DNA of 64,000 nt, taken from assembly GCA_951406725.2 (NCBI GenBank), contig OX597820.1:24986001-25050000 (forward strand), in the 5' to 3' direction. The position numbers and the translations under genes were made by a program. Each line of letters begins with the position of its first letter. Position 1 is the first letter of the stretch. The stretch is from Octopus vulgaris (taxonomy: Eukaryota). Below the pieces are notes generated by a model. It was given only the letters and a program-made list of their open reading frames with translations. It searched no databases and was not told the origin of the DNA. This document shows, piece by piece, positions 1 through 64,000 of the stretch.

Positions 1-589
1 TCGTTGAAATTCCACATGTTTGTAGAGTAACTCTTCGTCCTTAATAACTTCCTGTTCTTCCCTATTACATGCAAATAAGCGTTACAAATAGGATAAGCGC
101 GCTCCAAACGCGCTTATAGAATTATACTAAGACCAACTAAATTTTTTTTTTTTTGTACTCATTATTCTTTTCATATATCATTATGTCCGACATCTTGCTA
201 AGATTTTAACAGGAACATTCCACCAGTATTTTTCCATAATACGAGAGAATATAACCTTCCCATCACTGTAATTTCTTCTATTTTAATCTTCAAACCTATC
301 CTTTCAACAGATTTTATTGTATAATGGTCTGTCCATGATATCACATCTCAGGTTAATAGTTTTGTTACGATATTTTTAGCCAGCTACTTATAATGTCGGT
401 GACATCTTCGGTACTAAATCCTCAGAATCCGCTTCGCTTTTGCACCTAGATTCTTTACCTTTATCCCTAGCTCCTTTTTGTTATTCCATGTTCTTCGATT
501 ACAAAAGCTTATTCTTCGAGGTAAGAACTAATAGACCGGTTGTTGATCCTTGAAGGCGAGAGCTAATAAAGTGACTGTTATTATGGCAA

Positions 590-1332
590 GCATGTGTGCA
601 TGCGTTTATGCGTGTGTGTGTGTGTGTGTGTGTGTGTGCGTCTGTAGGTGTGAAGGTAAATATATGCGTGTGTGTATATATATGTGTATGTGTGTATGCG
701 TGTGTCTGTCTGTGTATGTGTGTATGTATGTGCGTCTGTGTATGTATGTGGCATGTACATATGTGTGTACGCACGCATATATGTGCGTACGTATGTACGT
801 ATGTATGTATGTATGTATGTATGTATGTACTTACGTATGTATGTATGTATGTATGTACTTACGTATGTATGTACGTACGTATGTATGTATGTACGTATGT
901 TTGTACGTATGTATGTACGTATGTACGTATGTACGTACGTATGTATGTATGTACGTACGTACATATGTATATGTGTATGTATGTATGTATGTACGTATGT
1001 ATGTACGTATGTATGTATGCATGTATGTATGTATGTACTTACGTATGTATGTACGTACGTATGTATGTATGTACGTATGTATGTACGTATGTACGTATGT
1101 ACGTACGTACATATGTATGTATGTATGTATATATGTATGTGTGCATCATTGCGTATATGAGTCTGTATGCATGTTTTTCTCCCCTCTTCCTCACTTTCTC
1201 TCACACACTCTCTCTCACTTCTCCCTTTCTCTCTTTCGCACTCTCTCTCCCTTCCTCTTCCTTTCTCTGTTGCACTTTGCTCTCTCTCTCTCTCTCTTTT
1301 ACCTCCCTGTTATGAGCACGCTCACACACACA

Positions 1333-1366
<34 letters not shown>

Positions 1367-1385
1367 TTCACTCACTCACATACAC
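590..1385. repeat. Compound microsatellite (TG)n/(TATG,TACG)n/(CT)n/(CA)n
   Basis: Direct inspection; explains the spurious YVCM/HTYI ORFs. Confidence 0.95.
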
Positions 1386-2059
1386 GACACTGAAGCGTTT
1401 CTCTAATTTTTCTCAACCCGTGTTGGTCCCTACTGAATTACGATTCTGTTTCAGTAAAAGTACAATATTTGTCATCAATTCCCAAGTTTCATTTTGTATA
1501 ATGCGTATTGTAGTTCATCACTATATTTAATTATACACATCTGCAAGCATATGCATATATATGCATGTATTTGTGCGTGTTAATGTGTGTATGTGTGTAT
1601 GTATATATATATATATGTGTGTATGTGTGTATATATACATGCATATACAAATACATATATATAGAGAGAGAGACGAGAGAGAGAGAGACGAGAGAGAGTG
1701 CGACAAATGTATGTTGATAGGTGCAGAGAATGAGGAATGAGGAAGGTAAATCTGTACTACATATGTTTCCAACAAAAGTCGAACATGTATTACGTAATAC
1801 TTGTTTGACTTTTCTTGGAAACATATGTAATACATATTCAGCTTGACATTTCTTTAGATACCTTTATCTGCGATTTACAAGGTCATTGTCGCAAGTTACT
1901 TTTGGATCACACTGGCTCTTTACGTTCAAATTCCGCCGAAGTCGACTTTACCTTTCATTCTTTCGGGACCGATAAAATAAGTACCAGTTAAGCACTGGGG
2001 TCAGCGTAATCGACTTTCTCCTCCCTCGAACTTTCTGGCCTTGTGCCAAATTTTGAAAG

Positions 2060-2095
<36 letters not shown>

Positions 2096-2179
2096 AACTA
2101 CTGCTGCTGCTGCTGCTGCTGCTATTATTATTGCTGTTGTTGCTGCTGCTTGAAAGCTATTATATGCTAATTTATTTTG

Positions 2180-2380
2180 CAGAGATGTTATCCAGTGGAT
2201 CGCTCACAAGCTTCCTTAGAACTCAAGTATCGTATAGAATACAGTATGTCACTTATTCCCAGATTGACAATACCTGTCTTGTGTCCATTATCCTCCCACC
2301 TCTTAGGTAGCTCTTTGGGCGTTGTACCGATTGCCCCAATAACCACAGTAATAGCTTTCACATTTTGGACTCTGAGGTAG
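2180..2380 (-). mobile_element. Decayed REL-type LINE 3' fragment
   Basis: Minus frame NVKAITVVIGAIGTTPKEL resembles the PVVIGALG motif. Confidence 0.45.
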
Positions 2381-3387
2381 CGTGGGGGTTAACCGACAGA
2401 AGAAAAAAGTGTGAAAGCTTCTAAAACCTTGTCATATATTATTTTCAACTTGATTTCCAGAATATGTCTCTGCGGACTTGGATCATCAGCATCAAAACAG
2501 CAAGATTGTATCTCGCTCGAGCATTCGTTTGGTTAGTAGGGCAGTAGACAGGAATGGTGTACTATTTCCACTGGTCGGCTGCACATAATCCAAATTTATG
2601 ATCTGCAAGTTCAGCCAAGACAGTACGCATAAACCACTGAAAGATGGATGAGCGCAAAGCCTACAGCGACCTGTTTAGCGAATTAGTGAAACGGCAATTG
2701 AAAAAGACCATCGCCAACAATAGTGGCGGCTTACTTTCTGAAAAGAGAGCGATTAAAGTGGTATCGATAAGATTTAGCAAAGAAATAGCGACAGAAAGAA
2801 ATGGGTTAGCAGGGAAATATCGAAAGAAAATTACGAGAAGCGATTTATAAAGACATCGAGAGTGATGTCCTAAATGTAAGAATGGTCCCCGACGCGAACA
2901 CGAAGGCTGCTTTGTCAGAGCCAAGCACAACATGACCTCAGAACCCCAATTGTAAACAGTTGTCTCCTGTGCTTGTCGGAAAAATGAAAATTTCAATAAT
3001 CATAGACAAAATCGTTCGTTTTTTTTTCTTTTGTTCCTCGCCATATTTCCTCGCTATTTTAAACAGTTTCTAGTATGGTGTATGCATTAAATGTTAACAC
3101 TAACTTACCTAAATGCTAAAAGGTGTATTGTCTGCAACTCTTACCGTATCTATCAATTCCAATGCTTTTAAGAATGCAAATATTACACACTGAAACACAT
3201 TTACATATCTATAACACCAATACACCCAAATGAATGCAAAATCACATATCCATTCGCACAAATATTCGTATACACATACATTCAAATATATATTGATACA
3301 AAAATGCTCACGCATTTATAGATATTCATACAGACACTGTCTGTCGCATACGTACAAGCATACAGAGACACACAAGAAGTGCATTAT

Positions 3388-3403
3388 ATATATGCATATA
3401 TGT

Positions 3404-3454
<51 letters not shown>

Positions 3455-3525
3455 TATACATACATACATACATACATACATACATACATACATACATACA
3501 TACATACATACATACATGCATACAT

Positions 3526-3557
<32 letters not shown>

Positions 3558-3600
3558 CAACATTCATGCATACATATACATGTACATATATTTACATACA
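3388..3600. repeat. (TA)n/(TACA)n microsatellite
   Basis: Direct inspection. Confidence 0.95.
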
Positions 3601-5090
3601 AATTGCTGGATGTTTTATTGATTTCCTACGTAAAATGTGGCTTGGGGTTTCTCGGTAGATTTGCATATCCGAAACGATTGATTTATCTATCAAGTATTAT
3701 AAATTGACGCTATTATAGGTGGCGCCACTAATACAAGCAATTACATCCGCCAGAATAAATATAATGGATCTGCTTGATTCTCAGGACATGTTATAATCCT
3801 AATGTCAATCTGGAAGTTAATGTTACGACTTTCTGATGGAAACCACATTAAAATGTTATTCACCAATTAGTTTACTGCCGTATTTCGGAAAACTGTGTTA
3901 ATATGACAGGCATATAAAATAAGGAGCTTTTGGTGTTATGAAAATAATAAGCAAAATAGGACTATTTAAATCACTGTTCATTGTTTGGACGACAGATTAT
4001 TGTGAGTGAGTTGAAAGTATTCTCCCAGAGGAATTTAATCCTTGAAAGGAATGAATTTCCCCACATTCCATTAACTCTTCTGAATTTTTTCTTCATATTC
4101 ACATACATAAATAACAGACGGTTGGTCGGTGTGCTTTCTAAACCGTATTTAGCCATGAATTCGGCGAAGTACGTTCTTAAAAGAAAATGCTTTTAAAAAT
4201 TCATTGCAATATATACTTTTTACGTGTCATTTTTGACTGAGAAGTGTAGCGATCATAGCTTTTTCCAAAGATATCGACAGCGTAAAAGAAGACCACGCTG
4301 TGTTATTTCTCTTATATAGTTTCTGTTTAAATGATAAAAATTACTTAGGTTATACGATATATATCTGAATCATTCTATTTTTTGATGGCAGATCTTTTAT
4401 TGTATTCGAAAGCCTAGTCTCTCGTATTATAACTGTAATAATACGCGTACATGTTTTGCAACTAGCGCACAAAAAAGGGGAAAGTGTACGCACTCAAGGT
4501 TTTTCAAGATGATATCGATTTTTCTTAACTGAAGAAATTAATCGTGTAATTTCACTATATTATCTTAAATAATACACATTTATAAATAGTGTGCATTAGC
4601 TTAGGTGCTCAATATAGCATTTTTATGATGGTTATTCGCATAGATAAGCACATATTTTGCAAAGAAAGACAAAATTTGCACACAAGCAAACTTCTATGCA
4701 CACTCATAACGAAAAAAAATTGCGGAAACATTGCTGATGGCTATCTCGTCTAAGAAGATGTATCACGGAATGTGATTTTGTGTGTTTATGTTGGCTCCAC
4801 ATCAGACGTTTTCAATCACTGGGCCACGAAACACTCGTACACGGCGTATCTTCCTCAGGTGTGCCGCGAGTTTTTCAGACGAGGAGTCGGTAAACTCCAT
4901 GGTTGATAGTTAGTAAAATTTGCGTGCTCCAAGGAATCATATCGGTGCATGGGTACTCCGTTGCAGCAAAGTGCAATTCATGTGGTCACATGGGTAGAAA
5001 AGTAATTTGAATAGTGTCTTTTTACACACGCACTCACATACACACATACACACACACATACACACTCACATGCATATGTATTCAAGCATT

Positions 5091-5240
<150 letters not shown>

Positions 5241-6071
5241 GAGAGATATGTTATCTGGGCGGAATCCGTATTGGCTCTCAGATAAGTTCCAGTTAATGGC
5301 TAACCACTTCGATCAGTATTTAACGTCTGTGACTACTATTTGTTGCTAGTCACTCCGAGAAATCTTCCGATAGGTAATTCCATGTACGCTTCGCTGGACG
5401 ATAAAAATTATCTAGAGTATATACTATTAATAATGGTTTCAAATTTTGCCACAAAGGCAGCAATTTTGGGGGAGAGAACTAATCGATTACATAGACCCCA
5501 GTGTTTTACTGGTACTTAATTTATCGACCCCGAAAGGATGAAAGGCAAAGTCGACGTCGGCAGAATTTGAACTCAACGTAAATACCTATTTCTTTATTAC
5601 CCACAAGAGGCTAAACACAGAGGGGACAAACAAGGACAGACATAGGTATTAAGTCGATTATGTCGACCCCAGTGCGTAACTGGTACTTAATTTATCGACC
5701 CCGAAAGGATGAAAGGCAAAGTCGACCTCAGCGGAATTTGAACTCACAACGTAACACAGACGAAATACCGCTAAGCATTTCGCCCGGCGTGCTAACGTTT
5801 CTGCCAGCTCAACGTAAATACCGTCACAACCTTGTGCGCTAGTGTAAAGGTAGCATTCTTGTCGCGAAAACATAGTGGTGTGGGTTAGAGTCCCACGTGT
5901 ACGGGAAAATCTACTTTTTTCCGTCGAGGGCTTATATGCCCCATTATTAGACTGTTTTCTTTAGTCACTGCGCGGTGATCGCTTATAAGCTTCAAGCTTA
6001 TAAAATACTATTATTATTATTTATAGAATTGTAAAAATCGACGATGCTTAACAAAAACCATCGCAGTATAA

Positions 6072-6128
<57 letters not shown>

Positions 6129-6427
6129 GTTGTTGTTATTATTATTATTATTAATTGTAAGGAATATAAAATTCCAAGGCAACAGGAGAAAACAAACTCA
6201 ATTTACTAATACTAAATCAAATTTCATGATATATTGAATATATACAGAATTAAGAGATAGAACCTCCATAAAGTAATTCAATTAATTCTGAAAGATATTA
6301 CATAAATTTAAATATATTATTATTAACGTTGTACTAAAAATTTCTACACATTAAACTACTTTGTTATTAATCTCCTGCTAAAAATTTCTATACTAAATAA
6401 TATACATTAAAAATACACATTAAAAAC

Positions 6428-6526
6428 GACGATGCGCGTTTCGTGACTATGTATACGGATCTACAATATCAAAATCAAAACTTAAATATATCTTTGAACC
6501 AACGATACATAACCACTCTTCAGGTC
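6428..6526 (-). ncRNA. Hammerhead ribozyme motif with long stem II
   Basis: GAC-CTGAAGA-GTGGTTATGTAT...ATACATAGTCAC-GAAAC-GCGC-ATC^GTC: 12-bp stem II (with G.U), 3-bp stem I, C.A mismatch at the stem III base. Confidence 0.6.
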
Positions 6527-6699
6527 TCAATATCATAAAATATATTTACAGCATAGATGAAGATGTTATAATTACACCATACTTTATAAATAATTGATAA
6601 GATTTAACAATATTAAAGAAAAATATGAGTATGACTATTGTTATTTTATGATATTGCGACTTTATGGAGGTTCTATCTCTTAATTCTCTATGTATATAA

Positions 6700-6752
<53 letters not shown>

Positions 6753-7068
6753 GTAAATGTCGAACGATGAAAATGAGTATTCAGCACCACATTGGTAGAT
6801 ACAATTTCTTTATTTGTGAATTAAGGCTACCATTGGTTTCATGTTAAGAAAAGTCGGAAAATATCCTACTGTCTTAACAATTTCCCATGAAGAAAGATAT
6901 TTGCCTAGCTGATGCTGTCCTGTAATACATTGAGCGCCATTTGATATATATATACACATTTATGTGTGGGTGTGTATGTGGGTGTGAGTGTGTATACGTG
7001 TGTATGTGTGTGCGTACGTGTGCGAGCGTGCGTGGGTGTATGTATGTGTGTTTGTGGGCTGGTGTGTG

Positions 7069-7159
<91 letters not shown>
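7069..7159. repeat. (GATA)n microsatellite
   Basis: Direct inspection. Confidence 0.95.
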
Positions 7160-7554
7160 TCCAGGTCTCCCTTGCCACTCTGCCATCAGAAATGCCTTAA
7201 ACAAGTTAATGGACAGTCAGAAATCTGTGACCAAGGACGATATTATTCACAAACTGTGGTATTAAATAAAACAAAATATAATAAAATAAAGTAAAAAATA
7301 AAATAGATCCTACATCATCAATTCACTCTTTGAGTGTTTCTCTTTTTGTCCCTTTTCAGCAATATTACTCGAATCATTCATCTCTATTGGACAGCTGCTC
7401 TCTTATTCCCAGTGCATGGATTTTCTCCCTTTGTATCTGAAATCAATATAGCATCTCTTGTTTTCTATTACAGCATCTTGTATAGTGTCTGAGTGTTTCT
7501 ACGCATGCGCACGTCTCTGTGAGTATTGAACGGCAACCATGCTGGGCCATTGAC

Positions 7555-7594
<40 letters not shown>

Positions 7595-7610
7595 CATCAT
7601 CATCATCATT

Positions 7611-7650
<40 letters not shown>

Positions 7651-7830
7651 ACATCATCATCATCATCATCATCGTCGTCGTCGTCGTCATCATCATCATC
7701 ATCACTATTATTATTATTATCATCATCATCATCATCATCATCGTCGTCGTCGTCGTCGTCGTCATCATCATCATCATCACTATTATTATTATTATTATTA
7801 TTATTATCATTATTATTATTATTATTATTA
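7555..7830. repeat. (TTA)n/(TCA)n/(TCG)n compound triplet repeat
   Basis: Direct inspection. Confidence 0.95.
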
Positions 7831-8227
7831 ATCGTTAGCACGCCGGGCGAAATGCTTAGCGGCATTTTGTCGGCCGTTACGTTCTGAGTTCAATTTCCGC
7901 CGAGGTGGACTTTGCCTGTCATCCTTTCAGGGTCGATAAATTAAGTACCAGTTGCGTCCTGGGGTCCTTATAATCGACAGGCCCCCTCCCCAAAAATTTC
8001 AGGCCTTATGCCTAGAGTGGAAAAGATCATTATTATTATTATTAATCGTTAGCACGCCGGGTGAAATGCTTCGCGGCATTTCGTCTGCCGCTACGTTCTA
8101 AGTTCAAATTCTGCCGAGGTCGACTTTGCCTTTCATCCTTTCGGGGTCGATAAAATTAGTACCAGTTACGCACTGAGGTCGATGTAATCGACTTCATCCC
8201 TTCCCTCAAGTTTGAGGCCTTATTATT

Positions 8228-8262
<35 letters not shown>

Positions 8263-8264
8263 TA

Positions 8265-8304
<40 letters not shown>

Positions 8305-8550
8305 GTATCAGTTACGCACTGGGGTCGATATAATTGACTTAATCCGTTTGTCTGTCCTTGTTTGTCCCCTCTGTGTTTAGCCCATTGTGGGTAGTAAAGA
8401 AATAAGTATTCTGTCTGCTGCTACGTTCAGTGTTCAAATTCCGCAGAGGTCGACTTTGTCTTTCATCCTTTCGGGGTCGATAAAATAAGTACCACTGAGA
8501 TAATCAACTCATCCCCACCTCCTTCCAGCTGCCCTTGTGGCAAAAAGTTG
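7830..8550 (+). mobile_element. Cluster of SINE family B copies. Others at about 1900-2060, 5430-5810, 9300-9545, 13630-13850, 18290-18480, 27400-27636, 32830-33500, 61410-62000
   Basis: Shared core gttcaaattccgccgaggtcgactttgcctttcatcctttcggggtcgataaa. Confidence 0.85.
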
Positions 8551-8676
8551 AGATGATAATAGTCAGCATCATTATTTCTTTTTATGACAGCTTTTGTTGG
8601 AACTCCTGGAGTCTTGCATCCGTAGCTATCCATTCTTTTCAGCTATCTAATACTTTCCTGATTCTTATTATTATCA

Positions 8677-8714
<38 letters not shown>

Positions 8715-8846
8715 GTTGTTATTATTGTTATTATTGAGTGAGAGAGCAGTGCATGCCATCAAAGTGACACTGGGGTAAAATATACGAAGCCCAATATACC
8801 CATCATGACTACCCGTCTGATAAGGGTACACCAGGCACATGCATCA

Positions 8847-8879
<33 letters not shown>

Positions 8880-8881
<2 letters not shown>

Positions 8882-9080
8882 CTTCGTAACACAGTGTAGG
8901 TAGAAATGCACCGGTGTCTTTAGTCATCTGTCAAGTCACAACAAGGACCGCAGACGGATAATACTTTCCTTAGGATTTGCGCTATGCCCAATAAGGCTGC
9001 TTTTTGCAATCTGTCAATCTTGCATGGGATTTCCAGCTGCCTTAAGTTTTGCGGTAATGAAATTTTTGGCATTCAGGTTG
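8880..9080 (-). mobile_element. 3' fragment of REL-type LINE
   Basis: Minus frame ...IDRLQKAALLGIAQILRK followed by a (TAA)n tail. Confidence 0.6.
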
Positions 9081-9101
9081 GATTGCAACACCATCTTCAA
9101 C

Positions 9102-9300
<199 letters not shown>

Positions 9301-9589
9301 AAGGCGGAATGCTAGCCTTATTTCGACTGCCGGTACGTTCTGGCTTCAAGTTCCTCCGAGGTCACCTTTGTCTTTTATCTTTTCGGGGTTGATAAATTAA
9401 GTAACGCTGAAACACTGGCGTCAATATACTCGACTAGTCCCCTTCCCAAAAATTTGAGGCCTTGTGCCTCCGATAGAAAGCATTATTATTATGATTAAGC
9501 CGACGAGCTGGCAGAAACGTTAGCACGCCGAGCGAAATGCTTATCAGAATAAAATAATATTTTGCAATATTATTTTATTCTCTTAGTTT

Positions 9590-10260
9590 TATATGTTTGC
9601 GCTTTTATCGCCTTTAAATTATTCTCCATTTGAAGCAATGTATCGGTCCAGGCGTGTTTTCCATTATTCGAAACGGTGCTGGGACTCTTGCGAAGTGATG
9701 CTTTTTAAAGCCTCCGTCGTTTTTGTTTTTTTATCCTTACCTCTTCCACGTCTGCAAATTCCATTGCACCAGCATTCATCACCAGTGATGACCTTCGGAA
9801 AAATTTCCAGATCAACTTTCAACTGTTCTTTCAGCTCATGACATGCATTCAGTCTTGACTGCTTTTGATCTTCCGTGAGCGAACGAGGCACAAATGTTGC
9901 TGCAACTCTTTTCATTTGCAATTCCTCGCTGTAAATTCGTTGGCAAGAACTCCTGGACACACCAGTCATATCATCAAGTTGATCAATTGTTCGGTGATGG
10001 TTCTCCGAGATCAGTTCATGAATTTTCGTGATGTTTTCATTCGTTCGGGAGGTCGACGGTCGCCCTGAACAAAATTGATCTCCAAGCGACAAGTGACCGT
10101 TGCTAAAGCGTGGAAATCACTCATGAACTTGTGTTTTGATTCATGGCAGTATCCCTGTAAGCTGTCTGAAGCATAACATCTGTTTCAGCTGCCTTTTTCC
10201 CCAGCAGAAAACAAAATTTCACGGGAGCAAGCTGTTCCTTCGCTTCAGCTACCGCAAAAA
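9590..10260 (-). mobile_element. Mariner transposase remnant (frameshifted, internally deleted)
   Basis: VKFCFLLGKKAAET..MLQTAY (HTH), SGRPSTS, FVPRSLT (WVPHEL-like), VITGDECW (first catalytic D), then C-terminal WKTRLDRYIASNGE. Confidence 0.9.
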
Positions 10261-11970
10261 TCGACGAACAGGGGAGAAGCACTACAATACAAAGACGTAC
10301 CACGTGGCAGTACGACGACAAGCGACGACAAAAAAATGAAAATGAAAATTTTGTTACACAAGTGTTATTGGCTGATACGTACTGAATTCTATCAAACAAG
10401 CAATAATCCATGAGGAGCGCACAGAGCAGCAAAAATCCAAGCATAACGTATCTATTCATTCTTAATATGTTCTCGCAGATTCGGACGTGAATGTCTCAGC
10501 ATTGTTGCTTATTTGTCATCAGTTGTTTACATACTCTTTTTTCTCTTTTACTTGTTTCAGTCAAGCAAATCGACCCCGGGACTTATTCTTTGTAAGTCTC
10601 TTTTGCCGAACCGCTAATTGACGGGGACGTAAACACACCAACATCGGTTGTCAAGCAATGCTAGGGGGACAAACACAGACACACAAACATATACACATAT
10701 ACGACAGGCTTCTTTCAGTTTCCGTCTACCAAATCCACTCACAAGGCATTGGTCGGCCCGGGACTATAGCAGAAGACACTTGCCCAAGATGCCACGCAGT
10801 CGGACTGAACCCGGAACTACCACAGCCACTCCTGCGCCTGTTGAATACGATATGCGTATCTATACTGAATACAGAGAATCTTATCGCTGACTTGAGATAT
10901 GACCAGACAGTCAGTCAACGCGTTGTCAGTTCGTTTCATGTTACCATTATTGTGTTGTATAAGTGACAATACACTTAAATTCCAACACCCTTGCTCACTT
11001 AACTGCGTGATCATCTACAAATAAAGAAATAAATTAAAATTTTCTAACGTAGATTTATTTCCCTTAACATGTGATAAGAGTTATTTCCCTTGGCATATAA
11101 ATAAGAGTTACGTCCCTTGATCTACTTTTTGCACTTGCACGATATTTCTTTTAACGTCGTAAAAATAATAATATCTACGTCCATACCTATATAGATTCTC
11201 GCAGGTTCATCTTTAAGAGGTGGAGGTCTGTGTATTATAGTGTTGGAGGGAGAAGTCACCAAAATAAACATCTAGAAAATAAATGAAGTACTGATTGAAC
11301 TCTCTGTACAGTTATTTGATCATTTAGAAATAATCTGTGGTCTATAAAAACTCTGGATGGTCTCGGTTGGAATCCCTTTCGTTAGTTGAGTGATCTGGGG
11401 CTAAACACCATTTACTCATACACGTGCTTTCTTGTTTACTCATTTTCAAGAGCTGAGTGGATTGGAGCAACATGAAATAAAGTGTCTTGCTCAAGGACAC
11501 TACGCACCACTGGAAATCGAACTCACAACCATTACAATCATGAGCCAAGTATCCAAAACTCCAAGCCATACACTTTCACTGTAACTTTAAATGGTACATA
11601 AACACCATGTTAACTGGACAAATTGCAATTTCACAAAATATACAAAAATATGAAGATTTAACCAATTCAAATAATGAGAAGCAAATAAGACAATATTGAC
11701 ATATATAAATTTATTGAGATCTTACAAGAACAAAGAAAAATGAAAATCCACCAATTGGTTTTGTCACAAAATTGTGCACTTCATTGATTTCGTTATAAAA
11801 TTTTACAGAGACAATATACAAATCATTTCAAAACTTAAAATTCGTTTCATATTCTGGCACAAGGCCAGCAAGTTTGTGGGAGGAGATAAGTCGATTATAT
11901 TGACCTCAGTGCTTTGAGTGTTGTACAGTGACTATATCACATATTTATGATACAGTCACAAACCTTTACA

Positions 11971-14455
11971 ATATTGTTAGTTAAATGATACAGCTGACTT
12001 CATTCTTGTGATGGAGACCCTTCTAAAGAATCACACACTATTCCATGCAAAAGCTACTTTCATATTTCAAATTTGGTTTTTCCTTTATAATATTTGGCGT
12101 TAGGAAGGGCATCCGGCTGTAGAAACCTTGCCAGATCAGATCAGGGGCCTGGTACAGCCTTCCGGCTTGCAGTCCTCAGTCGAACTGTCAAACCCATGCC
12201 AGCATAGAAAGAAGACGTTAAACAATGATGACAACGACGACGATAATGATGATGAAATTGCTAACATTACACTAACTCTGCTTACAGTAGCATTTTATTT
12301 TCAGACAACATTTCAGATGAAATGATATCCAGAATGAGCTGTAATGAATATCAATAAGCTAAATACTAAAATAAATTCTTACTCCTATTTATTAATATAA
12401 TTATTATATTTTATCATATTCTCAATATCTTTCTCTGAGTTTCTACTGCACCACCAGATGCACTTGTGTCTTATTGAAGTGCATACAACATTGTCTTTTG
12501 AGGTTTTAGAATTGTGACTTATTGGCATCATCATTATCTAATGTCCACTTTCTATGCTGGCATGGATGGAACGGTTTGAGAGGGAACCAGAGACTTGTGT
12601 TGAGCTACAGTGTCACCATTGACATGATTTCTACTTAATGGGTTTGTTAGGTTCCCTCAGATGTTACTTTAGTTGTTCACCTATTTGTTGTGTAGAATAT
12701 GTGCCTTGGGAGTTGTGTGGTACCTGTATCACATATTTGTGTTGTGTGAGTTATGTTGAGCATTGGGTGTTGTCACGATTGTGCAGAATATGTGACTGTG
12801 TAGTTCGTTATATTACTGGAAGGCACATGTTTAGAATACAAGATGCAAGGGTGTACGCAATGGTATGTGAGGTGGGTTATAATACTGATATTATAATAAT
12901 CAGTATTGTATAACCAAAGATTGTTATTTTGGGTTGTTTTTTTTTGGGGGGGGGGGGCAATATGTAATGGGCAAAAGATATTTTAATTCGTCCACAAGCT
13001 GCATGGCAATAAATTTAGGTCCATATGTGAAGAAATATTGATTTCAAAGTTCTACATTGCAAATATGAACAAGGCATTGTAAGGCACATATGTCAACCAT
13101 TTCAAACAAGCAAAAGGAAGTCAATATTATTTTTTATAAAAAAAGACCGAAGCCTCACAGCAGAAAATATATTTCACAACACCAATTCAGTTTCCCTCAA
13201 AAGTTGAGATCTTGTAATATCCGTCATCAGAGATATATAAGGACTGATGGGCTATTGTGGCTACACACTAGTTGGTTTTCTTCTTTAGTTCATTATCCAG
13301 TTCTTTCATGAGGCGTAAGGCAAGCTCATCCTTAGCTGTTGGAGCAGCAATCTGGATATTGATTGGAAGTCCAACACTGTTTGGAAGTGACTGCAAAGAA
13401 ACAAGACATATATATTTAAAATTGTCAGAGTAGGTGTCATGGAAGAATCGCTGTCAGCAAAGTTTAAGATGACTCAGACTACAAAGCCATGAATTTAAAC
13501 TCCACCACATTCTTTGTCAAGATATGTTGTTTTTATTTCCTTATAGAAAGTAAATAATCATTATATAATGTGATTGTGCAAATACATTAGGCCAATTAAG
13601 ATTATATTATTTCCCCATCTTTAGAACACACATCGATTTCAGATTTTGGCACAAGACCAGCAACTTCGGGGAAGGAGTAAGTTGATTACATCAACCCCAG
13701 TACTCAACTGGTACTTATTTCATCAACCCGGAAAAGATGATAGGCAAAGTCAACCTCAATGGAATTTGAACTCAGAACGTAAAGACAGACAAAATGCCAC
13801 TAAGCATTTTTCCCAACATGCTAACAATTCTACCAGCTCACCGCCTTCTTTAGAACATATATTGGCAATATTAATAACTTTGCTGTATTTTGATCTGTTC
13901 ATCATTGAGTGATCAGTGATATCATATGACTATGATATCATATTGTTGTGTGATTAAAGAATTGGTTTCCCATCCCTGTGATTTCAGGTTTGAAACTATT
14001 TGCATAATATGGCAACTTGGCAAGTGTCTTCTGCCATTGCCTTGTGTTTTCTGATGCCTTTTAAATGAAACTCAATATACAAAACTTTGTTTTTGCTTTA
14101 TAAATTACTACCCCCACCTACCCATCTGTCACTCACCTCTTATACTCTTATGAAATTATGTATCCTTTCCCCCTCCCATGATCCATTGTCCATGTTCTCT
14201 CTTACTCTCACCTTCTTGTACCTTAAGAATATACTCTGGCACCTTGTCCCCATCATCTTTATGTTTTCCAGCTACTCCTACCCATCATTATATTATATGG
14301 GGGTAACCATATATCTCCTCTATAGCAAAATACCCATGTTTCTCCTGCTATCATATGCTGGCCTTCAACACCAGGCAGAAAGCCACCTCCCCACCTCTCT
14401 TTCAAATACACTCCCACTCGGTCAAGGGGTTGGGGGTTCTCTCCTTTTTCTTTTT
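11971..14455. repeat. Segmental duplication copy B (last intron end + exon 18b + 3' UTR)
   Basis: Colinear with 16043-19010; for example 12971-13125 vs 17621-17775 differ at 10 of 155 positions. Confidence 0.95.
13268..13390 (-). CDS. FAAH: FAAH alternative terminal exon 18b ([40 protein letters not shown])
   Basis: Identical acceptor context tttctttgcag|, open frame, TAG at 13268-13270; duplicated copy of 18a. Confidence 0.8.
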   Translation of the reverse strand, partial: SLPNSVGLPINIQIAAPTAKDELALRLMKELDNELKKKTN

Positions 14456-17400
14456 TTTATTTTGTCCAGCAAGTTTCAGGGAGGAGATAAGTCAATTACA
14501 TTGACCCTGGTGTTCCAACTGGCACTTACTTTAAAGGATGATAGACAAAGTCAACTTTGGCAGAATTTAAGCTCAGCTAAGCATTTTGCCCAGCACCCTA
14601 ACAGTTCTGCCAGCTTGCTGCTCTCATTTAAAAGGTAATATTAATACATTTTCAATTAATTCTTGTCGGGATTTAAAAAGAGAAATCAAAATTATAAAAC
14701 AAAGCAAAAATGATATACTTGAATGATAATTGACAAAGATAAAGGATTTTATGTTATTTTTGAAATTTTCCTGGATTATGCTCTCTCTGTAATCTCTTCA
14801 ATTACTTCTGTCCAAACTGGGCTCCTAAACACCACAACTTCACTGCTCTGTTCATTGACCACTTCAGTTATCTTCTGTTTTTTTGCTTGCTTCAGTCATT
14901 TGGCTGCAGTCATACTGGAGCACTATCTAAAAAAGTTGTCAAGCAAATCTATCTCTGTACTTGTTTTTAAATTTGGCACACATTCTATTGCCCTCTTTTA
15001 CTGAATGATTTAATTTGGTATTGATCTAAATTTAAGAAACCTAAGAAAAAATATCCCTCTCCGGCTGTTTCCCTGTTGTGAATTAAATGTTGCAAGCAGA
15101 TCATTCAAAGTGGTCTAGAATGTAGACCTTTCTTAAACCTTAAGTTAATACACAGTGAAAGTCATAAGCAGTAATGTCTTAAGCCATGAGCACTCTGAGC
15201 AGTTGCACTGAGTCCTCACAGGTATAGGGACCCAATTCTAATGTATGTATGCTGCAGCTTTCTGTCAATGAATACATAACTATAGGGCCCAGTGCAGCCC
15301 TGGTCATAGGTACTCTACTGTTGAGCAATGGATATGTTAACAATAAACCAATCTTGTTTAAAACAGGAATGCATTTAGCTGGTTAAATAAATCTATTAAT
15401 TTTTACAGAGTAAAAATTACACAGGACTCAGCTTTTAGTACAACATTCTTGTTGACTGTTTTGTCACTGTCAAAATAAATGTTAACTTATAAATTTGTGG
15501 TCATGTGACACCCAAAGCATAAACATCCTTATCTGTGATGGTCTATGCTAATAGGGATTAGCAGAGGTGTGATCTGAAAACGTATATATAGAAAGAAATG
15601 CAATGATCTTTTGTAGATATTATCTACAACAGCATGGTTGCAACAGATCTTTTATCTTTCTCTCAATCTCTCTATCATTTTTGAGAGTCATTTTGAATAA
15701 AAGAAGCTTCCCTTTCCATTACTCTCCCCTCAGAATCAAATATGTGTCTAACAATATTTCTTAATGAAATAAATATGGAAATGAAATAATATTAATAAAC
15801 TAATAGACACTATTTATAATACATGAGAAGATGCCATGGTAAGCTGCCTGAAGTAATGTATGAATGGTATAGTCACCCAGCTAGCTACAGATAAAACTGG
15901 TCTCAGATTAGAACTTATATTGTGTGATACCATTAATTAAACTGTAATTGATATTTAAGATAGATCTCATACTTAACATTCTTTTCTTACATGGGGATAA
16001 TTAGCTTGCATTATCTTCAAGTACAATTTGTGAATTTTTATAATATTGCTAGCTAAATGATACAGCTGACTTCATTCTTGTGATGGAGAAATTCTTTAAG
16101 AATCACACACTACTCTGTGCAAATGCTACTTTCATATTTCAAATTTGGTTTTTGCTTTATAAATTACTAACATTACACTAACCCTGCTTACAGTAGCATT
16201 TTATTTTCGGACAACATTTCAGACAAAATGATGTAATAATAGCCAGAATGAACTGTAATCATCATCATCATCGTTTAACATCCGCTTTCCATGCTAGCAT
16301 GGGTTCGACGATTTTGACTGAGGGCTGGCAAACCAGGTGGCTGCACCAGGCTCCAATCTTATACTGGCAGAGTTTCTACAGCTGGATGCCCTTCCTAACG
16401 CCAACCACTCCGAGAGTGTAGTGGGTGCTTTTTATGTGCCACCGGCACGGGGGCCACTCAGGTGGTACTGGCAATGACCATACTCAAATCTTTTTATACA
16501 TGCCACCAGCACAGATGCCAGTAAGGTGACGTTGGTAACGATCACGCTCGAATGGTGCCCTTTTACGTGCCACAGCACGGGGGCCAGTCAGGTGGTACTG
16601 GCAATGACCTCACTCGAATCTTAATGAATATCAATAAGCTAAATCCTAAAATAAATTCTTACTCGTATTTATTAATATAATTATTATATTTTAACATATT
16701 CTCAACATCTTTCTCGGAGTTTCTACTGCACCACCAGATGCACTTGTATATTACTGAAGTGCATACAACATTGTCTTTTGAGGTTTTAGAATTGAGATTA
16801 TCTAATGTCCACTTTCCATGCTAGCATGGATGGAATGGTTTGAGAGGGAACCAGAGACTTGCAGGGCTGTGTCAAGCTCCAGTGTCACCTTTTGTATAAT
16901 TTCTACTAAACGGGTTTAAGTTCCTTCACATGTTACTTTACCTATTCATCTGTTTGTTGTGTAGAATATGTGCCTTGGGAGTTGTGTGGTAACTGTATCA
17001 CATATTTGTGTTGTTTGAGTTGTGCTATGTGGCCATACCACATACTTGTGTTGTGTGAGTTGTGTTATGTGCTTTGGGTGTTGTGTGTTGACTGTACCAC
17101 ATATTTGTGTTGTGTGAGCTGTGTTATGTGCTTTGGGTGTTGTGTGGTGATCGTACCACATACTTGTGTTGTGTGAGTTATGTTATATGCTTTGGGTGTT
17201 GTGTGGTGACCATATCACATATTTGTGTTGTGTGAGTTGTGTTATGTGCTTTGGGTGTTGTGTGGTGACTGTACCACATATTTGTATTGTGTGAGCCGTG
17301 TTGTGTGTTTTTGGTGTTGTGTAGTGACCGTACCACATGTGTTGTGTGAGTTGTGTTATGTGCTTTGGGTGTTGCGTGTTGACTGTACCACATACTTGTG

Positions 17401-20400
17401 TTGTGCGAGTTCTGTTATATGTTTTAATGTCAGGTGTTGATTGTGCAGAATATATGGCTGTGTAGTTCATGTTATATTATTGGGAGGCACATGCATCAGA
17501 ATATGAGATGAATGATATGTAAGCAATGGTGTGTGAGGTGGGCAATAATACTGATATTATAATAATCAGTATTGTATAACCAAAGATTGTTATTTTGGTG
17601 TTTTTTGCAATATGTTATGAGCAAAAGATATTTTAATTCACCCACAAGCTGCATGGCAATAAATTTAGGTCCATATGTGAAGAAATAGTGATTTTAAAGT
17701 TCTACTTTGCAAATATGAACAAGGCATTGTAAGGCACATATTTCAACTATTTTAAACAAACAATAGGAAGTCAATGTTTTTATTTTATATAGAAAAGACC
17801 AACGCCCCACAGCAGAATAAATATTTCACAGCACCAATTCACTTTTCCTCAAAAGTTGAGATCTTGTGATATTTGTGATCACAGATGTCTAAGGCTTGAT
17901 GTACTATCGTGGCTACACACTAGTTGATATCACCTTTAGTTCACTATCTATTTCTTTCACGACGCGTAAGACAAGCTCATCCTTATATATAGGTGCAACG
18001 ACTTGGATATTGACTGGAAGTCCAACACTGCCTGGAATTGACTGCAAAGAAACAAGACATATATATTTGGAATTGCCAAAGGATGTTATGAAAGAATCGT
18101 TGTCAGCAAAGTTTAAGATGACTCAGACCACAGACTACAAAGTCATGAATTTAAACTTCACTACATTCTTTGTCATGATATGTTGTTGTTCTTAGTTCCT
18201 TATAGAAAGTAAATAATCATTATTTAATGTGATTGTGCAAATACATTAGGCAAATTAAGATTATATTATTTCCCCATCTTTAGAACATACATCGATTTCA
18301 AATTTTGGTACAAGGCCAGCAACGTTGGGGGAGGGGTAAGTTGATTATTTCATCAATCCGGAAAGGATGATAGGCAAAGTCAACCTCAATGGAATTTGAA
18401 CTCAGGATGTAAAGACAAGCAAAATACCATTAAGATTTTTCCCAACATGCTAACAATTCTACCAGCTCACCACCTTCTTTAGAACATATAATGGCAATAT
18501 TAATAACTGTGCTGTATTTTGATCTGTTCATCATTGAATGATCAGACAAATCAAAATACCATGTAAAATATAAATATGGTAAATATCTACAAAAAATAGG
18601 TTTCTTGCTTAACATATGACTAATACAATATCAGATATTGTTGTATGATTAAAAAATCAGTTTCTGATCCCTGTAGTTTCAGGTTTGAACCTACTTGCAT
18701 AATATGGCAACTTGGCAAGTGTCTTCTGCCATCGCCTTGTGTTTTCTGATGCCTTTTAAATGAAACTCAATATACAAAACTTTGTGAAAGACTACCTACC
18801 CATCTGTCACTCTCCTCTCATACTCTTATGAAATTATGCATCCTTTCCTTCTCCCATGATCCATTGTCCATGAATCTCCTCTATAGTAAGACACCTACAC
18901 TTCTCCCTCTATCATCCGCTAGTCTTCAACACCAGACAGAAAGCCACCTCTCCCGTCTCTCAAATACACACCAACTCAGTCAAGTGGGGTTTTCTCTCCA
19001 TTTTCTTTCTTTACTTTGTCTAGCAAGTTACCTGATGCCCTAACAAGTTTCTGTGTCATGGAGAAAGCACCCAGTACACATTGTAAAATGTAAGTATTGT
19101 TTTTAAATAAATATATAAATGTACATTAAATAAAGAATAGATTAACAGCGTAAGAGGGGCTGTGTGGTAAGTAGCTTGCTTACGGACCACATGGTTCCGG
19201 GTTCAGTCCCACTGCATGGCACCTTGGGCAAGTGTCTTCTACTATAGCCTCGGGCCAACCAAAGCCTTGTGAGTGGATTTGGTAGACGGAAACTGAAAAA
19301 AGCCCATCGTATATATGCATATATGTATGTGTGTGTGTATGTTTGTGTGTCTGTGTTTGTCCCACCAACATCGCTTGACAACCAATGCTGGTATTTACGT
19401 CCCTGTAACTTAGTGGTTCGGCAAAAGAGACCGATAGAATAAGTACTAGGCTTACAAAGAATAAGTCCTGGTGTCGATTTGCTCAACTAAAGGTGGTGCT
19501 CCAGCATGGTCACAGTCAAATGACTGAAACAAGTAAAAGAGTAAAAGAGTAACACATGAAGACTAAAATGTAATGTTTATGAAACTGTTCAAATCTAAAT
19601 ATATTTGCAAACTTACATGTGTGTGTGCATACATGCATGTGTGCGTGCATACCCATGCATGCATTTGTACTTGTATCAGCAAAGATATACAAGTTGGTAT
19701 ATGTCTTTCGCTAATACATGTTATGTGCCTTGGAAGTTGTGTGGTAACTGTATCACATATTTGTGTTGTGTGAGTTGTGTTATGTGCTTTGGGTGTTGTG
19801 TGGTGACCGTATCACATATTTGTGTTGTGTGAGTTGTGTTATGTGCTTTGGGTGTTGTGTGGTGACCGTATCACATATTTGTATTGTGTGAGTTGTGTTA
19901 TGTGCTTTGGGTGTTGTGTGGTGACTGTACCACATACTTGTGTTGTGTGAGTTGTGTTATATGCTTTAGGTGTTGTGTGATGACTGTATCACATATGTGT
20001 GTTGTGTGAGTTCTGTTATGTGTTTTAATGTCAGGTGTTGATTGTGCAGAATATGTGACTGTGCAGTTCATGTTATATTATTGGGAGGCACATGCATAGA
20101 ATATGAGATGAATGAGAATATGCATGGAGGAACATGCATACAGTATGAAATGAATGAGATGAATCACATGATTAAAAATGCAGTGAACCTGTGACTGGCC
20201 TATCAGAGGCTGATAAACATCAGTGCTGTGGTTCAACAAAATAAATGATATAAAACAAAAGTGGTAAAAAGAAGTATATAACTTACGCCTTTCAAACAGA
20301 ACTCAGGCAGTGTTCTGGCATTGTATTTCTCGTTCACATCTTCTTCTGATACCTTGGTAATGGGCATAGACACAACAGGGTAATTCAACAGATTGTAGAG

Positions 20401-21166
20401 AAGAGGGTAAGAGGGAAATCCTGTCAAGAAAATAACAGAGAGAGAGAAATTATAGTTGTTGCTGCTGCTGCTTTGTTTGTTTGTTTGTTGAGTGTCTCAG
20501 GACTGTCTGCAGTCCGAAACGTGGTCCTTTGCTATTCGTAAGACCCGCAAAAGAGAAAGCAGGTTAACCCCCCGACACTGAGAGCATCGACAGATGGATG
20601 AATGCGCATCCAGGCTCAGCGGTTGCGTAGGAAGTTGGGGACAAGAAACAGGAAGGAAGAGTGAAAGAAAGTTGGAGCGAAAGAGTACAACAGGGGTCGC
20701 CACCACCCGCTGCTGGAGCCTCATGGAGCTTTAGGTGTTTTCACTCAATAAACACACACAACGCCCAGTCTGGGAATCGAAACCACGATCCTCCGACCAC
20801 GAGTCCGCTGCCCTAACCACTGGGCCATTGCACCTCCTGCTGTTGCTGTGGTTGTTGTTTTATCCAGGGGTCAATCCTTATCAAGTAGCTCTATGACCAA
20901 AGACATATCTTTTGGTTTTATCTTTTCTTTTGATTGTTTCAGTTATTAGACTGCAGCCATGCTGCAGCACCCCTTGAAGAGTTTTTAGCTGAATGAACTG
21001 ATTCCAGTACTTACGGTTTTTTTCCCCCTTTTTGTCTTTTGTTCTTTAAAGCCTAGAACTTATTCTATCAGGTTCCTTTGTCAAACTGCTAAGTTACAGA
21101 GACATAAACACACCAACACTAGTTATTTGTCCCCAACCCAGTGGTTGGGGACAAATACAGACACAT

Positions 21167-21210
<44 letters not shown>

Positions 21211-21237
21211 TCATGCACACACACACACTCACGCATG

Positions 21238-21289
<52 letters not shown>

Positions 21290-23906
21290 TATACATATAA
21301 CAGGCTTCTTTCAATTTCTGTCTACCAGATCTACTCACAAAGCTTTGGTTAGCCCAAGGCGATAGCAGAAGACATTTGCCCAAAGTGCCACGCAGTGGGA
21401 CTGAACCCTGAACCCTGAATTATGTGGTTTGGCAACAAACTTTTTACCACACACTCATGCCTGGGCCATAATTATCACATTTTTGTTTTGTTTCCTCCAC
21501 AATCATGATTCCAGGTTCAGTCCCACTGCATGACACCTTGGGTAAGTATCTTCTACTAAAGCTCCAGGTCAACCAAAGCCTTGTCAGTAGATTTGGTACA
21601 TGGAAACTGAAAGAAGCCCATCATTTATCTGTATGTGTATGTGCGTCAGTATACGTACATATGTGTGTGTATGCATATGCATATGTGAGTGTGTGTGCAT
21701 ACACACTATTGCGTGTGCATGCACACACTAGTGTGTGTGTGCGTGTATCTCTGTGAGTGTGTTTGTATTAATCTCCATCACCACTTGACAACTAAGTGGT
21801 TTGGCAAAAGAGACTGATAGAAAAAGGCACCATACTTTGAAAAATAAATATTGGAGACCAATTTGTACTACTAAAACCCCTCAAGGTGGTGCCCCAGCAA
21901 AGCCACAGTCCAATGATTGAAACAAGTAAACGATAAAAGATTACATTCTTAGTTCAGAAGAATTATTATTATTTTTTTTTTTTTTTTTGAAATGTTCAAT
22001 TCAGATTGATTTAAAGTAATAAGGACTTACTTCCAAAGTTTGGACAGCTTAACAAAAATGATGGTGAAGCCATGACAGGGCAGATGAGAGCATCCAGGTT
22101 ATCCTTTTGCATAGCGTTAGCAAATTCCTCGTTATATTTCTGAAACGTAAGAGAAGAGCCAACAATAGCTAGTGATTCTAACCTGCATGTTTTTGAGTTT
22201 AATTTGGCTATATCTGGCCAAGATATTCTTCCTGCAAACCATACTATATAAAAGAAATTACATAGAACTACTTTAAATGTACATGTGGAGCTCTGAGGGT
22301 TGGCCATTAATACATGGGCAATAACCACCCTCTCGCAACAAATGGCAGAAATTTGAATTTTAAATTAAGGACTTTAAGGAAGAAGATGCATAGAATTCAT
22401 GTATTTTATTATTTTTTTTATCTATTATGAAGTTCTTACAATTTCTAGTTGCTAATAGTCATGTATAGTATTATTTCATTCTTTTCAGAATTCTTCAGTA
22501 TGATTTGACCTGTAACTTGTTAATTATATATATTATGAAGAGAGACATTTCATTAAAATTAAAAATGAAATTAATTACAGTTTGGAGGAAATTCATGGAA
22601 TGTAGTTTTTTTTCTTGTCATTTTTTAACTTCATAGATTGTTGGTAGTTTAAGAATTGAGAGAAATAGGATATTTGTAGTAAGCAAATCTCAACTGTCAA
22701 AGCATGAACTCTTTCAATGCTGCAACTAGTAGCAGCACTTATAAAAAATGAAATGCAATTTCTACAATTCATATAGAAACAAAAGCACTCAGAGAGCACA
22801 AACCTCCACCAAGGCAACACCAATGTCCTCTCAACGATTAGCCGGAGATGATTTTAAAATGAGAATATCTGAAATAAACTCAACTGCTCTCACAAACAAG
22901 AACACTAAAAATGGACCGAACTGCTCACAAAAATTAAGTAAAAAAACTGAAAAAATAATCCCGAATCCTTGTTCGGTACTGGATCAATCCCAAAATCTAA
23001 TCAGAGTTTGTGCCAGTCATGAAGCCAAACATCCCTGAAAGTTTCATCAGAATCCATCCACCGGTTCTTGAGACATCCTGTCTACGAACAAACAAACAAA
23101 CACAACTGAAAACAATACCTCCACCTTTGCTAAGTCAGAGGTAATAAAGGAATTTCAACTTACTGTATTTTAACGAGTAGGAACCCTTTTTTGTCAAAAA
23201 TTAGGTTTAAAAAATATGGAAGTTTCTTATACATGGGTAGTATCATAATCCCTTACAAAGCCTTTTTTCCAAATTTTAAGCCCCAAAAATTAGGGGGTTT
23301 CTTATACACGTTACAATATGGTATCTATTTTTACAATAATATTTTTCTAGACAAAATGAGTCTTTCAACTATGACATAGTTAGAAAAGTTAACTAGAACT
23401 ATTTCAGCTATATATAAACCAAAAGAAGAATATGTTAAAGTGACTCACTTCTTTCTCATTGACCAAGTTATATATATCACGATAATTCCTGGAATTAAAA
23501 ACAGGGAGAAAATATTGAAATATTTTATTACTACCAAGCTTAAATTTGTCAAAGAAAACAATTCTATACAGTGAATACAGTAAGCTCTCTACATCCAACA
23601 CCACCGGGACCAGAGTATTGCTGAATAACTGAATTTTCTGGATATCTGATCATCACTTTTTTATATTGCCATAGTACCTTACAAAGTTCTATATACACAT
23701 CATAATGTGTCTAATTAATAAGTCCCAGGTCAAATCATGATGAAAATTTTTGACAGGTGTAGCAGTGTGGTAAGTAGCTTGCTTCCCAACCACATGGTTC
23801 CAGGTTCAGTCTTATTGAGTGGTGCCATGGACAAGAATCTTTTACTATAGCCTCAGGCTGACCAAAGCCTTGTGAGTGGATTTAGTAGACAGAAACTGAA
23901 AGAAGC

Positions 23907-23955
<49 letters not shown>

Positions 23956-26070
23956 GTGTGTGTGTGTGTCTGTGTTTGCCCCACCATCATTGTTTGACAA
24001 CTGATGTTGGTGTATTTACATCCTCGCAACTTAACGGTTCAGCAAAAGAGACCAATAGAATAAGTACCAGGCTTACAAAGAATAAGTCCTGAGGCCCAAT
24101 TCTGCAACTAAAACCACTTTAAGGTGGTGCTCCAGCATGGCCGCAGTCAAATGACTGAAACGAGCAACAGAATAACATCCTTGTTATCAGTAATATCCTA
24201 AACATAGCAGAGAAATAGTAAAGGAAAGGTTTTATTAATCCTTTAGCATTGAGATTTCTGTGTCAAATGTAATGCTTATTTATTCACATGACTGGCATCC
24301 ATGCTAGTGGAGTGCTAAGAGCACCATCCGAGCGTGATCATTGCCAGAGTGGATAACTGGCTTCCATGCCAGTGGCACGTAAAAAGCACCATTCTAACGT
24401 GATCGTTACCAGCGTCGCCTTACTGGCACTTGTGCCGGTAGCATGTAAAAAAACATTCAAGCAAGGTCATTGCCAGTGCCGCTGGACTGGCTCCTGTGCA
24501 GGTGGCACATAAAAAGCACCATTTGAGCGTGGCCGTTGCCAGTACCACCTGACTGGCCCTTGTGCTGGTGGCACGTAAAAGCATGGAAAACGGACATTAA
24601 ACGATGATGATGATGATGATGAAACAATCACATCATTGAAATCTTAAAACTACAAGGTAATGCTTGACTAATTCAAATTAATCATCATCATCATGCTAGC
24701 ATGGGTTGGACGATTTGACTGAGGAGTGGCGAACCAGATGGCTGCACCAGGCTCCAATCTTGATCTGGCAGAGTTTCTACAGCTGGATGCCCTTCTTAAC
24801 ACCAACCACTCCGAGAGTGTAGTGAATGCTTTTACATGCCTCCAGCATGAGGCCCAGTCAGGTGGTACTGGCAATGGCCATGAAAAAATCGTGTTTTTTA
24901 TTTTTTTACGTGTCACCTGCAAACCGGCACAAGTGCCAGTAAGGCATTGTAAAATAATATTGTAAGGGATGTATGAGAAGCTGGATCTGCCCAGTTTGAA
25001 GATAAAACCAGGAGATTATTTTGGCTGGATATGGCTAGTTAAAATATGAGAATGTTAGCCTAATAAAGTACAGATGCAAATACAGTAAAATACAATACTG
25101 TAACAGTAGAAATTTTCTTTTTAAGAAAATTAATTAATTAAAACAAATTAGCACAATTTTTTTTTTTTTTTTTGTCTGAGTGCCTGTTACTTGAGAGTTT
25201 CAATTATTTGAGTAGCAGATAAGAGGGAGTGTACTGTATAAAAATGAGTGAAAAAAGGAAAATACAGACTATGAAATAGACAGATAGAAAATTAAAAAAG
25301 CAAGTGGAGAGAGAAAAAAACAAAACTAGTTCACACTCACTGCAATCCATCCATTGTACGAATAAGCCGAGACGATGTTTTGTCCTACAAAATAGTGGAA
25401 ATAATTTGAAGAAATATAGAAAAAAACGAAAAGTAATAATTAGGAGAGAAATTAGTTTTTTAATGAACAATTTGTTTCAAATTCATATAATTTACATTCT
25501 TTTATTCTTTTACTTGTTTCAGTCATTTGACTGCGGCCATGCTGGAGCACCATCTTAAAGGGTTTTTAGTCGAAGCAGTCAACCCCCAAGACTTATTCTT
25601 TGTAAGCCTAGTACTTATTCTATTGGTCTCTTTTGCCAAACCACTAAGTTACAGAGACATAAACACACCAGTTGTCAGGCAATGGTGGCGGGGTCAAACC
25701 CACCAGCATGGAAAACGTATGTTAAAGGCTGGTGGCGGTGGTGGGTGAGGATGGTGATGATGATAAGGATGATGATGATGATGATGATGATGCACATAGT
25801 GTAGAATTAAATACACACTAGGGATCTTTATTTCCAAACTAAGTGTAACAATGTACTTATTCAGTAGAGCACTTACAATAAGAGAAGAAACCAATGGAAA
25901 TATAGTGTAGATATAAACACTAAATGTTTCATTATTTACATTCGACGGATATTTGTCCTCATCTTGTTTGTTGTTAACACAACATTTCAGCTGATATACC
26001 CTCCAGCCTTCTTCAGGTGTTTTGGGGAAATTTCGAACCTGTATTCTCATTCCTAAGGTATTTTTCGATG

Positions 26071-26102
<32 letters not shown>

Positions 26103-27085
26103 GTTGTTATTGTTCAGGTCACTGCTTGGAATCGAACTTGGAATCTTGGGGTTAGTAGCCTGTGCTCTTAACCACTACGTCATATGTCCTACTAACCCCA
26201 AGATTCTGAGTTCGATTCCAGGCAGTGACCTGAATAATAATAATAACAACATCGAAAAATACCTTAGGAATGAGAAACCAGGTCCAAAATTTCCCCAAGA
26301 CACCTGATGAAGGTGGAGGGTATATCAGCCGAAACGTGTTAAAAACAAACAAGATGAGGACAAATATCCATCGAATGTAAATAATGTAAATAATTTACAT
26401 AATTCCTCATCTCTTAAATATAGAACTGTATTAGCTAAATGTTTCTTTATATTATCCTATGTAGCCATCTGGATTTTTTTATCTTAATAGAATTGTGTAA
26501 TTTGATGAAGATTTATCATCTATTTCTAGCACATAAAGTGACAACTTAGGGGTTTCCTTTCAGCAAGCTATGGTTCAATTTAGTTAAAGCTTGAAATCTT
26601 CACCAATAGATCAGCAGCTTAATTGGTAAAATCACAGCATTTCTGCTTCGTGGACATAAATTCTACTAAGTATTTATATATGTGTGTGTTTGTGTGTCAG
26701 TGTTTGTCCCCCCCAACATTGCTTGATTACCGACGTGGGTGTGTTTACGTCCCCGTAACTTAGCGGTTCGGCAAAATAGACCGATAGAATAAGTATTATG
26801 CTTACAAAGAATAAGTCTTGGGGTTGATTTGCTTGACTAGAGGTGGTGCTCCCGCATGGCCACAGTCAAATGACTGAAACAAGTAAAAGAGTAAAAAGAG
26901 AGAGTATATATATATATATATATATATATGGGTGCTGGCATGGCTGTGTGGTTTACTTTGTAACCATGTGGTTTGGGGTTCAGTCCCACAGCACAACACC
27001 TTGGGCTATATCTCTGGGCTGACCAATCCTTTGTGAGTAAATTTGGTAGATGGAAATTATGTGGAGGCTCATCATATATGCATGC

Positions 27086-27146
<61 letters not shown>

Positions 27147-28683
27147 AGTGTCATTGCTTGTGTTTGTCCCTCCATTGCATAGCTTGAAAATTTGTGCTGG
27201 TTTGTTTACATCACTGTAACTTGGTAGTTTGACAAAAAAAAAAAGACTGATAGAATAAATACCAAACATAAAGAACAAGTACTGGGGTCAACGAGTTTGA
27301 TTAAACCCTTGAAGGCAGTGCCCCAGCATGGCCACAGCCCAATGACTCAAGCAAAAAATAAAAGATAAAAAATATGGTAGAAAAATATTTAGTATAAATA
27401 TATTTATTTCATTATTGCCTACCGGGGGCTAAACATAGAGGGGACAAACAAGGACAGAAAAAAGAATTAAGTCGATTACATCGACCCCAGTGTGTAACTG
27501 ATACTTGTTTAATTGACCCTGAAAGGATGAAAGGCAAAGTTGTCCTCAGCAGAATTTGAACTCAGAACATAACAGCAGACGAAATACCATTAGTATTTCC
27601 CCCGGCGTGCTAACAATTCTACTAGCTCACCGCCTTTTATTAAGATATTAGTATTAAGATATTACTTACAAAAGGGTAAGCAAACAATGAAAGAATTCTG
27701 TTAAAACCTTCACAGGTTCTTGCTAAGAACATCTCTTTACATGGTTTCTCATGTTTTCTGAAGAAAAAAAAGCAAGAAAGAGAGAAATATATAATATTAT
27801 ATAGTACAGTTTTAAAATACAACTTACAAACTGGTTAGTTTTTCACTTTACTTTTATCAAACAGAAACTGAAAGAATGTCTTAAACAAGGATGCAGGTAA
27901 GGCCACAGCACTGTGAAGCTAACTTACCTACAGCAAATACCATTTACCAAAACATTAAGGTGACCAATGATTTCTGAGTGAAGCTTGGTAGTCAGAAAAT
28001 GTGCAGAAGTCATGTGTGCACGTATGTACACAGATACACACATGATCATCATCATCACCACCACCACCACCACCATCATCTTTTAAGGTTTCATACTAGC
28101 ATGGGTTGGAAGTTTTGGCAGGATCCACTGGATTCAGAGACTGCACCGTGCTCTAGTATCTACTTCAACATAGCTTCTATGGCTGGATGCTTTTCCTAAT
28201 GCCATCCACCCTATAGAATGTTCCGAGTGCTTTTCACATGCCACCAACACTGGTGAGGTCGCCAAGCATTCTGCAAGACTGTGAACCCAAAAGAAGCAAG
28301 CAACTTTACACTGGAAGATGAGGTATCAATGTATGAGAGAAGGGACCAGAACAATACAAATTTAGTTGCTGCTGATATAGAAATGCAGCAACTGAAAAAA
28401 ATCACTGATGTCGCAGTTAGTCATCAGATTTAAATCTGTCTTAACAAGTGGATACAGCTACTGATGATGCTCAAAGGAGGAGAAATACGTATCTAGCAAA
28501 AGCACACCCAATTCTTGATGATTTTCATCTACTACTGATATATTTGTGTGTTTTCTTTAACAATATATATGTTTATAAAAGATGCTTGCTTGGGATGAAT
28601 ACTGCAGTTTTCAGGTTTTGAACAGTATATCTGTTTTAAGTATTATATACAGATTGCTATTTTGCTGCTTCTGTCAGTAACGA

Positions 28684-28724
<41 letters not shown>

Positions 28725-31700
28725 TACACTCACGGAGTGGTTGGCGTTAGGAAGGGCATCCAGCCGTAGAAACACTGCCAGATTTGACTGGGCCTGATGA
28801 AGCCTTCTGGCTTCACAGACCCCAGTAGAACCGTCCAACCCATGCTAACATGGAAAACGGACGCTAAACGATGATGATGATGATGATGATATATATATAC
28901 ACACACAATTATGTGCTTTTTCTACAGTATTACAGCATTTTAGCTCTTATTTCTAGCAATATAGGTACTCTGACACCCTTGATCACTTTTAGTGACAATT
29001 ATATTTTTCCTTTATAGTAACACATTGCACATGGCTTTTTATATTAATATATACATATATGTATATGTATACATTTACATGTCTATGTATATCCACACAC
29101 ACACACACAAATACACCGATGTAAGTGAAAAGACATGAATAAAATTGAAAAGCAAAAAGGGAAATTTTCCTATTTAGTCATCATGACTACCAGATTCATT
29201 ATGATATTGGCTTATACTGGTGATTGTAAGCAATTACTATGGTTAAAGACAGAACATTTTATGAAGTCTTATGGGTTGACACACAAAGCAAAGTTTCTTG
29301 GGACAACAGCAAAAGAGATGAGAAAAAATAAGAGTTTTGTGGCCTGATATAAAAGCAATAATATCTTTTAACAAAGAATGAAACAAAGATGAAGTTTGTA
29401 CTGGGGAAAACAGAAATGAAGACTTGGAGCAAAATAACACTGGAGATAAAGTGAGACATGAAGTTAGTGAGAAGTTAGAGAGAAGAAAGGCTGGCAGAGA
29501 AGTGTGTTGAAAAAAAACCAGGAGCAACAGTAAAGTGCTAATGTAGGAGTGGGGGGGGAGAGAGGAAGTGAGTGTGTGTGAGATAGAAAGAGAGAAAACA
29601 TAATAGAGAGGGAAATAAAAGTTTAAATCACCATAGATGGGAAAATCCGTTAAGGTAAACAAAAAGTAGACTTTCTGTTTGGATTATAAATAATTGTAAA
29701 AGAAAAGATTTGGAAAATAATGAAAAGACAAACAAAAATAAAACATGGAAGTACCCCTCATTAACTGCAGATACCAGATTCATGATAGTTTCAACCCTAA
29801 ACCTGGAACTACTTGTCTGGCAAATATGAGTGACTGTAAACAATCCATAGAGAGAAAGAGAACATTTAACAATGTCTTATAATTAATTAAACACTCAAAA
29901 GATATTCTTTCTCAACAAGCTACAAAGTAGTGATATACTGCACTTAATGAAAACACATTCGGATTAATTCAATACTACTGGATTTCTCTTAAGAAGTTAT
30001 CTTTTATGCAAGAAATTAAACTGTTAGCCATTTCTAAAAACCAAGCCAAATCAAACTGGAACCTGGTGCAGCTCTCCGGCTTGCCAGCATGGTGGAGGGA
30101 CGTTAAAGGATGATGATGATGGTAATGATGATGATTCTCTCATACTTTTACCCATCTTTTTCCTCTCATAGTCTTGTAAACTGTAAAATGGCATCACTGG
30201 TGCTGGTGGCACAAAAAAACACATCTGCCACATGCTGTAAAGTGGTTGGCAGTGGGAAGGCCATTCTGTTGTAGAAACCATGCCAAAGTAAACATTGGAG
30301 CATGATGCAGCACTTGGGGCCCCATTAGATACTGTCAAACTATCCAAACCATGCAACCATGAAACATTAATGTTTAAATGTTGATGATGAAGATGATGAT
30401 GACAATGTCAGCGGTGGTGGAAATGACGGCAACAGCGACAGTGGCAGTGACAGCAATGGTAACAACAACAATGATGACAATGATGATTTGATATATGTGT
30501 AGCAGTCTGATGATGGTGCATGGCTCAGTGGTTAGAGCATCAGGCCCACAATCATGAGGTAGTGAGTTCAATTCCTAGATTGGGCTGTGTGTTGTGTTCT
30601 TGAGCAAGACACTTTATTTCACATTACACCTCTTTACTCAGCTGTATAAATGAGTTGCAATGTCACTGGTGCTAAGTTGTATCAGCCTTTGCCTTTCCCT
30701 TGGTCAACATCAGTGGCACGGAGAGGGAAGACTGGTATGCATGGGTGACAGCTGGTCTTCCACAAAACTACCGTACCCAGATTTGTGCCCCGGAGGGGAG
30801 CTTTCTTGGTGCAATCTCATAGTCATTCATGACCGAAGGGGGTCTTTACCTTTTTAAGCAATTCGATGTCTAATGCACTATACTACAGATACATCCCCGA
30901 TATTAATCATATATTTTGTAATTTAACAGTGTAAAAGCCGCATGTTCAATTCAAGCATTTGAAAGTATTTCTGAACATCAACCATTATCATTAATTTTGA
31001 TATTATTCATTTTTCGTTTTGGGATTTGGTTTGCAAGGTTCTTTATATGAGTTCGTGTGTTGAAGCATATTCTGTTGTGTCTGGGGAGAGTCATTTTCTT
31101 TTTGTGCCTTATAATGTAACACACTCACCGGTAAAATTTCCACTTTTTTTCTTATTTTTATTTTCCTAAAATTTTCGTTGCGTCTTGCAACCTTTTCAAT
31201 AGTTTTTGACTCAATAGTCTTGATATTATTCAATTCTTTAATTAATTTGAAAAACATGTAGAAGCCCACCATGGAAGTAAATTCATTCTTGTAACATGTG
31301 CGACAGAACTGCTCAGAATAAATATTTGACCAAAATACGTGTAATGGTGAAGTCAAAATCAACCCCAAGCTTATATTGAATCTGAACCAACCATAGTCTT
31401 CAGAATTCTAAAAAAAATGTCATGTCTGCCTCTAAGGACAATACAATGTTTTTAGTTTTTACTAGGAGGAGTGCAAAGAGATTGTGTGAACTTCCAGGAA
31501 GCAAGGTAGATAGCGTGCAAGTGTATTTCTGTGTATGTATGTATGGTTACATGTGTATGTGTGTTAGTGTGTATTACATTAATTATACTAATTCTTTAAT
31601 TATATTAATTACTAGCAGTATCGCCCGGCGTTGCTCGGGTTTGTAAGGGAAATAACTATATAAGCATTTTTAGAGAGTTATAGCCAAAAAATAGCAAAAA

Positions 31701-34700
31701 AATGCATTAAAAATGGAAAAAAAATGATGGTAAATTCTTTTTAAATCGTCGACTCATCGTAGACATTTTTAGAGAGTTATTTCCCTTAGCGAAAAAAATG
31801 CATTAAAATGGAAAAAATGATGGTAAATTATTTTTTAAATCGTAGACTCATCGTAGACGCGCGCTAATACCCAGAAGGGCTCGATATGAATCACAACTAT
31901 AAGATACCCGCTTTTGGTTACACTGCACCGCAAAATGTGGGAGTAGTTAGGAATCTAAATCGTAGGAGACAGACACACAACCTCTCTTTTATATATAAAG
32001 ATTACTGAAAATAACCCTCACTAGTTTCCTTATATTCTGTATTTTACTCTATACCAATCATGGGTAAACTGAGTCAGTCAGAAAGTTCCATGGGCCACAT
32101 ACAGCCCACAAGACTTTCTTTCTGAATGGCATGCCAATGAAAATTTACTTTGGATTTTTTAGTAGTGCAGCCTAACGATGAGCCATGTCTTACGCAACTC
32201 ATTTCTTGAAAAAGATTGCCCATGCCTGGTCTAAACAATACTTACATTATTCTTCTCAAGACGTGGCCATCAGACCACAATATATGCATTGTTATACAGA
32301 GAGCATCCAAGATTCTAGGAGGAGTAAATTCAACGACCTGTAAATCAAATGAAACAGCAACATTTATCAGTGATGGATGCTTCATTGCAAGAACAAATAA
32401 GAGAGAACTCAATTGTCTCTGGATGTTTGAAAATTGAAGGGAAACATAGAAGATGATGGACATGGAAGATCCTTAGTGAAAAGAGATGGGAAATCAGAAA
32501 TGTTCAGAAATTGAGCATCGTCCAAATGTGTTGCATGCAACCAATAGAACCCACGTGGAAGTGTTCCAATATTACTAATAAAACTTTATTTCTTTGCCTA
32601 TGTTTTCCAATTAACCCTGCTAAGTTATCCTCATTTTCCATTTCTTTTTGATATTTTTCAAATTGTAAAGGTAATTTATGGACATGCTGTATTATATTTC
32701 TACAAGAAGAAAATCAAAGTCAACTCCATAGCAATGATCCAGAATGTTAGGGAATGAAATTAAATACTGTATGGCCTTTGGCTGTACTTTATCATTTATG
32801 CAACTCTAACAACTTCTTTACGGTACTAATAATAATTGTTTCTAATTTTGGAACAAGGCCTGAAATTTGTGGTGGGAGGCAGGCAGTTGATTACATTGAC
32901 TCCAATGCTCATTTTATTAACCCTGAAAGGATGAAAGGCAAAGTTGAACTTTCAACACAAAATGTAAAAAAAAAAAAAAAAAAAAAAAAAATGAAATGCT
33001 GAGAAGAATTGTGTCCAGCATGCTAAATGATTCTGCTACCTCACTGCACCACCACTATCACCACCACCACGACCAACCACCACCACCACTACTACTACTA
33101 ATAATAATAATAATCCTTCCTATTACAGGCACAAGGCCTGAAATTTTGGGGAAGGGGACTGGTTGATTACATTGACCCTAGTGCTTGACTAGTACTTATT
33201 TTATCAACCCCGAAAGGATGAAAGGCAAAGTCAACCCCAACAGAATTTGAACTTAGAACATCAAGACAGCTGAAATACCTATTTCTTCACTACCCACCAG
33301 GGGCTAAACATAGAGTGGACAAACAAGGACAAAGGGATTAAGTCAAGTACATCGAACCCAGTACATAACTGGTACTTAATTTATCGACCCCGAAAGGATG
33401 AAAGGCAAATTCGACCTCGGCGGAAATTGAACTCACACCGTAACGGCAGACGAAATACTGCTAAGCATTTCACCAGGTGTGCTAATGATTCTGTCAGCTT
33501 GCTAGCTTGGGCATGGCTGTGTGGTTAGGGAGCTTGCTTCCTAGCTACATGGTTTCGGGTTCAGTCCCACTGCATGGCACTTTGGGTAGGTGTCTTCCAC
33601 TATAGCCCCGAGCCGACCGGAGCTTTGTGATTGAATTCGGTAGGTGGAAGTTACTGCCGTGTGTGTATGTGTGCATATAGCTGCTCAGTGCCTCTCCGAA
33701 AGAGAGAAAGGGAAATAATAATAGTAATAATAATGATAATGATGATGATGAATCCAACAAGCCAGGCATTGTTACCAAGGACAGAAGAACAGGATATGTA
33801 TATTTATTGACATTGCAATACCTTTCAAGAGACACCTTCAAGAAAATTACAGAGAAGCTGATTATGTACAATGGCCAGGAAATCAAACTCAACAAGATGA
33901 AGAAGATGAAAACTGAAACAATGCCAGTGGTCACTGGAACACTAAAACTCATTAAGCAGGAGATGGAAAAGGTCATCAATTGCATCCGAGGCAACATCAA
34001 TATTTATGTAGTCCAGCAGATTGTGCTACTTGGAATGGTGCATTGCGGTCAGTCAAGTGACATCAGGCCCATCGTTTGGACCTAGCTCAATAGGGTATAG
34101 TAAATAGAAAGAATAAACAATGGTTGTTTCTAATAAAGGCACAAAGCATGAAATCTTGAAAGGAGAAGTTGCCAAGCTAATTAGATGGCAGGCTAAGTGG
34201 GATTTGAACTCAGAACTTGAAGACCTGAAAGAAACAACACATGGCATTTTGTCTCATGCTTTAGTAATTCTGCAAGAGCAGCAACAGCAACAACAACATT
34301 AACATTCTTACCGTATGGCCTCTGGCTTCCAAAGCTTTCTTTGCTAAAAGAACTGCTCGCTGGCAGGCAGGAGTGGCATGAACTACATTATCAGTCACAT
34401 AATATCCAATCCGCAGTTTTCTTGTATCTTCAAACAGCTGGAAAGTATCAAGAAAAATTAATTCATTATTAGTATAAGAAATCATTACAGAAAACTACAT
34501 TAGCTCAGCAGTGTTTTTATTATTATTATTATCTTGAATTGGCAAGATCATCATCATCATCATCGTTTAACGTCCGCTTTCCATGCTAGCATGGGTTGGA
34601 CGATTTGACTGAGGTCTGGCAAACCAGATGGCTGCACCAGACTTCAATCTGATCTGGCAGAGTTTCTACAGCTGGATGCCCTTCCTAACGCCAACCACTC

Positions 34701-36484
34701 TGAGAGTGTAGTGGGTGCTTTTACGTGCCACCAGCACGAGGGCCAGTCAGGCGGTACTGGCAATGGCCACGCTCAAATGGTGCTTTTTATGTACCACCCG
34801 CACAGGAGCCAGTCCAGCGGCTCTGGCAATGACCTCGCTTGAGTGTTTTTTCACGTGCCACCAGCACAAGTGCTAGTAAGGCGACACAGGTAACGATCAT
34901 ACTCGAATGGTGTTTTTAACGTGCTATTGGCACGGAGGCCAGCTTGTTGTTCTGGCAACGATCTCACTCATATCGCACTCTTAGTTCATGAAGCCCCCAG
35001 TAAGAAAAGATATGTTTGCAAAACTGTCTTATAAATTTATTTAGGTAAATTACTTTTAGTTTTTGTTTCTTGTCAGTTTTTTCCCCTGAAATTTGGATGA
35101 CATATTCTGATATTCCTTTTAGAATTCATCCAAAGAGTGGTGAATGTTAATTATGTATAATTTTCATTGTTTAGTAACCAAAACAAAAAGAAACAATTCA
35201 ACATAAAACAACGGCACTCAGATAGGGCAAACCTCCACCAAAACAACACCAATGTCCTCTCAGTGATTAGCTGGAGATGATTTTTAAAATGAGAATATCT
35301 GAAATATACTTGACTGCTCTCACAAATGAGAATACTAAAAATGAACCCAACTGCTTCCAAAAATTAAGAATCCTTGTCCAGTACAGGATCATGCCCAAAA
35401 TCTAATCAGTTCATACCAGCCACGAGGCCAAACATCCCTGAAAGTTCCATCTGAATCCATCCAGTGGTTCTTGAGATATCTTGTCCACGGATAAACAAAG
35501 AAACAAACAAACAAGACTAAAAACAATACCTCCACCTTTGCTAAGACGGAGGTAATAAATGGTGATGAAGTAAGCCACTAAAACATGCAAAAACCATGAA
35601 ATTAGAATGAAAATCATACAGAAATAAAAAAGGTGAAAAAAAAATAGTATTTGAGAAAATACTAGCATTTTGAAAATGAAATAAACCCTTTATGTGTCAG
35701 TAATATTGCTCTCTACTGATAATAACTCTTTCAAAGAATGTATGTCAGTAATATTGATGGCAGTTTCTTTATGTCTGAAGATCCTGTGGAAGTGCAGCAT
35801 GCCCACAAGTAGCTATATAAACCGATCTTTGATGCTGCAGGACTTTTCTTCCTATCTGCACTTAGTATTTTTATAGCGTGAGTCAGTCCACACTATCCAA
35901 TCCCACTTGACAGAGTTGGAGGATAGACCACAGTGACTCAGCAAGCTAAGACAGCTGCCGTGACCAGCAAACTGTAGGTTTTACACTGCAATGGCCTTCT
36001 CCTAGGTGAACTGCCTTACAGGGTTGGAAATCTCCAACAAGCCTATTGTCAGTGATATTAATGACTTAATTAAACGAGTGAAGGTGCATGGTTTAGTGGT
36101 TAAAGTATTCAGCACATGATTGTATGTTCGTGAGTTCAATTCCTGGCGACATGTGTCTTTGAGCAAGACACTTTATTTCATGTAACTTCAGTCCACTCAG
36201 CTAGCAAAACTAAGTAGAATTGAGTAGTACCCGCATTTCAAAGGGCCAGTCTTATCACACTTTGTCTCATGCTGAATCTCCCTGAGAACTATGTTAAAGG
36301 TACACATATAGGCATAGGAGTGGCTGTGTGGTAAGTAACTTGCTTATCAAGCACTTGGTTCCAGGTTTAGTCCCACTGCATGACACCTTGGGCTAATGTC
36401 TTCTACTATAGCCTCAGGCCGACCAAAGCCTTGTGAGCAGATTTGGTAGACAGAAACTGAAAGAAGCCCGTCGTATATATATAC

Positions 36485-36526
<42 letters not shown>

Positions 36527-38522
36527 GTATTCGTGTGTCTATGCATGTGTGTGTATGCATGCATATGTGTATGCCAGTTTGACACACACACACACACACA
36601 CACTTTTTAACAAATGAAGAAAACAATGAAAAAGACACCAATGATAGTAGTTGTAGTCATGACAATACAGTGGGTGGAAGAAATGAAAGAGATAAATGGC
36701 AGTTGTAAAGATGGTATTGGTGATGAAATTATGATGTTATGGTGGTAATGGTGGAGGTAAACATGGTATTTCTGATCAAACAGTACAGCAGTAATTCTGG
36801 AAAGTGTATAAAAATTAATCAAAGCAATTCCTTACATGATTTTGGAATTCCACAGGAATTATTTTGTGATCCATTTCAAAAACTTCAGGGGAAAACAGTG
36901 CTTTTGCCGTAATAACTAGACCATCGGCAGTCTGAGACATTGGACCAATGGAATTCTCGACTGTAATTGAAGGAATAATTAATAATTAACAACAAATTTG
37001 TTATGTAAATAGGCATAAGTGTATGGTTAAGATGCTCACTCTATGACACCATGATGGGAACTGTTACAACCTGTCCTTTGTTATGACAGCATGGAAAGGA
37101 GATGCATGCACATTCATACAGACACATATACATATAAAGGGTAAAGACCCCCTTCGGTCATGAATGACCATGGGATTGCACCTAGAAAGTTACCCTCCTA
37201 GACACAAGTCCGGGCAAGGTTGTTTATGGAAGACCAGCAGTCGCCCATGCATACCAGCCTCCCCTCTCCACGCCACCAGTGTTATCCAAGGGAAAGACAA
37301 AGGTCGATACAGCTTGACACCAGTGACGTCGCAACTCATTTCTACAGCTGAGTGAACTGGAGCAACGTGAAATAAAGTGCCTTGCTCAAGAACACAACAC
37401 GCAGCCCGCTCCGGGATTCGAGCTCACAACCTCACGATCGTAAGCTCAACGCTCTAACCACTGAGCCATGCGCCTTCACTATACATATACATATACAAGC
37501 ACACATATAAATACATACACACACAGATACATACACATGCACACATATAAATACATACACACACATACATACATATGTTCACACTCACACATCCACACAA
37601 AGACATACGTACACACACATACACATGTGCATGCATACACACACACAGTTGCATGCACACACATGCATATATCCACACAATCTTATACATACATGCATAT
37701 ACACACACACATACTCACATACAAGTACATATACCTATTCCCTTAACTACAGACCCAGTCACACTGTCCCCACCCATTTCCTCTTCAACCACATAATCCA
37801 TTTCCTGTTCGTCATGCAGCCTTTTTGCCAAGGAGCCATTGTCTCTGTACTACCAATATTAAAAATGTGACATCATGTGACCATCCTTGATCAATTGCAG
37901 CCCATCTGCCAATAGCCGTCTTGGACTTACTCTATCTTTATTCGAATGTCCACTGGCTCGATGACAAGCCCTGTTAGAGGCTTTTAAACTTTAAGTAGCA
38001 TGTAATCTGAAGCAAACTATCTGATCCATATATATATATAAGAAATAATTGAGATTCAGTTGAATTAGGTACTTAAGTTGAAGCACCAAAACAGTCTGGT
38101 ATTAACTGCAGAACTCGAAGTAAGCTGAATAAAATCAAAATAAGCAACAGGATATCAAATAATGATGTAGTACAACCATTTCAAGTGGCTCCATTTAATT
38201 GAACAATGCAATCATTACATCAATTTAAATTCAATGCCATCTTCAGCTGTACAAAAAAATAAATGGAATTTTAACAAGTAGGACACATTAAGAAGTTGTG
38301 GTCTATTCTTATCTGCAATAGCGACAACATGAATTTCTTCCATCTTTTCACTCTGTTAAAATATTTAAGAAAAATTATATTAATGTGTCCTACTTGTTAA
38401 AATTCCATTTATTTATTTGTGCAGCCGAAGATGGCAATGCATTTAAATTGATGAAATGATCGCATCGTTAAACCACACTGCTATGCCTGCACCTGTATAT
38501 GTGTGTGTGTGTGTGTGTGTTC

Positions 38523-38555
<33 letters not shown>

Positions 38556-40736
38556 TATATGTATATGTCAAGTTTGTGATTTTCGAGTGGCATGGATAGT
38601 ACGGGAATGTTTCTGTCAGACACCATATGATGTAGTTTCTCTGCAGAAATGTGGTGGCACCAATATGTAAATAACAAAGGCAACAGAAGAAGGCAGGAAG
38701 TGCTGGGAGGGGGTAAAGAGATGGGAGAACAAGAAGGGGGAGAAAAGGGGAGAGGTGAAGGAGGGAATAAACAAAAAAACAAACAAGGAAAGAATGAAAG
38801 AAAGTGAAAATAAAGAAAATAGAAGGAAGGAAAAGAAATAGAGAAAACAAGAGACACAGAGAGAAAGAGAGAGAGAGAGGAAAGAAAGAAAGAAAGAATG
38901 AAAGACAAGAGCCAGAAGTGAAAAGAAGATATGAAGATTTAACGAGTGAGGCAAATAAGTACAAGTAAAAACAATGGTGGATATAAGAGAGCAGAGTACC
39001 TTATATACACCAGCACCATCCTGTTGGTGTTGTTGAAGGCTCTATAATAGGGAATATACTGTCACAAACTTCTGACAAAGGACACCCATGGTAAAACATT
39101 CCAGCCATAACTATCATGTACCTGTAATGTTATTATCTGTCCAAGTATGCTTGAGGCACGTTTGAACTGGGGAACAAGCTACTCACTGTGTTTTGTCACA
39201 GAAAATTATATCCCGTTTGTTGACAAATGGTGTGTATACACCTAGATTAGATGTGCCTCTAACATATTCGGGCTGATAATAACATTATGTTGAGACCCCC
39301 TTTGGTCATGACTGACCGTGGAATTGCTTCTAGAAAGTTACCCTCCCAGGCGGAAGTCAGGGCAAGGTTGTTTATGGAGGACCCGCAGTCGCCCATGCAT
39401 ACCGGCCTCCCCTCTCCATGCCATCAGTGTTATCCAAAGGAAAGGCAAAGGGGCCGATACAGCTTGGTACCTGTGATGTCGCAACTCATTTCTACAGCTG
39501 AGTGAACTGGAGCAACGTGAAATAAAGTGTCTTGCTCAAGAACACAACACGCAGCCTGGTCCGAGATTCGAACTCACAACCTCACGACCGTAAGCTCGAT
39601 GCTCTAACCACTGAGCCATGCACCTTCACTTAATAACATTACAGTTTTACTTATCACTGATTAGCACTCCCCCACTGTAATTTACTTATGGTGAGCCACC
39701 AAATAGCGCTGCCAGTCACCGTATGATAACTGGAAAAGCATAAGAGAGTCAATCTCTTCAATCAGCTCATAGCACCACCTGCTTGGTGTCTGTGACCAAA
39801 GAGGTAATAACTACTCCGAAATTCCAGCATCTCACAGGCTGGGTAGGGAGCACTGTGAGCTGATCTAGGTCTGTACACACCATTTGCCAACAAACAGGAT
39901 ATATTTTCCGTGACAAATGCAGTGAATAGCTTGTTCTCTAGTTCAAATGTCCAACAAGCATATTTGGACTGATTACAATAACATTACATTTTTACTTATC
40001 ACTGTTTGGCACCCCCCGCCTCTATAACATCTTGTACTTATTTTCCAAACACAGTAAATCCAGAACTAATTTATCTAATGTCCTTTGCCATTTTTTTTAG
40101 AGGTAGGGTAGGTGAGGGAAATTTACCTGCTATTTCTAGCAGGTTACGTGATTGCATAGTGGTTACCTCATTAGTTCATGTCACCAAAGATTTTGTGCAT
40201 AAATGGAGACAAGAAGGGAAAAATAGTGATATAATTCTTACTGAGAATTTGATCCTTGAATGCATTACATGTGCTTCCTGTCCTGTAATTGGAATTTGAA
40301 AATGAACTAATTCACAAATGTATGATTTAATTAGCAATATTATATTCACACTTAGCAATTAATAAAAGAAAATATAATTACAAATAAAATCATCAAATGA
40401 CAAAATTCATCTCGTGACAAAATTCCATGCAGCACAGAATTTTGTCAGTGAACAGGTCACGGTCTCAAAGCGATGAAAATATTTTGGCAAATGAAATTTA
40501 AATGTTGAAGTGAATCAAACAGTTTTTGTGTGTTTCTTAAATGGCTTATAAACACTTTCCATGCTGCAATTGTTTTCGTTCAAGCACACAATCTCAGATC
40601 AGGTCACTTGCTATGCAAGTACATCTCCATAATATATATATAACTGAATAAAGATTATAAGATTATGAAACTGCTGTAAACATATGAGATAGATTATTTT
40701 TATCTCTCATTTCACCTAAATTTGATTATATTTATA

Positions 40737-40774
<38 letters not shown>

Positions 40775-41259
40775 AATTAAAAATAGCAAAACAACAAAAG
40801 TCAAAAGGACATACACATGGAATGTGTTAGCTTGACATTCAGTATAAGAGGGCAAAACAGAGTGGGTGTATGTTTTGATCATGGTTCTTCATCAGAAAGA
40901 GGAGAGAGAAAAGGTTCAGTGAAAGAAAAAAAAGTCCAAGAAAAGCATGTGTGGCTACATATATACATACATTCATACACATACGTGTGTATGTGTGTGC
41001 GCACATTTGTCTCTTTATCTTTTTCTTTTATATTTCATTTGTCATTGGATTGTGGCCATACTGGTGCACTGTCCTGAAGGATTTAACCAAACAAATCAAT
41101 CCCAGTACTTATTGATTTCTATTGGTCTCTTTTGCCAAACTGCTAAGTTAAGGAATGTACACAAACCAACATTGGTTGTTAAGCAGTGAAAGGAGAAATG
41201 CAAAGACAGAAGCACACACACACACACACACATACACACACGCACATGCACACACATAC

Positions 41260-41290
<31 letters not shown>

Positions 41291-41964
41291 ACAGGATTCC
41301 ACAGAATTTTATCAACCAATTTCACTCATATTCACAAGGCACTTGTCAGCCAGGGGCTGCAGTAGAAGATACCTGCCCAAGGTGCCACGCAATGGGATTG
41401 AACCCAAAACAACATAGTAGCAATCCACAGCCATGCCTATGCCAAAAAAAAAAAAACATTTTATAAACTTACCCAAAACGATTAACCGTTGTTTTGAATC
41501 CAAAAACACCACAAAAATGAGCTGGAGCCCGAATGCTACCACCTAGGTCTGTTCCAATGCCTAAAATCGATCCACCAAAACCAATGAGGGCTGCTTCTCC
41601 TCCACTGGACCCTCCAGGACATCGATCAGCTTTATGTGGGTTAAGAGTTTGTCCATAAATATTATTATCACAGGCAATGCTGAAAAGAAAATATGAAAAT
41701 AAAAAATGTAAAAATAACTAATAAAAATCATTTGGGTTTTTTTTTTTACTTTTGCTCGTTTCATTCATTGGACTGTGGCCATGCTGGGGCACTGCCTTGA
41801 AGGGTTTAGTCGAAGAAATCAACCCTAGTGCTTATTTTTATTTCTAAATCCTGGTACTTATTTCATCATTCCCTTTCATCAAACTGCTAAGTTATGCATG
41901 CCCATGTAAAATGACCAACACTGATTGTGAAGCAGTGGTGGGGAGACAAACACGAACACAAAGG

Positions 41965-42012
<48 letters not shown>

Positions 42013-45000
42013 CAACAAGCTTCCACACAGTTTCTATCAGCCAAATTCATTCACAAGGCATTGGACTACAGGGGAAGATAGTTGCCCAAGGTGCCACACA
42101 ATGGGACTGAACCCAAAAACTATGTGGTTGCAATTCAAGCTTCTTAACCACACAGCCATGCCCATTGTAAATGCTTCAATATCATTACATAAGTTACGGG
42201 TAATAACAACCATTTTGTTTTTATCTTTTACTTTTTTCAGTCATTGGACTGTGGCCATACTAGGGCACCATCTTCAAGTACACCAGTACTTATTTTACAT
42301 GAGCCTGATACTTATTCTATCAGTCTCTTTTGCCAAACCACTAAATTATGGGGACACTTGCTCAAGGTGCACACAGTGGGATCGAACCCAAATCTATATT
42401 TTTGGGAAGCAAGCTATTCAAACACGCAGCCATGCCTGCACCTGACTAATTTGTTAGAAAAACAAGTTGCAGTTGTTGTTTAACCCTAGTCAAGCCCAGT
42501 GGTAGAGAAGACTTATAACCAAGGACATACAGCCATCTCTTATATATATATAATGGACTACACTGTGGTTAGTGTGATCTTCTTCAAGTCATTAGGATGT
42601 GTATTGAAGGCAATCAGGCTGCTTGTTCTAGTAGATCAAGTAACTAGCACAGAGGCATGCTCTTTAGATTGAGAAAGAGGAGTCTGATAACAGAGGTGAA
42701 GACTCAACAGAAGACAGAATATTCATTAGAAAGAGAAAGGTAACATGATTTCAAGGTGTTAATGAAAGCTTACGTTAACATAGCCTGTGGTACATTTGTT
42801 GTAACAAATGGAATGGCACCAAGCTCTTTCAGGCACTGAAATAGAAATTTAGATATTCGATATCAGTTTAGTTGCACAAGACATTAGAAATTAGTTCATA
42901 AAGGAAAAACACATGAAGCAAATCTAATTCATTGTCTCAAGATAATTTAATACACAATAGATAATATGTAAGTGTGAATGCGTGCATGACTGTGCAGTGT
43001 GTGTGAGTGCGTATTACATACACACACCACACACAGGGTGCATCTGTTTTTTTAGGTCATTTGCATCAATTCAGAAAAAGGTGTATATTTGAAAACAAAT
43101 TGGTACAATTAGTCTTCAGAATCCTTTCATCACATCTATTCAATGAATCCAACATTAGCATAAAAAGGTGCTTCAATATGGGGTCTGATGTGCTGACATG
43201 CCCAAAAATCAGATGTCCTTTGTCATTTCTAGACATAGTGTTGGTTATATCAGACTCGAGAAACTGTATGGTATTGAAGGTGTAGATTGACTTCTCTCTT
43301 GAATATGCCCCATTTTTAATAGGCCAGTGGATTGAGGTCTGGTGAGCCAGGAGGTCACGTGCCTGGGAATGATCATATAGATTGTCACACATCCATACTT
43401 GGGTTGTCCAAACCTTATGAGATGGCACAGTCTTGTTGGAAGAAATACAGTGTGCCGGTGGCACATAAAAAGCACCAACCGATCGTGGCCGTTGCCAGTC
43501 TCCCTTGGCACCTGTGCTGGTGGCATGTAAAAAGCACCAACCGATCGTGGCCGTTGCCAGTCTCCCTTGGCACCTGTGCAGGTGGCATGTAAAAAGCACC
43601 CATTACACTCACGGAGTGGTTGGCGTTAGGAATGGCATCTAGCTGTAGAAACACTGCCAGATCAGACTGGAGCCTGGTGCAGCCTTCTGGCTTCCCAGAC
43701 CCCGGTTGAACCGTCCAACCCATGCTAGCATGGAAAACGGACGTTAAATGATGATGATGATGATGATGTTGCATTCTATACCTAACCAGACCTCGTAACT
43801 GTCTTCAATAGCAATGTCGATTCTTAAGCCCTGTGTAAAAAAGGGTAAAGGCATGACATCTACCTAATTGCAACAACTGCCAGAACCATCACTCTACATC
43901 CCTCAGCATAAAATTGCTCGCCTTTGGGTTTGCAGTCTTGAAAACTGCATGAGAACTTCACCAGTGTTGGTGGAACAAAAACAAAAATAGATGCAGTAGA
44001 GGCCATATAAAACTTGCTAAAGCAAACACTGGAGCACATTGCAGCCCTTGGCTCATCAAGTACTGTCATACCAATAGTAGTAGCAGTGGCGATGGCGACG
44101 ATGATAACAATGATGTTGATTTGCTTTAATCACTTGTCTTTGATAATGAGGAAATCCAAGCCTTTTGTTAATATTATCTCGTTCTACTATTGCCCGAGGT
44201 AGTAATTAACCTAGTTAAATTAATTGCAATGACTGAAATGTTTCCTGGATATAAAAATAATACAAACCTTAACGAGATTTGAATCTTCGGTGGCAGGTGG
44301 GTACAACAGGCTGGAACCTAACCCCCAAGTCATTCGAAGTCCCTGAATCAGTGAAAACAAAGGAAGGATGAGTACAATTATGGTGAGAACAGGGTTCAAT
44401 AACCATAGTAACAAGCATTTTAGTTCATTGTACAACACTAACAATCACAATCACATGTCAGAGAGTTTCTATGTGATTGTTTGACCTGCTGGGAAATCTC
44501 TATATATATAAAGCTGAAGTTGTCTGTGTATGGCAGGTTTGGTAGCCTTCAACTAACACTATCTCTTCCGAGACCCTGCAGTGCAAGTTGACCAAAATTG
44601 AGAGTATGATAGAAGAAGGCTTGCTCTTCCTTCCGTAGAAGATAAAATTCAAATCAGACCATGTTAACACCAAAAATTATTTACATCAAAAAGGTGCTTT
44701 TTTCTATGAAAATCCCTATTTTTTATGATTTTTTGATTGCTGTGTCGCCATTTTTCGGTGTATTTCAACCAGAAAAATGTTCACTTAAAGAGAATAACAA
44801 GCTACATAATACAAAATTTTTACTTTTCAAAAATTCCAATTCTAAAGGGTTGAAACAAACCCGAGCAATGCCGGGCGATACTGCTAGTAGAAGCTAAATC
44901 TCCTTCAAATTACACCTTGTTGTCTTAAAAGCTAAGAAATGACAAAAGGAATACTGTAATCCTAGATACACTGTGACAGGAGAAAAACAAAAGTAGGAAT

Positions 45001-46735
45001 ATCATGAATGGAACTTAGTGATCATAAAATTGCTATTGTTGTTTAGCTCCTGGTCAGCCTTGATCAAGCAGACTTATGGTCAAAGGCATTCTGGCCATGA
45101 CCATCTGATACTTTTACATATGAAGAACAACATAGTCAACCCCATTCTTCTTAATTAAAAATATTAGAGTATAATTTGAGAGTGATTTGTTGGTTACTTC
45201 TTGTAGGCTGAGTGACTGCAGAAATTACCTCATTGGTTCATATGGTAACATGTACTGCAGTCCAGTGGAGAATGTAGCAATGAAAATAACCAGCTTTTAA
45301 CCCAGGGATGAGGAAATTTTTTTCTCTCTTTTCTTCTATTCTTTCCTCTCCAATCCCACAATCCTCATTATGCTCATACATTATAGGCAATGACTGAGTA
45401 GACCTTTTCCAGAACAGCTCTCATTGCAGTTACCAAATATAACTGGTATTAACAGCCTTGATAACGAGTATTGGAACATCTACTTAGCCATTGTCAGTTC
45501 TTGAATGCTATTACCAACTATTATCTATGTTGGTTATAGGCCTACCTGTCCATACAAGCAAACTGTAGATTGAACAAGGTACTCCCATGGAACTGAGTTG
45601 TCTTAGAAAAGAGATTAAGATTCACTTCACAGTTGTATTGTAGCACAGTCACTAAACGAAGAAAAGTTACTAAAAATTAACTTTCAAATAAAAACCAACC
45701 TTGTGGAATATGGTTTCTTTCAGACTAATTGGAATTCCATGGAGAGGTTTGGTCACAGATGGTTGAGCATCACATTTCAGTGCTAATTCCTGAGTAAAAA
45801 ACAAATAAGATCATTAATACTTATTTTGCATTTAAACTATGATCTCTGATAGATCAAGGAAATGTTTATTGTATCATCATTGCTATATAAGTTAAAATCT
45901 AGAACTGAGGAAATTGTAGGTCTGTGTCAGTAAAAAATAATTCATGAAGGAGTATAAAAATTTAAATAAATGTGGTTACTACGAAGAGAGAAAGAGATCT
46001 GTACTTTCAGATTAAGGGTCTTTAATGAAGAAAGGAGGGTTCTGTGTGTTGTGGTTGAATTATAACCAGAAAGTCTTATTACAATATGGTTGTGTGGTTG
46101 ATAAGTTCCTTTGTAGTTGTGTAATTCCAAGTTCAATTCCACAACATGATATTTGGGTTAACATGTAAAAAAAGGAAGAACTCTGTAATTTTAAATTAAA
46201 GGTCTTTATTGAAGAAGGGAGAGTTCTGTGTGCTGTAGCTGAATTATAACCAGCATGGTACCTGGGACCAATGTCATCTACAGTTGTCTTGAGTCAATCT
46301 AGGCAACAGGTGAGTGCACATTTAAACATAAATGACAGCAGAGATCATTGAGTGTTGTTGGATCTGTATGCATACAAATATCTTATACTGGTTTCCTGAT
46401 ATGTGATCTACATAGATAGCAAGACTATCTTTTTGCAAATGTAATCAGCTCAGAGCTGTGGCCATGCTGATGCACCACTGTTTTGCTACACAGTTATTAC
46501 TGAGATCCTCCTCCAATATGTGGCACTTGATGAAGAATGGGGTTTGATGTAGCTACCCTCATTTGCACCTCTTGCCGTGAAGTAGGTTCATCTGAGACTC
46601 TCAACAGGAAGAGGTCCAGCTTTGATTATAGTAGATTATTTCGGTAACCATGGGAGCTATGTAATGTTTTGTGCAATTCCACCAAGCCATTTGACCATGA
46701 ATTCCAAGGCAAGAAAGAATTGCCCATGTCAAATT

Positions 46736-46780
<45 letters not shown>

Positions 46781-46964
46781 CAGGCTTCTTTCAGTTTCCA
46801 TCTACCAAATCCACTCACAAGACTTTGGTCAGCCTGAAGCTATAGTAGAAGACACTTGCCCAAGGTGCCACTCAGTGGGACTGAACCCAGAACCATGTGG
46901 TTGGGATGCAAGCTTCTTACCATACAGCCACTCATGCATGCATGCATGCATCCATCCATCCATC

Positions 46965-47015
<51 letters not shown>

Positions 47016-50000
47016 CAGTCATTTACAATACTCACTCAAAGCACACACACACACAATGTCAAGACAAAGAAGACCAATGGTCACGTACTCACTTTCAAAC
47101 ACACATACATATATACATCACAGGTACAAAATACAGATGAAGAAAGAACTGTAGACAGAAACAGTACAGGTAAGACTGGAAACAAACACAGGAATCTAGA
47201 GGAACACTGTATGGCATAATACATAGCAGACACATTGTGGTCTGCTTAGAAAACAAACACAGAATAGATCATGTTTCCTTACCTCAGCATCAGGAATTAT
47301 AGCAACAATGCAGTTGATTTTCTCTTGAGCTTCAAGTGCCTACAGCAGAAAAATCAGAGATTATTAATGCTAAATATAGGTTCATAACATTGGCAAAAGG
47401 ATGGTTGTTTTGAGTGGTTAGGTACAATCGCTTAACACAAACCTTCAGTATAAATGCAATATACCTTTTTACTTGTTTCAGTCATTTGACTGTGGCCAAG
47501 ATGGAGCATAGCCTTTAGTTGAGCAAATCGACCCCAGGACTTATTCTTTGTAAGCTTAGTACTTACTATCGGTCTCTTTTGTCGAACAGCTAGGTTACAG
47601 GGATGTAAACACACCAGCATCAATTGTCAAGCGATGTTGGTGGGACAAACACAGACACACAAACATATACACACATACATATATATATACATATATACAA
47701 AGGGCATTTTTCAGTTTCCGTCTACCAAATTCACTCACAAATCTTTGGTCGGCGCAAGGCTCTAGTAGAAGACACTTGACTAAGGCGCCACGCAGTGGGA
47801 CTGAACCCAGAACCATGCGGTTCATAAGCAAGCTACTTACCACACATCCACTCCTACGCCTATATGCTGATTTTTGTTCATAACTTTTCTCAGTTTGGTC
47901 AGAATTTGATTCTTGTAAATTATAAACAGACAAGCTTGGCTGTGTGATAAGAGGCTTTCTTCCTAACCACATAGTACTGGGTTCAGTTTCGCTGTGTAGC
48001 ACCTTGGGCAAGTGTCTTCTACTATGGCCTCAGGCCAACCAGCGCCATGTGAGTGGATTTGGTAGATGGAAATTAGAAGAAGCCTGTCATATATATGCCT
48101 CGGAGAATTTTAGTCAAAGGAATCAAAGCCACTATATATTTTCTTTGTAAAGCCTGATAGCTATTCTGTCGATCTCTTTTGCCAATTACTAAGTTACAGG
48201 GACATAAACACACCAACACTGGTTGTCAAGTGGTGATGGGGGACAAATACAGATCAGACACAAAGACACACACACATATTTATATATGTGTCTGTATGTA
48301 TACATATATACATACATTCCATCCTGTGCCTGTGAAATCTTGTATCCCTGCCGTAAGGCTTTACTTCCACACACGCCTGCTTAATTTAATTCTTCCTTGG
48401 TCGAAAGACACCTCTTGTTATGTACTGTTATTTGTATTTGTGTAACATTCTTTGTTTTTTTCCTGCCATTTTTTCGTATACATTCCATGCTTTCTTCCAA
48501 GGAATCAAATGTTCTTAGCTTAGTTTTTCTTTGGGGTTGACCAGATTGGAGCTATCTCGAGTATAACCAGCTGAAATTGCAAAGATAATCTGGAACTCGA
48601 CTGAGAAAAGAAAACTCCAAATGACCTGTCCTTGTTTTCTTTGTATCGCCTATCTGAATGCTTTGTTGTCCCATTTTTGTATCACCTAACTGTCTGAATG
48701 TTTTGCATTCTTGTCTATTTTGCATTTATATATATATATACATATACACATAGTCACAAACACACTTGATAGGTTTCTTTCAGTTTCCATCTACCAAATC
48801 CACTCACAAGGCTTTGGTCAGCCTGAGGCTATAGTAGAAGACACTTGCCCAAGATTCTATGCAGTGAGACTGATCCTGGAACCATGTGATTAGGAAGGAA
48901 ACTTCTTACCACACGGCCAGGCTTGCTCTTCCTTCCGTAGAAGAAAAAATTCAAATACGATCATGTTAACAGCAAAAATTATTTACATCAAAAAGGTGCT
49001 TTTTTTCTATGAAAATCCCTACTTTTTATGGTTTTTTTACTGTGGTGTCGCCATTTTTCGGTGTATTTCAACCAGAAAAATGTCACTTAAAGAGAATAAC
49101 AAGCTACATAATGCAAAATTTTTACTTTTCAAAAATTCTAATTCTAAAGGGTCAAAACAAACCTGAACAACGCCGGGTGATACTGCTAGTAGTGAAAAAA
49201 TTTTGAGTGGATATATTCAGGGAGTTAAAAACCAATTAATGAATGGCTTTAAAAAAAAAAACACAAGAAACATAAAATAAATAAAAATTTAACAACCTTG
49301 AACTGATAAGCACGAAGGACATCAATGGCTTTTAATGAGCGATCTTTGAGAAACTTCTGCAGATTGACAATATCCAGTGATAGAATTTTGTTCCTCATCT
49401 CTAAAGTCAGCTGAAAGAGAAGAACAGAAGGAAAATTAAATCTTGTATGGAAAAGAGTGAAAATAAGAAATGAGTTCCTTAATATTTCAAATATTGTTTT
49501 GTTTCCACCTTGAATTATGAATTTGATTCTTGACTCACTACGGAATTTGCTTCCTAGCCACATGCTTTCAGGTTCAATCTCACAGTGTGGCACCTTAGAC
49601 AAGTATCCTCTGCTACAGCCCCAGGCCAACCAAAACCTTGTCGATTGGCTTTGGTAGATAAAAACTGAAAGAAGCTTATCATATATCATCATCATCGTTT
49701 AAAGTCCGCTTTCCGCGCTAGCACGGGTTGGACGGTATATATTTAATATATATGTGTGTGAAGGCAAATGGTTCGGTGGTTAGAGTGTCAGACTCACAAT
49801 CATGAGGTAGTGAACTCAATTCCCCAACCAGGCTGTGTATTGTGTTCTTGAGCAAGACACTTTATTCCACATTGCTCCAGTTCACTCAGCTGTAGAAATG
49901 AGTTGCAACATCACTGGTGCCAAGCTGTATCGGCCTTTGCCTTTCTCTAGGATAACACTGGTGGCGTGGAGAGGAGAGACTGCTATGCATGGGCGACAGC

Positions 50001-53000
50001 TGGTCTGCCACAAACAACCTTGCCCAGACTTGTGCCTCGGAGGGGAATTTTCTAGGTGCAATCCCATGGTCATTCATGACCAAAGGAGGTCTTTTACTTT
50101 TTATATGAGTGTGTGTGTGTGTACACATGCACGTATGTGATGCTTTGCTTTGACTGTACATGATAGTTGTAAACAAATGTTACCATCATGCAAGCAGTGT
50201 CCTCCATTCATCTTCCATGAAGACATGTCTGGTTAAGGGAATTATTACCTTCCTTGGAAGCCAGTTGAGAAATGACAACAGGTAGGGCATGTGGCTATAG
50301 AACATCTGCCTCAACAAAATTCTGACTGACCCATTCAAGCATGGAAAAGTGAATGCTAAGGCAATGATGACAATGATGATGACAATGGTGAAGATGATAA
50401 TGACGATAAGCAACTTTATGGTAGGGTCAACTAAGTACTTTTTATAAAATTCTGCCCTTTCATTTGCTAGAAGAGAGCTTAATTTGAGTTGCCATTAAAT
50501 TTGAGTCACCATTAAATGTAAACCATTAAATCTTTCACCAGTTCCCTTTCTCTTTAGCACTTTCATCATGAGCCATTTTCTCTCTTTTCAGTGAATCAAC
50601 AAGAGAATCGCTATGCAGTCATTTAACCTGATAGAAGCAGTAACCAAATTTTCTTCAAATCACACTCTACAATCTTGCCTTTATAACCCCTAAAATATCT
50701 ATATGCAGAAACAATTATTTGTTGCTTTTTGTAAGCTTATTTAACACTAGGTAAACTTATCATCATCACCATCATCCTTGTTTAACGTCTGCCTTCCATG
50801 CTGACATGGGTTGGATGGTTTGACAGGAGCCGGTGCAAGCAGAAGACTGCATCAGACTTCTGTGTCTGTTTTGGCATGGTTTTTGCAGCTGGATTCTCCT
50901 CCTAACCTCAACCACCCCACAGAGTGAACTGAGTACTTTTTATGTGGCACCAGCCCAGGCAAGGTCAGTTTTGGCATGATCTTTGCAGCTAGATGCCCTT
51001 TCCAAATGCCAACCACTTCACAGTGTGGGCTGGATGCTTTTTACACAGCACCAACACTGGCAGGGTCACCAAGTAACTTTCAAGACAAAGATCTTTCCAG
51101 AGGGGTGGTGGCATTGCAGGAGCTGATTTGTCTCAGATGATGAAAGGTTAGAGTGTGACAGAGAGAGACAGACAGAAGCAGGTGTCTTGATATAAACTGC
51201 TTGGTGGAGGCGCAATGGCCCAGTGGTTAGGGCAGCGGACTCGCGGTCGTAGGATCGCGGTTTCGATTCCCAGACCGGGCGTTGTGAGTGTTTATTGAGC
51301 GAAAACACCTAAAGCTCCACGAGGCTCCGGCAGGGATGGTGGTGATCCCTGCCGTACTCTTTCACAACTTTCTCTCACTCTTACTTCCTGTTTCTGTTGT
51401 ACCTGTATTTCAAAGAGCCGGCCTTGTCACTCTCTGTGTCACACTGAATATCCCCGAGAACTATGTTAAGGGTACACGTGTCTGTGGAGTGCTCAGCCAC
51501 TTACACGTTAATTTCACGAGCAGGCTGTTCCGTTGATTGGATCAACCGGAGCCCTCGTTGTTGTAACCGACGGAGTGCTTCCACATAAACTGCTTGATAT
51601 GACTACATTTTATTACACACACACACACATATGCATATAATACCAAAATATCAATAATCATGCAAAACCTACCAGGTATTATAATTCCTTACACATAATA
51701 ATGTTTAAATGTAAAAAGTCCTTAGAGCTCATCCAACCTTTCTATTTCATCATTTTCTTTCCACAACAACAAAGTATTAAAAGCATCAAGGATTATAAAT
51801 AATAAGTGTTATAGGATTAAACAGAAATTAATACACTGGACAATATAATCCCTGATATACAAAAGCACAACAGTGACTTCTCATTTCCTGTGCTAATAAC
51901 CTATTACATGAAACAAGGGATGTGTTCAATAACTCACTTTAGTACAGGAGTCACAAAACATTAAACATTCATCTCTCCCCAAACACAACATATTTTAACT
52001 TGACTCTTATAAAATAACTAGTTTGGTTTAGGAAGCCTTTGAGAATTGCAAATCAACAATTTTAGAATGTAGATATGACTTCTCTACAAATATCTCATCA
52101 GTTACTATTAATGTTTCTTAACTGTCATTTTATTTGAAACTAGATTAAAAGCCACACTTTTAAAGCAGCTCCTGTGGAAGGCTAATTGGGCCCAAAACTG
52201 AAGAGAGCTAAATATCATGACTATAATACGTCTATAATGGCTATATGCCCCAGTGGTGTTTGATCAGAAGTTAAGGATAGATGAGAATTAATAATTCTGT
52301 AATGCAATCATTCTATTATTCCAGCCTGAATTTGAATTCCAACTGTTGGCTAATTTGTCCCAAAGTTCTTATCTCGACGTAAAATTAATAAAGCGAATGT
52401 CATTTATTTCCCCCCTTGATCTCTGACATCATCTGACAAACGCCACCAAGATGGTGTGAATCAGCCAAGCTTTACTTGTTAGAAATAGCAACCCAAATGC
52501 TTTTAATTCAGATCTCAATGCTGCATGTTCAAGAACCAAATGAAGAACAGATTTTCAATCCCAGGATCATTCTGATTCTGGAAAATGGATGTTAAATGAT
52601 GATGATGATGATGATGACGACGACAATAACAAGAATGATAGGAGAGAAAAAAGAAAAGCAAATAAGAGTAAAGGAAAAATCTATCTTTCTTCACTCAGTC
52701 GATCATTGGAACATACTGGAAGATTTCATTTATTTCCTGATCAAAGACATTCCGGCTGTGACCAACCCAACATTTATGTTCTTTCAGTAACATTAAATCT
52801 TGCATTGTTTTATTTTATTATTCAATAAGAAAGACAGAGAAAAGTGATGTGAGAGAAAAATAAATACAGAAAATTATATTTCAAATACTTACACCTGAAT
52901 TCTGTAGCCTTTGTTTTAGACATTTCAGCTGTTCTGCACGTTTAGAGCGGGCATCTCTCATAGCTCTTTTGACCTTTAGGTGCATGCGTACTCTGTTGAA

Positions 53001-53120
53001 TATAGTGAACAGAATAGCAGAACCTGACACAAATAGGATTGCATAAATGCTTGGTTCTAGATAAGTCTGCACCTCTTCGGGTATATAGAGATCATAGTAT
53101 TTCTGAAGTGCGTCTCCCAT
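13268..53120 (-). CDS. FAAH: Fatty-acid amide hydrolase-like gene (amidase signature family; FAAH1/VDHAP-like), 17 coding exons from Met at 53120, with two alternative last exons (586 aa via 18a, 584 aa via 18b)
   Basis: Manual splicing of GT-AG exons gives one continuous ORF. It has an N-terminal TM segment ([18 protein letters not shown]), [10 protein letters not shown] (catalytic Lys, K157), [12 protein letters not shown] (S233), [16 protein letters not shown] (nucleophile S257), [25 protein letters not shown] and GLPVNIQ. The triad matches rat FAAH K142/S217/S241. Confidence 0.93.
16968..17420. repeat. 59-bp TG-rich minisatellite, about 8 units
   Basis: Unit tgtgagttgtgttatgtgctttgggtgttgtgtggtgaccgtatcacatatttgtgttg; period 59 between 17036, 17095, 17154, 17213, 17272 and 17331. 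Confidence 0.9.
17779..17784 (-). terminator. Candidate polyadenylation signal (AATAAA) for exon 18a
   Basis: Plus-strand tttatt about 130 nt downstream of the 18a stop; absent at the homologous position of the 18b copy (tattattttt, about 13125-13135). Confidence 0.4.
17913..18041 (-). CDS. FAAH: FAAH terminal exon 18a ([42 protein letters not shown])
   Basis: tttctttgcag| phase 0, TAG at 17913-17915; GLP.NIQ and DEL.LR amidase C-terminal motifs. Confidence 0.9.
   Translation of the reverse strand, partial: SIPGSVGLPVNIQVVAPIYKDELVLRVVKEIDSELKVISTSV
19723..20115. repeat. Second array of the 59-bp minisatellite (about 5 units) plus UTR-like flank
   Basis: Period 59 at 19751, 19810, 19869, 19928 and 19987; flank matches about 17410-17512. 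Confidence 0.9.
20287..20420 (-). CDS. FAAH: FAAH exon 17 ([23 protein letters not shown]...CLKG)
   Basis: ttcttgacag| ... GGC|gtaagt, 134 bp, phase 1-0. Confidence 0.95.
22031..22139 (-). CDS. FAAH: FAAH exon 16 ([21 protein letters not shown]...PNFG), 109 bp
   Basis: gtttcag| ... A|gtaagt, phase 0-1. Confidence 0.95.
22775..23146 (+). mobile_element. Interspersed repeat with terminal hairpin (second copy about 35210-35556)
   Basis: Two homologous copies, both ending in tacctcc...gaggta hairpins; class uncertain (Helentron/DINE-like). Confidence 0.55.
23449..23488 (-). CDS. FAAH: FAAH exon 15 ([13 protein letters not shown]), 40 bp
   Basis: taattccag| ... GAA|gtgagt, phase 2-0. Confidence 0.88.
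25341..25384 (-). CDS. FAAH: FAAH exon 14 ([15 protein letters not shown])
   Basis: attttgtag| ... CA|gtgagt, 44 bp, phase 0-2. Confidence 0.85.
25931..26430. mobile_element. Head-to-head inverted pair of a tRNA-headed, hammerhead-bearing SINE-like (Penelope-tail) element
   Basis: The minus copy has an A box (26172-26182), B box GTTCGATTCC (26128-26137), (TAA)n, then CTGAAGA-stem-GAAAT-GTT-GTGTT (25976-26021). The plus copy is 5'-truncated from 26189 and has CTGATGA...GAAAC at 26304-26335. Confidence 0.65.
27670..27757 (-). CDS. FAAH: FAAH exon 13 ([14 protein letters not shown]...LFAYPF)
   Basis: ttttcttcag| ... TTT|gtaagt, 88 bp, phase 2-0. Confidence 0.85.
28457..28497 (+). ncRNA. Minimal type I hammerhead ribozyme motif
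   Basis: GCTA-CTGATGA-TGCTC aaag GAGGA-GAAA-T-ACGT-ATC^TAGC: stem I GCTA/TAGC, stem II with one G.G mismatch, palindromic ACGT loop III. Confidence 0.7.
31612..32001 (-). mobile_element. Non-autonomous Helitron
   Basis: 5' TC (A|TCTTTATATATAAA), 3' hairpin CCCGAGCAACGCCGGG then CTAG|T; A/T insertion site, no TSD. Confidence 0.8.
32246..32337 (-). CDS. FAAH: FAAH exon 12 ([11 protein letters not shown]...[10 protein letters not shown])
   Basis: gatttacag| ... AT|gtaagt, 92 bp, phase 0-2. Confidence 0.92.
33755..34085 (+). mobile_element. 3' fragment of REL-endonuclease non-LTR retrotransposon (R4/Dong-like)
   Basis: NKPGIVTKD...KITEKL...[12 protein letters not shown]...QQIVLLG resembles the C-terminal REL domain; adjacent to (TAA)/(GAT) repeats. 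Confidence 0.6.
34312..34437 (-). CDS. FAAH: FAAH exon 11 ([13 protein letters not shown]...ALEARGHT), 126 bp
   Basis: actttccag| ... ACG|gtaaga, phase 0-0. Confidence 0.95.
34548..34970 (-). mobile_element. (GAT)n-tailed retroposon family E (RTE-like 3' end). Others at about 12093-12255, 16260-16620, 24290-24945, 28725-28890, 43450-43768, 50760-51070, 53327-54210
   Basis: Shared 3' end ttaggaagggcatccagc...cccatgctagcatggaaa..ggacgttaaacgatgatg and internal tandem subrepeats. Confidence 0.8.
36836..36960 (-). CDS. FAAH: FAAH exon 10 ([14 protein letters not shown]...VEFQNH), 125 bp
   Basis: caattacag| ... CAT|gtaagg, phase 1-0; GPM motif. Confidence 0.95.
38040..38469. mobile_element. Degenerate Penelope-like fragment with inverted repeat
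   Basis: Arms about 38202-38290 and 38381-38469; decayed hammerhead on - strand (CTGAAGA-TGGC...GCCA-ctt-GAAAT-GGTT-GTA, 38167-38250); starts after (TA)n. Confidence 0.5.
39124..39988. mobile_element. Fold-back/MITE-like element with nested SINE
   Basis: Imperfect inverted arms about 39124-39250 and 39860-39988. Confidence 0.55.
39288..39630 (-). mobile_element. tRNA-derived SINE family C with 11-bp TSD. Others at about 11340-11580, 30510-30850, 36078-36305, 37140-37480, 49757-50098
   Basis: TSD taataacatta at 39277-39287 and 39631-39641; tRNA-like head tggctcagtggttagagc...gttcga. Confidence 0.88.
40242..40282 (-). CDS. FAAH: FAAH exon 9 ([15 protein letters not shown]), 41 bp
   Basis: caattacag| ... 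A|gtaaga; the only candidate I found with the required phase 2-1. Confidence 0.85.
41473..41679 (-). CDS. FAAH: FAAH exon 8, amidase signature (GGSSGG...GTDLGGSIR)
   Basis: ttcttttcag| ... GG|gtaagt, 207 bp, phase 2-2; both catalytic serines present. Confidence 0.97.
42774..42835 (-). CDS. FAAH: FAAH exon 7 ([21 protein letters not shown])
   Basis: tctatttcag| ... AC|gtaagc, 62 bp, phase 0-2; GAIPFV.TNVPQ motif. Confidence 0.95.
43040..43450 (-). mobile_element. Decayed Tc1/mariner transposase C-terminal fragment
   Basis: Minus strand tga cct cct ggc tca cca gac ctc aat cca ctg gcc tat = [12 protein letters not shown] (WPPxSPDLNP motif). Confidence 0.65.
44268..44342 (-). CDS. FAAH: FAAH exon 6 ([25 protein letters not shown])
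   Basis: gattcag| ... AAG|gtttgt, 75 bp, phase 0-0. Confidence 0.92.
44497..44887 (+). mobile_element. Non-autonomous Helitron
   Basis: A|TCTCTATATATA start; ccgagcaatgccgggcgatactgCTAG|T end. Confidence 0.8.
45700..45789 (-). CDS. FAAH: FAAH exon 5 (ELALKCD...[16 protein letters not shown]), catalytic Lys
   Basis: ttttactcag| ... AAG|gttggt, 90 bp, phase 0-0. Confidence 0.95.
47283..47339 (-). CDS. FAAH: FAAH exon 4 ([19 protein letters not shown]), 57 bp
   Basis: ctgctgtag| ... GAG|gtaagg, phase 0-0; amidase NC motif. Confidence 0.9.
48920..49189 (+). mobile_element. 5'-truncated copy of the 44.5-kb Helitron
   Basis: Aligns with 44618-44887 and ends in tactgCTAG|T. Confidence 0.75.
49297..49410 (-). 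CDS. FAAH: FAAH exon 3 ([12 protein letters not shown]...VLRAYQFK), 114 bp
   Basis: tctctttcag| ... AAG|gttgtt, phase 0-0; FAAH-like VLRAY motif. Confidence 0.9.
51204..51584 (+). mobile_element. tRNA-derived SINE family D with 12-bp TSD. Others at about 20495-20838, 55695-55995, 57097-57395
   Basis: TSD ataaactgcttg at 51192-51203 and 51585-51596; head tggcccagtggttagg...ggtttcgattccc. Confidence 0.88.
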
Positions 53121-53126
53121 CTTTCC
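52893..53126 (-). CDS. FAAH: FAAH exon 2 ((GK)MGDALQKYY...LQNSG), contains TM anchor
   Basis: Acceptor tttatttccag|GGAAAGATG, donor GGT|gtaagt; hydrophobic stretch followed by basic residues. Confidence 0.85.
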
Positions 53127-53149
53127 CTGGAAATAAAGACATATGTTAA

Positions 53150-53741
53150 CTCTTTAGTAGATAGATTACTCGGTCAAATGTAATGTTTATTTATTCACAT
53201 CATTTTGAACAAATCCTGTATTATCTCATAGCTTCATAGTCTCAATGATATGATAATGTATTTTTGGAATAACATTTTGGAAATAAAAATTTCCACAAAA
53301 ATCAAATGAAAATTGTAGTTAAGATACCCGTGCTGGTGGCACGTAAAAAGCACATCCGAGCATGGTTGATGTCAGCTCCGCCTGACTGACATCTGTGTCG
53401 GTGACACATAAAAAGTACCAACCGATTGTGGCCATTTGCCAGCCTCCTCTGGCCCCTGTGCCGGTGGCTTGTAAAATGCACCCACTACACTCACGGAGTG
53501 ATTGGCATTAAGAAGGGCATCCAGTTGTAGAAACAGTGCCAGATCAGACTGCAGCCTGGCGCAGCCTCCTGGCTTCCCAGACCCCGGTCGAACCGTCCAA
53601 TCCCTGCTAGCAATGGAAAACGGACGTTAAACGATGATGACGATGATTGTAGGGTACATATGAGATGCCAGTTATAACCAGTTTGAACATAAAATAAGTA
53701 GAATATTTGGGCCGGATTTGGCCGATTTAAATGCTAAAGGG
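53150..53741. mobile_element. TTAA-flanked MITE (piggyBac-like) with nested repeat; related decayed copy at about 24236-25060
   Basis: TTAA-ctctttag ... ctaaaggg-TTAA termini. Confidence 0.55.
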
Positions 53742-55189
53742 TTAATAAAAACAAGATTGAATGTGATACAAGCTTAACAAAATATTTTACACAATATCAA
53801 TTCCAAGCCTTCCATGCTAGCATGGGTTGGACAGTTTTGACAGATGCTAACCAGGCAGAAGACTGTACCAGACTTCTGTCTGTTTTGGGCATGGTTTTTA
53901 TGGCAAGATACCCCTCCAAACTCCAAGCACCTCAGAGTGGACAGAGTGCTTTTTATATGGCACCAGCACAGGCGAGGACAGTTTTGGCTTAGATTTTGCA
54001 GCAGGATGCCCTTCTTAACAACAACCACTTTACAGTGTGGACTGGGTGCTTTTTATGTAGCACCACCTTTCCACACACCAACCAGCTTGCAGAGTGGACT
54101 GAATGTTTGTATGTGGCACCAGCACAGACGAGGTCAGTTTTGGCATGGTTTTTACTGCTTGATGCCCTTCCAAATGCCAACCACTTTACAGTGTGGACTG
54201 GATGCTCTTTACATGAGACTATGTACATAAATCATTGTATGGTTAAAAAGTTCACTTCACAACCACGAGATTTCAAGTTCAGTTCCATTCTGAAGTATCT
54301 TGGGTATGTGCCTTCTTCAATGGCCTTGTGCTGACCAATGTCTTGTAAGTGGAAATTGAGATTGGAACTGTATGTAAACTCAACCTGTGTGTATGTGTGC
54401 ATTGTGTTCTTGTATATGTTTGTGTGTGTAATGTGTGTGTGTATATAGTGTGTGTATGTGTTCGTGTGTGTGTGTATGTGTGTGTGTATGTGCATGCATG
54501 CATGTGTAATGTTTGTAGTGTGTGTGCATGTGCATACAAATGTGCATGTATGTAGACATTATGATCAGTCCCTCCTTCTGCACTCCCAAGGAGCAGCAGA
54601 ATAAAACAAAACAATCCCTTACTTGAAAAACAGGTTAAATGTTGATGTCAGGAAGGGCATCCAGCCATAAAAATGCTGCAACAAATAAGTGCCCACCCAA
54701 CCAATGCTAGCATGGAAAAGAGCATATCAAACAAATGAACAAACAAACAAAACAAATATATTCTTTTACTGGTTTTAAAAGAATGGACTACCTTCAAGGA
54801 TTTTAGTCAATTATATTGATCACTTTTACCATAGGCATATCACCCAAAGATGAAGACAAGACAACAATGCTATCATGTTGAGGAACAGAGCTAGCTTTGG
54901 ACAATCAATGAGGGATCTTTACCTTTTGACCTACAGATTTAAAAAATAATTTTTTGTAACTAAACACTTTCAAACTTCGGACACTGGTAGAATGTGTCAT
55001 ATAAAACATGTTTTACTCTTAGCATTTTTGAGAAAAACTTATATTTATGAAGTAATTTCACCTTAAAGTTCTCATATTTCGGTAATTTCAACCAATCAAT
55101 GACGTGTATTCAACTGAATAAAATTACTGCTGTTGTTTGCCAACAAGAACTTCCAGCGATGTATATTTCATCCACAGACCAAATCCTGC

Positions 55190-56055
55190 ACCTGGTGCAA
55201 AGTCCCATCCAGACCTAGGGTGATGTGGTGGTGGAGCGATGCTGTAGACAAGGCCATTAGAGCAAAGAAACAGGCCTGGAAGGACTGGAAGCTTTGGGGT
55301 AGCAGGGAATTTATCAGATAGTCAGAAAGGAAGCTAGGAAACAGGTGTATCTAGTCAGGGGAGAAATAGAAAAGAAGTTTTCCTATGTTCAGCAATGTGA
55401 GGACCAGAGACTTGAAGTGTTTCAGATTGCAAGACAGTGTGTGAGAGAAAATCATGATGTCATAGGAGAAAAATGTATCTGCTTGAATGGTGGTGCACTT
55501 GCATTTAATGATTCTGCAAAGGAAGGAGCTTGGAAATGTCATTATGAAAAGCTGCTAAACGTGGAGAATAAACAGAAGGAGAGTTTGCCAAATGTTGACC
55601 CAACTGAGGGACCAGCTATCTGAATCAACAATAGCTTAGTAGATAAAGCAATAAAGAGCATGCAGATAGGGAAATTAAGTGCATGCAGACAGATGTGGAA
55701 GCGCAATGGCCCAGTGGTTAGGACAGTGGACTCACAGTTGGAGATCGCGGTTTCGATTCCCAGACTGGGCGTTGTATTTATTGAGCGAAAACACCTAAAG
55801 CTCCATGAGACTCCAGCAGGGGGTGGTGGCAACCCCTGTTGTACTCTTTTGCCTCAACTTTCTCTCACTCTTTCTTCCTGTTTCTTGAGTAACACTGCAA
55901 TGGACTGGCATCCCATCCAGCTGGGGGGAACACATATGCCACAGAAACCGGTAAACCGAGCCCATGAGCCTGGCTAGGCTCGAAAAGGGCGCATAAATAA
56001 AAAAAAAACATAAGACAGGGAAAGGCCCCAGCCCATCAGGAATCACAGCTGAAAT
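55190..56055 (+). mobile_element. RTE-type LINE ORF2 fragment interrupted by a SINE (partly repeated at 56755-57455)
   Basis: WWWSDAVDKAIRAKKQAWKDWK, AWKCHYEKLLNVEN, VDKAIKSM, then a GKAPGPSGITAE-like stretch after the SINE; stops and frameshifts. Confidence 0.8.
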
Positions 56056-58157
56056 TTTAGAAGTATTATATCATAATGGTATCACTAGAAGTGAACCATG
56101 TATTTGCTATGTAAAGCTTTGGTAAGCAAGCATTAACACAGACAGTTAAACAGGCATTGAGTTATTCAGATTCACCTTTTACGAACCTGTTAAATTAGCT
56201 CATATAATATCAATAAATAAAGTACAGAGACAAACATGAGGATTTACTTACGACAACCTGCATTTAGTTGTAGGCAGTTATATGTTGTATTCTCTAAGGC
56301 TAGAATATTAACTGATGGTAACTGACACAAATGAGCATGGAAAACATGGATAAATTTTGCAGTAAAATGTGAGGTTTACAAAATAGTATTAAATTAAACA
56401 GGATAATTGATGTGTAATGACTTTAATGAGACAGTGAAGTAATTATTATACTAACATGAAATGATGATGATGAGAGAAATTTTCCTTCTCACATGATAAA
56501 TTACAACAACAAAATTATGTGTAATTATACGAATGTATATCAGTAATTATATAAGTTATCAAGGACTGAAATTTATACAGGTCCAGCTGGTTAAATATTA
56601 GAAATACAAGATTAATTAGCAGCATTATGCCTGACATAGAGATACGAGTGTACTAAACGACAATCACAAAGAATCGAGGTTTTCTGGTGGGGGAAGGGTT
56701 GTGCCTATTCATACAAGTTTTTCTTTTCATACTACTAATGTTATCTAAAAGAAAAGTCAGGGGAGAAATAGAAAAGAAGTTTTCCTATGTTCAGCAATGT
56801 GAGGACCAGAGACTTGAAGTGTTTCAGATTGCAAGACAGTGTGTGAGAGAAAATCATGATGTCATAGGAGAAAAATGTATCTGCTTGAATGGTGGTGCAC
56901 TTGCATTTAATGATTCTGCAAAGGAAGGAGCTTGGAAATGTCATTATGAAAAGCTGCTAAACGTGGAGAATAAACAGAAGGAGAGTTTGCCAAATGTTGA
57001 CCCAACTGAGGGACCAGCTATCTGAATCAACAATAGCTTAGTAGATAAAGCAATAAAGAGCATGCAGATAGGGAAATTAAGTGCATGCAGACAGATGTGG
57101 AAGCGCAATGGCCCAGTGGTTAGGACAGTGGACTCACAGTTGGAGATCGCGGTTTCGATTCCCAGACTGGGCGTTGTATTTATTGAGCGAAAACACCTAA
57201 AGCTCCATGAGACTCCAGCAGGGGGTGGTGGCAACCCCTGTTGTACTCTTTTGCCTCAACTTTCTCTCACTCTTTCTTCCTGTTTCTTGAGTAACACTGC
57301 AATGGACTGGCATCCCATCCAGCTGGGGGGAACACATATGCCACAGAAACCGGTAAACCGAGCCCATGAGCCTGGCTAGGCTCGAAAAGGGCGCATAAAT
57401 AAAAAAAACATAAGACAGGGAAAGGCCCCAGCCCATCAGGAATCACAGCTGAAATTTTAGAAGTATTATATCATAATGGTATCACTAGAAGTGAACCATG
57501 TATTTGCTATGTAAAGCTTTGGTAAGCAAGCATTAACACAGACAGTTAAACAGGCATTGAGTTATTCAGATTCACCTTTTACGAACCTGTTAAATTAGCT
57601 CATATAATATCAATAAATAAAGTACAGAGACAAACATGAGGATTTACTTACGACAACCTGCATTTAGTTGTAGGCAGTTATATGTTGTATTCTCTAAGGC
57701 TAGAATATTAACTGATGGTAACTGACACAAATGAGCATGGAAAACATGGATAAATTTTGCAGTAAAATGTGAGGTTTACAAAATAGTATTAAATTAAACA
57801 GGATAATTGATGTGTAATGACTTTAATGAGACAGTGAAGTAATTATTATACTAACATGAAATGATGATGATGAGAGAAATTTTCCTTCTCACATGATAAA
57901 TTACAACAACAAAATTATGTGTAATTATACGAATGTATATCAGTAATTATATAAGTTATCAAGGACTGAAATTTATACAGGTCCAGCTGGTTAAATATTA
58001 GAAATACAAGATTAATTAGCAGCATTATGCCTGACATAGAGATACGAGTGTACTAAACGACAATCACAAAGAATCGAGGTTTTCTGGTGGGGGGAAGGGT
58101 TGTGCCTATTCATACAAGTTTTTCTTTTCATACTACTAATGTTATCTAAAAGAAAAG
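55353..58157. repeat. Near-identical tandem duplication, unit about 1402 bp
   Basis: 55353-56756 is repeated at 56755-58157. The only differences I saw are homopolymer lengths (A10/A8, G5/G6). There is AG microhomology at the junction. Confidence 0.95.
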
Positions 58158-58654
58158 CCTTCATTTTAGGGCTGATACAGCTTGGCACCAGCACCACCAC
58201 TGATGTTGCTATCAGAGCACCAAGAACCAGAGAAGATATACTACAAAGCATCTAGTCTGATGCTTTAATAGTTCCACCAATTCACTCCCTTAGATTGGTC
58301 ATTTCTTATTATTGACCTTAAACAAACAAAAGTAAAGTTGACACCAGTGACATCTGAATACAGAATGCAAAAATTCAGAAGAAATACTGCAAAGTATTCT
58401 ATCCAAAGCTCTATCAATTCTACTAGTAAGATAATCATTAAAACATTAAAAAAAATTCACATTCTCTCTTTACTCACTTTTACTTGTTTCAGTCATTTGA
58501 CTGCAGCCAAGTCGACCCCAGGACTTATTCTTTGAAAGCCTAGTACTTACTCTATCAGTCTCTTTTGCCGAACTGCTATGTTACGGGGATGCAAACACAC
58601 CAGCATCAGTTGTCAAGCAATGTTGGGGGGACAAACACAAACACACAGATATAT

Positions 58655-58701
<47 letters not shown>

Positions 58702-58735
58702 TGAGAAAGTTGGTGTGTGAAAGCACGTGGTTGAA

Positions 58736-59107
58736 TATATAGAAAATAGTAAAAAGTGAAAAAACTACAGAAGGCTTGTTTTAAAAGGTTAAAAAATATA
58801 TTTGAGTCATTATGTCAGAAGAATGTTATAAAATTTGTTCATACAGTGACATACTTTTTGAAGAAATGACTCGAGTTTCAGGGTATTGACCTGTCATCGG
58901 CGTGTGACAATCACAGTTGTCGACAACTGTGATTGTCACATGCCGATGACAGGTCAATACCCTGAAACTCGAGTCATTTCTTCAAAAAGTATGTCACTGT
59001 ATGAACAAATTTTATAACATTCTTCTGACATAATGACTCAAATATATTTTTTAACCTTTTAAAACAAGCCTTCTGTAGTTTTTTCACTTTTTACTATTTT
59101 CTATATA
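58736..59107. repeat. Near-perfect palindrome (about 186-bp arms, no loop) inside the (TA)n tract of a SINE; Penelope-like
   Basis: Centre gttgtc|gacaac at 58921/58922, one mismatch seen; hammerhead-like CCGATGA..GAAAC-TCGA-GTC at 58943-58975. Confidence 0.85.
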
Positions 59108-60359
59108 TATATATACATATATATGATGGGCTTCTTTCAGTTTCCGTCTACCAAATCCACTCACAAGGCTTTGGTCAGCCCGATGCTATAGTAGAAGACA
59201 CTTGCCCAAGGTGCCATGCAGTGGGACTGAACCCGGATCCATGTGGTTGGTAAGCAAGCTATTTACCACACAATCACATTGATCATATTTTGATTCTTAA
59301 AAATAGCCAATTTAAATTCACTAATTTTGGAAATATTGTATGATCCAATACTGGACAAAATCATTAATAGAATAGAAAGTTAAGTCCTGAGCAACTGATC
59401 CATCTAGAAAGACTCTATAAGCATATTAAACAGGGATTACCCTGGAGAATCGCATCTTTTGCAACAATGGCCTTACTGTTTGGTCAGAAGTATCCAGAAA
59501 GAAAATCGTTTAATCATGACATATCTATTGTGACATTACTATTTCATGCATTCACCTGAAGCTTGTAGTAAGGCGACCCAACTCTTCTTGACTAGAAGTG
59601 GACTAAGTATGCAGAGATAAAAAATTTTGAAAAGGATGGTCTTCACCAGCAGCCAAGACATTTTGGATCCTTGAACTCTTGTACATATTGATTAAGTCTT
59701 CATGGATTCCAGTTCATGATTGTCAAATGTTATTTGAGTTCCTCAATAGGAAGAGCTCAACCATAAAACAGCCACTATAAGTAATTTTCTTTTGGAACAG
59801 TGTGCTCAAAGATTTACTGCCAAACAACATTCCAAAATATCTTGATAATAATGTGTTGTCAATTACAGAAAATTGGCTGTATCCCTTACAAAATGCTGCC
59901 ATATCATCTATAATTAAATGGACTTATGGAATGGATGATTTAAACACTCAAAGATGGGATTAAAAGACATTTTCACCCCATAGAGGAAACTTTGAGTTAT
60001 TTTTATTCAGACTATATTTAAACTATTTCCCTCATGCAAACAGGTTAGAGTAACTTTCTGTTTTGATGTATCAGTTCCATACACCTTTTACTTAATCCTA
60101 TTCCACAGATCATGAAATATGATATAAAAAAATAATGATTCAAAACCAGTATTGGTAAAGCTTTATAATGCAAGTTGGAAATAACATTGTTTTCATAGAG
60201 AGGGAACTTTGGCTCATGCAGACCCAAATCAGCCCCAAACTCCCTTAAATAAAAAAACCTTTTTGTCTGAAAATAATTAGAATTTTTCTTTTTCTTTCCA
60301 TTTTTTTTCTTTTTTACTATAAAGACTTCATAGAGCCAAAAGAATTGACAAAAAATGAA

Positions 60360-61310
60360 TAGTTTTTAATGAAATTTTCTACAAATGCACTACAGATTGT
60401 GTAGATTCTGATTATAAATTTGTTGAGAAAAATATCTTCTATGGGTGGGAAGAGGAGTTTCGGAAAATTCACACGAGACAGCTTTGTTTCCTTGTAACTT
60501 TCAGAAAAACGGATATTTTTCAATGAAATTTTCTAGAAATACTTTTCAGAGTCTGTAAATTACAATTATATCAGAATTTGATGTGAAAAGAAAAATAGTG
60601 AGTACACACATACTAACACACATCAAAATTCTTTCAGAAATTTCATGTTTATAGGTGCAGGAGTGGCTGTGTGGCAAGTAGTTTGCTTACCAGCCACATG
60701 GTTCTGGGTTCAGTCCCACTGTGTGGCACCTTGGACAAGTGTCTTCTACTATAGCCTCGGGCCGACCAAAGCCTTGTGAGTGGATTTGGTAGATGGAAAC
60801 TGAAAGAAGCCCAACGTATATATGTATATGTGTGTGTGTGTGTGTATGCTTGTGTCTGTGTTCGTCCCCCCAACATCGTTTGATAACCGATGCTGGTGTG
60901 TTTACGTCCCCGTAACTTAGCGGTTCGGCAAAAGTGACTGATAGAATAAGTACTAGGCTTACAAAGTATAAATCGTGGGGTCGATTTGCTCGACTAAAGG
61001 CGGTGCTCCAGCATGGTCGCAATCAAATGACTGAAACAAGTAAAAGAGAGTAAAGATTTTTATTTGGTAGATATATGTGACGTGTGTCAGTATGTATACG
61101 TGCCCTACACAGTTTTTCAAATTCAGTTCTTTTACATTAAATTCTGATATAATCATAATCATATCTACACACTCTGAAAGGTATTTGTAGAAAATTTCAC
61201 TAAAAATTACCCATTCTTCTATCTCGTGTGAATTTTCCGAAACTCCTCATCCCACATCTGAAGCGTATTTGTAGAACTTCGCCAAAATGTTATTAAAACA
61301 ATATCCATTT
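60360..61310. mobile_element. Fold-back/MITE-like element with nested SINE
   Basis: gaggagtttcggaaaattcacacgag (about 60452) vs ctcgtgtgaattttccgaaactcctc (about 61223), with extended imperfect arms. Confidence 0.55.
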
Positions 61311-62639
61311 TTCTGGAAAATACGAGGCAACAAAGTTAGGTGTGCACACATGTGTAAGAATGCCCCATAAAACAGACATGTGCATCTTTATTGTTATTTT
61401 TAAAAAAAAGGTAATGAGCAGGCAGAATCGCTAGAACTCCGGGCAAATTGTTTAGTGGCATTTTGTTGGTCTTTACGTTCCAAGTTCAAATTCCACCGCG
61501 GTCCATTTTGCCTTTCAGCCTTTCGGGTTTGATAAAATAAGGGCGAAGGTAAAAATACGCACACCACCCGTTTTCGGCGTAGTAAAAACCCTAACCCTAA
61601 ACCTTAACCCTAAACACCGGGTGTACGTATTCTTTATCTTTGAGTGCTGGAGTCGATGTAATCTACTTCTGCCCTCCTGCGAAATTGCTAGCCTTGTACA
61701 GGAATTTGAAATTAATATTTTTAGCACACCGGACCAAATGCGGTTAAATTTTAGTGTAACACCCGCACGATTTTCACTAAAGAAAAAAAAAATCTCGGAT
61801 TTTTTGCGTGGAATCAAGTACCCTGACCTCGTAATATGTTGCAAATCCCATATTTTTGTTCGGAATTGGGGGGTGTTACACGAAAATTTTACCCTTCTCT
61901 GGGTCGATAAAATAAGTAGCAGTTGAGCACGGAGGTCGATGTGGTCGAGCAACTCTCTCTTCCCTCCAAATCTCAGGCTTTGTGTCTATAATAGAAAAGA
62001 TTAATTTCTAAAGAAAATGAAAGCAATTCTTATCAGTCATACAAAACAACATCCGTGCAGAAAATTTGAAAGAAATATAACGTTATTGACATATGTACAA
62101 AGAGAGAGAAAGAGAAAGCTACATAGAGTGAAACGAAGAGGGGTGGGGGTTGCCAAAGAATAAAAGAGAACGAAAAAAAGAAAGAAAAAAAGAAACATAC
62201 AAACATTTAAACAAGGACTCGACTTCTATTTCTAGCTAGTCAAGCCCTCCTTTATAGCTTATTTTTATTCTGTCCTTTCATAGAAAGATTGCCCAAACAT
62301 TTGATAAAAAAATGAACAAAAGCGGTCATCGACCACTTTGACATACTTAACAAGGGCGTCGTAGAGATCCTATTGATTCGGTTTATATTCGGCGGTTTAC
62401 TTTTCTTTCAACTTTCCCGGAAAATGGGACATTTTAGTATAAACATCCTTTTTCTGGGTAACAGTTAGTTTAACAGGAAAAAAAAAAAAAAAAAACGAAA
62501 CCTTCGACCTTTAGGACGCAAGGTATATATTTCCAGACATAATTTTGGAATAAACAGCGTCCTCGACGCCGGGAAAATACAGTACACATGTACGCAAGCA
62601 CGCAGACAGACAGGCATACAGACACATATACATAAGTAT

Positions 62640-63056
62640 TCTCTTTTTTTACTCTTTTTACTTGTTTCAGTCATTTGACTGCGGTCATGCTGGAGCACCG
62701 CCTTTAATCGAGCAACTCGACCCCGGGACCTAAATTTTTAAGTAAGCCCAGTACTTATTCAATCGGTCTCTTTTGCCGAACCGCTAAGTTACGGGGACTT
62801 AAACACACCACTATCGGTTGTCAAGCAATGCTAGGGGGACAAACACAGACACACAAACACATACACATACATATATATATATACATATATACGACGGGCT
62901 TCTTTCAGTTTCCGTCTACCAAATCCACTCACAAGGCTTTGGTCGGCCCGAGGCTATAGTAGAAGACACTTGCCCAAGGTGCCACGCAGTGGGACTGAAC
63001 CCGGAACCATGTGGTTGGTAAACAAGCTACTTACCACACAGCCACTCCTACGCCTA
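62640..63056 (-). mobile_element. tRNA-derived SINE family A, representative copy. Others at about 10535-10840, 19148-19550, 20925-21470, 21500-21940, 23755-24170, 26930-27350, 36310-36480, 41030-42445, 46775-46935, 47460-48090, 58480-59272, 60651-61050, 63509-63662
   Basis: Head gtggctgtgtggtaag...ggttcagtccc (A/B boxes), internal (TA)/(TG) tract, tail gactgaaacaagtaaaagag. Confidence 0.9.
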
Positions 63057-63262
63057 TATATGTTATTTATTAACTTTTTTTCTTTTTTAGTTTAATTTGA
63101 GTTCTGCTTGAGAGATTTCAAACCGGTTTTGCTAACAAAGCTAACAAAAGTGAGTCGTTGAACTTGTCGATGTATACACCGAAGTGTATGCATCGATATC
63201 GACCCCGGGTGGTCATTGGGACTATTCAAGAGGCCGGCATCATTGTCTCCATGTCTGCTCAC

Positions 63263-63286
63263 CTCGATTTCTCTCATAGCCACCAT
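63263..63286 (-). CDS. FAAH: Putative FAAH coding exon 1 (MVAMREIE)
   Basis: ATG at 63286 and a strong donor GAG|GTGAGC. Phase 0 joins in frame to exon 2 (GGA AAG ATG...). Lies in a CpG-rich zone next to a CT tract. Confidence 0.5.
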
Positions 63287-63657
63287 TTACTCCACGAACA
63301 CGAACTTAGTCCTCGGTAAAAGTTTCAGAGTGTAAGTTCAAATCATTTGAGCGCTGCTAAGTGTTTTTTTATATCGAGAATTTCTGGATTTCATCTGTTG
63401 GCTGGCTCGCTCTCTCTCTCTCTCTCTGTATGTATGTATGTATGTACATGTGTGTGTCGTTTGTACGTTTACTCTATTAATATATAAATGTTTATATATG
63501 TATATATAGTGGCTGTGTGGTAAGTATCTTGCTTACCAACCACATGGTTCCGGATTCAGTCCCATTGCGTGGCACCTTGGGCTAGTGTCTTCTACTATAG
63601 CCTAGGGCCAACCAAAGCCTTGTGAGTGGATTAGGTAGACGGAAACTGAAAGAAGCC

Positions 63658-63702
<45 letters not shown>

Positions 63703-63720
63703 TAGAGAGACAAAACCACT

Positions 63721-64000
63721 ATTTTGCAAAACAAACAAGGAAAGACTTAATCAATACATAAAATTTTAATAAATAGTCAAAAAAACCGCCACTACAATCG
63801 TTTCTTGTCTTGATCGACAATCTTCAGGTGGACTTCAATAAGTCAATTTCAAATTATGACTTCATAATTTGAAATTGACTTATTGAAGTCCACCTGAAGA
63901 TTGTCGATCAAGACAAGAAACGATTGTAGTGGCGGTTTTTTTGACTATTTATTAAAATTTTATGTATTGATTAAGTCTTTCCTTGTTTGTTTTGCAAAAT
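63721..64000. repeat. Palindrome (arms of at least 139 bp, 2-nt loop at 63860-63861), cut by the window end
   Basis: aaattatga-ct-tcataattt centre; arms pair out to 63721/64000; follows the (TA)n of a SINE. Confidence 0.9.
63890..63932 (+). ncRNA. Minimal type I hammerhead ribozyme motif (mirror copy on - strand at 63789-63831)
   Basis: CCAC-CTGAAGA-TTGTC gatcaa GACAA-GAAAC-GATT-GTA^GTGG: stem I CCAC/GTGG, 5-bp stem II, self-complementary ACGATTGT stem III. Confidence 0.8.

Follow-up and report, generated by a model that had tools for sequence, protein, structure and literature searches.

The last exon of an octopus FAAH1-like gene was found to be tandemly duplicated within the 64,000-nucleotide stretch of Octopus vulgaris DNA analysed here (the window), and the last exon common to all transcripts (exon '17') is spliced to both copies, termed 18a and 18b. 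The dilysine end KKKTN carried by 18b is ancestral, and 18a is the derived copy which lost it by a 1-nt deletion. In the reading that we tentatively favour, with somewhat less than even confidence, exon 17 joins either last exon such that the KKKTN isoform likely binds COPI and returns to the ER (endoplasmic reticulum) and the VISTSV isoform would escape this retrieval; the splice switch itself is solid. If the tails work, the gene is a compact natural experiment in the loss or swap of a trafficking signal by one base, since extant genomes still display the ancestral state, the frameshift and the subsequent decay of the lysines, and each isoform serves as a control for the other within one gene. 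Were the reading true, cephalopods could set where N-acylethanolamine-type lipids get degraded, and cells could place one enzyme in different membranes through last-exon choice.

The gene lies on the minus strand and, judging from its sequence, its product is likely a FAAH1-like, putative fat-messenger-degrading enzyme. The PF01425 amidase domain was covered over the full profile and scored above the cut-off (308 bits for the 18a isoform, 306 for the 18b isoform); a Pfam search with ten other open frames of the 64-kb window gave no matches. Residues K163, S239 and S263, which we take to be the Ser-Ser-Lys catalytic residues of the enzyme, were invariant across 108 aligned sequences and align with the SLKE, GGSSGG and GSIR motifs of rat. 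The AF2 model, folded for the 18b isoform only, had a pLDDT of 94.3 and its best Foldseek matches were FAAH (E 3e-48, rmsd 2.0), and a hydropathy peak of 1.86 was located near the N-terminus at residues 23-41. Vertebrate FAAH1 (rat and humanised structures 1mt5, 2wap and 3qk5) resembles it in the PF01425 domain, the Ser-Ser-Lys motifs and a hydrophobic segment at the N-terminus, with 34% identity, an E of 1e-90 and a TM-score of 0.85-0.86 by query length, but the octopus genome differs in having a tandem cluster of five FAAH1-like genes with KKKxx tails, one of which carries two last exons; no comparable switch of last exons was found in the literature searched. The gene model comprises 16 exons from 53120 plus either last exon (Table 1), translates without a stop and agrees with O. 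sinensis XP_029639295.1 (586 aa), or with XP_029639294.1 less its first 6 aa, without a single mismatch.

Table 1. Features of the FAAH1-like gene, in window coordinates
Feature	Position	Strand	Evidence or remark
Shared coding exons 1-15 (N-terminal hydrophobic anchor and amidase-signature domain)	22031..53120	-	Gene model
Additional 5' MQVV exon	56263 and 57663		In addition to the coding model
Exon '17', last shared coding exon, 134 nt	20420-20287	-	Ends in phase 0; donor GTAAGT; donor joins either last exon
Upstream copy of the duplicated unit (~1 kb intron, 18a, 3' UTR)	14624..19029	-	Ends approximate
Coding part of last exon 18a (42 aa), SIPGSV...ELKVISTSV*	18041-17913	-	Reading frame; XP_029639293.1; O. 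bimaculoides A0A0L8I126; spliced joint in runs X3, X9, X14
Proximal 3' UTR of 18a; candidate poly(A) signals AATAAA 17784, ATTAAA 17637	17545..17784	-	Contig X14/11 reaches 17545
Duplicated unit, downstream copy (intron, 18b, 3' UTR; later deletion and repeat insertion)	11965..14475	-	Ends approximate
Last exon 18b, coding part, 40 aa, SLPNSV...ELKKKTN*	13390-13268	-	Reading frame; XP_029639294.1, CAI9725350.1; retrocopy
3' end of the 18b transcript: AATAAA poly(A) signal at 11715, cleavage at about 11694	11694..11715	-	Retrocopy ends here in a non-templated A-run

The two last exons arose by a tandem duplication of ~4.65 kb. The preliminary description of this DNA had proposed that the terminal exon, its acceptor and its 3' UTR were duplicated, that both copies kept phase 0 and an open frame with no paralogous upstream exons between them, and that a 1-nt length difference gave rise to the two C-termini, all of which was borne out. 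The duplicated blocks (19029-16037 and 14475-11965) are 79-89% identical, the acceptors are identical over the last 27 nt and both models read through to their own ends. Searching with three full-length proteins by tblastn, we found no upstream exon between 18041 and 13390, and a single 1-nt gap ahead of the common CAACTAGTGTGTAG shifts the frame between the copies. Exon 17 matches five places in the genome (itself, one retrocopy and three paralogs), and in a tree of flanking DNA 18a and 18b were sisters with a support of 0.977.

Of the two predicted junctions, that from 20287 to 18041 (exon 17 to 18a, GT-AG on the gene strand) was present in contigs of three of the four sequencing runs examined (X3, X9 and X14, three coded organisms; 4 of 24 runs, where the record lists all as 'RNA?' or unknown and none as RNA) and was not seen in run X1. 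The junction from 20287 to 13390 (exon 17 to 18b) was not among the joints listed for the four runs, 775 rows lying outside that list, but it is recorded by a retrocopy and by annotated isoforms. The processed retrocopy (G000:C1), located on another contig, has 65/65 nt of exon 17 joined to 18b and its UTR (1672/1706) and a 12-A tail; no target-site duplication was found around it, and the genome search found no retrocopy of the 18a type. Among the isoforms predicted for O. sinensis in RefSeq, those numbered X1 and X3 end in ISTSV and X2 ends in KKKTN, so that both were already known as predicted proteins, and no paper discussing them was found in the literature searched. For contig 17 of run X3 and contig 4 of run X1 the match breaks off exactly at 13390 (27 and 1682 letters remain), in agreement with the joint of exon 17 to 18b but without itself displaying it. 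Exon 18b is not covered in runs X9 and X14, from which nothing follows on its use, and the contig depths (60.8 for 18b and 10.3 for 18a in X3; 14.1 and 3.4 in X1; 659.5 for 18a in X14) are unable to rank the isoforms. Contigs on 15008-16216 resembled 18a UTR and were set aside, as they match the UTR of the paralog p5.

By the dilysine rule given in PMC3521961, Lys stands at -3, a second Lys at -4 or -5, and the C-terminus is free. The end KKKTN* of 18b obeys this rule in its sequence, as described earlier for its KKxx; it fits both KKxx and KxKxx and closes as does the KKTN of yeast Wbp1 (PMC3521961). The ancestral status of this end was not part of the preliminary description. A KKKxx end at fixed spacing to the stop was present in 4/4 cluster paralogs of this genome, and the KKKxx end was also found in 3/4 paralogs of O. 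bimaculoides and 1/2 of Argonauta, the residues at -1 and -2 varying throughout; one O. bimaculoides paralog ends in KKGGN and the three decapod-like sequences are without a dilysine end. Just 10 of 105 non-octopod homologs, a count that leaves out P0016, P0019 and P0095 (truncated or fused), end in KKxx or KxKxx, five of these being from cartilaginous fishes; such ends are weakly enriched (shuffle P of 0.17, 0.02 and 0.005, depending on the shuffle window) and lysine-rich tails are common. Under neutral simulation at the UTR-level divergence of the paralogs the dilysine end survived by chance in 7-12%, and its apparent conservation is raised by gene conversion within the cluster, where the flanks of paralogs are 3-5% apart. 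As O. bimaculoides A0A0L8I126 ends in KMKSTSV, the same frameshifted 18a-type end, and its divergence is put at about 34 My ago in PMC10700109, the frameshift of 18a likely dates back about 34 My or more. After their displacement the lysines decayed, to KMK in O. bimaculoides and to KVI in 18a here; the homolog searches found no 18b-type protein from O. bimaculoides, which is weak evidence.

In the favoured reading of COPI retrieval, the catalytic domain and tail would face the cytosol by analogy with FAAH-1, which faces the cytoplasm (PMC11065068). Choice of 18b would involve skipping of 18a and use of the ancestral distal poly(A) site, and its dilysine tail would likely bind COPI and bring the enzyme back to the ER; choice of 18a would come with cleavage at the proximal poly(A) site of 18a itself, and its frameshifted tail would escape retrieval. 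The switch would then lie in the presence or absence of the dilysine, and the PDZ-like TSV would be a by-product of the frameshift. In this reading too, the diverged bodies of the two exons, which form the last core strand and C-terminal helix, may tune the enzyme. According to PMC8482578, Cisd2, which like the octopus enzyme has an N-terminal anchor, a folded cytosolic domain and a C-terminal KKxx, has a KKxx that works in this setting. The same source describes Cisd1 as having a KKxx end and no COPI binding, so that KKxx alone is no proof of such binding, and the transmembrane segment of Cisd2 alone as giving partial ER retention; the dilysine tail of 18b may therefore add little to localisation, and Cisd2 and Cisd1, unlike the octopus isoforms, are separate genes and not splice forms (PMC8482578). 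As the last helix in the AF2 model of the 18b isoform spans residues 571-589 of 590, the tail lysines may be helical rather than free.

Both isoforms might instead share a compartment via the N-terminal anchor, the two exons being kept for enzyme properties or 3' UTR regulation and not for address, which we regard as possible but rather unlikely. The bodies of 18a and 18b differ at 12/36 residues, a divergence on which the preliminary description was silent. In the exon bodies 14.5/81.8 nonsynonymous sites differ, compared with 39/502 sites of the flanking intron (Fisher P 0.012; P 0.055 when the UTR is added to the intron), and the body of 18b evolves fast, its branch having 10 nonsynonymous and 0 synonymous changes against 5 and 5 on the 18a branch (P 0.033). 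These figures favour this alternative, but the tests are post hoc and on one short exon, two sites have ambiguous polarity and the intron may have undergone gene conversion. In the same direction, 18b replaced (Tyr->Ala) an aromatic residue present in 105/105 non-octopod homologs, and the UTRs of the two transcripts differ in content and in poly(A) site, that of 18a being a candidate. A common compartment, however, leaves the fixed KKKxx* spacing in the paralogs unexplained.

A class I PDZ ligand carries S/T at -2 and closes with a hydrophobic residue (position 0), a form that VISTSV* takes with Thr at -2 and Val at 0. It is quite unlikely, in our view, that 18a gained a working ligand of this class and is anchored on PDZ scaffolds (e.g. 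synaptic) with 18b staying in the ER, as had been suggested earlier. In its favour, STSV is the same in O. bimaculoides even as the two preceding residues differ, and 18a exceeds 18b by two residues in the length of its tail. However, the +1 reading of 18b gives TSV* and that of the paralog p4 gives TSI*, so that the motif already lay latent in the old stop codon and UTR and arrived with the frameshift. In neutral simulations at 5-10% divergence STSV* stayed unchanged in 31-56% and the motif was retained in 54-74%; its conservation to O. bimaculoides is no more than the chance expectation, and 5/105 unrelated homologs also end in [ST]x[VLI]. With the motif latent and its survival within chance, PDZ targeting of 18a is therefore unsupported; so is a synaptic address. 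The fuller proposal, that the loss of a single base exchanged a COPI dilysine signal for a functional PDZ ligand concealed in the former stop codon, that last-exon choice moves the hydrolase between ER and PDZ-scaffolded membranes and that positive selection reshaped the core of the ER isoform, seems to us improbable. The NMDA receptor GluN1 C2/C2' splice variants are a related system, with alternative C-termini that set ER retention against a PDZ-binding end; unlike in the octopus gene, arginines mediate the retention, which the PDZ end masks, no cassette is a duplicated exon and the function is demonstrated.

Neutral redundancy, in which the duplicate persists without advantage and one copy decays (18a having lost the tag, 18b the conserved aromatic), is very doubtful. 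It draws on the near equality of pN and pS between the copies (0.177 and 0.172), on 18b scoring lowest against the profile among ten octopod last exons (39.3 bits; the others 39.9-50.8), and on the change in 18a of a Met found in 101/105 homologs. Yet the frames and acceptors of both copies are intact despite 8-12% flank divergence, both last exons are spliced, and the 18a-type exon persists in O. bimaculoides across the split dated in PMC10700109. A mis-assembled haplotype can be rejected with near certainty, even with another 1.4-kb tandem repeat (99.8% identical) elsewhere in the window, as the copies are far too diverged, the O. sinensis annotation has both isoforms and run X3 has contigs of both exons.

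Duplicated terminal exons are a known kind of arrangement, to which the octopus FAAH1-like gene adds a new case. The C-terminal substitutions derived from tandem exon duplication, of which PMC8373072 gives 77 human cases including the plasma-membrane Ca-ATPases and NECTIN2, likewise have homologous 3' coding exons, alternative poly(A) use and two C-termini per protein body; the octopus tails differ from these by a 1-nt frameshift that displaces the dilysine from its terminal position, an event confined to Octopus and documented at the sequence level. KRAS4A and KRAS4B, as described in PMC9882654, also have alternative last coding exons that give one catalytic domain different membrane-targeting signals, but the KRAS4A exon came from a paralog and its lipidation and polybasic signals are experimentally shown, whereas the octopus copy is local and its targeting putative.

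The FAAH1-like gene carries two duplicated last exons, 18a and 18b, which are real and expressed. Their acceptors agree over the last 27 nt, and a single 1-nt gap causes the common CAACTAGTGTGTAG to be read in two frames, which bears out the duplication and frame switch claimed in the preliminary description. A search for upstream exons between the copies found none. Translation of the 16 shared exons (from 53120) with 18a or 18b gave 0 mismatches against the RefSeq isoforms of O. sinensis (X1/X3 ending ISTSV, X2 ending KKKTN), which places the window in the O. vulgaris/sinensis group. The proposed check for the 18a junction found joint 18041-20287 in assembled contigs of 3/4 sequencing runs examined (X3, X9 and X14, three coded organisms from three studies); that the runs are RNA is a guess, and as a precise GT-AG joint is expected from spliced RNA, the joint is a sign of it. 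Run X3 held contigs of both exons.

Splicing of exon 17 to 18b, also claimed earlier, was confirmed by X2, by the O. vulgaris gene model, which likewise ends KKKTN, and by a young processed retrocopy of mRNA with 18a skipped, obtained by genome search. In this copy the final 65 nt of exon 17 are joined exactly to 18b and the 18b UTR is tracked over 1.7 kb at 98% identity; it closes with a 12-A run that the gene lacks at that point, placing the 18b poly(A) site about 16 nt past AATAAA at 11715. A target-site duplication looked for around the retrocopy was not found. By implication, the 18b form is expressed in the germline.

Features of the gene, its retrocopy and its cluster
Feature	Position	Strand	Remarks
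Exon 17	20420-20287	minus	phase 0 at its end
Last exon 18a	18041-17913	minus	42 aa, ending ELKVISTSV*
Last exon 18b	13390-13268	minus	40 aa, ending ELKKKTN*
Processed retrocopy of 18b mRNA	L003:1436-3215 (G000:C1:210212648 onward)		5'-truncated, adjoins CTAT microsatellite
Five-gene FAAH1-like tandem cluster	G000:C7 about 25.00-25.31 Mb (L004-L007, L009-L012)	mixed	

Together with four FAAH paralogs, which end KKKSN, KKKSN, KKKTN and KKKSG, the gene forms a tandem array of five. Since KKKxx ends recur in the cluster and in other octopods (O. bimaculoides paralogs 3/4, Argonauta proteins 1/2; decapod-like sequences, by comparison, 0/3), sequence comparison indicates that the dilysine end is ancestral in octopods and the 18a tail derived. 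Two octopod tails (P0012, P0017) depart from this pattern: O. bimaculoides has one that reads KKGGN, and the Argonauta one is longer, ...KSTKSWIFG, possibly through an independent frameshift. The duplicated unit spans ~4.65 kb. Paralog p5 runs collinear first with the 18a unit and next with poly(A) region 11773-11610, so the old poly(A) site stayed with 18b; a flanking-DNA tree groups the two last exons as sisters. Inspection of a related cephalopod, as had been proposed, recovered an 18a-type frameshifted end in O. bimaculoides, which diverged about 34 My ago (PMC10700109, in excerpt): A0A0L8I126 ends KMKSTSV and carries derived residues of 18a, and may be a chimeric model, as its N-half is identical to a neighbouring paralog; its C-half, though, is orthologous. 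For 18b, a contig of run X14 (about 90% identical) covers 11763-12123, an arrangement seen only behind 18b among the stretches compared; this region, rather than exon 18b itself, suggests that the duplication is older than the split of X14's organism. Gene conversion in the cluster is suggested by the UTRs of two paralogs, which are almost the same (3.3% divergence), and by intron ends that two paralogs have in common (4.8% divergence). Annotated isoforms P0001, P0009, P0010 and P0126 are mosaics, with the N-half from one neighbouring paralog and the C-half from another, and are either chimeras of annotation or products of read-through splicing that joins neighbouring genes of the array.

Established here are the duplication, the use of both splice forms, the polarity of change and where the 18b mRNA is polyadenylated. 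Beyond these, we tentatively favour, at a little short of an even chance, a reading in which cleavage after 18a would compete with skipping to 18b, the tail would face the cytosol, and COPI would retrieve the 18b isoform but not the 18a isoform. Lys at -3, -4 and -5 in KKKTN fits both KKxx and KxKxx rules (PMC3521961, in excerpt), so the dilysine match claimed for 18b stands as a motif match, and FAAH-1 is described as oriented to the cytoplasm (PMC11065068, in excerpt). KKxx can work behind an N-terminal anchor and folded domain in Cisd2, whereas Cisd1 has KKxx without COPI binding, and the anchor by itself gives partial retention (PMC8482578, in excerpt). In simulations set to the divergence between paralog UTRs (27-33%), a dilysine end survived in 7-12% of cases, an argument weakened by gene conversion. 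Against a dilysine role count the motif's presence in only 10/105 non-octopod homologs, with weak enrichment over shuffles, and the last helix, predicted by the AF2 model to extend to residue 589.

Less probable, though the leading rival, is that both isoforms share one location and differ in enzyme or UTR properties. The first 36 codons, encoding the last core strand and C-terminal helix in the AF2 model, differ at 19/108 nt, above the intron (39/502) and UTR (57/485). Polarised on paralogs, the changes in 18b are 10 nonsynonymous against 0 synonymous, while 18a has 5 of each (P 0.033, post hoc); 18b replaced a residue aromatic in 105/105 non-octopod homologs, and 18a a Met present in 101/105. 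As the exon bodies have diverged and conserved residues are replaced, the isoforms may have different enzyme properties in addition to different addresses. True anchoring of the 18a isoform on PDZ is rather unlikely: the ligand end claimed for it does match the consensus, making a PDZ role possible by motif, but no selection is required to explain it, since a one-base shift in reading yields TSV* in 18b and TSI* in paralog p4, simulations show that chance could have kept it in two species, and 5/105 homologs match the consensus. Neutral redundancy of the two last exons ranks slightly lower still, and an assembly artefact is scarcely credible.

Duplicated 3' coding exons with alternative C-termini are a described class of 77 human cases, which the octopus gene fits (PMC8373072, in excerpt), and KRAS4A/4B is a precedent for targeting by alternative last exons (PMC9882654, in excerpt). 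Literature listings on octopus/cephalopod FAAH and on ER-retention versus PDZ splicing, drawn mostly from outside subscription journals, showed nothing on this gene. The encoded protein is FAAH1-like (PF01425 found; rat FAAH matched at E 1e-90), and its AF2 model (pLDDT 94.3) has FAAH as top structural matches. The label 'endocannabinoid hydrolase' would follow from homology, since anandamide is recorded in several molluscs without identified receptors (PMC7924210, in excerpt).

At 27670-25384, O. vulgaris model CAI9725350.1 has a segment 9 residues longer than in the O. sinensis isoforms and our exon model, probably a mispredicted exon boundary. The minus strand at about 9600-10400 resembles a decayed mariner-type transposase in its motifs; a Pfam search with two open frames there returned no family. 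A 1.4-kb tandem repeat (55353-58157, 99.8% identity) holds the 5' MQVV exon twice (56263, 57663); either it was duplicated very recently or the assembly is at fault there. A 59-nt minisatellite lies in intron 17 (19719-20026), in the 18a UTR (17029-17425), as a single unit in the 18b UTR (about 12700-12773), and in the UTRs of two paralogs.
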